DNA of 64,000 nucleotides from Flaccisagitta enflata (lineage: Eukaryota): positions 17,980,001 to 18,044,000 of the forward strand of contig OZ231126.1 of the NCBI GenBank assembly GCA_965153355.1, in the 5' to 3' direction. Of the stretch, positions 1-64,000 are shown piece by piece (position 1 is the first letter of the stretch; each line of letters begins with the position of its first letter). Both the position numbers and the translations under genes were made by a program. The notes beneath the pieces are model-generated. The model searched no databases, was not told the origin of the DNA, and saw only the letters and a program-made list of their open reading frames with translations.

Positions 1-875
1 TTGGGGACACTTCAAGATGTAAGAGACTAGTAAAACAAGAATCATGATGATGGGGCTATTGTGGGGTACCTAAAAAGGCCCAAAAAGGGCCCCTAAAACG
101 AAAAAAATGTAGTTTTTTTTTCACTGTAACTACAAAAATGAATGGAATGACTTCAAATTTAAAATGGAAGTTCCTTATAAATGCAACTACCATCATGTAA
201 AAATTTGTGGCCCTCCTTAGATGGCTTCATAGGAAAATTTGGCCACAAAAACCAAAAATCGCTCCCAAAAAATCAGTTTTTTGAGTTCATTGACCTAAAA
301 ACAATATTATAAGGTCAGGGTACCCCAATATTTTTTTCTATTTTGCTAATATAAGATGTTTGGAGGTTCCAAAAAAAATTTCAGGCCATATTTCCAAAAA
401 ATGGCTGAGATATGACCATTTGAAGCGACGTGGTAAAAATGGAAAACGCCAAAAATGGTCATTTTTGGTGATTTTTTTAAACAATTGGGTACAAAAAGGG
501 GTCCTGTTCATTTTAATTCATAGTTGGGGACACTACAAGATGTAAGAGATTATAAAAACAGGAATCATAATGATGGGGCTATTGTGGGGTACCTAAAAAG
601 GCCCAAAAAGGGCCCCTAAAATGAAAAAAATGTAGTTTTTTTTTCATTGTGACTACAAAAATGAATGGAATGCCTTCAAATTGGAAATGGAAGTTTTTAA
701 TAAATGCAACTACCATCATGTAAAAATTTGTGGCCCTCCTTAAATGGCTTCATAGGAAAATTTGGCCACAAAAACCCAAAATCGCTCCAAAAAAATCAGT
801 TTTTTTAGTTCATTGACCTAAAAACAATATTTCAAGATCAGGGTTCCCCAATTTCTTTTTTCTATTTTGCTATTA

Positions 876-1212
876 CCGTATTTTTTCCATTTATCGCCCC
901 CCCTCCAATTAACGCCCCCCCCTCTTTGAGCTCTCAAAAACAGTACTTTGGAAGAAGGTGAAATAGTAAATAATCTTTGTAAGTAGAAAGATTTTGCATA
1001 TTTCAGCAGGTTTTTTTTTCAAGGATTGAATGAAAAACAAGCAAGATGCATTTTATCCTATCTTTATCTGATATCCTAAGTAGCATTTTTTGTGAATAAC
1101 ATATAATTAGAGAGTTCTCACAGATCAAAAGGGGGCGTTCATTGGAGGGTAGAATGACAATATATTTTTTCAATTTCGAAAGCGCCCGGGGCGCTAATTA
1201 GAGAAAATACGG
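876..1212. mobile_element. MITE, Tc1/mariner-pogo-like (CCGTA termini, TA TSD)
   Basis: ta|ccgtatttt...aaaatacgg|ta with imperfect TIRs. The empty site (ttttgctaatataagatg) is visible in sister units of the foldback. Confidence 0.85.
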
Positions 1213-1472
1213 TATAAGATGTTTGGAGGTTCCAAAAAAAATTTCAGGCCATATTTCCAAAAAATGGCTGAGATATGACCATTTGAAGCGACGTGGTAAA
1301 ACTGAAAAATGCCAAAAATGGTTATTTTTGGTGATTTTTAAAAACAATTGGACACAAAAAGGGGTCCCGTTCATTTTAATTCATAGTTGGGGACACTACA
1401 AGATGTAAGAGATTATAAAAACAGGAATCATAATGATGGGGCTATGGTGGTTAGATTTGCATGTCTTTGACT

Positions 1473-1850
1473 AACAAGGCCGGATACACGGCTACCCCAG
1501 TCGCGTGCGGGTGGGCAGGGGCTGTTTTTGAGGTCACTCAATCATTTGGGCAGGAGCAGTGAGGCCAAAGATCGCAAAACCCCCCAAAAAAGTAAAGTGT
1601 GACGGACCGACGGACGGACGGACCGACAGATGGACGGACCAACGGACGGACGGACCGACAAAGCGGGTTGTAGAGTCGCGTAGCATGCGACTAAAAATGG
1701 TTATTTCTTTTTAGTCGCGTGCTACGCGACTCTACACCCCGCTTTGTCCGTCGGTCCGTTGGTCCGTCCGTCGGTCCGTCGGTCCTTTCGTCCGTCGGTC
1801 GGTCGGTTGGTCCGTCCATCACACTTTACTTTTTTTGGGTTTTTAGGGTT
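1473..1850. mobile_element. Two oppositely oriented copies of a dispersed HINE/DINE-1-like (Helentron-associated) repeat forming the foldback spacer
   Basis: One end is aacaaggccggatacacggc, the other is the T-flanked hairpin tagtcgcgtgctacgcgact, with an internal (GTCC/GACG)n microsatellite. Family assignment is by architecture only. Confidence 0.6.
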
Positions 1851-3101
1851 TTAGGGTTTTTGGCTAAAAAATCACAAAAAATGACCATTTTCGGCGTTTT
1901 CCATATTTACCACGTCGCTTCAAATGGTCATATCTCAGCCATTTTTTGGAAATATGGCCTGAAATTTTTTTTGGAACCTCCAAACATCTTATATTAGCAA
2001 AATAGAAAAAAAAATTGGGGTACCCTGACCTTCAAATATTGTTTTTAGGTCAATTAACTCAAAAAACTGATTTTTTTGGAGCGATTTTTGGTTTTTGTGG
2101 CCAAATTTTCCTATGAAGCCATCTAAGGAGGGCCACAAATCTTTACATGATGGTAGTTGCATCTATAAGGAACTTCCATTTCAAATTTGAAGTCATTCCA
2201 TTCATTTTTGTAGTCACAATGAAAAAAAAAATACATTTTTTTCGTTTTAGGGGCCCTTTTTGGGCCTTTTTAGGTACCCCACAATAGCCCCATCATTATG
2301 ATTCCTGTTTTTATAATCTCTTACATCTTGTAGTGTCCCCAACTATGAATTAAAATGAACAGGACCCCTTTTTGTACCCAATTGTTTAAAAAAATCACAA
2401 AAAATGACCATTTTCGGCGTTTTCCATTTTTACCACGTCGCTTCAAATGGTCATATCTCAGCCATTTTTTGGAAATATGGCCTGAAATTTTTTTTGGAAC
2501 CTCCAAACATCTTATATTAGCAAAATAGAAAAAAATATTGGGGTACCCTGACCTTATGATATTGTTTTTAGGTCAATGAACTCAAAAAACTGATTTTTTT
2601 GGAGCGATTTTTGGTTTTTGTGGCCAAATTTTCCTATGAAGCCATCTAAGGAGGGCCACAAATTTTTACATGATGGTAGTTGCATTTATAAGGAACTTCC
2701 ATTTCAAATTTGAAGTCATTCCATTCATTTTTGTAGTCACAATGAAAAAAAAACTACATTTTTTCCGTTTTAGGGGCCCTTTTTGGGCCTTTTTAGGTAC
2801 CCAACAATAGCCCCATCATCATGATTCTTGTTTTACTAGTCTCTTACATCTTGAAGTGTCCCCAAGTATGAAATTAAACACTTGGCCTCCATTTAAGTAC
2901 TAAATTTTAGCCAAAAATACCCAAAAATAGCCATTTTTGGGTGTTTTTTTGGGGCCGTTTCTAAACGCAGCCGCGTAGGGCTCTAAAAAGGTCACAGTTG
3001 GATTCCCCAGGTTTTTTTACACAAGATTGACCTTTTTCTAGCCTCCTTACTCAATTTTTTTTTTGCGATGAGAAATAATGCAGCTAGCTCAACTTGTGCA
3101 G

Positions 3102-3863
3102 GTGGCGGATCCGGAGAAAAAGACATGGCAGGAAGCCCGAAAAACGTGCCAGATGGACGGAGGAGATCTCATCGTGGTCGATACTCCCCTCGTCAACGAT
3201 TGGCTGGCTTCCATGAACAAAACCATGGGGCGATTGTGGGTCGGCGCCACGGACGAGGTAAGGATAATCGCCGTAAGAAGAGTGAGTTGTATAAAAGCGA
3301 AAATGATAGGTAAAATGCCTAGATGAAGTCATGACGTTTGTTCTCAGAATTGTGATGTATATAAAATGTTTCTCTACATTTTATCATACCTTTATTTTTG
3401 AAGACTTGCCAATATTTTCATACAGTTCCAATGAACGCCACAAAATATAAGTTTTTCTGTCATTCCACTTCTACCTGATGTGTTACGATAGAGGATAACT
3501 TTTTTCGTGAACTAATGGTAAGAGTGGTAATACTAGTAAGTAACAATGCACTACCATTAAATTGAATAAGTAAAATTTTGTGTTATGTCGTCTGTTTATA
3601 AATTGAAACGGTAAGAATCATACTGCATATACGTAGTGACTTTTCAGCAACAACATTTCGAAATTCTTCCTTTTTACTACAATTTTTGTAAAGAGTTGTT
3701 CTCTCAGGAAAAAAAGGACTTCGCTCAAAAATGGTTCCACTTTCCTAACTTCCGGACGTGGGAATAAAGAACATTTTCCCCTCATTAAGTGCAAAGGCAT
3801 AGATATCCTTCTATCTTTCCCGTTTTCTAATTTACAATAATTTTCACGCCTTAATAGCGACTG

Positions 3864-3939
<76 letters not shown>

Positions 3940-4967
3940 TTTTACCCACTGAATGAAATGTATGTACACGAGTAGCTGACTTGTCATCCTTCTTACTGCA
4001 TATTCCAATACGTATTATATTGGCAATAACCAACATTCTAATGTATTTACATGAAAAACGATAACCTATCCTTTCATAAGAACATTAATAGAAGTAATTC
4101 ATTCCTTCATTTATTTATCTTTTTATTTACCGGGTGGACTTTAAAAAAGTAGCTCTGTATCTGAATGAAAGAAAAACTGTTTATAACTGCTTATTATGTG
4201 AATATTTGAAATGATGAATCTCTGAATTTGTACATTTGATCAAAATATACAAATTCAAATTATGTATGATAAACGAAAATATTTTTTTCTGAGCATTATT
4301 GCTTGTTTTTAACTAAAAACAATACATGATTATTATTAGTGTTTTAGGTATGCATTTAGTTTTTCACATAAAAAGTTTTGGTTTTTATGGTTTTCCAAGA
4401 CCCACTTTTATTCAACTATCTTCATTTAAAAGTAAATTCTGTTAAAATCATTGATTTTTAATCAAATTTAAGGAAAATTCTTTAAGTGGTCCGTAATTCA
4501 ATTTAGTTTTTTAAAAATAAAATGAAAAAAATTGATTCTGCTAAAAAATGTGCATAATGGAATATATGGGCGACGATCATATCTAGATAGCTAAAAAAAA
4601 TTTTTTTACTTAGGAGAAATTTTAAAAATAATATTAAAAAAATCAAAAGCTACCTTTTAACCTTTTACCCGTTATCTACTGGCTTATTTATTTGTTTATT
4701 TGTTCATTCATTTATTTATTCACTCTTGTATTTATATATTCATTTACTTAAATACATCTTTTTTGTATGTCTCAGGTAAATGAAGGAACGTGGGTATAGA
4801 CGAATGGGGCCTCTGTGGTCACGCTCTATTGGTATCCTGGTCAACCTGATAACGGCGGGGGCGGACAGCACTGCCTTGTCGTCAATTTCCGTGAACCGGG
4901 GAAATGGGACGATGAAACCTGAACGAGGTCTTCGCCTTTTGTCTGCCAAATCGATTTGAATGTGTAA
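3102..4967 (+). pseudogene. C-type lectin domain gene, two exons (3102-3257, 4776-4967) with two in-frame stops; 5' exons not seen
   Basis: Exon 1 reads ..KKTWQEARKTCQMDGGDLIVVDTPLVNDWL..LWVGATDE|gtaagg. After a phase-0 intron, ctcag|VNEGTWV*TNGASVVTLYWYPGQPDNGGGGQHCLVVNFREPGKWDDET*TRSSPFVCQIDLNV*. CTLD motifs present: WxxA..C, WVG, QPD, WDD, FVC. Stops are TAG 4797-4799 and TGA 4920-4922. Confidence 0.88.
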
Positions 4968-5113
4968 ATCAAAATTCTCGCGCTGTGATCCAGATTGCTG
5001 AAAAGTACTCGCTCAATGAAATACCAAATTTCGCATATTTTGAAATTGCTCGATATCAAAGTGATCGCTTTAGTGATAGGCGAGGTGCGCGAAAAATGGA
5101 GCCAATTTATGTA

Positions 5114-6245
5114 CAGTAGATGTCGTCTAGACTTGGAAATACGGGGGAGCTCATAACCTGAGCATCAGTATAGTGAGGGGACTGATATTTTGCTTATTTA
5201 ATGTATAGACCCTAAGGGGTTGACGATGGGGTATGGCGTCCCCCTACGGCTTACCCTAGGAAAAAAACTTTAAGTATAAAATTTTAGGATCAATCATTTT
5301 TTTTTGCAGAATTTCAGCTTCATCCATTTGGCTAAAGTGCAAAACCAGTCTGGGATTCAAACCTGGAACCTTTGACTAAATAAACACAGTGGGCCTTAAT
5401 TAGATATGGGTTCCAAAAAATCCTCAGCAGTAGTGACTTGTATAAATAGGTATAATTCATAGTGAAGAATTGATATTGACCCTTAAAAAAAAATTTCCCT
5501 TGAAAGTTTTCGCAAAAATCACTAAAATATGTCCATTTTCTTATATATTTATACATAGATCTCAATGATCCATCAATTTTGAAATTCTGATTCCAGTTTC
5601 ATATTCCTGGTAAAATTTCCAATCATTTGATAGGTCACACTATATATTTTCATGTAAAAATAAAATTTTCGTATTTTAGGCCACCGTTGCATTTTTGTAA
5701 CGGTGACATAGAAAATCAAAATTTTATTTTTACATGAAAGTATATAGTGTGACCTATCAAACAATTGGAAATTTTACCAGGAATATGAATCTTGAATCAG
5801 AATTTCAAAATTGATAGATCATTGAGATCTATCCAGAAATATATAAGAAAATGGACACATTTTAGTGATTTTTGCAAAAACTTTCAAGAGAAATTTTTTT
5901 TTAAGGGTAAATATCGATTTGTCACTATAAAATGTACCTATTTATACTAGTCACTACTGCTGAGGATTTTTTTGGACCCATATCCAATTAAGGCCCACTG
6001 TGTAAACTGATCAAGATAAATCTGAAGTCAAGTGAGTTAACCGCTAGACTAATTCCAGAAGCCGATTTAACTAAACCAATTTGATTTAGTGTATTCAAAA
6101 GAATTTTCAATTAATAGAGCTGCCATACCCCATCGTCAACCTTATAGGACATAAGCATTACACATACACAGTTTCATTTCATTTGCACAAATGGTAATTA
6201 GGATATGAGGGTCCCCGTATTTCCAAGTATAGACGACATCTACTG
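5114..6245. mobile_element. MITE with TA TSD containing two further nested TIR elements (~5209-6149 and 5385-6002)
   Basis: Outer TIRs cagtagatgtcgtctagacttggaaatacgggg / ccccgtatttccaagtatagacgacatctactg. Middle TIRs ggttgacgatggggtatggc / gccataccccatcgtcaacc. Inner element is a ~260-bp-arm palindrome cacagtgggcc..ggcccactgtg. Confidence 0.85.
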
Positions 6246-6691
6246 TAACCCTTTATTCTATTATTCTATTATTGTTTGCAGTTGCGGACTCGCCACTCCA
6301 TGAGTTCCTTTGTCCGTCCGTCGTCCGTCCGCTTGTCTGTTGGTACGTCCGTTGGTCCGTAGACATACTTTTTGTGTATGGGTGTGGGGTGTAGATGAGG
6401 GATGGACCTCCCTGCCCACCCGCCCGTAACGATATTGTAACGCCCCCCCCCCCCATGTTTCCTTTTGCCGATCATCCCTATGTAAATACAGTAGGTATTT
6501 CATTCATCTTATTGCTGTACACCTACTCTTGTATTTGAGTCCAGGAATTACACATATTCCTCCGACATTTCAGGGGCAGTATTTCTCGCACATGATTTTT
6601 ACTGAATTTTCCACTTGCGTCATGCTAATTACACACATCCCCAAACTTCCCATTTGATAATCATAATTCAATTTTAATGTACATGATGTTA

Positions 6692-7211
6692 TCAATAAAG
6701 GCGGCTCTCGCCGTAGGAAAAAAGTCGTAAGTGCGAGGTTTTGGAATTTCTTGATTGTTTTTTGTTTGGTTGTCTGGTTGTTGGACGGAAAGACGGACCA
6801 ACAGACTAATGGATGGACTGACGGACAAAGCCTCTCATTGCTTCCAGAGTTGAAATGAGAGAGAGACTGTGCTGCCAGGATGTACAATCATCACCTGGGT
6901 TATTTCAAAGTTCAAATAGACTTCAACTAACTCAATTCCTTATTTTTGGGAAAAATGCAAAAAATGCGAAAAAATATAAAAAGATTTAAAAAATCATAGC
7001 TCCAAAACTATCGATCGCACAGAATTCTGCTTGGCGTCATCTGAAAAAGGAGAATTAGCTCTTTCTTAGCTATTAATTTCATGCGTAGTCTCATTCTGCC
7101 CCCAAAATGTATCAACTTCCCCAAACGACTCATAAAACAAAGGGAATTCCGTTTTTCTCTGCAGGACTCAAAAAGACCGAAGGGACATCGTCTCTTCGAC
7201 TTTTTTCCAAA
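6692..7211 (-). mobile_element. Helitron/Helentron-like non-autonomous element (family copy 1)
   Basis: Same termini and core as the copies at 13467-14066 and 17680-18372 (caataaaggcggct..cgccgtaggaaaaaagtcg ... cgacttttttccaaa). Confidence 0.65.
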
Positions 7212-7931
7212 CTATACGAAAAACAAATGTCGCGTGATATCGTGCATAAGAACTTTTGAACAAAAGTAACCAAGGAAAAATGAGAGACGAAAAAAATAAG
7301 ACCAAAATACATTTTTAAAAAAGCCATTGATATGACACTTTCAAGAAGAAACTGTGGCCTTCTAAATAATAAAAAAAAAACATCATCAGTATCACATTTG
7401 ACGGACCGATTTACCGACCGACTGACAAAGAAAGTGACCTGTAGAGCCGGATAACACGCAACAAAGAATCACTCGAATTTGCGGAGCTTTCTTATTCTAT
7501 GCGTGAGAGAATTTTTACAATTTTTCGATTTATGAAAAAAATACTTTCAAATTTGATGACAGTCGTAAATTTCTTTGACTCTTCAACCTCAATTTGCGCT
7601 CCTGCCACATGTTGCTTCTTTCAACTTTTTGTAAGAATAATTCAATTTCATATAAATATATTTTTATTACTTAAGTCTTTACAAGATATTTTTAAATGGA
7701 TTTCCTTATTTCCTTAAATCGTGGAATACTTGAAGCAAGAGTGAAAAGCAGATAGGTCATTGATAAGATCTTTGTGATCAACGATCCATCCATATGCTAA
7801 CGATGTTGTTTCGGTTTGTAATTCATTGAAAAGTAAGTGAAAAAGAAAGGCAGAAACAGAGAGACAGGAAAAATGAGGGACTTACGATCAAAGCAGACAG
7901 GGAGGTAATTTTCCTAAAAAATGAACATAGA

Positions 7932-7936
<5 letters not shown>

Positions 7937-8003
<67 letters not shown>

Positions 8004-8052
8004 CGAAAGGAAGAAAGAAAGAAAGCGAAAGGGAGAAAGAATGAAAGGATGA

Positions 8053-8112
<60 letters not shown>

Positions 8113-8250
8113 GAAAAGAGAACGAAAAAAAGAAAGAAAAGAAGGAATGAAAATAAACAAGAAAGAAAGAAAGAAAGAAAGAAAGAGAGAATGAAAGAGA
8201 AAAAGAGAAAAAGAATGAAAAAAAAAAAGAAAGAAAGAATGAAAGAAGGA

Positions 8251-8320
<70 letters not shown>
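7937..8320. repeat. (GAAA)n microsatellite
   Basis: Read directly; source of the F/L/S-rich spurious ORFs. Confidence 0.95.
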
Positions 8321-8323
<3 letters not shown>

Positions 8324-10540
8324 GAAAAAAAAAAAGAAATTCAAAAAAAGAATGTCGAAATATTTCATGGTATTGGATAGCACCTGTGCTGATTCAAAAG
8401 TGCAGTAACTATCCGACTATCCGACTTTCCGACTTACATATCAAAATATACTGATAAACAGACTTAAAGTTGCAAAAGTATGAGATTATCAGAGTAACTT
8501 TACTGGCTCTTACAAGTAATTTTGCATGGCGGCAGGGGGCAGGAGTCTTGAAGTATCTAATGGGATTCGATGACCAATGATTGGAATTGAGATTTGAGCC
8601 TTGGAGATTTTTTGTTAAGAAGCATAAAACTAGGCCAAATGCGGAGCTTTGGAGATTTTTTGGATAAAGGGGGAGAAGATCAACTATCCCTTAGTCCATG
8701 GGTCAATGGTTCATTGGAGCCGCTTCATAGAAACTGTCTTGGTGTGTCAGGACTAAAAAATGTTTTGTTAAGATAATTGAAGAGTTGCAAATCCGAATAT
8801 CAAGAATTTAAAACCGTATCGATTTAAAACCAGAATCCCAGATAGAACAAGACAATAGTAGCTGATAAATAAACGGAGAGATTTTTTTGATGTCGCCCGT
8901 TCCAACAAAAGTTTTCTAATTCGATTTGATTTCTATTTTGACAATTTATTTCATGGTGATAGAATTTCTCAATTCTCATGCACTAGTTAGGTAAGTAGTC
9001 GATTCGTTTCTGTGGTTATGAATCTTTGAATCTTTTAGTTCTTTTACAATGTCCGACCTTTAAAAGTACACTGAAACAACGGTGGCATAGTACTGTTTCT
9101 GTAGACCAAGTTTTTGTCTTTTCAATTTTTACATTTTAAAGAAAATATGACGTCAAATCTGCCAGGGAAAAAATGAAGTGCTTCACCCAACTTTTGCATC
9201 AATAATGGACTGATTATGCTTCCACAAATGTTTTCATTACTCAAGTTGTCACTGGATAAACCTGACATGTATGACTGTTTCATATTTTACGCTTTAAGTT
9301 GCCTTTTGATGAGCAATTCTTATGGAAAATAGCAAGAAAAAGAAGATTTTTTATGAAATCTTGTTGACATTTTTTTCTTTTTTCTGAGGTCGAAATTATA
9401 AGCAGGCCACACCCAGAACTAAAAACGATTTGGGAAAAAAACTATGTTCTTTCATTTTTCATTTTTTCATTTTCTATGCAAACTTATAATTTCGACCAAC
9501 CCCTTGTCAGTGACAAAAAAAAAAATTTGTAGAAATTTTCAGTAAATCTTCTTCAGTTATATAAGCTAAATCTGAGTCTCTTGCTAAATGGATGCAAATT
9601 TTGCTTTCAAATATCATGCATGTCTTATTTGAATCACTTTTATTCACTTGTTTTTCTATTTTCATTCATGTATATTTTCTATTTTGACCCATTTTGATAC
9701 CCTAAATGTTGGCTTCGTGGGCACGCCGTCATATAAATACGGTGCACTTCGTTGACTAATACAAGGACCCGCCCCATCAGATATCGGGATACTGCATAGA
9801 TTTCTGCATCTGGATCATGGAAGCAAAAACAATATTAACGGCGTAACAACTGACGCGCCTTCGATTTCATTACTAACGTAGCCGTCACTGATAACAAGAT
9901 ACCGCTGACGTGCAATCGACGATGTCTCTCGAAGCTGACAGGCCATCCTCGTGTTCTTCCTACGCATCTGTCACGATTAACGTCCCCGGCTTTCAAGCGG
10001 CATTTGGTAAACGATTTTATGATTTGATTTAATATCTTTTTTGCTGAATGACGTCTACGTGCTTCGTTTATCGAGTTGCCACTATTTTTTATAGCACCAG
10101 AACTAACAATACAACTTTCCGTTACTGAAGACTTAACTTATATCTGGAAGCCCCCGACGCAAACAACTTTGTTGCGCCTGAATATGACAGCTAAATGAGG
10201 CAGTAAGCCCATTCACCTATCACAGGCTTTTATTTTCAGCAGATCAGCTCTTGGGCTCTCACTCGGAAACAGGTTAGTCCAACGACCATGAGGTATGCGT
10301 AATTTTGGGGGCTTTATGTGATGACACTTTGACATACATAAACAGGTACCAATCATTTGCCCATATGTGTTTTTGGAAAGTATTAGTGTTTTGGTTAGAC
10401 TTAGAGTAGAAGTTTGCTAAGTTAGTTTTGCTGATTAGAAAACTAGGAGTGATGCACGTGATGAGAAGTTAGTGAGGGCTCACAAGGCCCTCTTGCACTT
10501 ATTATTTCAGTTTGGGTGCAGTGAGGGATATCGTTCCACT

Positions 10541-13085
<2,545 letters not shown>

Positions 13086-13124
13086 GTTCCACTTGTCATA
13101 CTACTCAGTACCTTGGATTAGAAT

Positions 13125-14941
<1,817 letters not shown>

Positions 14942-15012
14942 ATTAGAATGTCCGGCGGTTGCATTAAGCTTGACCTCAATTCTATCTTTTGGGGTATGGT
15001 TGCTTAACAATA

Positions 15013-15922
15013 CAGTCGAGCTTCACTAGAGCGCACCCGCAAATAAGGCATCCCTCGCTAGATGGCATGATTTGGAAAGTCCCAACTTTTTTGCCTTTGT
15101 TTTGTTGTTGAGGAAACCCGTCTATAGCGCACCCGCCTACAAGGCAAATTTCACTAGAAGGCATGGAATACGTGGGAGATAAGGTTTTTTGTGCTCGCTT
15201 AGAAGGCATGAAGAAGAAGAAGAAGAAGAAGAAGAAGAAGAAGAAGAAGAAGAAGAAGAAGAAGAAGAAGGAGAAAAGAAGAAGAAAAAGAAGAAGAAAA
15301 AGAGGAAGAAAAAAAGATGGAGGAGGAGGAGATGAAGAAAGGTCGCAATTATCAAGATGATTTTGATGAGGATATCGATGATCTCCAAGATTCGACGATG
15401 ATCCCGATCCCAATTCCGATGCATCGCAATGACGATGATGATGATGATGATGATCTGAAATCATCAACCGCAAATGACGATGATGACGAAATTAAATTGA
15501 GAGAAAGAATGCCGCCTTCAACTTCCAGTTATTATTCACTATCTAAACTCGATTTTGTATAAGAGGTTAGAACGAGATGTTGACGCTATAAATTTGGTAA
15601 AACCCTTGTTCTTGATTTCAAACAAAAAACTTGACTGCATTTCTCATGTGCTGCATCTATCTACCCTCAGTTGTCCGTCATTTGGCATCTATTTAAGCTG
15701 CAGTGTCCTCTATATGTTAGTCAGTCTGTGTGTCTCCTCCATCTCTTTGTTTCTAAGTTGTTTCCTACCATGTGGCATGGCTAAATCAAGCTGATATGTT
15801 CTAGCAAAGAAACAATTATCAATGTAAACTATAAAGATAGTCATGCTCGGCAATAAGGCATCCCGCCTTGAAGGCATAAAATGAGTCAGTCCCTTCAAAT
15901 GCCTTCTAGTGAAGCTTAACTG
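15013..15922. mobile_element. pogo/Tigger-like TIR element (TA TSD) with enlarged interior
   Basis: ta|cagtcgagcttcactaga ... tctagtgaagcttaactg|ta. A 174-bp relative lies at 20781-20954. Confidence 0.75.
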
Positions 15923-16824
15923 TATTTCCCTTGGGGGATTTGTCGAATTTAGGTTAATTAAGTAGCAACCATTTGCCATATTCTATATAAGGTATGTAAG
16001 CATAAGTGTTTGGGTTAGACTTAAAACAGATGTTTGCTAAGTTAGTACGGATGTTTGCTAAGTTAGTTCGAGTTTTACTGAATGGAGAACAAGGAGTGAT
16101 GCGCGTATAAACTAGTCGGTGAGGTCTCACAAGGCCCTCTTCCATATTTTTCAGTTTGGATAAAGTGATGGATATTGTCAGTTGTCATACCAACTGCGTT
16201 TTTTTTTCTCAACGTGTCTGTTTGCGAGTTCATTTTATCTAACATCCTGTTTTGACGGAATGTGAACGTTTTCAATCAATGCCCCCTACATTCGCCCCAG
16301 CTTTACCCGTGTCCCTGGCCTATGCCCCCTATAATCGTCCCTGCTTTACCCATGGCCCTGCCCTATGCCCATATCCGCCTGGACGCGGTGAAGCATATTA
16401 TTCAAGAATGTTTATTTTTCACGCAGAAATAGATGCCAATCGGAAGCCGGATGAAATCATCGAGGATCGCAGTCCGAGATCTTCCTTAGCTCAAAATCTT
16501 AGCAGGTTTTTAATATTGTCATTTATTCCGTGACGTGAATTTCCTTGATTTGTTCATAAAGATTTTCATGAAGGTGATTATTCCATAATCATCTCATTAG
16601 CTTAACTACACCGCTTTTAGATTGGACTGTCGCCGAAAGAACCTATATTACTCCAAAACTGTTCATAGTAGTTAGTTTTTTTTTCCTGATAGATAATTTG
16701 ATTAAGTTTTGCTACAAGCACAGAATGTCCCACTCATTTAAACATTTGAGCCTCCTACTTAAATTAAATGAATGTTGCATGTTTCACATTAAAAGATTTT
16801 TCTAAAAAAACTTTGGTCACGTTA

Positions 16825-17045
16825 GGGATTTCAATCCGTGTCTTTTGTTTTAAAGTGTTTTTACGCGGGTAGTGTTTTAGGGTTAGGGGTAGGGTTAGGG
16901 TTAGGGATGGGCTGGGTTTGAGGGTTAGGGATAGGGTTGGGTTATAGATACATTTAGGGCAAGGTGTGGACTTGGTTTTGTATGTTTTAACTCGAGTGAA
17001 GATTTGCCCTTGCGGGAAAAAACAAGTGCACCGGATTGAATTCCC
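16825..17045. mobile_element. Small TIR element carrying degenerate TTAGGG repeats
   Basis: gggatttcaatccg / cggattgaattccc, flanked by tta/taa. TTAGGG-like units at ~16877-16945. Confidence 0.6.
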
Positions 17046-17679
17046 TAAGATTAACAAAACTTTTTACTTACCTTATTTCATAAAGTTTTCATTTCTTAAT
17101 GAATTGAACTAAAATGCTGAGATTGATTTTGAATTTGAGAGAATTTAAAGTACTTCATGATCTAAGCTAAGAATGGTCTCCCTTATTTCATTTTTGAGCG
17201 ATTTTTAGACAATTTTTTAAAGATTTTTCAAATTATAAGGTTTTTGCAGTGTTTTGGGTTAAAAATCAGTCATTTATGCTTAAAACAATTCATATCTCTT
17301 TGCGTTTCCATCAAAATTAAAACAATTCCTCTTAACCAACACTGCAGGACCAATGTGTTGAAATGGAAGAGTACCTTAGCTATACTAATCTCATTTTCCT
17401 TGTGAAATGAGATAATTTCTGGCTGAAATCAACAAATTTTTTGTCATGAAATTAAAGTTAATCTATCAACACTGATACTTTTTTTCTTTTTTTGTAACAA
17501 AACTTAATCAAATCAGCTATCTCAGAAACAAGGCCGGATACACGGCCATCAGTTGCGGACGGGTGGGCTGGGGCAGAAATGCGCGTTTACCACTTTTCGA
17601 CTTGATCATTACGGACGGATAAACGGACCGACAGACGGACGGACCAATGGATGGACAGACCGATGGACAAAGCCTCTTA

Positions 17680-18237
17680 TTTGGAAAAAAGTCGAAGAGA
17701 CAAAGTCCCTTCGGTCTTTTTGAGTCCTGCAGAGAAAAACGGATTTCCCTTTGTTTTATGAAGCGCTTGAGAAAGTTGGTGCATTTTGGGGGCAGAACGA
17801 GACTACGCATGAAATTTATAGCTAAGAAAGAGCTAATTCTCCTCTTTCAGATGACGCCAAGCAGAATTCTGTGCGATCAATAGTTTTGGAGCTATAATTT
17901 TTTAAATCTTTTTTCATTTTTCCGCATTTTTCGCGGTTTCCCAAAAACCAAGGATTCGAGTCTATTTGAACTTTGAAATGTCCCCGGTGATAATTGTGCA
18001 TCCTGGCAGCACAGTCTCTCTCTCATTTCAATTCCAGACTCTATGAGAGGCTTTGTCTGTCAGTCCATCCATTAGTCTGTTGGTTCGTCTGTCCATCCAA
18101 GTGGGAAAAAAATGGTCTAGATGCTTGTGTGTGAGGGTTGGGGTGTGGATGGGGATTGGATGCCCTTGTCCACCTGTCCCCAATGATAACCCCGTGTTAC
18201 ATGTTTTTCTCTGTTTCTCTCTCTGTCTCTTTCTTCT

Positions 18238-18326
<89 letters not shown>

Positions 18327-18372
18327 CAGCATTTACGACTTTTTTCCTACGGCGATTAGCCGCCTTTATTGG
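17680..18372 (+). mobile_element. Helitron/Helentron-like element (copy 3) inserted without TSD into a HINE-like host (17527-18397)
   Basis: Removing it restores the host gcctctta|tagagttgcg exactly. Subterminal inverted motif ggaaaaaagtcg / cgacttttttcc and a 3' hairpin ggcgattagccgcc. Confidence 0.75.
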
Positions 18373-18502
18373 TAGAGTTGCGTCTCCGCAACTAAAAAGA
18401 ATCAGGTGGTTGTCTTAAGTATCCTATTACTATTAGCAACAAAGGTTCTTTTCGCGACAGTCCGATCTAAAAGCGGCCAACCAGGGAAGTAGGGGAGTTA
18501 GA

Positions 18503-18668
18503 TTTTTAGTTGCGGACACGCAACTCTATAAGAGGCTTTGTCCGTCGGTCTGTCCGTCCGTCGGTCCGTCCATCGGTCCGTAATGATCGAGTCGAAAAGT
18601 GGGAAAACGCGCATTTCCGCCCCTGCCCACCCGTCCTCAACTGGTGGCCGTGTATCCGGCCTTGTTTA
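18503..18668 (+). mobile_element. HINE-like dispersed repeat copy (others at ~12362, 22836-23200, 25305, 29590, 31895-32057, 36082, 47160-47430)
   Basis: ttttagttgcggacacgcaactcta..(GTCC)n..ggccgtgtatccggccttgttt. Confidence 0.7.
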
Positions 18669-19129
18669 GTACTGCCATCCCAAATTGGTGTCCTGAGATG
18701 TTCAGCATCACTAAAACTGAAAATTCCTCAATGCTATGTTTATGGTGATAAACTACTTTTGTTTGTAATAGAAAATAATTTGGTTTTGATCAATCAACAT
18801 TTCACGATAGTTTCTATTTTGTTGTTAAGTGTTAAATTATGACATAGAAGATTCATTCCTGCATCATTTTATCTTGCAAAATCATCAATTACGGTATCCA
18901 TTTTATCCTGTGTTTTTTTTTTATCTTCTTTTTTTCATCATTTTTCTTTTTCTTTTTTTTTTTCTCTTTTTTTTTCTTTTTTCTTCTGCTTCCCTTTATC
19001 TCTTCCTTCTTCTTTCAACTTCTTCACTTTGTCTTCTTGCCTCTCTCTCTGTCTGTTTATTTGTCTGTGTGTCTGTCTGTCTGTCTATCTCTCTTTGTCT
19101 GTCTGTCTATCTCTCTCTCTCTCTTTTTC

Positions 19130-19208
<79 letters not shown>

Positions 19209-20191
19209 CTTTGGAAAAATATTGATGTCCCGACAGAAGGTATAGGTACTGACATGGCAGTAGTGGCAGTAGCTACTCCTACGTCCAACAAAATCTGTAT
19301 GCCAACATACAGTTCATCCTCTGCTTTATTCATATCCTCATCAGTTCATTCTTACATTCTTGCATTCATCCATCTATTCATTCATTCATTCAGTCATTCA
19401 CTTAAGAGTTAAGAATGCAGTTACTCATTAATTCTTTCATGAGTTCATTGATTCAGAAAGTCCCAGTCACATCTGTCGGCTCTGCCAGTGTAGATTCTCT
19501 TGCTGACATTTATTTGCTCTTACAGATATCATCCTTTCTCATTAAGCAGCACTAATGATAAAAAAATAAGAAGAAGCAAAAGCAAATCTAGAGGAGGATT
19601 CTCTACTTTTAGAACGACGACAGTCACTGATGACGTCAATCGTCTTTATACTACAGCGAGACCTCCGCATAAAGGTTTCGATGGGACTGGATATTTTTGA
19701 CTACAATTTCTTTTTAAGAGACATGAGCCTGATACTCGCCAAAATTTTAAGAACAAAATAAGAGAATGCTAGGCTGAGATTCAGTCTTTGCCATTTTTAT
19801 AAAAAAATTGTTTTAGTTCCTCATAAAAAGAATAAAAAATCTTTCAGAAATATAGGTGGTTTATCTGTAGGAATAACTTCTTTTTTTAGTTTGCCTATGA
19901 AATATGGCACTACATTCTAAAAGCCATGATAATGATCAAGTTTAAGATACAATTGTTCTAAACAAGGTATTTACTTACGATTTTTATATTTATAAACATT
20001 AAAGAAATTAAGAACACGTTAAGAGAATTTCAGGCTCAAAACGGCCGAAAATTTAAGAACACCCAGGCTGAGTTAAAAAAAGTTGTCTCTTACATAAAAA
20101 AGTGTATTAAAGAGGGGCATGGTTATCATAAAGCTTAATCTCTGTTTTATCATCATGATACGAAAAGAATATTTCATATGTTATATTATTA

Positions 20192-21534
20192 CAGGGAGTG
20201 TCATGCCAAATTAGATATAAGAAAACGATAGCATTCTGCTTCCAAAAAATAGTTCTGAAAAAAGATTCAAAGAGCACATGAGCTCAGGTTTTTTTAGTAA
20301 AAATTTCATGGGTCTGGGTCAAATATTCTAGCCACAACATCAATTTGAAGCGAACTAAGCATTTAGAGGAGAAACTTTTTGCACATGATTTTGATTTTTG
20401 AAAGTTTTTTTTTCAATTGCTCTTAACAGTGGCCAAAATAAAAACCGGACGCTCAGTTTTTCATGATTGACTGAATACTGCACATACTTTTTACTTAAAA
20501 TCCATGAGCATTTTAAAGAGCTTCAAAAACTCTACAAATCTAGACCAAGCAGAAACTTCTAGCTTAAGTCGTTTTGAAATGACATAAGATTGAAATTCAA
20601 CACCCATTTTCTTGGAAGCAAATTACTGTGCCTGACAATAAGACACTTTTTGTTTCACATATTGTGTACAATAAAGAAATCAAATAAATGGAATGAAATT
20701 CAAGGTAAAATTGAAGTATTTTTAATTCTCTACAAGATGGAATCAAGCAGAAATCATGATTCTTCTTCGTTTACAAGCTACAGTGGAGCTTCACTAGAGC
20801 GCACCCGCTAATAAGGCATGCCCGCCTATAAGGCATTAAAATTGCAGTTTCATGAGAAATTTTATAGTTATTTTTATATTGGTAATAAGGCAGCTTCACT
20901 ATAAGGCATAATTTAGCCCAGTCCCCTGAAATGCGCTCTAGTGAAGCCTAACTGTATATTAATTCAAAGTTGGTTACTTTAAAAAGATTGATTCCAGATT
21001 CGAGATTTCTGAGTGGTTATCTTTAAAGCATCATAACTTCTAAAGTTTTGAAGCTACAATGTTCTGTGAGAGCTCAAATGAAAGATATTTCGAAGCTCTT
21101 TGAAACCATCATGGATTTTAAGGGTTTATCTTTCTTAGTTACTGAGCAATCCTTGATGAAAAAACAGGGTCCCGTTTTTTTTTTTTGCCATCGTTATTTC
21201 TAAACAGCTTGAGCCACATATGCCAGATTGGTCTCAAATAAAAGAAAATTTGGTAAGCTTTAATATGGGACCAATCTGGCATCTGTAACTTAAAAATAAG
21301 AGCAATTAAAAAAAACTTTCAGAATCAAAATCATGTCCAAAGTGGTTCTCTTCTAAATGCTCAATTTACTTCAAATTTATGTTGTGGCTAAAATATTTGA
21401 CCCAGACTCATGAAATTTTTACATAAAATATCGGAGCTCATGTGCTCTTTGAATCTTTTTTCAAAACTATTTTTGCACTTTTACTAGCAGAATGCCATTG
21501 TTTTCTTATATCTAATTTGGCATGATACACCCTG
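20192..21534. mobile_element. Tc1/mariner-type non-autonomous element with ~240-bp TIRs; nested 174-bp MITE at 20781-20954
   Basis: ta|cagggagtgtcatgccaaattagatataagaaaac ... gttttcttatatctaatttggcatgatacaccctg|ta. Confidence 0.88.
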
Positions 21535-23594
21535 TATTAGTGGGGGGACTACAGAGCTTCATAGGGGCAAATAAGAGAGATACACCACCCATACGGCGAC
21601 CAATGTCTGGTGGAACATCTCTCTCAACAATCTGAAACGTCTGATGGACCTAAAAATGTTGAAAAAATCGCCCACATCCAGCATCTTTATCATCTATGTG
21701 AACGATCAAAATTCCCTTTGAAATCGCTGCAATTTTACCTCTTTTCACTGCAAATTGTAAAATGTTTTCTTTGCTATTCCTTGACAAATTGGTAAAAATC
21801 CTTGGGGCTGGTCTTGTTTGAAAGATATTAAGTAGTAGAACATAAAATAAGGAGAAGTAGCTGATAGGGGTCCCTGTGGGGCCCTCCGGGGGTCCTCAAA
21901 GGGCCCCCCAAATGACCAAAATAGCTGAAAATGGCTAAAAAATGAGGGGTTTTGGAGTTGTTTCTACTCAAATGTTATTGGGGAGGACAATTCTATGTTA
22001 AGATGCTGTCACCTGGTTTGGAGCAACAAAAGAAAAGGTCAGGGGCCCCTCAGGGACCCATTCAGGGGGCCCCTAGATGCTCCAAAAGGCTTAAAATGGG
22101 TAATAATGGCCAAAATTTAAGCAGTTTTGACGATGAAGGACCTAGTAATCTGTTTAGCTTCCCTCATCAAAGCGGCAGAACTAGATGAGATTAAAAGCTG
22201 AAGACCCCTGTTGAACCCATACAAACGCCTTGTGGGAACCGTGATAGCCAAAAGTGACCAAATCTTTACATTTTTTAATGTAATTCATCTTTCAAAAAGT
22301 TTTAATTTCTGATCAATTTCCACAATATAAAGGGTTTTTCATGTGATTTTGAATACGGTATGTAATAGGTGATTGATAAAAAAATAAAACTAAAAATTGC
22401 TGCAAGTTGCTGCATGTTGCTGCATGTTGCTGTCGGTATGTTGGTAATTTGGGCCAAAAATGCTGCCATTGAGTCTTTTAGTTTTAAATATGCAACTCTG
22501 TCAGAAGCTTTATCCATCTGTCTGTCGGTTCATTCATCATTGACTGTCTATCCATCCATCAGCGTATCTGTCCATCTGTCCCTCCATCCCTACAATCATG
22601 ACAGATTTGATCATTGGAACGTAATGTTAAAGTTTTAAATCTCAATTCTGCCCCTGCCAGTATTTTTGTAACATGTTTAAATAGCAAATGTCAGTTGTTA
22701 AATAGTAAACTTGCTAATAGCCTTTGGCAATTGTCTGTTTGTCTTTCTTTCTGTCCATCTATCTGTTCATCCATCTGTCCATCCAATCCTATGTCCATTC
22801 ATCCATCCACCCATAACATCCATTAGCATGTTACAAAAACAAGGCCGGATACACGGCAGTCCAGTCGCGGACGGTTGGGCAGGAGCAGTAATGCAAAAAC
22901 TGCTTGGAATTCAAAAATGTGACCGACCAACCGACCGACTGACCAACCAACAGACCGACCGACATGGCAAGGTGTGGAGTTGCGTGTCCGCGACTAACAA
23001 GTAAGACCAGATCCACGGCTACTCCAGTTGTGTACGGGTGGGCAGGGCCCGTAATTGAGGTCACCAGATCATTTGGGCAGGAGCAGAGAGACCAAAAACC
23101 ACAAAAAAAAAACAAAAAAGTTAAGTGTGACCAACGGACAGACCAATGGACCGGCGGACCGACCCACACACAAACAGACTGATAACGCGGGTTGTAGAGT
23201 AAAATTGCGTAGGTTCAAAAAGATACATCTTTAGATCAACATCATCGTTTTCTATTATGTTCATTTGCACCCAATGCCTAACTATGCATGATTATGATAA
23301 TGAGTGTGAGGAGGCAGAGCAGCAACCCTGAGGGCCCTGAACTACCCTGAGTGACCACCGTGAATGGACAAAGTGGGGTAAAGAGTTACGTGGCACGCAA
23401 CTGTCAAGTGACTTAAACAGTTGGCAACTGTTTAGCATGCATCTAAAAATTGCACTAACTTAAATTTCTAGGTTGAGTGTTCCTACTCAAGAACAAGCCC
23501 AATCAGGCAATGATGCATCCAGACTGTGTCTCTGCGAGTATTGAATTAGGCGCTAAACAAGTGAAATATATGGTGAGACCGATCAACAAACAGA

Positions 23595-24418
23595 CACGGC
23601 GTCCAGGAACAAACCATAGGTCGAAAAAAATGGTCAAGACTCCTGACTTGAGAAAAAGTCTTTTTTGATGCATTAGCTATCAATTTATAGCAAAAATAAA
23701 AAAATTGGCTTGGAAATATAGAATTCAAAGCTTAAAGATAGCAAAAATGAAGTATTTTTATATATTTTTTATGTCAGAAATTAGGTTGGTAGCTTCAAGC
23801 TGTTTGAAAAATATCTGAAAAGTGTGGCAATAGTTGCTGTAATAATGCTTTTACCTATTTGGTTAGTTTAGAAGGTTATTTTATAGATAAAAACTAAAAA
23901 ACTATTTCAAACTATCAAATTGATTTTTTTTCAGCCTATTTTTATAATTACTTCTTTAAAATTCATGAAGACTATGAAATGTGTTTAAATATTATTGAAA
24001 TACACATGCTGGAATATAATCCAGCTAGTTTTAACAAATATTTGATAGATTAGAGTTATGAAATAGCAAAAAATAACAAAAAATATTCATTTTACAACAG
24101 TTTTTGGCATTTTTTTGTTTTGATTATTGGAAAAATCAGTCTAAACAAACTGAAGTAAGTAAAAGCATTAGTGCAACCACTGCAGCCAAACTTTTCATAT
24201 ATTTCTACATACTTTTACAAGCTATGAATATAATTTTTAATCTAAAACATGCTTAAAAATGCCTTTTTTGGCTATCATTTGACCATCAATTCTATATTTC
24301 TAAGCAGATTTTTTTATTTTTACCATTAATTTGTAGCTAATGCATCAAAAAAGACATTTCCCCAGGTCAGGAGTCTTGACCATTTTTTTAGACCTAGAGT
24401 TTGTTCTTGGACGCCGTG
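23595..24418. mobile_element. Palindromic TIR element with CAC termini (Transib/CACTA-like)
   Basis: cacggcgtccaggaacaaac.. / ..gtttgttcttggacgccgtg with long imperfect arms. Flanks acaga/gcaga are a possible 5-bp TSD with one mismatch. Confidence 0.75.
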
Positions 24419-27010
24419 GCAGACAGAGTAAAGAAGGAGGCTCTCAAAACACCTTTGTTGATCCTTTTACTTAGTGTAGGATCTCACTGTGGCAAAAAAT
24501 AGCCAAGAAATAGTTTTTACTCAGGTGAAACGGACTAACAGAAGGAACTGATGGATGGACGGACCTCTTGTAGAGACATGTTCCTTATTTGATTTTTGAA
24601 TCCCTTCTTTATCTAATTCAACAAGGGGTTACAGAATCATTGCCGGGGGGGGGGGGATTGGAACTTACTCTCTCAAACTGGAGGGTTACATAAATGGAAA
24701 AACGGACACAGGTAAGTGTTGTAGTGGGGAAGATTGGGTGGCCGGACAAACTTAAGTACCAAGAAACACTTTACTTTTCCACAGCACAAGCTATGTCAAT
24801 ATATATTAATACAGGGTTACAGTAGCGAGATTAAAATATAAGTATGCGCAGTAAATCGGGCATAACAACAATCAAAGGAGATCAAGCCAGCACAGACCAC
24901 TAAATCCCACCCTGATGAGAAATAAGCCCCTAACGTTACTTTATCCCACAAGTCACTTATAGACAGCAAACAAAATATTCTTTTCATACTTTTTTTATAG
25001 AGTCGCGAGACTGAAAATGAAATCACTCAGTAAATCATATCCTCAATCTTGCTTTTCAGTAGCATTATATTTGTTATATTTTAAGTTGCGGAAACGCAAC
25101 ACTTTGATAGGCATTTTCCATCTGTTTGTCTGGCCGTCATTTGGCTGTCCATGATACTCACCTAGGACTGTTTGTGTGTGTGTCATCTGTAAAAGGAAAT
25201 ATAATCCTAGCTTGAATGTTCAAGATAAATGTAAGGCTGCTGTGCAGGTAAAATATCCCAGACCGCTTGCCTTATGCTTCCCTGCGTCACCCTGTAGCAA
25301 GGGAACAAGGCTGGATACACGGCCGATAAGTAGTTGCTTGTGAGTGGGCAGGGGCAGTAATGCAGGTGGGCAGGGGAAGTATGAGAGTGTGTGGGAGCTA
25401 TTTTGTGGCAGGGCAGGCGCAGTAATGCTCAGAAATTGCAAGTCTGTTCAATTTTCTGTCATCCTAATTTTCACATTCCAGAAACACAGACCAACCTTCC
25501 AAGGGACACACCCTCCTCTTTAGTCGCTTAGCAAGCTACTAAAAGTATCCCAAGCAGCGTTCTTGCTGCAGCTTGCTGCAGCTTGCTGCATAGGATAATA
25601 TCTCAAAAAGACAATCAACAAGTTAAAACTGGCTTTAATCAGAAGATCATATTGTCCAAATTGTGTTTTCAAAAATATTTTTAACCAAATTTTCAAAAGC
25701 GATAAAAGCTAGTTGGAATGGTAAAATATATCAAGGAGCTTGCTTACTGGTTGCAACTTGCTGCAGCTTTCTGCACCCTTACTGCAGCTTGCTGCAGATT
25801 GCTGCAAAGGTGAAATATACCAGATGCAGCAGACAAATATTTACAAAGTTCATACTGAGATCATTCAGGAAATCTCATCCACCAAATTGTGGTGTCAATC
25901 GCCTTTTTGATCAAATTTTCAAAGTCTGTAGGACATTGCTGCAAATGTAAGGAAGCCGTAGAAGCTTATTTTCATGCTGCAGATTGCTGAACAAAAATTC
26001 TCTAAGCAAGTGTCGATCTACAAAATGAAAGCTGCAATCACTCAAGAAATCATTACCTTCAAAATATCTTTTCCATTGTTATTCTGTAATCTCGAATATT
26101 AGGAACTTGCCACAATTAGTCCCCCAAAGTGCAGCAACTTGCAGCAACCACTGTTTTCTTTTTTGTTTCACTCTCTTTTGCACTGTTTTTTGCACACATC
26201 TATATCAATCAGCATTACCAACCATCTTATATTGTTGTGACCAAGCATTTATCATGTTAGATGACATTCAAAGGATCAAAAAAAGATGATAAACCCGAGT
26301 TTTGGCCAGAAATTCTTAGGTCTTATATAGACGACATACATAGTGGATGTGGGCGATTTTTTCAGCAACTTGGGGCACAGGAAATGATGCAGATCGTTCA
26401 AGATGTTACTACTACAGACTTTAGTCGCCGTATGGGAAAAAAATTGGTTCTCTCCTCTCCCTACCTGTATAAGATAAATGCTGACAAGAATATAAAATCA
26501 ATTTACGATATTAATTTTTAATAATTTTGTTAGCAAAAAATTCATGAAAATATTTTTATTATTCAATATCTTGCCATTTTTTTCCAATATCAAACAAAAT
26601 AAGTTATCCTTATTAAAGGGGAGGTTACCTAAATTAGAGGGCTTAAACGATTTGACCTTAGAAGGCGGGTCATTGTTGGGTACAATTGTACGATCATCTG
26701 TGATCTTTTGTTTTTAAGACTTTTTAAGCGGTTTTTTAAATTAGGGTTAGGGTTGGGTTTAGGGTTAGGGTTGGGGATAGTTTTAGGGTTAGGGTTAAGG
26801 ACAGGGTTAGCTTTAGGGCTAAGGGTTGGCTGGGTTTTATGTAACACGGCCGGAAGCTATTCGAATTAAAGCTTCGCTCTGGCGGAGGATTCGGAAAGGA
26901 AAAAAAACCGTGCAGAGAATCATTCATTTTTTCCCATTGTTGTAGCAGGGGCTGTTAAGCAGGGGTAATTTAACATTATAAAAGCCTTAATAACTTAGGG
27001 ATTTATGTAT

Positions 27011-27423
27011 GGTAGATGTAGTCTAGACTTGGAAATACGGGGGAATTCATATTTAGAAAACAAACGTAAAAGACTGATTTTTGAATTCATACTAATAAAG
27101 GGATGCTTTATTGATTGATCAGTGTTGGTTGCCATGAAAACACATTTCCTCATATTCTTTAATATCAATATTTTGACAAATATTTCAAGAGAGTAATGCT
27201 TTAAATCAAATTTGCAACAACTACCCCACAGTATATTCATTAGGATATCTCTGGTTTAGCCGTTGCTTGGGCGCACAGCTATGTGTGAGAACCTTGTGAT
27301 CCTCCCTAGCAACCACCAAACAAGTGATATTCTTGCTGGCCACAAGCGATGTTTCCTTATAAAATTTGTCAAAATATTGATATTTTAGTGGGGATACATA
27401 GAAATTCTATACGACATCTACTG
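27011..27423. mobile_element. Degraded copy of the 5114-6245 MITE family
   Basis: gtagatgtagtctagacttggaaatacgggg ... cgacatctactg|ta. Confidence 0.65.
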
Positions 27424-27794
27424 TATCTTGTCCTTTAAAGGCAGGGCACCTGTCAAGGCATTGTTATGAAGATACGATATGACCTTTATGATAAATACTC
27501 TAGAACTAGAGGCTCATTCAGAATGAGAGATTCGCTAGAGATGAGGTTATCAGAATGATTTTGGCACAAATTTCGCCTTTGTTCCACATATATATTGCCC
27601 CAGATCTTTGTTACATTCATAAAACGGTTTTACAATGCATTGTAGGGCAAGAGGTGCAAGTGACACGTCAATATTGACGTTGATAATAGGCTGAAGCCAT
27701 GAATTGAAGGACCTGAGAGGTTGAGCAAAAACGTCAATCTTCTGTTTTTAGCAACAAGACGATTTGCCCGTTGTCAAAAAGTGCGTCATTCGTC

Positions 27795-27840
27795 ATGAAC
27801 AAGAGGACAATTCCGACGGTGAAAAACATTTGGGCTCAGG

Positions 27841-27934
<94 letters not shown>

Positions 27935-28036
27935 CGATGAAAGTAACGACTGTTGGTACGAAAACCCCGTGTTCGTTACCGAGGAAGATGAAGATGGAAG
28001 CGAAAGGATTCCACCGGCAAGCGATCGGCCGCCATG
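27795..28036 (+). CDS. Chs: Chitin synthase-like gene, probable coding exon 1 (poly-Asn, YENPVF); acceptor at 27751 upstream of the ATG
   Basis: MNKRTIPTVKNIWAQD(N)31DESNDCWYENPVFVTEEDEDGSERIPPASDRPP. Donor tg|gtacac is phase 2 and matches exon 2; an alternative same-phase donor follows 28051. Supported by phase only, no homology. Confidence 0.6.
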
Positions 28037-28118
28037 GTACACGCTTGTGTGGTGAAAGTGATATTGAGTATACCCATCAGAATGATACATAATATGCATG
28101 GGGAAGCGGAGCGAGGAA

Positions 28119-28218
<100 letters not shown>

Positions 28219-28221
28219 ACA

Positions 28222-28525
28222 CACAGTGGTCACGAAATAGGGTCAAATTTCAAAAAATGATATACTCTAGTTTTTTGCATAAATGTACTAAAAAAGAAGG
28301 TCTTCCCACAAGTAGAGGTCTGAATTTGAAGATTAAACCATGGCGGCAAAAGTATAGGCTTCCTATGGCAATAAAAAAATCCCCATAGCAACCCTATAGT
28401 TTTGCCGACAAGGTTTCTTGTTTGATTTCACACCCCAGCTTGTGAGAAATCCTTCTTTTATTGGACATTTGTGCAAAGGGCTCAAGTATATCAATATATG
28501 AAATTTGACCCTATTCGGGACCACC
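28222..28525. mobile_element. Palindromic MITE between (GA)n and (CA)n tracts in intron 1
   Basis: ggtcacgaaatagggtcaaatttca / tgaaatttgaccctattcgggacc, with internal symmetry. Confidence 0.75.
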
Positions 28526-28526
28526 C

Positions 28527-28694
<168 letters not shown>

Positions 28695-28734
28695 CGATGT
28701 AGTATGATTTACTTTGTCTTTTATGTTGCATTAG

Positions 28735-29044
28735 TCTGCCACCTAAATTCGTATACACGATGGATTCCGAAGACGACTGCTCTAGAAGCAAAGGCGTCAG
28801 CGTCGCTGCCACCACCACCACCACCACAACCACCGCTGCCGCCACTACCACCACTGCCACCACTACGACAGCTGCCTCCGCCGCCTCCGCCTCCAACCAC
28901 GACGGAGCCAATACGTATTTCAGGAAGCAGAGTTTAGTTCCGTCGACAGATTACAGAATGGAGGCCAAACTGTCGGACGCATCCTCGATTTGGGATCATG
29001 ATATCTTCGAGATGGAAGAAGCAAAGCCATCTGTCGCTTCCAAG
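28735..29044 (+). CDS. Chs: Chitin synthase-like gene exon 2
   Basis: gcattag|t-LPPKFVYTMDSEDD..(T/A-rich)..SSIWDHDIFEMEEAKPSVASK|gtgtgt. Phase 2 in, phase 0 out. WDHDIF resembles the WDxF motif before the first TM of animal CHS. Confidence 0.72.
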
Positions 29045-29729
29045 GTGTGTTTACAAATAACTTTGAAAAAAAAACAGACCACTTTAAAAATGGAGCAGAA
29101 AAACGCATTTATCGCTTCCATGGTTGCTTAACAAACAAGTAACAAGCTCGATCTTGCAACGATGCGTCCCGACTGTCTTTACTGAATTTAGAGGAACGGA
29201 TGGACAGACAGACAGACTGAAAAGGACCATCGAACAAGTCCTACAAAACACCTTAGAGATCGTTTTAGTTGGTGTGCGAGAACATAGCGGCAAAAAGGTG
29301 CCGAGAAATGTGTTTTTTGCAAAGGCGTAATAGATGGAGATATACCGATGGATGGATGGACCGACAGACGGACTGATAGACCGACTTCTTGAACAGATGC
29401 AAGACGCATTTTCAAAGACAGAAAAAGTGTTACGGGCGTGGACGCGATTAAAAACAAAACAAGACGTCACAAAAACAAAACAGAACAAACCCACTTGCGC
29501 TATCCGGGTGATATTCGCGGACAGGTGTAAGAGACAAAATGAAGGACGGGCATGCAGGTGGACAAACGCGCCTATAGGCATCTTAAACAGGGCCGGATAC
29601 ACGGTGAAAAATTAGTCGCTGGCGGGTGGACAGGGGCAGTAGTTCGGGTTGGCAGAGGCGGTATGGGGCAGGGCGGGGGCTCCCATATGGCTCAGCAGGG
29701 CCAGGGGCAGTGATGCTCAGAAATCACTA

Positions 29730-30070
29730 CCGTATTTCCTCCGATTAGCGCCCCTTCTCTTATTAGCGCCCCCCCTCTTTTGAAAAACAATCTCATCTTA
29801 ATTATGCTTGTCATTTCATTGAAAATTACAAATAAACATAGAAAATATATATTTTTTCATTGTATTTTTGTATCTTTCTAGCTTAATATATGGATTTTTT
29901 TTAAATCAAACATTTTTATCTTTTTCTATTTTAAATCTTCTGTTTTACCCTACGTTCAGTATTTTATTCTTTATCTGACATGCTACAGGGGGCGCTAATC
30001 AGGAGGTAAAATGGCCAGGGTTATTTTATAATTTTGTAAGCGCCCTGGGCGCTAATTAGAGGAAATACGG
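29730..30070. mobile_element. CCGTA-terminus MITE (same family as 876-1212) nested in a HINE-like repeat
   Basis: ta|ccgtatttcctccgattagcgccc ... gggcgctaattagaggaaatacgg|ta. Confidence 0.85.
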
Positions 30071-30616
30071 TAGTTCAGCTGATTTTGCGCCATCTAAATT
30101 TTCGCGTTACTTTGCCAGCGACTAAAAATAGAATAAGACTTTGTCATTGACACTTCACTCGTCGAGTGCCACTCGCGTAAAGTTCTAAATCTGTCCGTAA
30201 GTGCGATTTTATATAGAATATTGGATGCTTAAAAAGGCGTCTTTCCAAAAAAGTCGCTCTCTTTGAAATATAGAGTTGTCGGAAGCTCGAGTGACGTATA
30301 AAAAGGCGTCTATCTAAATAAAGTTATGTTATATAAGATACTAAGTTTTCAGAAGCCCAAGAGACAAGATTTTAAGTCTTAGTTTACTTTTTTCAATTTT
30401 TTATATCATTTGGTATTTTTGGTATTAGACATGCGACGGTGAAGGCGGTAGGTTGGTCGATTGGTCAAAAAGATGTTTTGGTTTTTTTTTCGTACCTGCC
30501 CTATTTGATTTGTCTTGATTTTTTTTGTCTTCGTTTTAAAGCAGCATGATTATCTATCAGATGCTACCAAAAAAAAAAACGTTTACCTTTAATTTTCTGC
30601 TATTTCAAACACACAG

Positions 30617-30806
30617 ATCTCGTCGATGTGGCCGACGGTGTTGAAGCTTTTCAAGTTGTTCCTTTCCTTGTTGATTATGGTGCTGCTGTCGTTGTCGTTG
30701 GTGGTGCAAAAAGTCGCTTTTCTCGATATTCTATTCCTCATTTCCGTCCATAATTTCACTCTCGTACGAAACGAAACGAGATATGTGGAAGAAAAGCTGA
30801 TCTCAG
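30617..30806 (+). CDS. Chs: Chitin synthase-like gene exon 3 (first TM segment)
   Basis: acacag|ISSMWPTVLKLFKLFLSLLIMVLLSLSLVVQKVAFLDILFLIS..EEKLIS-g|gtggga. Resembles, from recall, the insect CHS 'VKILKIFAY..VIAKGT' segment. Phase 0 in, phase 1 out. Confidence 0.82.
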
Positions 30807-31344
30807 GTGGGAATCTGACTTGACCCGGCCTGTTCTACACAATAAACATGCTTGTTGGAGCTCTTCATATTCCTTACATCCAGGCTCGATCACCGTCACC
30901 TGTCTGTCTGTCCTCTATCTCGGGATTTACATTTATCCCGTTCTCTCATTTGGATTCCCAGACTGTCTGTCCATCTATATGTATAACCATGCCAAAATAA
31001 AAAAATGGCACACTCATTTTTACATGCAAATTTAATCGCTCTCTTTGAATTAAACTATAGAAAATCAGTGACCGTTAGAAAGATATTCAAAAATTCTTTA
31101 AAACTAGACCAAGCAGAATATTGTAAGTTTTTTTGTTTAGAAATTACAATTAAATGAAGTTGATTACCATGAGAGAATTGTGGTTACGTTTCTAAGGGCG
31201 GCCTCCTGGTTGTTAGGTATATGAAACAAAAGTTATTACCCTGACTTCCCCGCTTACCGTTCTCCGTTGCAACGGATACAAACTTACGACATATCTAGAT
31301 TCAAACCTTCGCTTGTCTTCGCCTGTCTAGACTAGAGGGATTTA

Positions 31345-31642
31345 CAGGCCTGATTTTAGAGGGAGCCCGCGAGCCCGATGCTCTCTATTTTGCGCTCGGG
31401 CTCTCATGACCCATGTTTTGCTAGCTCTGAGCCCGGCTGGCTCTCTCTTATTGATGGATAGATTCAAAGTGCTCAAGCTGATTGAGTGAAAAATATATGA
31501 AAAATCATCAATCAAGGCTGATATGGATGTAAAATTTGACATATAAGTTTTACCGGGCTCATGATTTTCCTCTCGGGCTCTGTCAAATTGTGAGAAGCGA
31601 GCCCAACTGGCTCAGTGAGAAAAATCACTAAAATCAGGCCTG
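31345..31642. mobile_element. hAT MITE
   Basis: TIR caggcctgattttag / ctaaaatcaggcctg. 8-bp TSD gggattta on both sides. Internal gagccc/gggctc motifs. Confidence 0.92.
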
Positions 31643-32499
31643 GGGATTTACCGATTCAACTTTTAATGTGGCCGGTCTGAAGGAAGTGACTGTGTTGCTA
31701 TAAATTTTAAAGATAAAACTATCAAATTTAATATCATTAGAAAGCCTAGCGTTTAAGCTTTCCTCGGTTGTTCTTACTTTTCTAATGCTCCTAATATTTC
31801 AGGTGTAGTGACCAAAAGAAGAAACAGTTCATGATTTTATGAGCGCTCAAGCGTGAAACACGCCAAGTCTGAGAACATAACGTGTTCATGAATTTTTTAG
31901 TCGTGGACACGCAGCTCTACACCTTGCCGTGTTGGTGGGTAGGTTGGTCCGTCGGTTGGTACGTCCGTCCGTCACATTTTTGAATTCTGGGCGGTTTTTG
32001 CATTACTGCTCCTGCCCAACTGTCCGCGACTGGATTGCCGTGTATCCGGCCTTGTTTCTCTAAGACACGGAGAAAGATAAGATTGAATTAGCCAGTCACA
32101 TAATTTTCGCATTTATTTTTGCATCGAAAACTGTTATTTTTGACCAACAACGTGTTCTACTGGCATAATAGATAGTAAATTGTCACTTTCCAGGCAGATG
32201 ATACTCTGGTGGGCTCATTTGAGTCCAAACTAAAGTGATATCTTCAAAAGAAAAATGAGAAACACTCATAAAACAGCTGTAATGATCAAGACACCATGAT
32301 TTCTTTGATCTGTTACGGATACATTTTTTGTTTTCAGCTCCTGTTCTTAAATGAAATCCACTCAGGCTATCATCAGGTTTGTGTGAAAAAAATTGGCACT
32401 CTTATTTTTAAAACTTAGATGCCGAAATAAAAATAAATGTAAAAATAGCCAAAATGTAATGAAAAATGGAAAATCTTGGGAAAAAATGGTTCAGCCCTG

Positions 32500-33240
32500 A
32501 TTTGGCGCACTTCCTGATGGCGCAGCCCCACAAGATTTTAATACAAGTTAACTGGATGTGTAATCCACTTACAGTTCAAATTTCATCCACCTGCGACTAT
32601 TTTAACCTGCATTTTTACTCTTTTTTTGCTGAGATGTGTTGTAATCCAAGATTTTGGAAAAAAACATTTTGAATTTTGAGAATTATGAATACGGAAAACT
32701 AAAGGCGATTTTGCATTTTCAAAAACATGAGCCTCTAGATATTGGATTTTGCTAGAGGCTGATGTTTTTCGTTTTTGCATTTTTTCATTTTTTATGCAAA
32801 TTCATAATTCTCAATGAGATGTGTCAAAATGACAAAATTGTGATTTTTCTCTCAAGACTTGATATAGGCCTTGAATTAGCGCACTTCCTGATGGCGCCGC
32901 CCCACAAGATTTTAAGACAAGTGAACTGGATGTGTAATCCACTTACAGTTCAAATTTCATCCACCTGCAACCATTTTAACCTGCGTTTTTACTCGTTTTT
33001 TGCTGAGATGTGTTGCAATCTAAGATTTTTGAAAAAAATATTTTGAATTTTAAAAATTATTAATACAAAAAACTAAGAGCAATTTTGCATTTCCAAAGAC
33101 ATGAGCCTCTAGATACTGTATTTTGCCAGAGGCTGATGTTTTTTGTTTTTGCATTTTTTCATTTTTTATGCAAATTCATAAATTTCAATGAGATGTGTCA
33201 AAATGACAAAAATGTGATTTTTTTCTCAAGACATGATTTA
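32500..33240. repeat. Diverged tandem duplication, ~375-bp period
   Basis: gcgcacttcctgatggcgc..cacaagatttt occurs at ~32505 and ~32879, and the following sequence is repeated. Confidence 0.85.
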
Positions 33241-33577
33241 AGCTTTAAAGAGCATGTTTTCAGGCTCTGATGGGCCAGTAAGCTCAATTAAATCCAAAGT
33301 CTTGCAAAAGAGTAGTCACCGCCATTTGAAAAAAAGGTGCCTGGGCCCCAGGGGTCCTGGGGGACCCCTCATATGAGCAACAAGGATCTCACATGTTCTG
33401 TTGCCTTGCATGAGGTGTTAATGTGATAAGGAGGGTTGAGTAGGGCAGCACGCCTAAAGGGCTGATATCCTGTAGTACACAGTGGTGAATTTTCATATGT
33501 CCAGTTATAAGGGCTGAGAGGGCCTGATCATGCTTTAGAGGTCTTATTTCAGGCTACAGTGATCTAGATTAGGCAAT

Positions 33578-34370
33578 TAGTTGTAATAGCAGCCCAAAGG
33601 CAGTAAGTGGTCAGCGGTACCCGTGCCCTGCTTGAGTAGGAAGTGATGAAGGTTGAGAGGGAGCAGGGCAGCGGCCCCGAAGGGGACGAAGTCCTGTAGA
33701 ACACAGGGGGAATCTGTCCGTCCGTCCATCCGTTCGTCCGTCCGTCCTGTTTGCCTTCCTTCTGTCCAGGATGCCCTGTTATTCAAATTTTCATTGAATA
33801 TCAAGGAGAACTGACAAAAGGCAGAATATGGACAATGGTACCCTTGCCATTTTTGTATAGTTTGTAGGTTAAGTTGAGGCAAGAGCAGGCTAGGATCTGG
33901 GTCTCTGAGGCCAGAATCTGGGTCTCAGAGACCAATTTCTTGGTCAGAGGCAAGCATTTCAGTTTCTGAGGTCAGGATTTGGTCCTCTGAGGCTAGGATT
34001 TAGGTCTTTTAGGCCAGCACCTAGGTCTTGGAGGTCAGAATATGGGTCCCAAAGGTCAGGATCTGGGTTTTTGGAGCCAGAATCTTAGTTTAAGGGGCCA
34101 AGATGATAGAACTCAGGCCAGAATTCAGGTTTTCTAGCCAGATAAGGCCCATTTTACCTGGTCTTAGGCCATTTTGCTTGGATTTGGCCAATTTTGGGCG
34201 GATTTGGACCATTTTGCTTGGATTTGGGCCATACAGTTTGGATTTGGGCCCCAAAGGAGACGAAGCCAAGGGTGGGGCGGGGGGGGGGGGACGGACGGAC
34301 ATATGGATGGACGGACAGATTCCCCCTGTGTTCTACAGGACTTCGTCCCCTTCGGGGTCGCTGCCCAAAA
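33578..34370. mobile_element. Second dispersed repeat family with subterminal inverted repeats, (GTCC)n and ~21-bp internal tandem repeats (more copies at ~34400-35930 and 48204-49675)
   Basis: gggcagcggccccgaaggggacgaagtcctgtagaacacagggg / cccctgtgttctacaggacttcgtccccttcggggtcgctgccc. Confidence 0.7.
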
Positions 34371-34859
34371 GGGCTAATCTTGAGCCCTAAGGGATGATTT
34401 AAGGCTTATGAGGACTGATTTTACGCCTGTAAAGATTGACTTAAGACCAGGGAGGGCTGATTTCAGCAAGGTGAGAATTGATGCACACCTAAAAGAGCTG
34501 ATTTTAAGTCAATGAGGGATGATTTATGGCCAAAGAGAGCTGATTTTAGGCCTAAGAGGGTTGATTCAGGGTCTAAATGGAATGATTTTAGGCGTTGGAG
34601 GGTTGATTCCAGGTCTCCAGCTGGATTGAGGCCACAGGCTTTTTGAGGGTTGTCGCGGACTGACAGACAAATAGATGTATAAAGCTTCACCCCTGTGTTA
34701 TATTTGAGGCTGCTGCCCAAACAACATAGTTAAAGTATTAAGCAGACAAAGAGATAAACAATGAGTCAGCCAAGGATCACACAATGTCAGTTGTATCTAA
34801 TACCCTGCTTGGAGTGATCAGCTGAAAAAGTAGCATGAGAGTAGGGCAGCAGCCTTAAA

Positions 34860-35272
34860 CAGTCTATGGACAAAACGAGGAGAGTAGATTTTGCTGATCA
34901 CCGGCATGATGCTATGGACTGAAAGAATTAACGGAAGAACAATTACTACCTGTAGTAATCCTTCAAAATGTAGGATGTAATTACCTCATAGAAAATGACT
35001 GAGGACTGAAAGTAACTATTGCAAGAACGATTACTACAGGTAGTAATTGTTCTTCCATTAGTTTCTTTCAGTCCTAAGTAATTTTTTTCGAGGTAATTAC
35101 AAACCTATATTTTGAACGATTACTACAGGTAGTAATCGTTCTTCTGTTAATTCTTTCAGTCCTTAGTAAATTTCTATGAGGTAATTACAAACCTACATTT
35201 TAAAATCAACTACGCTTAAGCATCATAACGGTGATCAGCAAAATCTACTCTCCTCGTTTTGTCCATAGACTG
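34860..35272. mobile_element. Young palindromic MITE with ~44-bp perfect TIRs and a TAAA duplication
   Basis: taaa|cagtctatggacaaaacgaggagagtagattttgctgatcaccg ... cggtgatcagcaaaatctactctcctcgttttgtccatagactg|taaa. Confidence 0.88.
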
Positions 35273-38200
35273 TAAAGGGCCAATGTCTTTTAGGACACTG
35301 GAGGGAATTTCCATATGTCCATCAATCCTAAGAGGTCAGGCTTCAGGTTTGAGAGGGCAAATTTGAGACCTTATAGGGCTTATTTCAGGCCTGAGAGGGC
35401 TGAATACAAGCCTGGGAGGGTTGATTTAAGGCCAAAGAGTGCTGATTTTGCGCCAAAGTGCACTGATTTTGGAACTGAGAGGGTTGATTTGGGTTGCGTG
35501 GGATTGATTTCAAGCCTGAAAGAGCCAGATTTGGGCCTTGGGAGGGATATTTGGATAGACAGATGGACAGACAGACAGATGGACAGACGGAAAAACAGAT
35601 GGAAGGGAATTCACCCCTGTGTCCTCTAGGGCCCCCCCTCAAAAAAAGAAGAAAAATAGCAAAAGCGTAAAATGATCAGCGGTACCTGTGCCCTGCCCAA
35701 GTAGGTTGTGATTAAAGTTAGGGAAGGAAGAAGGGCAGCACCCTCAGAGGGGCCAATGACCTATGCTTTCACATATCAGGAAGTTTCACCTTCTAGCAGT
35801 TGGGATTTGTGCCTTTTTGTTTTGGGGCTGAATTCTGTTCTTGAGGCTGAAATTTAGTCGTTAAGGCTGAGATTGGGGCTTTGAGGTTGGGATTTGGGCC
35901 TTGAGACTGGGATTTGGGCTTTGAACTAATTTTTTGTCCCATATTGGCTAGAACAGAATTCTGCTTATAACAGATAAAATTTGTTGGTCCCTTCAAATCC
36001 ATTGGAGGGGGAGTCAACTGAATGCGGCAAGGTTTATGTCTCAGTCTATTGCTCCATCCGTCTACTGATGGCACCTTGATTTTTTAGTTGCGGACACACA
36101 ACTCTATAAGAGGCTTTGTCCGTCTGTCCATCTGACAGTCCGTCCGTCCGTTGGTCCGTCCGGGGTCATCAAGTTGAAAAAGTGCAAATTTTTGATGCTG
36201 CAGTTGTTATTGTGTGTTTGTGTTGGAGAGGGGTTGGGAGTTGGGGTGAGGCTGGGGGTCGGATGCCCCTGCCCACCTGTCCGCAACAATATTTTGACCC
36301 CGCGTCACTTGCTTTTTTAGGTGCGACAAAGCACCTTCATAACTGGCTGTGTCCGTCGGTCTGTCGGTCGGGTAACACATTCGTTCGACGATCCACACGT
36401 CACGCCTTATTGGCCTACTTGGCCTTGTTCATTCATGAATGTTTTTTTGTCTCTTGCTAAGCGACTGATCAGAGGGTATGTTCATTGGTCGAAAGCGACT
36501 CTAAGAGAGCCTATTTCATTGAGAGGGAGTGTTGATTGGTTGGAGGGATGCATCACTTTTCCTTCCCACCCACAAAACAGCCCCCTACCACCCACAAAAC
36601 TGTCCCTGCCCATTGCTTCTGCCCATTTGAAGCGATTCCGTATCGGTCATGTTTCCGTCCTTGTTTTTGTCCTGTGCAGATGTCCAACGTGTGCATATGT
36701 TCAATCCACGCCCCTGCCCTTCCATGAATAAGACTGATGTGTCAGTCGGTTGGTCGCTCGGCTTTCTATTTGCCTCAGAATTAAGGATTGCTATTGATGG
36801 GAAAAGCAGATAAAAGAACAGTTATCATTAATGACTAAATTAAATGAATGAATGAATGAATGAATGAATATGCGAACAAAGTATAGATGATCGAAGTTAT
36901 AGACAACTGCTCAATGTGTAATTGCAAGCTAAGATCCCGATTATAACATTCAAATTATGACATGATGAGAAAATGAGCAAAAAATGGTTTTTTATTGCTT
37001 TTATTAACTTATAATAAAGCAATTCAATATAAAACTTGATAAAAAATAGATATTTTATACAAATTATATATATTGGCAATATTTTGAAGTATTTTCTAAT
37101 TGAATATACTTGAAGAATATAGAAAAATCTTATCATATTATGAAAATCATTATTAAATATTAAATTGTTAATATTTAACTAACTAAAATAGATTTTGCAT
37201 CAATTTTTTTTGTTTTATAACTGGAAAATGATATACTATGCTACCATAAAGAAAAAAAATGTTTTATGACCCTTAAATTTTTTAACCTTGGTGACTACCA
37301 AATTTCACGCGATCTTGCACCGTGTCCTAAATGGCGGAAATTGTCGTGACTTTTTTTACCCAAACTTTGAAAGCTCATATCTCTTGAGTGGATTAATGGA
37401 TTGACTTGATTTTTTGTATGGTAACATAATCTGACCTTGTTCACTAATGTGTGAAGATTCAAGAAATTTCAGATATTGCAACCAGCCAAACCACCCTACC
37501 TATCCAAAAATTTCAAATCAGCGTAGTGAAAAAAGTATTCTATGAAATTTTCCGAAATTTTGCATGAATATCCATCCAACCCCTGGACGAATCCTGGGTG
37601 AGTTGTATGCCGATCACATGATTACTTTGGCCGTAATCACATGATTACTTTGGCCGTAATCACATGAAACATTTTTTTCATTAGAGAGCTTTTCAGTACT
37701 AGTCTACAGATTCCAAAGCAAAGCTCCTCACCTGGAATATTAATGTAGGAAAGTATGATGAAAATTTTTTTTTCTCCAAAACCACAATTATTAGCATCAA
37801 TCGATGTAGAATAACAAGGGCTTTCAATTGATACCCCATAATGCATAATTTAACTCATTTGCAAGCATATTCCACGCTTTATTGCCTTCGGCGCCGTTCT
37901 TGCGAGTCTGTCATTTGTTTGAATGTAACTTTTTAACCAATTGAAATCCGTTTGGCGATAATAATTTGATTTGGAACATACTGGGTATGAACATGTCACA
38001 TCACCCACCTAATACGCCACCACAGACTCACTTAGGCCGTTAATCACCACTATAGTCATTAGTCAAGGATAATGATCCTTTACTCATCCTCAAAACGGTG
38101 AAATGATGGTTATTTTTAAAAATAATGTAGCAACATGGCAACATCAAAGGGTGTGGGAAGGGGCAAACGGTGGGTCATTGTCTTATCGGTGGCTGTCAGT

Positions 38201-38671
38201 GTCTGTTTGTCTCTCTGTCTGTCTCTCTGTCTGTCTCTCTCTGTCTGTCTGTCTCTCTCTGTCTGTCTGTCTCTCTGTCTGTCAGTCTCTCTCTGTCTGT
38301 CTCTCTCTGTTTGTCTGTCTCTCTCTGTCTGTCTGTCTCTCTCTGTCTGTTTGTCTGTCTCTCTCTGTCTGTTTGTCTGTCTCTCTCTGTCTGTCTCTGT
38401 CTGTCTGTCTCTGTCTGTCTGTCTGTCTCTGTCTGTCTGTCCGTCTGTCTGTCTGTCTCTCTCTCTCTCTGATCAATGGAACAAGTGACATGGGGTCACA
38501 ATATTGTTGCGGATGGGTGGGCAGGGATGTACAACCCCCATTCACACCCTTTCCCACCCCAAACACAAACAATCACACAGCAGCCTCTAAAATGCAGATT
38601 TTTACAATTTTCAACTCAATTACCACGGACTAATGGACCAACAGACTGACAGACAGACATAGCCTCTTATA

Positions 38672-39631
38672 ACCTTGGGGAAATAAAAAATGGCAGATTT
38701 TTAAATCCTTTCTTCTGAACCTCAACGTAGGAAAAATAGGTTGAAATTGGTGATGCCTGGAAAGCTCTTCGAAAGATCTTTCATTTGAGTTGTGTCTGGA
38801 AATTCTAGCTCAAATGGTTTGGAAACTACAGTGATTTGAATAAGACTACTCATTTTCTGGTCTGCCCGTATCTCAATGGAAGAGAATTTGAAAAAAATTC
38901 AAAGTCATGATAAAGATAGAAGACTTTATCCTATTGCCACAAAATTTTAGGTGGTAATTAGGTTATATGTCATCTCATACCAGTTAAATTTTTGTGTTAA
39001 TCGGATGATTTTTACTATGGTTTTCATACTTTTTTATTCCAGATCTTAGAAAAACGGACCAAATTAACATCATTTGCTTCAGTTGCGTATATTTCTCTAT
39101 TGTCTCAACAAAACATTTTCTTTTATGATCCAGCCTAAAGATCTTTCCCAGAGCTTTAAAACCATCATGAATTTGATGTGATTTTTATCAAATTTTCATA
39201 GTCAAAATGATTTAAAAAGAAACAGGTTGTTATCTCATTACCTTGGGTTTTTCTTGAAAATTTCCAAATCTTTCTCATGATAAAAAGGATAGAAAAAATT
39301 GTCCGATTTGGATAATTTTTTAGGAACTGTTAAATAAAGGTATGTATTTCTTTCAGTTCAAATTTCATCTAAATCAGAGTAGCTTTACTATGGTTTTTGG
39401 ATATTCTTTTTTGAGCAATCGCTCTTCGCATGAGGTCAGTGCAGAAAAGGGGTAGTCTTATTTAAATAGCTCTAACTTTTAAACGGTTTGAGCCAGAGTT
39501 TCCAGACACGACTCAAATGAAAGATCTTTCGAAGAGCTTTCTAAACATCACCGATTTTTGTTAGTTTTTTCTAAATTTAAGGTAGATAGAATTAGTTTTC
39601 AAAATTCCGCCATTTTTTATTTCCCCAAGGT
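38672..39631. mobile_element. TIR element with TA TSD inserted in a HINE-like host
   Basis: ta|accttggggaaataaaaaatggc ... gccattttttatttccccaaggt|ta, with long imperfect arms. Confidence 0.88.
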
Positions 39632-40833
39632 TAGAGTTGCGTGTTCGCAACTAAGAACAGATGGACGACTGACAAACAGACGGGCATAGCCTTTACAGAG
39701 TCCGCGACATAAAATTTAAACTGGGCAAAAGAGGGAAAGAAATTGTCTATGCAAAATGATGTAATTTTTTATAGAGGCTTCGACTTTGTGTGGTTGAAGC
39801 CTTACTCAGGATGAAAGAAAAAAAAATCTGAAACCAGATTTGGAATCAGCACTATCAAAACTATCTTCCCTGTTGAGTAAAACCGCGAATGGGCCTTTTT
39901 GCTAGCGTAAAAGCGTTTTTTGTTTTTGTTTTTTGTTGAACTCCTTGGAAAATGGGTTGTTTTTCATCGCTAAAAGGAGGCATTCTTACTACTGAAACAC
40001 TTCCTAAGTTATACCAGATGATAAAAATTATCAATTAATTGTTTTTAAAACTATTCTGATACTCAATTAGCTTGTTTAAAAAATCAGTCAACTTTTTTTC
40101 TCTCTGGTTCTTCCAACAAACCGAGCCACAGACGTTCCTAATTAATGACAAATCTATCCTTTGATGTCATCTTGTTAACAGCATCGCGTTTTTACTCCTT
40201 GGACTGAGCGTCTTCGTCTTCAAAAACAAATAAAGTAATTCCAACTTGACAAATTCTGTTCACTAGCAAAGCTTTCAGGCGATGGAACTTAGTAGAGTAT
40301 GTTTTAAGGATCTTTTTCCAGCGGCAGTTCTTTTCATGAATGCTTTTGCCAAAGTAGATCATTCAATCATCAAAATTTTCCTCGTTTTTCTATGTATCAA
40401 TGAAAATACTAAAGTAAATGAAGAAAAAATTCATGAGAAAAAAAATTTAGAAAATTTTCTTCAAGATGGCGCCAAGCAGAAATTTCTAACTTGATTCGTT
40501 TAGAAGTTATGATTAAATGAAAATGAAAGGTACAGTTCAAAGTAACATGTGAAAACACTCTTTCTGGCAGTAAGCAAAATTGACCTTTTTTCTTCATATC
40601 ATTGTAATTTCTAAAGTTTTAGAGCTAAAACATTCTTAGACCACTCAAATGGTAGATTTTTTGAAGCTCTTTAAAACGCTCATTGAATTTTCTTAGTTTC
40701 ACTTCTTATGAATGAACCAAGAGGCGTGAAAAAGATGTGCCATTTTTTTTTGGGGGGGGGGCATGGTTATCTGTCTATCTATATGGTTAAATATTTCTTG
40801 CCGTTCGTGTGTCTGTTTGTCTGACTGTCTTTT

Positions 40834-40894
<61 letters not shown>

Positions 40895-40959
40895 AAAATT
40901 GTAGTCATGTACAGCTCATCAACTTGTGATGGATGCACATATTGAGCAATCAAATCAAT

Positions 40960-41022
<63 letters not shown>

Positions 41023-41023
41023 A

Positions 41024-41086
<63 letters not shown>

Positions 41087-41105
41087 ACGAAATAACAAAC
41101 AAAAG

Positions 41106-41483
41106 GTAATCACTCCGCCGACAACAATAACGACACTACGACTTCGGACGTCATCTTCCGCGAGACGATCGTCGAGATCCTCGTCCACATCCCACGCAGC
41201 GCGGGACGCACCCTCCTCCTCCTTTGCTTCCTTACCCCGCACGTCATCCTGCTGACCATCAACGCCACGCGTGCCCTGCTGTCGTGTACGTGGCGTTTGC
41301 CTCGCTGGCGTACCGTCGTCGTCTACGCGGCGTCTGACGCGTCGGCGTGCGTCGGCGTTGGCATTCTGGGCTTCGTGGTGGCGCCGCGTTTGGATTGCGT
41401 TTGCAGAATTTTCCTGGGTTTCGTCGGCGGTGTCGCTGCGCCGACGATTCTCGACACCATCACGACCCTCCTCGGGAGAAGAG
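41106..41483 (+). CDS. Chs: Chitin synthase-like gene exon 4
   Basis: aaaag|gt-NHSADNNND..TLLLLCFLTPHVILLTINATRALLSCTWRLPRWRTVVVYAASDASACVGVGILGFVVAPRLDCVCRIFLG..LLGRR-g|gtacgg. Matches, from recall, the CHS 'VGMALLMFVVLPQIDA' TM region. Phase 1 in, phase 1 out. Confidence 0.82.
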
Positions 41484-41620
41484 GTACGGTGGAACCAGAT
41501 CCGCCGGTAGTGGTCATCCGCAGATGCAAATCTCTATTGGGTCTTCTACATTGTAATTTGCATATTCGGTGATTGCTGTCCTCTGTGTGTATGTGTGTGT
41601 GCGTGTGCGTGTGCGTGTGT

Positions 41621-41706
<86 letters not shown>

Positions 41707-41987
41707 AAAAGAAAAACTATGACGACACAAAAATCTTTGTCGCATGATTATGCCGCTATTTCCTCCTGAAAGGTCCACCCTTCAATTTTGTATGTGCACA
41801 AAAAGCGTAAAAGCGAAGTAAAAAAGCAAAAACAAGTACCAGATTTAACGCATAAAGCTAAAGTCGCATATGCAATGATCAAATCAAGTTGAATACAGAA
41901 GAAAGGATGGAACAAAGACGCAATAAGTGGGCAAAGAAATGGATTCATAAGAAAGCAACTCGACTTGCTCACGCATAGTTTTACCAG

Positions 41988-42076
<89 letters not shown>

Positions 42077-42148
42077 GTCAAACTAATCCCTGTTACTTTA
42101 AACGAAAGGTTATTTTTGTCTTGTAAACAACATAATCTTATCTTGCAG

Positions 42149-43272
42149 AGGCAGTATGGAGGAGAAAACTGGAGCTGACTGGAAAGACCGGATTGGCCTT
42201 TGCGTCTTGCCTAGCCATCGTCTTGGCGGCCTTCCACCTCACGCAGTCGTTTGCACTTTCACAAACAGTGAAGAATAACAACAGCAGCAGCAGCAGCAGC
42301 AGTAGCAGCTACAGCAACAGCAGCAATAACGCCTTTGGTTCAACGAACTTGGACGGCACATCTACAGCGACAAACCAAGAGCCTTCAGTCGCATCTGCTG
42401 CCAAGTATGTTGCAACGTCGTCCCTTTCTTCTGCCTCCTCTATCTCCTCGTCCACCGCCTCTTTCTCTTCCTCCTCTTCAACAGTCACCCTGCCAATCTT
42501 ATTCGTCATTGGCTGCTTTTTGACTTCCTTATTTTGGTGGGACAATTTCGTCACTCGCCCTCCCAAACGCAGTCGCACAGGCGAAGGCAACAGAGCCAAC
42601 GATGACGAGGATGACGACGAAGACGACGACGACGATGGTGATGATTATCGTTTCGTCAACGACTTCAACGAGGATCCTGACGAGGATTCCCACGGCGATG
42701 GTTCATCGTCGTGTCCTCCCCGCTGCGGCGTCAGTCGTTGGCGGTTGACTTGTCGGCGTCTGGTCGCCGATGGAATCGTCGCCTCTCGAATTTTGGTCAT
42801 CATCAGAGCAGCTTGGAAATCCATCTTTTTACTCATCTTTTACCGAGTCTTCGTCCATTTTGATCACGATGGCGGCTGTGGCTATGATGTCTATAGAGGT
42901 GGAGGTGGATATATTAGAGGTAGTGACGGAGGGGAAGGAGATGGTGTTGTTGGTGGTGGAGGTGGTGTCGGCGATGGTGGCGATGTAGGCGTTGGTCATC
43001 ACTCTTCCACCGTCAGCGGCACTTCTTCTCCAGTTTGGGATTCGCGTTTCGATGTCAGTTGGCGCCTGTTTTGGATGTATTTGGGCGCCGGTTACGCGGC
43101 CAAGTTTCTCGTCGTTTCCGGCGTCGCCATGAATATGAAAATCTTGGCTTACGCGGCGCCGCTTTTCGCCGCGCCCGTCGCTTGTTTGGCGGCTCTTTTC
43201 GCCGCTGCCGCGTGGATGGGAAATGATGTAGAGGGCACCCAATGGCTCAAGAGGATCCTCTTTCTCGATTCG
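42149..43272 (+). CDS. Chs: Chitin synthase-like gene exon 5
   Basis: tcttgcag|ag-AVWRRK..LPILFVIGCFLTSLFWWDNFV (CHS 'SCGWWENYV')..AAWKSIFLL..YAAKFLVVSGVAMNMKILAYAAPL..FLDS|gtaaga. Phase 1 in, phase 0 out. Confidence 0.88.
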
Positions 43273-43513
43273 GTAAGATTTAAACTTCTCGATAGTCGCG
43301 TGCACATGACTCTAAAACTCGCTTTGTCTGTCGATCTGTCGGTCTGTCCGTTCGTCGGTTGGTCGTCCAACGGTAACACTTAGTTTTTTTCAGGCGGAAG
43401 GGGGCGGTTTTTGCATAACTGCCTTGTGTCCCTGCCCAAGTTCCTAACCTATTTCATCACTACCCCTTCCCATTACGAAAACCATAATATGACCGAAGAC
43501 AAAGTTACATATA

Positions 43514-43990
43514 CACGCACTTGACTGAGTAACAACGGGTTATTTTTTTCTGAGGCTCAATGTTGCCAATTGAATGACGATATGAGGCTCAAACCGTTGC
43601 TAAACTGTTTTTTTCTCATCAATCTTCTAATATAACGGTTCATTACGATGTTTGTTCTAACATTCCTTTCGCTGCTTTCTCTGGAATGAAAGGGATCTAG
43701 AGTAGGAATAGAATATAGGAGAACAATCATTCAAAATCAGGAACAAAATATTGTTTTAACTAAAATGCAGTAGAAAAAGCCACCCCGTCTGTGAAACCGC
43801 CGCATTTTACAATTGAATGCAACGGAAATTATGGCGAATCTAAGAGAAAACTTGTTATTGGATGGACTTGAGGCTGAAATGTTGTTAAATTTTTAATTTT
43901 CTGACGATGTTGCTAGAAATGTTCTTATTTTTTTGACATTTTGAGCCTCAACGTTGTTATAAAAAAGGTTGTTACTCAGTCAAGTGCGTG
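43514..43990. mobile_element. MITE with TA TSD
   Basis: ta|cacgcacttgactgagtaacaac ... gttgttactcagtcaagtgcgtg|ta. Confidence 0.88.
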
Positions 43991-45010
43991 TATCTGATCG
44001 CTGATAAAGAAAAGTAAAAGCGTGTGAGGGGAAGAAGCCCAGGGGAATGATTTCTTGAGAGCCTTGGAAAACAACATAGAACTACAATTTCAAGAATTTC
44101 CTTTGAACTCCTATGTAGGCATAAAAGTGTCATTAACTTGCTGTCCAGGCCATAGTCCGGACAAAGCGACATGCCAGCGTAGGTGATCAGATATTTTTAT
44201 TTTTTTTTGCTACGTGTACCGCCCAAAGACACGCCACTTGGGCAGCCACCTATCCGGCCTTGTTCTGATAATGAAGATTGTTAGATCATCCATTAATATA
44301 TTTATAAGACAAGAAAGATGCCGAAAGAGGAGTTTCTCTTTCCCGATATCTCGATATCTCGATATCTCTTTTGTAAGAAGAGCATGTTGATATGACATGA
44401 TATGATATGGAGAGTGCCAGGTCATCCATCATTATCGCCCAAAAAGTTACCGCTTTTTTCCCCCTCTTGTTTATGGGAAAATCGACCCAAAAATAGTATG
44501 TTGGTTTGTTCAATATGTACAACAAACGAAAGCTCACATAAAATAAAAATGTGGGAAGGGGCAATTATGAAAAGGGCTGTCCAAGCATTTTTGTTTTCCA
44601 TCGTAATCAAGAGGCGCTCGTGAATGGCGCATAGCGCTTACATAATTCTAAATCCAACTACAAACCGAACGAGTCCTTCTCGTTTTATGTAAGCGATGAT
44701 TAATCTCATAACTTTAACGATTGCCAATAACATTCCAACCGTTGCACAATTCTTTTTTTTAACAAGTACAAACTAACGAGTACAAACTAACGAGTACAAA
44801 CTAACGAGTACAAACTGACGATAAGATTCGCCACGTAGCGAAGCAGGATGCATGTTCTTTAAAGTTTTTAAAGCAAGCGTGAACAGAGACATGAAAGCAA
44901 CACACCAGACGAACCGACAGATCGACCGATTGACCGATGAACCGAAGTAAAGTAACTTTGATTTGCCGGATACATGGGCCAAGACGGTGCGCCGGGCGTT
45001 ATTTATTCTT

Positions 45011-45227
45011 AGACCTATCCCTAGCTCCGTTAGACATATTCATAGCTCTATCAGACCTATCCCTAGCTCTATCAGACCTATCCCGAGCTCTATCAGACCT
45101 ATCTTAAGCTCTATTAGACCCAGAGATGCAGATTCCGCAAGCTGCCGCGTAGCAGAATTTTTGTCTCACGAACTTCCGCAGCTTTCTTTCTTTTTTCTTT
45201 CTTTCTTTCTTTTTTTCTTTCTTTTTT

Positions 45228-45295
<68 letters not shown>

Positions 45296-45423
45296 TTCAC
45301 AAGTTCATCTCTTCCTTCCTGTAGCAATTCCATTCTTCTTTTTCTCCTTTACCCCTTTCATAGCCTTCCTTTCCTCTCCTGCCACATCTGCCGCACTTTG
45401 GGCCTTGCCTTTCTTTCTTTTTT

Positions 45424-45495
<72 letters not shown>

Positions 45496-45770
45496 TTTTT
45501 TTTCTTTTCACAAGTTCATCTCTTCCTTCCTGTAGCAATTCCATTCTTCTTTTTCTCCTTTACCCCTTTCATAGCCTTCCTTTCCTCTCCTGCCACATCT
45601 GCCGCACTTTGGGCCTTGCCTGCCGCGTAGCATTGCTACTTTGCTACCATGAATCTGCATCTCTCATTTAGACCTATCACCAGCTCTATCAGACCTATCC
45701 CTAGCTCCATCAGACCTATCACCAGACCGATCCGACCTATCACCAGACCTATCTGACCTATTCCCAGCTC
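45011..45770. repeat. 21-bp minisatellite (agacctatccctagctctatc) interrupted by a ~210-bp tandem duplication containing (CTTT)n
   Basis: cacaagttcatctcttcc..gggccttgcct is present twice; gccgcgtagca flanks both sides. Confidence 0.8.
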
Positions 45771-46110
45771 TAACTGACTTAACCATAGCTGATTATTTTA
45801 GTGAATGAAATGACGAGTATCATCAATGATGAACGAAATGAGTTTTCAGTTGATTTCAAACATTTTTAGCGATTTTTCTTTCGAGCGTGACCGACGGGCG
45901 GACAGAGCCTCTTAAAAAGGTGCTATGGCGCATTTGAGAATCAACCTAGCATATTTCTGAATCATTTCCAGTGATTTTTGCTTCTTTTCGAGATTTTCAA
46001 CTCGAACGTGACCGACCAACCGACCAACCGACCAACAGACAAAGCCTCTTATAGAGGTACTATGGCGCACCTAAAAAGGAAAAAACCCTTTCACCATCTC
46101 TCTCATTCAG

Positions 46111-46538
46111 TGGTCATTGACCAAAGACACTTGGGATCAAATCGTGGCGCAGATGCCTCAAACGCATCTCTTTGGTGGCGCAGATTCATCCCCTACAAAC
46201 ATGAATCACCATGATCATCAATTACCCTCCTGTGCGCTCGTACCAACGACCCCGATGTTGTTAGGCTGTTGGTTAGCGGCGCTCATTTGCATTCTGGCCA
46301 TGTTGGTGCGCGATGTGGTGACGACGGAGGTGACGGGGGTGGTGAATGGCGCCGATAGCGCCGCGGTTGGCCAAAGTGGTGGTGGTGGTATCAATAGCGG
46401 CGGCGTCAACGACGACATTGCCGGTGGTGGCTTCGGTGGCATATCTCTCTCCTCGTTCTCATCCACGCATCGCCTTTTTACGCGAGATAAAATGGATTTT
46501 TCCCCGGCGTTTACCGAAGTGGATTTCATTCTTTCCAG
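46111..46538 (+). CDS. Chs: Chitin synthase-like gene exon 6 (last + strand exon)
   Basis: ctcattcag|WSLTKDTW..MLLGCWLAALICIL..THRLFTRDKMDFSPAFTEVDFILS-ag|gttagc. Matches, from recall, CHS 'TEKLF..PMY..DQSMALNRR'. Phase 0 in, phase 2 out. Confidence 0.85.
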
Positions 46539-48193
46539 GTTAGCTCCCAGATTCAAGTATAAATTGCCTCCGGATAATTGATCTCTTTAACGGCTGATAG
46601 GTCATTTATCCTTGATAAGTTGATACTGCTACAACATGCCAGCCGAGAGATTCAAAAACTGGAAGAAACCAATACCTAATAGGCTATTAAACTGACATAC
46701 TGATCCATGTTGAAAAGTAACTTTCTTTCTGTGGATAGTACGCCGGTTGCATCCCGGAAATACGCCAAATCATGCCTTTGCGCCCACCTCACAATGTTCC
46801 TTTGCAAAAACCTGACTGGACGAGCCCATGCGCAACTTTCTACGCGCGCGGGAACCTTTTTTAGGGCGCTGTCAAAGATTAGAGGGTTGAATGTGACTGG
46901 GACTCGTTTCTCTCGCTTACATAGAGAGATAGCACACTGGCCCAGTATCACTCATAACTCAATCTCTTCAAATGATAAGATATAGTGTTCTTATGAATAA
47001 ATCCAAGCCTGGTTGAACCTGGATCGACATTTCTCATCATGATAATGTCACTGCAACAGCTGGAAGCGAGGCGAATTTAATGTGAAAAATTACCAAAATT
47101 TTCAAATCTTCATGATTCCATAATTTGTCTCCGAATAGAGGGGGCTCATTCGACACATTTTAGTCGCGTGCTACTCGATTCTATAAGCCACTTTTTGGTC
47201 CGTTGGTCTGTCGGTTTGTCACAAAACTGTAAAAAAGGTGTTTAAAAATAGTTTCTCTGTACACGGTCGCTGCCACAAGAAATTAACAAGTGCTGGATAC
47301 ACGGGCTACTCTAGTCGCGTGCAGGTGGGCAGGAGCAAAGCCGGAGAAGGCCACTGGGTCATCTGGGCAGGAGCCGTATGGACCGACAATCCGACAAAGC
47401 AGGGTGTAGTTACATAGCACGCAATAAAAATAATTATAATAACTATGGCAAAATAAAAAAAAACGGTAATTTTCAAAATGATATTGTGAGCTCAATTTTT
47501 AAACCAGCTTTATAATTTTCTAGACCATGATAGTTTGTCAAATTTGCTACTTAGCAAAAAAATCAGATCTGAAAGTTGATTTTTGGTGCCTATAGCATTG
47601 ATTTTGGCAAAATTACTTCATTGAACAATCGCTGTTAGTATCAGTTTCAGTTTAGATCTAACTTTGAAAATCAACTGTGAGCTCAATTTTTAGAGCAAAT
47701 TAAAATTTTTGAGATGGTGATAGCATGTCAAATTTCTGACACAGTGAAAAAAACAGAACTCAAAAAAGTTTATTTTTGTAAATGCAACATCAATTTTTGT
47801 AAAATTGGTTGAAGTTGGATGGTCAAAATAAAAAAACATTATTCAGAATTGATTTCAAATGTTAATTTTTTTTTGTAGCTTCATATTTTTTTTAGATGAT
47901 AATGGTATGACAAGTTTTTGACACAGCAAAAAAATCAGAACTCAAAAAACTGTATTTTTGCACTAGTATCATCAATTTTTGAGAATAGACCTCCAATAAA
48001 AACTCTAGAATTGATATCCAGTTTTGACAGATTTTACAAGAATTGATGTAGAAGGTACAAAAATAGACTTTTTTTAATTCTGATTTTTTTGCTATGTCAG
48101 AAATTTGACCTGCTATCACCATCTCAAAAATATTGATCTTGCTCTAAAAATTGAGCTCAGAGTAAATTTTCAAAGTTTGATCTGAACTGAAAC

Positions 48194-48203
48194 NNNNNNN
48201 NNN
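48194..48203. other. Scaffold gap (10 N)
   Basis: N run. The left flank ends inside an inverted repeat (47644-48193) and the right flank starts inside a 21-bp tandem repeat. Confidence 0.99.
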
Positions 48204-50014
48204 CGAGCCTCAAGGCTGGGATTTGAGCCTTGAGGCTGGGATTAAGCCTTGAGGCTGGGATTTAAGCCTTGAGGTTGGGATTTAAGCCTTGAGGTTGACG
48301 GGTTTCGAGGCTGGGATTTGAGCCCAGGCGGTGATTTGAGCCTCCAGGCAGGGGTTTGAGCCTCCAGACTGGGATTTGAGCCTCGAGGTTGAGATTTGAG
48401 CCTCAAGGCTAGATTTGGGCCCCTGAAGCTAGAATTTGGGCCCTCGAGGGGGGCACGCTGGAGAAGGAGGAGGAAAAATTCCCCTGTGTGAAAGCATAGG
48501 TCACAGTTCCCGGGGCCGCTCAAAAAGGGAGAAAGAAAGAATAAAAGGGGGAAAAAAAGAGAAGGGAAAGAGGAAGAACAGGTCGCCCAATGGGCAAGAA
48601 TATGTGGTCAGCGATACTCAAGGCCCTGTTTCTATGCAAGATTAAACGGAGGAAAGGAGCAGTGGCCCCAGGACAAACCTGTAGAACACGGGGGACTTTT
48701 CATCTGTCATTCTAAATCATCTGTCCATCCGGCTGTTCCCAGTAGTTCTTTCAGAATTGTACTTCATTAGAAGTTACATGTGCTAGCACAAATCTGCCCT
48801 CTCAGACTGAATCTGCTTAGGCAGATTTCAGGCCCTGGGCAGATATCAGGCCTGAGAGGGCAGATTTCCAGGCCTTCAAGGAGAGGCAATTTCAGGCCTA
48901 GAAGATAAATTAAGGCCTGAGGCAAGATTTCAGAGCCTGAGAGGGTAAATTTCAGGCCTGAGAGGACAGGTTTCAGGCCTGAGAGGGCCGGACGAATGGA
49001 CAAACGGACAAACGGACGGGCGAAGCGCGAACAAAAAGAGATCCCCTGCTCTGCACACAGGACCTCGTCCCCCTTGGGGCCGCTGAGGAACTAAAAAGAA
49101 AGAGTCATCCAAGGATCGCACATGGTCAGCGGTACCCGATGCCTGCTTGGAGTGATTAGCTGAAGAAGTGGAGGTAGGGCAGGGCAGCGGCCCCTAAGTG
49201 CCGATGTCCTGTAGGACACAGGGTGGAAATTCCATACATCTAAGGAGAGAGGGCATTTAGAATTTTGCATTTTTTCAATTTTTGTCAATTTTCCATGTTA
49301 TTCAATAGAACTTGAGGTCTAAGGAAGCTGGATATAAGAGCTAAGTGTGCTGGATTAGAGCCCAGGATGCTGGATTAGAGCCAGGGGCTGGTTTGTGGCC
49401 TGAGAGCTGGTTGAGGCCCAGAAGCTGGTTGAAGGCTAGAAGCGGAATTTGAGGCATGAGAGGCTGGATTTGAGGCTTGAGAGGCTGGATTTGAGCCCTG
49501 AGAGACTGGATCTGAGGCCTGAGAGGCTGGGTCCAGGCCTGAGAGGCCAAATTTGAGCCTGAGAGGCTGGATTTGACTGAGAAGCTTTGAGGGGGCGGAC
49601 GGACGGACGTGCGTACGTAAAAGGTCACCCTGTGTCCTACAGGACATCGGCCCTTTGGGGCCGCCGCCCAAAAAGGGGAAGAAAAAAAAAGAGAAAGAAA
49701 AAGAAAAAAGGAAAAGAAGAAAGGAAACGAAAAAGGAAACAGAGGAAAGGAATGAGATTTTTTTTCTCTAGACAAATCATGATTTATGAACAAAAGACAC
49801 TGTTTTACTCCTCATGAATCATAATTTCTCAGAGTTTTTAATTTCACCAGTATTTTTTTCACATTTTCTGCCCAAACCTGCGCATCTTTTTAAACAATTA
49901 GAAAATCGTTTGAAAACACTGTTTCTTGTGAATTGTGTTTGTAAAATTGTTTGATCTCTGAAATCTGCTCTCTGTGAAGGGCTACTTTTTTCTTTGCAAT
50001 TGATCATACAATTG

Positions 50015-51033
50015 ATGGTTGGTCAAGGTCGACCAAGAGATATAGGATGTAATAATTTATCTGGCTTTTCAAAAAGGAAAGCAAAAGATGACAAAGAAAA
50101 AAAAGAAAACAAGCTTTTGGCAAAGATGCCTAGATAAAACAATTGTTTTAAGCGTGGTGGAAGTTCCTCACAGGAAGCAGGTGAAAGCTCCCAGTCTTTG
50201 GATTCCTCTCAATCTTTGGCCCAAAATGACTTAGAAAATGAAAAAGAAAATGAAAATGAGAGTGAAAGTTCAAATGAAAGAGGAAGTCAAAATGAAAATA
50301 AAAACAGAAGTGCTAATGGAAATAATAATGTAACTGCAAGTGAATATGTAAATGAAGATGAAAATGAAAAGGCTGATGAAACTGCAAATGGAATAAATTG
50401 AATCATTCTGAAGATGTACGTGAAAATCAAAGTACACCATCACTTAATCTTATAACATCATTTGACCTTGGAACATGGCCAGCAGTGATAGATCGCAACA
50501 ATCAAGATCACCTTATTTGTAGAGGAAGTTTAGATTATCAACACATGAATGGGGATTTTAAGGAATCTAAACGTTTTTAAGAAAATGAGAAAAAAAATCG
50601 ATTTTGTTCAAAATCAGTTTTTATCAAAATTCATAAGCTTACCAAGGAATCCCTAAAGAGAAATTGGCTCTGCTTTTCTCCCAGCAAAGGATGTCTATTT
50701 TGCTTTCCTTGCTAAGTGATGAACAAAATTCCTGAAAGATTTTCTGAAAATGGATTTAATGACTAGAAAAGTGCTACTGTGTCTATTAAGAAGCATGAGC
50801 ATAGCCTTGCACACAGAGAAGCTCTAACATCAATTACTAGTTGGAAAATGGATAAACCATGCATTGATTCAAGCCTCGTTCATGCATTTGAAAAAGAAAA
50901 AGAATATTAGCAAAAAATATTAACAAGAATTATTGAGGTATCAAATTTCTTTCAAAAAAAAACCTTAGCTTTTCAAGGAGACAATGAAACTATTGGATCA
51001 GTGCATAATGGAAATTACCTTGGTATTCTTGAA
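50015..51033 (+). pseudogene. Degenerate hAT transposase (ZMYM1-like / TTF zinc finger), N-terminal half
   Basis: Fragments LSGFSKRKAK, DLGTWP, RNWLCFSPSKGCLFCFPC*, GFND*K..IKKHEHSLAH and LAFQGDNETIGSVHNGNYLGILE, with several stops and frameshifts. GGGCCCC-rich subterminal sequence at ~51170-51220. Confidence 0.82.
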
Positions 51034-51341
51034 AATGGTCTCATTATAATGTTTTTGCATTGAGTGTAAGAATTCTTGATCAAACAGCTATGGCTTTATC
51101 TTAATTACAAAAAGCAATACAAATATTTTGCCTGTATCATATGTTTGCTTCAACATGTTGCATCTAGTGGGGGGCCCCGCTACCTTAAGTGCCTAGGGCC
51201 CCGCACACGGTTCCGGCCCAGATGTCCGGAACAAAAAAGAGAACAAACAGAGAAACAAACATACAATCGAACAAGTAAACTAACGACCAAACAATCAAAC
51301 AAACGAGATAGTAGCCAGGTAGCCAAATTGTTTTAGCTTAC

Positions 51342-51471
51342 CTGCCCCCGTAAGGAGTTGGAATGAAGGCAGGCGGCTGAATATCGGCGAAAAGTCTATT
51401 TTCCAGTTTGTGTGCGACGGGAAAAAGCTTGAGAAATCGATGAACAAACTCATTGAATTCAACACTTCCAT
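51342..51471 (-). CDS. Chs: Chitin synthase-like gene exon 11
   Basis: gggcag|at-GSVEFNEFVHRFLKLFPVAHKLENRLFADIQPPAFIPTPYGG-ag|gtaagc. PTPYGGR is a conserved animal CHS motif. Confidence 0.92.
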
Positions 51472-51565
51472 CTGCCCGGTGAAAAAAAAAGATGGCGAAA
51501 ACACAATAACGGAATCGAAAATTCAATTTTGATCAAAGATTATTCAGAGATTAGAGAGAGAGAGA

Positions 51566-51613
<48 letters not shown>

Positions 51614-51760
51614 AGACATGAATCGAAGGAAACAAACACAAGCACAAACATGGGGAAAAACACATGCAGACAGCAGACAAACAAATACATCATGATCCTC
51701 CTTCCCCCACCCCCTCGTCATACCTAGACAGACAAAAAACAGAGAAAAACATCGATAAAC

Positions 51761-51882
51761 CTGGATTTTGTTTGACAGCGTCGTCAAAAATGATGTGAAA
51801 TTCGATTTGGAAGAAATCTTGAGTTGTGCTAAGAGGATGAGTGGAATGAAACACTTTTCTCGCGTAGTTGTCTGAGTCCATT
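51761..51882 (-). CDS. Chs: Chitin synthase-like gene exon 10
   Basis: tttcag|a-MDSDNYARKVF..QDFFQIEFHIIFDDAVKQNP-g|gtttat. Matches CHS 'MDEDQCARR..EFETHIFFDDAF'. Confidence 0.92.
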
Positions 51883-51999
51883 CTGAAATGAATCCAATGG
51901 GCATTACGACTGGGCAGTATTCTTCAATGAGCTATTGGGTAGGGGAAGAATCAGTAAAAATCTTGTTAACGCCCGCTCAAGAACACACACGCACACTTG

Positions 52000-52031
<32 letters not shown>

Positions 52032-52053
52032 CACACACACAAACCCTTTCTAC

Positions 52054-52124
52054 CTGAGCAGTGAGCGAATGAGGCTGAGTATTTCTTTCTCAGTTTCATG
52101 CCACATGGTCGCACAAACAAACAC
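52054..52124 (-). CDS. Chs: Chitin synthase-like gene exon 9 (start of the catalytic GT2 domain)
   Basis: tttcag|VFVCATMWHETEKEILSLIRSLL-ag|gtagaa. CATMWHET is a CHS signature. Confidence 0.95.
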
Positions 52125-52691
52125 CTGAAAATATGATCTTTTGTTATCAAAATCAAAACATGATCATGATGTAGGTATGAAAGATGCATCATGATAAATG
52201 TATCCGTTATTGCCACCATATGAAATATAAAAAAAATGACATCAAGGATTGTAATCTCTTAGTAAACAATCTTTTAGATTCTGAAATGAAGGTTCACGAT
52301 TCTTGGCACAGTCAAATTTTACTCTAACAGATTACAAGGGACGACAACTTTTTCGGTTTGCCATAGACAATTCAAACATAAATTGGTCAGAAGTCCGTTA
52401 CTCGCAGAGCCGTTAGAGCGAGTCTATGATTAATATGAGAGGCTGAGTCCCTCCATCTGTTCGTCCGTCCATCCATCCATCCATCCATTCATTCGTCATT
52501 ACGTACATTAAGAAATTTGAGTATTAACGTCCGTGCCCAGTGGTCAGTCAATGATGGATCTTAGCCATCTTTCCAGCAACTTGCTCGGTAATGATCTCCC
52601 GCTTAATCCACCGCTCCTAACTTGACAGGCGCGGCGTCGGAAACGTCTGTCCTTATCACATCTGATGATGGCGATGATTATTCTAGAAAGC

Positions 52692-52775
<84 letters not shown>

Positions 52776-52810
52776 AATAAAGAAAGAAAGAAAGAAAGAA
52801 AGACGTTCAC

Positions 52811-52938
52811 CTTCGGAATCTTCTTTGATTTTTCTCCGTTTGGATCATTAAAGAAAACTTTTCCATAGGAAGAAGAAGCCACAGATGTCACTGATGACGC
52901 GGAAGATAACGAACCACCTGAATAGAAAGAACGATAAC
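52811..52938 (-). CDS. Chs: Chitin synthase-like gene exon 8
   Basis: ttgtaaag|gt-YRSFYSGGSLSSASSVTSVASSSYGKVFFNDPNGEKSKKIPK|gtgaac. Phase 1 in, phase 0 out, fitting both neighbours. Confidence 0.8.
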
Positions 52939-53079
52939 CTTTACAAAGCAGAGGGGCAGGCATGGCAATGAGCGTTTTAGTCGCGGATTAGCGACTCTTT
53001 CTGAATTATGAGGCTTTGTCCGTCTTTCCGTCTTACCAACGGACGGACCATGACCAACAGTCATACGCGCGCGCACGCG

Positions 53080-53164
<85 letters not shown>

Positions 53165-53815
53165 ACGCACACACACACACACACCTATACCGAATCAGAT
53201 TTGGATTTGATAATGGCCTCGAGAACAAGGCCAAGTAGGCCAACGATGCGTCCTCTTTGAATGAACGTTTTTTATGAATGAATGTTTTTTTTATGAATGA
53301 ATGTTTTTTTATGAATGAACGTCTTTTGTAATGAATGAATGATTGAATGAATGAATTACTTGATGTATGCTTCTTTTACTGGGGTAGAACCACTTTTCTG
53401 TTGAAAAAATCCTTGATTTTGATATTTTTAATGAAAGCGTTACCAACAGACCAACAGACCAACCAACCAACCAATGGACACAGCCTATTATAGAGATGCG
53501 AGGACGCATCTAAAAAAAATGATATCAGTGACCCGCGAAAGAAATCGAATCCATTTTCATACAGATTGGATTAAAGATAACTTCCACTGACCCCAGACGC
53601 GGCTTCAAAATTCTATCCTATCTCTCTGACAATCTGTCAGCGCGTCATAGGCGTATTTGCGATAACAGCTCATGGCTCATTGACACCCTCTGGCAAATCT
53701 GTCATCGATTCATATTCGGCGAAAGAGAAGAGATCATTTCCTTTGTCAGCTCAAAGATATTCTTAAAACGATATTGAAACTGATACTTTTTTTCCTACAA
53801 AATGAAATTTCAAAC

Positions 53816-53931
53816 CTCTGCCAATGGTGGATTTGAAGTCATCCGCATTTTTCAGTCCGTTCCTCCGGGCTGCTATTTTGTTTTGTCGCAGCAAATCCAT
53901 CACAACGTCGTAAAACTCGAGATGTCGCCTC
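53816..53931 (-). CDS. Chs: Chitin synthase-like gene exon 7
   Basis: ataatcag|g-RRHLEFYDVVMDLLRQNKIAARRNGLKNADDFKSTIGR-g|gtttga. The phase-2 start completes exon 6 to give ILSRRRH. Confidence 0.75.
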
Positions 53932-53953
53932 CTGATTATCAATAACGATATGT

Positions 53954-56900
53954 AGACAGGAGACAACACCCCTCGCGACCTCTCACGCTGATCAGTTAGA
54001 ACTAGGTAAACATAAGATCTTGTTCTGAGCCCAGAGGTTGAGTAGGGTAGCAATTTTTTGAGTTGGCTCCTAAGCTGAAGTGCTGATGAGTGGATTGAAA
54101 TAGTTTTTGGACTTAGATTGTAGAATTTGACCGCAAAAAACTCAATTGGAAGTAATATACGATATTTATGCAAATTTGCCCAAAAAGTAGCTGAGTTGGC
54201 TTGTAGGCAATATCAGGAAAAATCAAACTGGTGGATTTGGATTTTTTTAGCCCAAATCCCTTTAGTAACATCTAATGAGCATAACCCAAGTTCAGGATAA
54301 CTTGGGAAAATTCATTTTTTGGATATATTGATGATGGATTTTGGGTTGTCAAGCTTCAAAAATCCGTATTTGAGAAGGTAGTACTACGTAAAAGGGGTGA
54401 ATTGGTCATTTTGAAGGCAGTTCAGCCCAAAATTCAATTTTGTAGTCAAAGTACAATGTTCAAGGAGGATGCACACCAAAAATCATCAATGTGCTTGCAT
54501 TTTTTTACACTGTGACACAGATTTGAAAATGCTCAAAATACCCTTATTTTTCAGATGCACCCTATTGTCTCCCTTCTTATAAGAGAATCTTGATATTATC
54601 AAACCTGTATTTTTTGGCTTGTTTGTTTATTTTTTGACTAAGTAAGCATGCTAACATGTAAACAAGTTAAAAATACCTTTAATACCATTCATAGAACCCA
54701 AAATTTGAGAAAAATCCACCAAATAAAGCCTAAATTCTCCTCAATTTTGACCTTCTCAATATTAGAGCAAAACAGGTGTTTTTCAAGCCAATTTTAACCT
54801 GTTTTGGGCCTGGTATGTCTAGCAAATGGCCCAAATCTTGTTTTTCAGCATTACAAGTTCTCTTTTTCTCAGTTTCTGATGGTTTCAGATCAGTTCTTAA
54901 AAATATGTATAGTGACCCCCTCTTAATAAGACAGGAGACAACACCCCTCGCGACCTCTCACGCTGATCAGTTAGAACTAGGTAAACATAAGATCTTGTTC
55001 TGAGCCCAGAGGTTGAGTAGGGTAGCAATTTTTTGAGTTGGCTCCTAAGCTGAAGTGCTGATGAGTGGATTGAAATAGTTTTTGGACTTAGATTGTAGAA
55101 TTTGACCGCAAAAAACTCAATTGGAAGTAATATACGATATTTATGCAAATTTGCCCAAAAAGTAGCTGAGTTGGCTTGTAGGCAATATCAGGAAAAATCA
55201 AACTGGTGGATTTGGATTTTTTTAGCCCAAATCCCTTTAGTAACATCTAATGAGCATAACCCAAGTTCAGGATAACTTGGGAAAATTCATTTTTTGGATA
55301 TATTGATGATGGATTTTGGGTTGTCAAGCTTCAAAAATCCGTATTTGAGAAGGTAGTACTACGTAAAAGGGGTGAATTGGTCATTTTGAAGGCAGTTCAG
55401 CCCAAAATTCAATTTTGTAGTCAAAGTACAATGTTCAAGGAGGATGCACACCAAAAATCATCAATGTGCTTGCATTTTTACAACTGTGACACAGCTTTGA
55501 AAATGCTCAAAATACCCCTTATTTTTCAGATGCACCCTATTGTCTCCCTTCTTATAAGAGAATCTTGATATTATCAAACCTGTATTTTTTGGCTTGTTTG
55601 TTTATTTTTTGACTAAGTAAGCATGCTAACATGTAAACAAGTTAAAAATACCTTTAATACCATTCATAGAACCCAAAATTTGAGAAAAATCCACCAAATA
55701 AAGCCTAAATTCTCCTCAATTTTGACCTTCTCAATATTAGAGCAAAACAGGTGTTTTTCAAGCCAATTTTAACCTGTTTTGGGCCTGGTATGTCTAGCAA
55801 ATGGCCCAAATCTTGTTTTTCAGCATTACAAGTTCTCTTTTTCTCAGTTTCTGATGGTTTCAGATCAGTTCTTAAAAATATGTATAGTGACCCCCTCTTA
55901 ATAAGAGAATCTTGATATTATCAAACCTGTATTTTTTGGCTTGTTTGTTTATTTTTTGACTAAGTAAGCATGCTAACATGTAAACAAGTTAAAAATACCT
56001 TTAATACCATTCATAGAACCCAAAATTTGAGAAAAATCCACCAAATAAAGCCTAAATTCTCCTCAATTTTGACCTTCTCAATATTAGAGCAAAACAGGTG
56101 TTTTTCAAGCCAATTTTAACCTGTTTTGGGCCTGGTATGTCTAGCAAATGGCCCAAATCTTGTTTTTCAGCATTACAAGTTCTCTTTTTCTCAGTTTCTG
56201 ATGGTTTCAGATCAGTTCTTAAAAATATGTATAGTGACCCCCTCTTAATAAGACAGGAGACAACACCCCTCGCGACCTCTCACGCTGATCAGTTAGAACT
56301 AGGTAAACATAAGATCTTGTTCTGAGCCCAGAGGTTGAGTAGGGTAGCAATTTTTTGAGTTGGCTCCTAAGCTGAAGTGCTGATGAGTGGATTGAAATAG
56401 TTTTTGGACTTAGATTGTAGAATTTGACCGCAAAAAACTCAATTGGAAGTAATATACGATATTTATGCAAATTTGCCCAAAAAGTAGCTGAGTTGGCTTG
56501 TAGGCAATATCAGGAAAAATCAAACTGGTGGATTTGGATTTTTTTAGCCCAAATCCCTTTAGTAACATCTAATGAGCATAACCCAAGTTCAGGATAACTT
56601 GGGAAAATTCATTTTTTGGATATATTGATGATGGATTTTGGGTTGTCAAGCTTCAAAAATCCGTATTTGAGAAGGTAGTACTACGTAAAAGGGGTGAATT
56701 GGTCATTTTGAAGGCAGTTCAGCCCAAAATTCAATTTTGTAGTCAAAGTACAATGTTCAAGGAGGATGCACACCAAAAATCATCAATGTGCTTGCATTTT
56801 TACAACTGTGACACAGCTTTGAAAATGCTCAAAATACCCCTTATTTTTCAGATGCACCCTATTGTCTCCCTTCTTATAAGAGAATCTTGATATTATCAAA

Positions 56901-59900
56901 CCTGTATTTTTTGGCTTGTTTGTTTATTTTTTGACTAAGTAAGCATGCTAACATGTAAACAAGTTAAAAATACCTTTAATACCATTCATAGAACCCAAAA
57001 TTTGAGAAAAATCCACCAAATAAAGCCTAAATTCTCCTCAATTTTGACCTTCTCAATATTAGAGCAAAACAGGTGTTTTTCAAGCCAATTTTAACCTGTT
57101 TTGGGCCTGGTATGTCTAGCAAATGGCCCAAATCTTGTTTTTCAGCATTACAAGTTCTCTTTTTCTCAGTTTCTGATGGTTTCAGATCAGTTCTTAAAAA
57201 TATGTATAGTGACCCCCTCTTAATAAGACAGGAGACAACACCCCTCGCGACCTCTCACGCTGATCAGTTAGAACTAGGTAAACATAAGATCTTGTTCTGA
57301 GCCCAGAGGTTGAGTAGGGTAGCAATTTTTTGAGTTGGCTCCTAAGCTGAAGTGCTGATGAGTGGATTGAAATAGTTTTTGGACTTAGATTGTAGAATTT
57401 GACCGCAAAAAACTCAATTGGAAGTAATATACGATATTTATGCAAATTTGCCCAAAAAGTAGCTGAGTTGGCTTGTAGGCAATATCAGGAAAAATCAAAC
57501 TGGTGGATTTGGATTTTTTTAGCCCAAATCCCTTTAGTAACATCTAATGAGCATAACCCAAGTTCAGGATAACTTGGGAAAATTCATTTTTTGGATATAT
57601 TGATGATGGATTTTGGGTTGTCAAGCTTCAAAAATCCGTATTTGAGAAGGTAGTACTACGTAAAAGGGGTGAATTGGTCATTTTGAAGGCAGTTCAGCCC
57701 AAAATTCAATTTTGTAGTCAAAGTACAATGTTCAAGGAGGATGCACACCAAAAATCATCAATGTGCTTGCATTTTTACAACTGTGACACAGCTTTGAAAA
57801 TGCTCAAAATACCCCTTATTTTTCAGATGCACCCTATTGTCTCCCTTCTTATAAGAGAATCTTGATATTATCAAACCTGTATTTTTTGGCTTGTTTGTTT
57901 ATTTTTTGACTAAGTAAGCATGCTAACATGTAAACAAGTTAAAAATACCTTTAATACCATTCATAGAACCCAAAATTTGAGAAAAATCCACCAAATAAAG
58001 CCTAAATTCTCCTCAATTTTGACCTTCTCAATATTAGAGCAAAACAGGTGTTTTTCAAGCCAATTTTAACCTGTTTTGGGCCTGGTATGTCTAGCAAATG
58101 GCCCAAATCTTGTTTTTCAGCATTACAAGTTCTCTTTTTCTCAGTTTCTGATGGTTTCAGATCAGTTCTTAAAAATATGTATAGTGACCCCCTCTTAATA
58201 AGAGAATCTTGATATTATCAAACCTGTATTTTTTGGCTTGTTTGTTTATTTTTTGACTAAGTAAGCATGCTAACATGTAAACAAGTTAAAAATACCTTTA
58301 ATACCATTCATAGAACCCAAAATTTGAGAAAAATCCACCAAATAAAGCCTAAATTCTCCTCAATTTTGACCTTCTCAATATTAGAGCAAAACAGGTGTTT
58401 TTCAAGCCAATTTTAACCTGTTTTGGGCCTGGTATGTCTAGCAAATGGCCCAAATCTTGTTTTTCAGCATTACAAGTTCTCTTTTTCTCAGTTTCTGATG
58501 GTTTCAGATCAGTTCTTAAAAATATGTATAGTGACCCCCTCTTAATAAGACAGGAGACAACACCCCTCGCGACCTCTCACGCTGATCAGTTAGAACTAGG
58601 TAAACATAAGATCTTGTTCTGAGCCCAGAGGTTGAGTAGGGTAGCAATTTTTTGAGTTGGCTCCTAAGCTGAAGTGCTGATGAGTGGATTGAAATAGTTT
58701 TGGACTTAGATTGTAGAATTTGACCGCAAAAAACTCATTGGAAGTAATATACGATATTTATGCAAATTTGCTCAATGCTTAGATGAGTTGGCTTGTGGGC
58801 AATATCAGGAAAAAACAAACTGGTGGATTTGGATTTTTTTAGCCCAAATCCCTTTAGTAACATCTATTGAGCATAACTTAGGTTCAGGATAACATGGGAA
58901 AATTCATATTTTGGATATATTGATGATGGATTTTGGGTTGTCAAGAACTTAAAATAAGTATTTGAGAAAGGTAGTTACTAATAAAAGAAATTAGAAGTGG
59001 TCATTTTGAAGGCAGTTCAGCCCAAAATTCAATTTTGTAGTCAAAGTACAATGTTCAAGCTAAAATCATCAATGAGCATTTTTAACTGTGACAGCTTTAA
59101 AATGCTCAAAACCCACCCTTTATTTTCGGATACCCTATTGTCTCCTTCTTATGAAATCTTGATATTATCAAACCTGTATTTTTTGGCTTGTTTGTTTGTT
59201 TTTTGACTAAGTAAGCATGCTATCATGTAAACAAGTTAAAAATACCTTTATTACTATTCATATAACCTAAAAATTGAGAAAAATCCACCAAATAAAGCCT
59301 AAATTCTCCTCAATTTTGACCTTCTCAATATTAGAGCAAAACAGGTGTTTTTCAAGCCAATTTTAACCTGTTTTGGGCCTGGTATATCTAACAAATGGCC
59401 CAAATCTTGTTTTCAGCATTACAAGTTCTCTTTTACTCAGTTTCTGATGGTTTCAGATCAGTTCTTAAAAATATGTATAGTGACCCCCTCTTAATAAGAC
59501 AGGAGACAACACCCCTCATGACCTCTCACGCTGATCAGTTAGGACTAGGTAGACATAAGATCTTGTTCTGAGCCCAGGGGTTGAGTAGGGTAGCAATTTT
59601 TTGAGTTGGCTCCTACGCTGAAGTGCTGATGAGTGGGTTGAAATAGTTTTTTGAACTTAGATTGTAGAATTTGACCGCCAAAAACCTCAATTAGGTATGT
59701 GAATATTTATGCAAGATTTGCCCCAAAAAGTAGCTGAGTTGGCTTGTAGGCAATATCAGGAAAAATCAAACTGGTGGATTTGGATATTTTTGGCCCAAAT
59801 CCCTTTAGTAACATCTAATGAGCATAACCCAAGTTCAGGATAACTTGGGAAAATTCATTTTTGGATATATTGATGATGGATTTTGGGTTTTTCAAGCTTC

Positions 59901-62900
59901 AAAAATCCGTATTTGAGAAGGTAATACTACGTAAAAGGGGTGAATTTGGTCATTTTGAGGCAGTTCAGCCCAAAATTCTATTTTGTTAGTCAAAGTACAA
60001 TGTTCAAGGAGGATGCACACCAAAAGTCATCAATGTGGTTGCATTTTTACAACACTGACACAGCTTTGAAAATGCTCAAAATACCCCCTTATTTTTCAGA
60101 TGCACTATTGTCTCCCTTCTTATAAGAGATCTTGATATTATCAAACCTGTATTTTTTGGCTTGTTTGTTTATTTTTTGACTAAGTAAGCATGCTAACATG
60201 TAAACAAGTTAGAAATACCTTTAATACCATTCATAGAACCCAAAATTTGAAAAATCCACCAAATAAAGGCGCTCTTCTTCTCTCTTCAATTTTGACCTTC
60301 TCAATATTAGAGCAAAACAGGTGTTTTTCAAGCCAATTTTGACCTGTTTTGGGCCTGGTATGTCTAGCAAATGGCCCAAATCTTGTTTTTCAGCATTACA
60401 TGTTCTCTTTTTCTCAGTTTCTGATGGTTTCAGGTCAGTTCTTAAAAATATGTATAGTGACCCCATCTTAATAAGACAGGAGACAACACCCCACGCGACC
60501 TCTCACGCTGATCAGTTAGAACTAGGTAAACATAAGATCTTGTTCTGAGCCCAGAGGTTGAGTAGGGTAAGCAATTTTTGAGTTGGCTCCTAAGCTGAAG
60601 TGCTGATGAGTGGATTGAAATAGTTTTTTGGACTTAGATTGTAGAATTTGACCGCAAAAAACTCAATTGGAAGTAATATACGATATTTATGCAAATTTGC
60701 CCAAAGAGTAGCTGAGTTGGCTTGTAGGCAATATCCCAGGGAAAAATCAATGACTGAGTGGATTTTGGTTTTTAGCCCAAATCCCTTTAGTAACATCTAA
60801 TGAGCATAACCCAAGTTCAGGATAACTTGGGAAAATTCATTTTTTGGATATATTGATGATGGATTTTTGGTTGTCAAGCTTCAAAAATCCGTATTTGAGG
60901 AGGTAGTACTACGTAAAAGGGGTAAATTGATCATTTTGAAGGCAGTTCGGGCCCAAATTCAATTTTGTAGTCAAAGTACAATGTTCCAGGAGGAGGGGAT
61001 GCACACACCAAAAATCATCAATGTGCGTTGCATTTTTACAACTGTGACACAGCTTTGAAGATGCTCAAAATACCCCCTAATGTTTCAGACTCACCCCTAT
61101 TGTCTCCCTTCTTGCCATATAAGGGAATCTTGATATTATCAAACCTGTATTTTTGGCTTATTTGGTTATTTTTTGACTAAGTAAGCATGCTAACATGTAA
61201 ACAAGTTAAAAATACCTTTATTACCATTCATAGAACCCAAAATTTGAGAAAAATCCACCAAATAAAGCCTAAATTCTCCTCACATTTTGGCCTTCTCAGC
61301 TCATAGAGCAAAACAGGTGTTTTTCAAGCCAATTTTAACCTGTTTTGGGCCTGGTATGTCTAGCAAATGGCCCAAATCTTGTTTTTCAGCATTACAAGTT
61401 CTCTTTTTCTCTAGTTTCTGATGGTTTCCAGGAATCCAGTTCTTAAAAATATGTATAGTGACCCCTGTCTTAATAAGACAGGAGACAACACCCCTCGCGA
61501 CCTCTCACGCTGATCAGTTAAGACTAGAGTAAGCTTATAAGATCAACATTCTGAGGCCCAGAGATTTGAGAGTAGGGTAGCAATTTTGAGTTGGCTCCTA
61601 AGCTGAAGTGCTGATGAGTGGTTGAAATAGTTTTTGGACTGGGTGCTTAGAATTTGGCCGCAAAAGCTCAATTTAAAGTAATATACGATATTTATGCAAA
61701 TTTGCCCAAAAAGTAGCTGAGTTGGCTTGTAGGCAATATCGGGAAAAATCAAACTGGTGGATTTGGATTTTTAGCCCAAATCCCTTTTTAGTAACATCTA
61801 ATGAGCCTCAGCAAGTTCAGGATAACCGGAGTGTTATTTTTTTTGGATGATATATTGATGATGGATTTTGGGTTTGTCAAGCTTCAAAATCCGTATTTGA
61901 GAAGGTAGTACTACGTAAAAGGGGTGAATTGGTCATTTTGGAGACGGAAGTTTCAGCCCAAATTCAATTTTTTTAGTCAAAGTACAATGTTCAAGGAGGA
62001 TGCACACCAAAAATCATCAACGTGGTTACATTTTTACAACTGTGACACAGCTTTGAAAATGCTCAAAATACACCTTATGTTTTCAGATGCACCCTATTGT
62101 CTCCCTTCTTATAAGAGAGAATCGCGATATTATCAAACCTGTATTTTTGGCTTGTTTGTTTATTTTTTGACTAAGTAAGCATGCTAACATGTAAACAAGT
62201 TAAAAATACCTTTTATTACCATTCATAGAACCCAGGGCCCAAGAGAAAAATCCACCAAATAAAGCCTAAATTCTCCTGTTTTTGACCTTCTCAATATTAG
62301 GCAAAACAGGTGTTTTTCAAGCCAATTTTAACCTGTTTTGGGCCTGGTATGTCTAGCAAATGGCCCAAATCTTGTTTTTCAGCATTACAAGTTCTCTTTT
62401 TCTCAGTTTCTGATGGTTTCAGATCAGTTCTTAAAAATATGTATAGTGACCCCCTCTTAATAAGAGAATCTTGATATTATCAAACCTGTATTTTTTGGCT
62501 TGTTTGTTTATTTTTTGACTAAGTAAGCATGCTAACATGTAAACAAGTTAAAAATACCTTTAATACCATTCATAGAACCCAAAATTTGAGAAAAATCCAC
62601 CAAATAAAGCCTAAATTCTCCTCAATTTTGACCTTCTCAATATTAGAGCAAAACAGGTGTTTTTCAAGCCAATTTTAACCTGTTTTGGGCCTGGTATGTC
62701 TAGCAAATGGCCCAAATCTTGTTTTTCAGCATTACAAGTTTCTCTTTTTCTCAGGATTTCTATGGTTTCAGATCAGTTCTTAAAAATATGTATATTGACC
62801 CCCTCTTAATAAGACAGGAGACAACACCCCTCGCGACCTCTCACGATGATCAGTTAGAACTAGGTAAACATAAGATCTTGTTCTGAGCCCAGAGGTTGAG

Positions 62901-64000
62901 TAGGGTAGCAATTTTTTGAGTTGGCTCCTAAGCTGAAGTGCTGATGAGTGGATTGAAATAGTTTTGGACTTAGATTGTAGAATTTGACCGCAAAAAACTC
63001 AATTGGAAGTAATATACGATATTTATGCAAATTTGCCCAAAAAGTAGCTGAGTTGGCTTGTAGGCAATATCAGGAAAAATCAAACTGTTGTGTATTTGGA
63101 TTTTTTTAGCCCAAATCCCTTTAGTAACATCTAATTAGCATAACCCAAGTTCAGGATAACTTGGGAAAATTCATTTTTTGGATATATTGATGATGGATTT
63201 TGGGTTGTCAAGCTTCAAAAATCCGTATTTGGGAAGGTAGTACTACGTAAAAGGGGTGAATTGGTCATTTTAAAGGCAGTTCAGCCCAAAATTCAATTTT
63301 GTAGTCAGAAGTACACCAGTATTCAAGGAGGATGCACACCAAAAATCATCAATGTGGTTGCATTTTTACAACTGTGACACAGCTTTGAAAATGCTCAAAA
63401 TACCCCTTATTTTCAGATGCACCCTATTGTCTCCCTTCTTATAAGAGAATCTTGATATTATCAAACCTGTATTTTTGGCTTGTTTGTTTATTTTTTGACT
63501 AAGTAAGCATGCTAGCATGTAAACAAGTTAAAAACACCTTTTATACCATTCATAGAACCCAAAATTTGAGAAAAATCCACCAAATAAAGCCTAAATTCTC
63601 CTCAATTTTGACCTTCTCAATATTAGAGCAAAACAGGTTTTTTTCAAGCCAATTTTAACCTGTTTTGGGCCTGGTATGTCCAGCAAATGGCCGAAATCTT
63701 GTTTTTCAGCATTACCAGTTCTCTTTTTCTCAGTTTCTGATGGTTTCAGATCAGTTCTTAAAAATATGTATAGTGACCCCCTCTTAATAAGACAGGAGAC
63801 AACACCCCTCACGACCTCTCACGCTGATCAGTTAGAACTAGGTAAACATAAGATCTTGTTCAGAGCCCAGAGGTTGAGTAGAGTAGCAATTTTTTGAGTT
63901 GGCTCCTAAGCTGAAGTGCTGATGAGTGGATTGAAATAGTTTTTCGGACTTAGATTGTAGAATTTGACTTCCAAAAACCTCAATTGGAAGTAATATACGA
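53954..64000. repeat. Tandem (satellite-like) array of 975-bp units with 1322-bp variant units; runs off the window
   Basis: Unit start agacaggagacaacacccc at 53954, 54929, 56251, 57226, 58548, ~59497, ~60474, ~61476, ~62812 and ~63790. Confidence 0.96.

Follow-up and report, generated by a model that had tools for sequence, protein, structure and literature searches.

A chitin synthase gene in Flaccisagitta enflata is probably split across opposite strands by a mis-oriented contig

Insect chitin synthases have an N-terminal domain of nine helices followed by a catalytic domain that opens at the motif CATMWHET, which in insect chitin synthase 1 (SfCHS1) occupies residues 579-586 of 1572, according to the part of the source consulted (PMC6355952). 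In Drosophila mod(mdg4), trans-splicing involves a strong U1-binding pseudo-5' splice site (the TSA core) in the last 5' intron, as described in the sections consulted of PMC4387717. That Hi-C scaffolding can leave contigs mis-oriented is documented in the excerpt consulted of 10.1101/064352. Here we analyse a locus within a stretch of 64,000 nucleotides of F. enflata DNA (the window). The locus resembles SfCHS1 in the order of its parts, in an exact CATMWHET and in having approximately nine helices first. Long low-complexity inserts (an Asn run and Ser/Thr, acidic and Gly-rich stretches) shift its CATMWHET to approximately residue 886 of the joined model, compared with 579-586 in SfCHS1. As in mod(mdg4) and lola (PMC4387717, sections consulted), the 5' exons are on one strand and the 3' exons on the other, with canonical splice sites. 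In contrast to those genes with their many alternative 3' exons, the window has one constitutive 3' part, and the strand switch falls on an assembly gap. A repeat-bounded contig, an N-gap join and a gene that switches strand at that join are also what is seen with mis-oriented contigs (10.1101/064352, excerpt consulted). We estimate a probability of roughly 75% that this is one chitin synthase gene and that one contig was placed backwards in the scaffold.

The - strand half covers the linker and the start of the catalytic domain:

53931..53816, - strand: exon 7, G + RRHLEFYDVVMDLLRQNKIAARRNGLKNADDFKSTIGR + G, AG acceptor at 53933-53932
52917..52811, - strand: exon 8, Ser-rich linker ...YGKVFFNDPNGEKSKKIPK
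52124..52054, - strand: exon 9, VFVCATMWHETEKEILSLIRSLL, catalytic domain start
51882..51761, - strand: exon 10, MDSDNYARKVF...IEFHIIFDDAVKQNP
51471..51342, - strand: exon 11, DGSVEFNEFVHRFL...FIPTPYGG + AG, phase 2, GT donor

These are the five exons (53931-51342) that an earlier sequence-only reading had proposed, and each is bounded by AG at its acceptor and GT at its donor site, with phases that chain. CATMWHET is exact in the exon at 52124-52054, and PTPYGG is also exact; the FFDDA named along with them in that reading is in fact IFDDA. The spliced exons were compared with two environmental proteins that belong to Pfam Chitin_synth_2 (1.7e-29 and 5.6e-28): P0006, of 1853 aa, is an open frame of the marine metagenome locus L066, and P0007, of 1100 aa, comes from locus L063. 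Blastp, with E-values computed against this two-protein set, aligned them from the linker through PTPYGG with P0007 (E 5.2e-17; 31% identity over 112 columns) and with P0006 (E 4.8e-15; 35% identity over 117 columns). The tblastn search of the - strand part against 80 chitin synthase loci gave E-values down to 6e-22. By similarity, these matches show the - strand part to encode a predicted animal-type chitin synthase (GT2, Chitin_synth_2 PF03142). Pfam searches of seven exon frames returned no relevant family; in P0006 the Pfam model starts only at residue 707, which follows the PYGG point where the exons of the window stop. Three exon frames gave no match in word-index protein searches, nor did two in PDB sequence searches. 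HMMER with the CATMWHET frame against 1.84 billion representatives gave 3 matches with E up to 0.001, namely one repetitive 2081-residue protein without an aligned stretch and two short fragments carrying the CATMWHET motif. Among the variants listed for the - strand exons, all eight were at third codon positions and seven of the eight were synonymous. The frame is therefore under purifying selection, which implies a working gene.

The + strand half, by contrast with the six exons previously proposed, was modelled as five:

27795..28036, + strand: exon 1, ATG at 27795, run of ~33 Asn, GT donor, ends in phase 2
28735..29044, + strand: exon 2, Thr/Ala-rich, ...SSIWDHDIFEMEEAKPSVASK; AG/GT, phase 2 to 0
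41165..41483, + strand: exon 3, first hydrophobic helices; AG/GT, phase 0 to 1
42149..43272, + strand: exon 4, several helices, low-complexity inserts, WW.N[FY] at 42535
46111..46538, + strand: last + strand exon (exon 6 of the sequence-only reading), last helix, ...RLFTRDKMDFSPAFTEVDFILS + AG, phase 2

Every site of this chain (27795-46538) is AG/GT and the phases are compatible, the acceptor of exon 3 (41165..41483) being the least certain splice-site choice of the model. The exon at 46111-46538 is flanked by AG (acceptor) and GT (donor), and its final codons are ATT CTT TCC + AG. The + strand exons are predicted to encode a multi-pass membrane domain: a Kyte-Doolittle scan (above 1.6) of the product revealed 10 hydrophobic windows, some of them overlapping, which correspond to ~8 to 10 helices. 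The scan, together with collinearity with P0006 and the presence of WW.N[FY], is consistent with an N-terminal domain of approximately nine transmembrane helices. The helices are collinear with those of the N-terminal domain of P0006. Full shuffling reached the alignment score in 2/300 trials and local shuffling in 7/300, and the two proteins share WW.N[FY] as well as blocks resembling APL..A.P.AC. The comparison with P0007 was non-significant, its score being reached by 25/300 and 98/300 shuffles. A tblastn search of the 80 chitin synthase loci with the + strand part gave no match at E 0.01, and an ESM Atlas search with exon 4 gave no usable match. The WW.N[FY] in this half is the only occurrence in the window (1 among 127,996 six-frame residues); across the 80 loci the motif occurs nine times, and in seven of these it precedes CATMWHE and shares its strand. 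There is thus modest evidence that the + strand half is part of a putative chitin synthase, its N-terminal similarity to P0006 and P0007 being weak.

The exon ending at 46538 in phase 2 and the exon at 53931 (G, AGG CGA CAT) together read ...DFILS-R-RRHLEF. The cross-strand junction ILSRRRH noted from the letters is thereby confirmed, a phase 2 end and a one-base start joining in frame, although phase compatibility by itself is expected by chance in 1 of 3 cases. In the ten-exon model all nine junctions have AG/GT sites and their phases chain, so that the splice-site and phase match stands for nine junctions; the count of ten was not reproduced. The joined frame is stop-free over 989 codons. 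The LSRRR created at the junction had been likened to the LNRRR of other chitin synthases. Its register is right, but the similarity is statistically non-significant: on a profile of the LNRRR block (25 positions, seven loci) the joined segment scored 6.9 bits, with E ~1 among 3265 frames, and was outranked by chance frames, and pairwise tests across the 46538|53931 junction reached a z of 2.5 at best. One RNA run from the same study, of which ~6/100 was read, yielded 93 reads that aligned only in part and exclusively to repeats; bins composed of exon sequence all had zero depth, and the run was uninformative for expression and for the junction.

The two halves are separated by the following features, with a tandem array beyond exon 7:

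46539..48193, + strand: start of the intron 3' of the last + strand exon, left contig end
48194..48203, no strand: 10-N scaffold gap, sole N run of the window
48204..51341, - strand: region 3' of the last - strand exon, right contig end
53954..64000, no strand: long-period, high-copy tandem array that reaches the window end

The switch of the exons from the + to the - strand coincides exactly with the sole N run (48194-48203). From ~47440 the left contig end is an AT-rich high-copy repeat with inverted arms, at a depth of 85,900-146,443 compared to ~100-150 on exons. On the right, 48204-51341 contains 20-21-bp minisatellites at 48205-48449 and 49349-49576, plus other repeats. Depth over the repeats of both flanks ranges from 85,900 to 1,135,902, again against ~100-150 on exons, and bears out the earlier remark that both gap flanks are repeats, here of very high copy. 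No gap-bridging contig was present among the public DNA contigs of three runs, which are short unitigs and reach a few hundred bases at most on unique parts. The 15 joints among those listed (there are 310 further) all lie within or between repeats and include 0 strand changes. Pfam searches with eight frames from the flanks and the satellite gave no match. Several units of the satellite array (53954-64000) are 100% identical over 447 bp. In gene orientation the array edge (53954) is 22 bp upstream of exon 7; an array so close to the exon could also mark a rearrangement breakpoint, which counts against mis-orientation.

Each exon is present only once in the window, in agreement with the view that the halves do not overlap. 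When P0006 and P0007 were searched by tblastn against both strands of the whole window, no further chitin synthase exon was found, and none was detectable between 51341 and the gap, as had been read from the letters. Neither half therefore continues across the gap as scaffolded. The sequence-only reading had proposed tblastn as a way to the remaining catalytic-core exons, and this retrieved none in the 64,000 nt: unlike in SfCHS1, QMFEY, EDR, QRRRW and the translocation motif SWGTR are absent from the window by tblastn with P0006 and P0007. The exons that would carry these catalytic signatures lie outside the window, and the gene is incomplete here. A 12-residue match to GxDRWLC (29044-29009, - strand, E 9.2) was rejected as chance, as it lacked supporting flanks. 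X1 contig depth was 101-141 on pieces of the + strand exons and 66-120 on pieces of the - strand exons; the similar depths give no sign of extra copies, by what is a weak measure.

As expected of a scaffold orientation error, the strand switches at an N gap whose flanking contigs both terminate in repeats, and turning one contig gives a collinear open frame of 989 codons. The earlier proposal of a mis-oriented contig is partly supported by these features, by the complementarity of the halves, by selection on the frame and by the lack of a trans-splicing motif. Since the contig was most likely placed backwards, the arrangement is probably an assembly error and not new biology; we infer that the + strand part and the - strand exons form one gene, with scaffolding as the cause of the break. 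The proposed arrangement is a single-copy gene for an animal-type chitin synthase, a family 2 glycosyltransferase, and would span both contigs. To the left of the 10-N gap, one contig would carry the N-terminal multi-helix domain, and to the right the other would carry the linker and the first catalytic part (CATMWHET to PTPYGG). This right-hand contig, which extends from 48204 to beyond 64000, was probably wrongly oriented or otherwise mis-joined. With the right contig flipped, the exon at 46538 would be followed by a long intron filled with repeats and satellite and then by the exons from 53931 to 51342. After the exon ending at 51342, the C-terminal helices and what is missing of the catalytic core would be expected on a further contig.

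Two separate convergent genes, a + strand chitin synthase paralogue or other membrane protein and a - strand chitin synthase, would require ...ILS + AG to vanish and G + RRH to appear in matching phase by coincidence. The later + strand exons would then be hidden in the gap or elsewhere, and the first - strand exons would lie to the right of the window beyond the satellite. There is room for such exons, as the 10-N gap has no known size and the view upstream of exon 7 ends at 64000, and the modest support for the + strand half as a chitin synthase also favours two genes. However, the window has no duplicated exon, the + strand half carries the rare N-terminal chitin synthase motif WW.N[FY], and contig depths, although a weak measure, are similar for both halves. 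Two genes are thus an unlikely explanation. We consider it very improbable that a real inversion, fixed or polymorphic, has left a broken chitin synthase gene. Its breakpoints would be in the intron after 46538 and either past exon 11 or at the edge of the satellite (53954), where the array adjoins exon 7 at 22 bp, and the repeats on both sides could have mediated the rearrangement. Yet one breakpoint must coincide with the assembly gap, the only long inverted repeats linking the left and right sides of the gap are microsatellites, and no similarity was found between the left flank (46539-48193) and the right contig. Moreover, all ten exons retain open frames and AG/GT sites, and the third-position placement of all eight listed - strand exon variants fits a working gene rather than a dead fragment.

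Cases of opposite-strand trans-splicing are very rare, and the U1-binding core motif of mod(mdg4) is, to our knowledge, known from insects only. That the scaffold is correct and two opposite-strand transcripts are trans-spliced into a working mRNA, as in mod(mdg4), is scarcely credible: canonical sites, a donor at 46539 and an acceptor at 53932, would join in phase, and the - strand frame is under selection, but the exons after 51342 would still be unaccounted for at the same gap, and, unlike in mod(mdg4), the 13-nt core motif with <=2 mismatches does not occur in 46539-48193, its 2 matches in the window (1.37 expected) both being located elsewhere.

If one contig is indeed mis-oriented, automatic annotation would split, truncate or miss this chitin synthase gene. 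For an enzyme central to cuticle or shell formation, a split or missed gene biases both gene counts and orthology, and the probable error flagged here is one that assemblers can correct. If the orientation is real, the locus would be of note in either case, as an essential gene that was broken recently or as a rare example of trans-splicing between opposite strands. The latter would constitute a mod(mdg4)-like case outside insects, in an essential enzyme gene of a marine animal.

The sequence-only reading placed one chitin synthase on both sides of a scaffold gap, with six plus-strand exons facing five minus-strand exons. The gap (48194-48203) is the only N run in the window. We confirmed the five minus-strand exons, with AG acceptors, GT donors and phases that chain across all of them. 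Of the six plus-strand exons, claimed without coordinates, five could be chained and the sixth was not reproduced:

27795-28036, plus strand: first plus-strand exon, ATG at 27795; AG/GT chain, phase-compatible
28735-29044, plus strand: second exon; AG/GT, phase-compatible
41165-41483, plus strand: third exon; AG/GT, phase-compatible, its acceptor the least certain of the model
42149-43272, plus strand: exon 4; AG/GT, phase-compatible
46111-46538, plus strand: last plus-strand exon; AG/GT, ends ...DFILS plus AG, phase 2
53931-53816, minus strand: exon 7; AG acceptor, GT donor; reads G+RRHLEFYDVVMDLL...STIGR
52917-52811, minus strand: exon 8; AG acceptor, GT donor; Ser-rich linker, ends KKIPK
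52124-52054, minus strand: exon 9; AG acceptor, GT donor; reads VFVCATMWHETEKEILSLIRSLL
51882-51761, minus strand: exon 10; AG acceptor, GT donor; MDSDNYARKVF...IIFDDAVKQNP
51471-51342, minus strand: exon 11; AG acceptor, GT donor; DGSVEFNEF...FIPTPYGG+AG

Joined, the ten exons (five from each strand) give 989 codons with zero stops, and the proposed cross-strand junction, ILS-R-RRH, was reproduced by joining the end at 46538 to the first base at 53931. The first coding exon carries ~33 consecutive Asn codons (27850-27950), and exons 2 and 4 carry Thr/Ala, Ser, Asp/Glu and Gly-rich tracts; this run and these tracts are atypical of the N-terminal domain of a chitin synthase.

Queried singly, the exon frames had no match by word-index protein search, in Pfam or among PDB sequences. 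With the CATMWHET frame as query, a full HMMER scan recovered the same motif in only two short unnamed fragments; a third match was a spurious repeat protein. These two fragments and the window frame were aligned, and a scan of metagenome contigs with the alignment gave 80 loci with a CATMWHE-type exon. Long open frames were present in two of these, P0006 (locus L066, 1853 aa) and P0007 (locus L063, 1100 aa), both assigned to the Pfam family Chitin_synth_2 (1.7e-29 and 5.6e-28). The spliced minus-strand exons matched them from the linker to PTPYGG (blastp E 5.2e-17 and 4.8e-15, two-protein set), and tblastn against the 80 loci gave E as low as 6e-22. The absence of a Pfam match on the window exons is explained by the position of the Chitin_synth_2 model, which begins only beyond the PTPYGG point (P0006 residue 707). 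In insect enzymes, as described in PMC6355952, a nine-helix N-terminal domain is followed by CATMWHET at the start of the catalytic domain and then by QMFEY, EDR, QRRRW and SWGTR. None of these last four motifs was found on either strand of the window, which therefore holds the first part of the gene only. Among loci L017-L054, many are nearly identical chitin synthase loci found in several metagenomes, with a common exon starting exactly RLFVLPQYCGTLLEQCLMLNRRRN and ending CATMWHETANEM; in that lineage a single exon thus contains both the LNRRR block and CATMWHET.

Modest but consistent sequence evidence suggests that the plus-strand half encodes the N-terminal domain of an enzyme of this type. 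Its product has 10 hydrophobic windows over threshold, some overlapping, suggesting about 8 to 10 helices. In gapped local alignment it is collinear, helix by helix, with P0006 residues 91-548, at a score reached by 2/300 full shuffles and 7/300 local-window shuffles; P0007 gave no significant alignment (25/300 and 98/300). No match to this half was found at E 0.01 when the 80 loci were searched by tblastn; few of them include N-terminal sequence. The rare pattern WW.N[FY] occurs nine times in the 80 loci (six-frame translation, 794,888 residues). Seven of these occurrences follow a hydrophobic stretch and precede CATMWHE by 0.8-2.1 kb on its strand; the remaining two are one chance match, repeated. 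Its single occurrence in the window (127,996 six-frame residues) is at 42535, in plus-strand exon 4. The plus-strand end, RLF...AFTEVDFILSR, lies in register with RLFVLP.Y...Q.L.LNRRR, the block before the linker in many loci, a likeness that is not statistically significant. With a seven-sequence profile of that block the joined segment scored 6.9 bits (E ~1 among 3265 frames, chance frames scoring higher), and pairwise tests across the junction gave z <=2.5.

The donors at 46539 and 51341 both face the gap, and neither half can continue across it as scaffolded. Of the 1655 bases from the last plus-strand exon to the gap, the end is an AT-rich repeat with inverted arms. The 3138 bases from exon 11 to the gap contain minisatellites; a short interspersed element was noted as well:

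48205-48449 and 49349-49576: 20-21-bp minisatellites, GAGCCTCGAGGCTGGGATTT-like, inside an apparent very high-copy element; top depth of the stretch, to ~1.1 million
46010-46060 and 53440-53510, similar near 43330-43380: short interspersed element, a (GACCAACC)n-like part, then ...TATAGAGG...

In contigs of two DNA runs from the same organism, depth was ~66-141 on unique exon pieces, and 85,900-146,443 (left) and 350,226-1,135,902 (right) in the gap-side bins. Very high-copy repeats therefore form the two contig ends, which bears out the earlier claim of repeats on both gap flanks. At 53954, 22 bp ahead of exon 7 as the gene reads, a tandem array of long period begins and continues to the window end; several of its units match at 100% identity across 447 bp, and public DNA contigs put its depth at ~257,000, about 2000x that of unique parts. 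Sub-periods lie near 347, 975 and 1322 bp. The left flank has no similarity to the right contig, and all long inverted repeats that pair the two sides are microsatellites. Elsewhere, the strongly skewed stretch 10001-12000 (GC skew 0.57, AT skew 0.41, 2-kb bin) is probably a purine-rich simple repeat.

The runs found comprised DNA runs from the organism itself, marine metagenomes and a single RNA run. Across 42000-54300 the DNA contigs are short, with none spanning the gap; there are at least 15 contig joints, those listed all falling within or between repeats. The portion of the RNA run examined, about 6/100 of it, gave only 93 partial placements on repeats and zero on exons. Most of the few reads placed from this run, X16, sit on the interspersed element's copy at 53440-53520 and have loose ends at either side, so that this element must be transcribed at some site in the genome.

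A pair of convergent genes, the partner exons of each being hidden, would be an unlikely arrangement. Searches found no exon-7-like sequence on the plus strand from 46539 to the gap, no N-terminal domain exon on the minus strand at 53932-64000 and, as first reported, no further chitin synthase exon from 51341 to the gap; exon duplicates are absent from the window, and neither half repeats the other, again as claimed. A real inversion is less probable still. Variants were taken from 40 of 151 difference rows; the 16 in or beside exons were used and the 24 in introns and repeats left out. Among these listed rows, 13 of the 16 are at coding positions. All eight in the minus-strand exons fall on third codon positions (chance ~1.5e-4 by our own arithmetic), seven synonymous and one E to D; the plus-strand exons have two synonymous and three nonsynonymous variants, two of the latter in a low-complexity stretch. 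Purifying selection in the population thus acts on the minus-strand frame, evidence against its being the dead remnant of a real inversion. Trans-splicing from opposite strands is very improbable. The U1-binding core motif that drives it in Drosophila mod(mdg4), according to PMC4387717, had no match with <=2 mismatches in the intron after 46538, a weak test here for an insect motif.

The most economical reading, retained from the sequence-only reading at a probability of about 0.75, is one working chitin synthase gene with the contig right of the gap placed backwards. Scaffolding is documented to mis-orient contigs, more often where they carry little linkage information (10.1101/064352). With the right contig turned round, a long intron with the satellite array would come next, then exons 7-11, and after exon 11 the gene would continue on a further contig.
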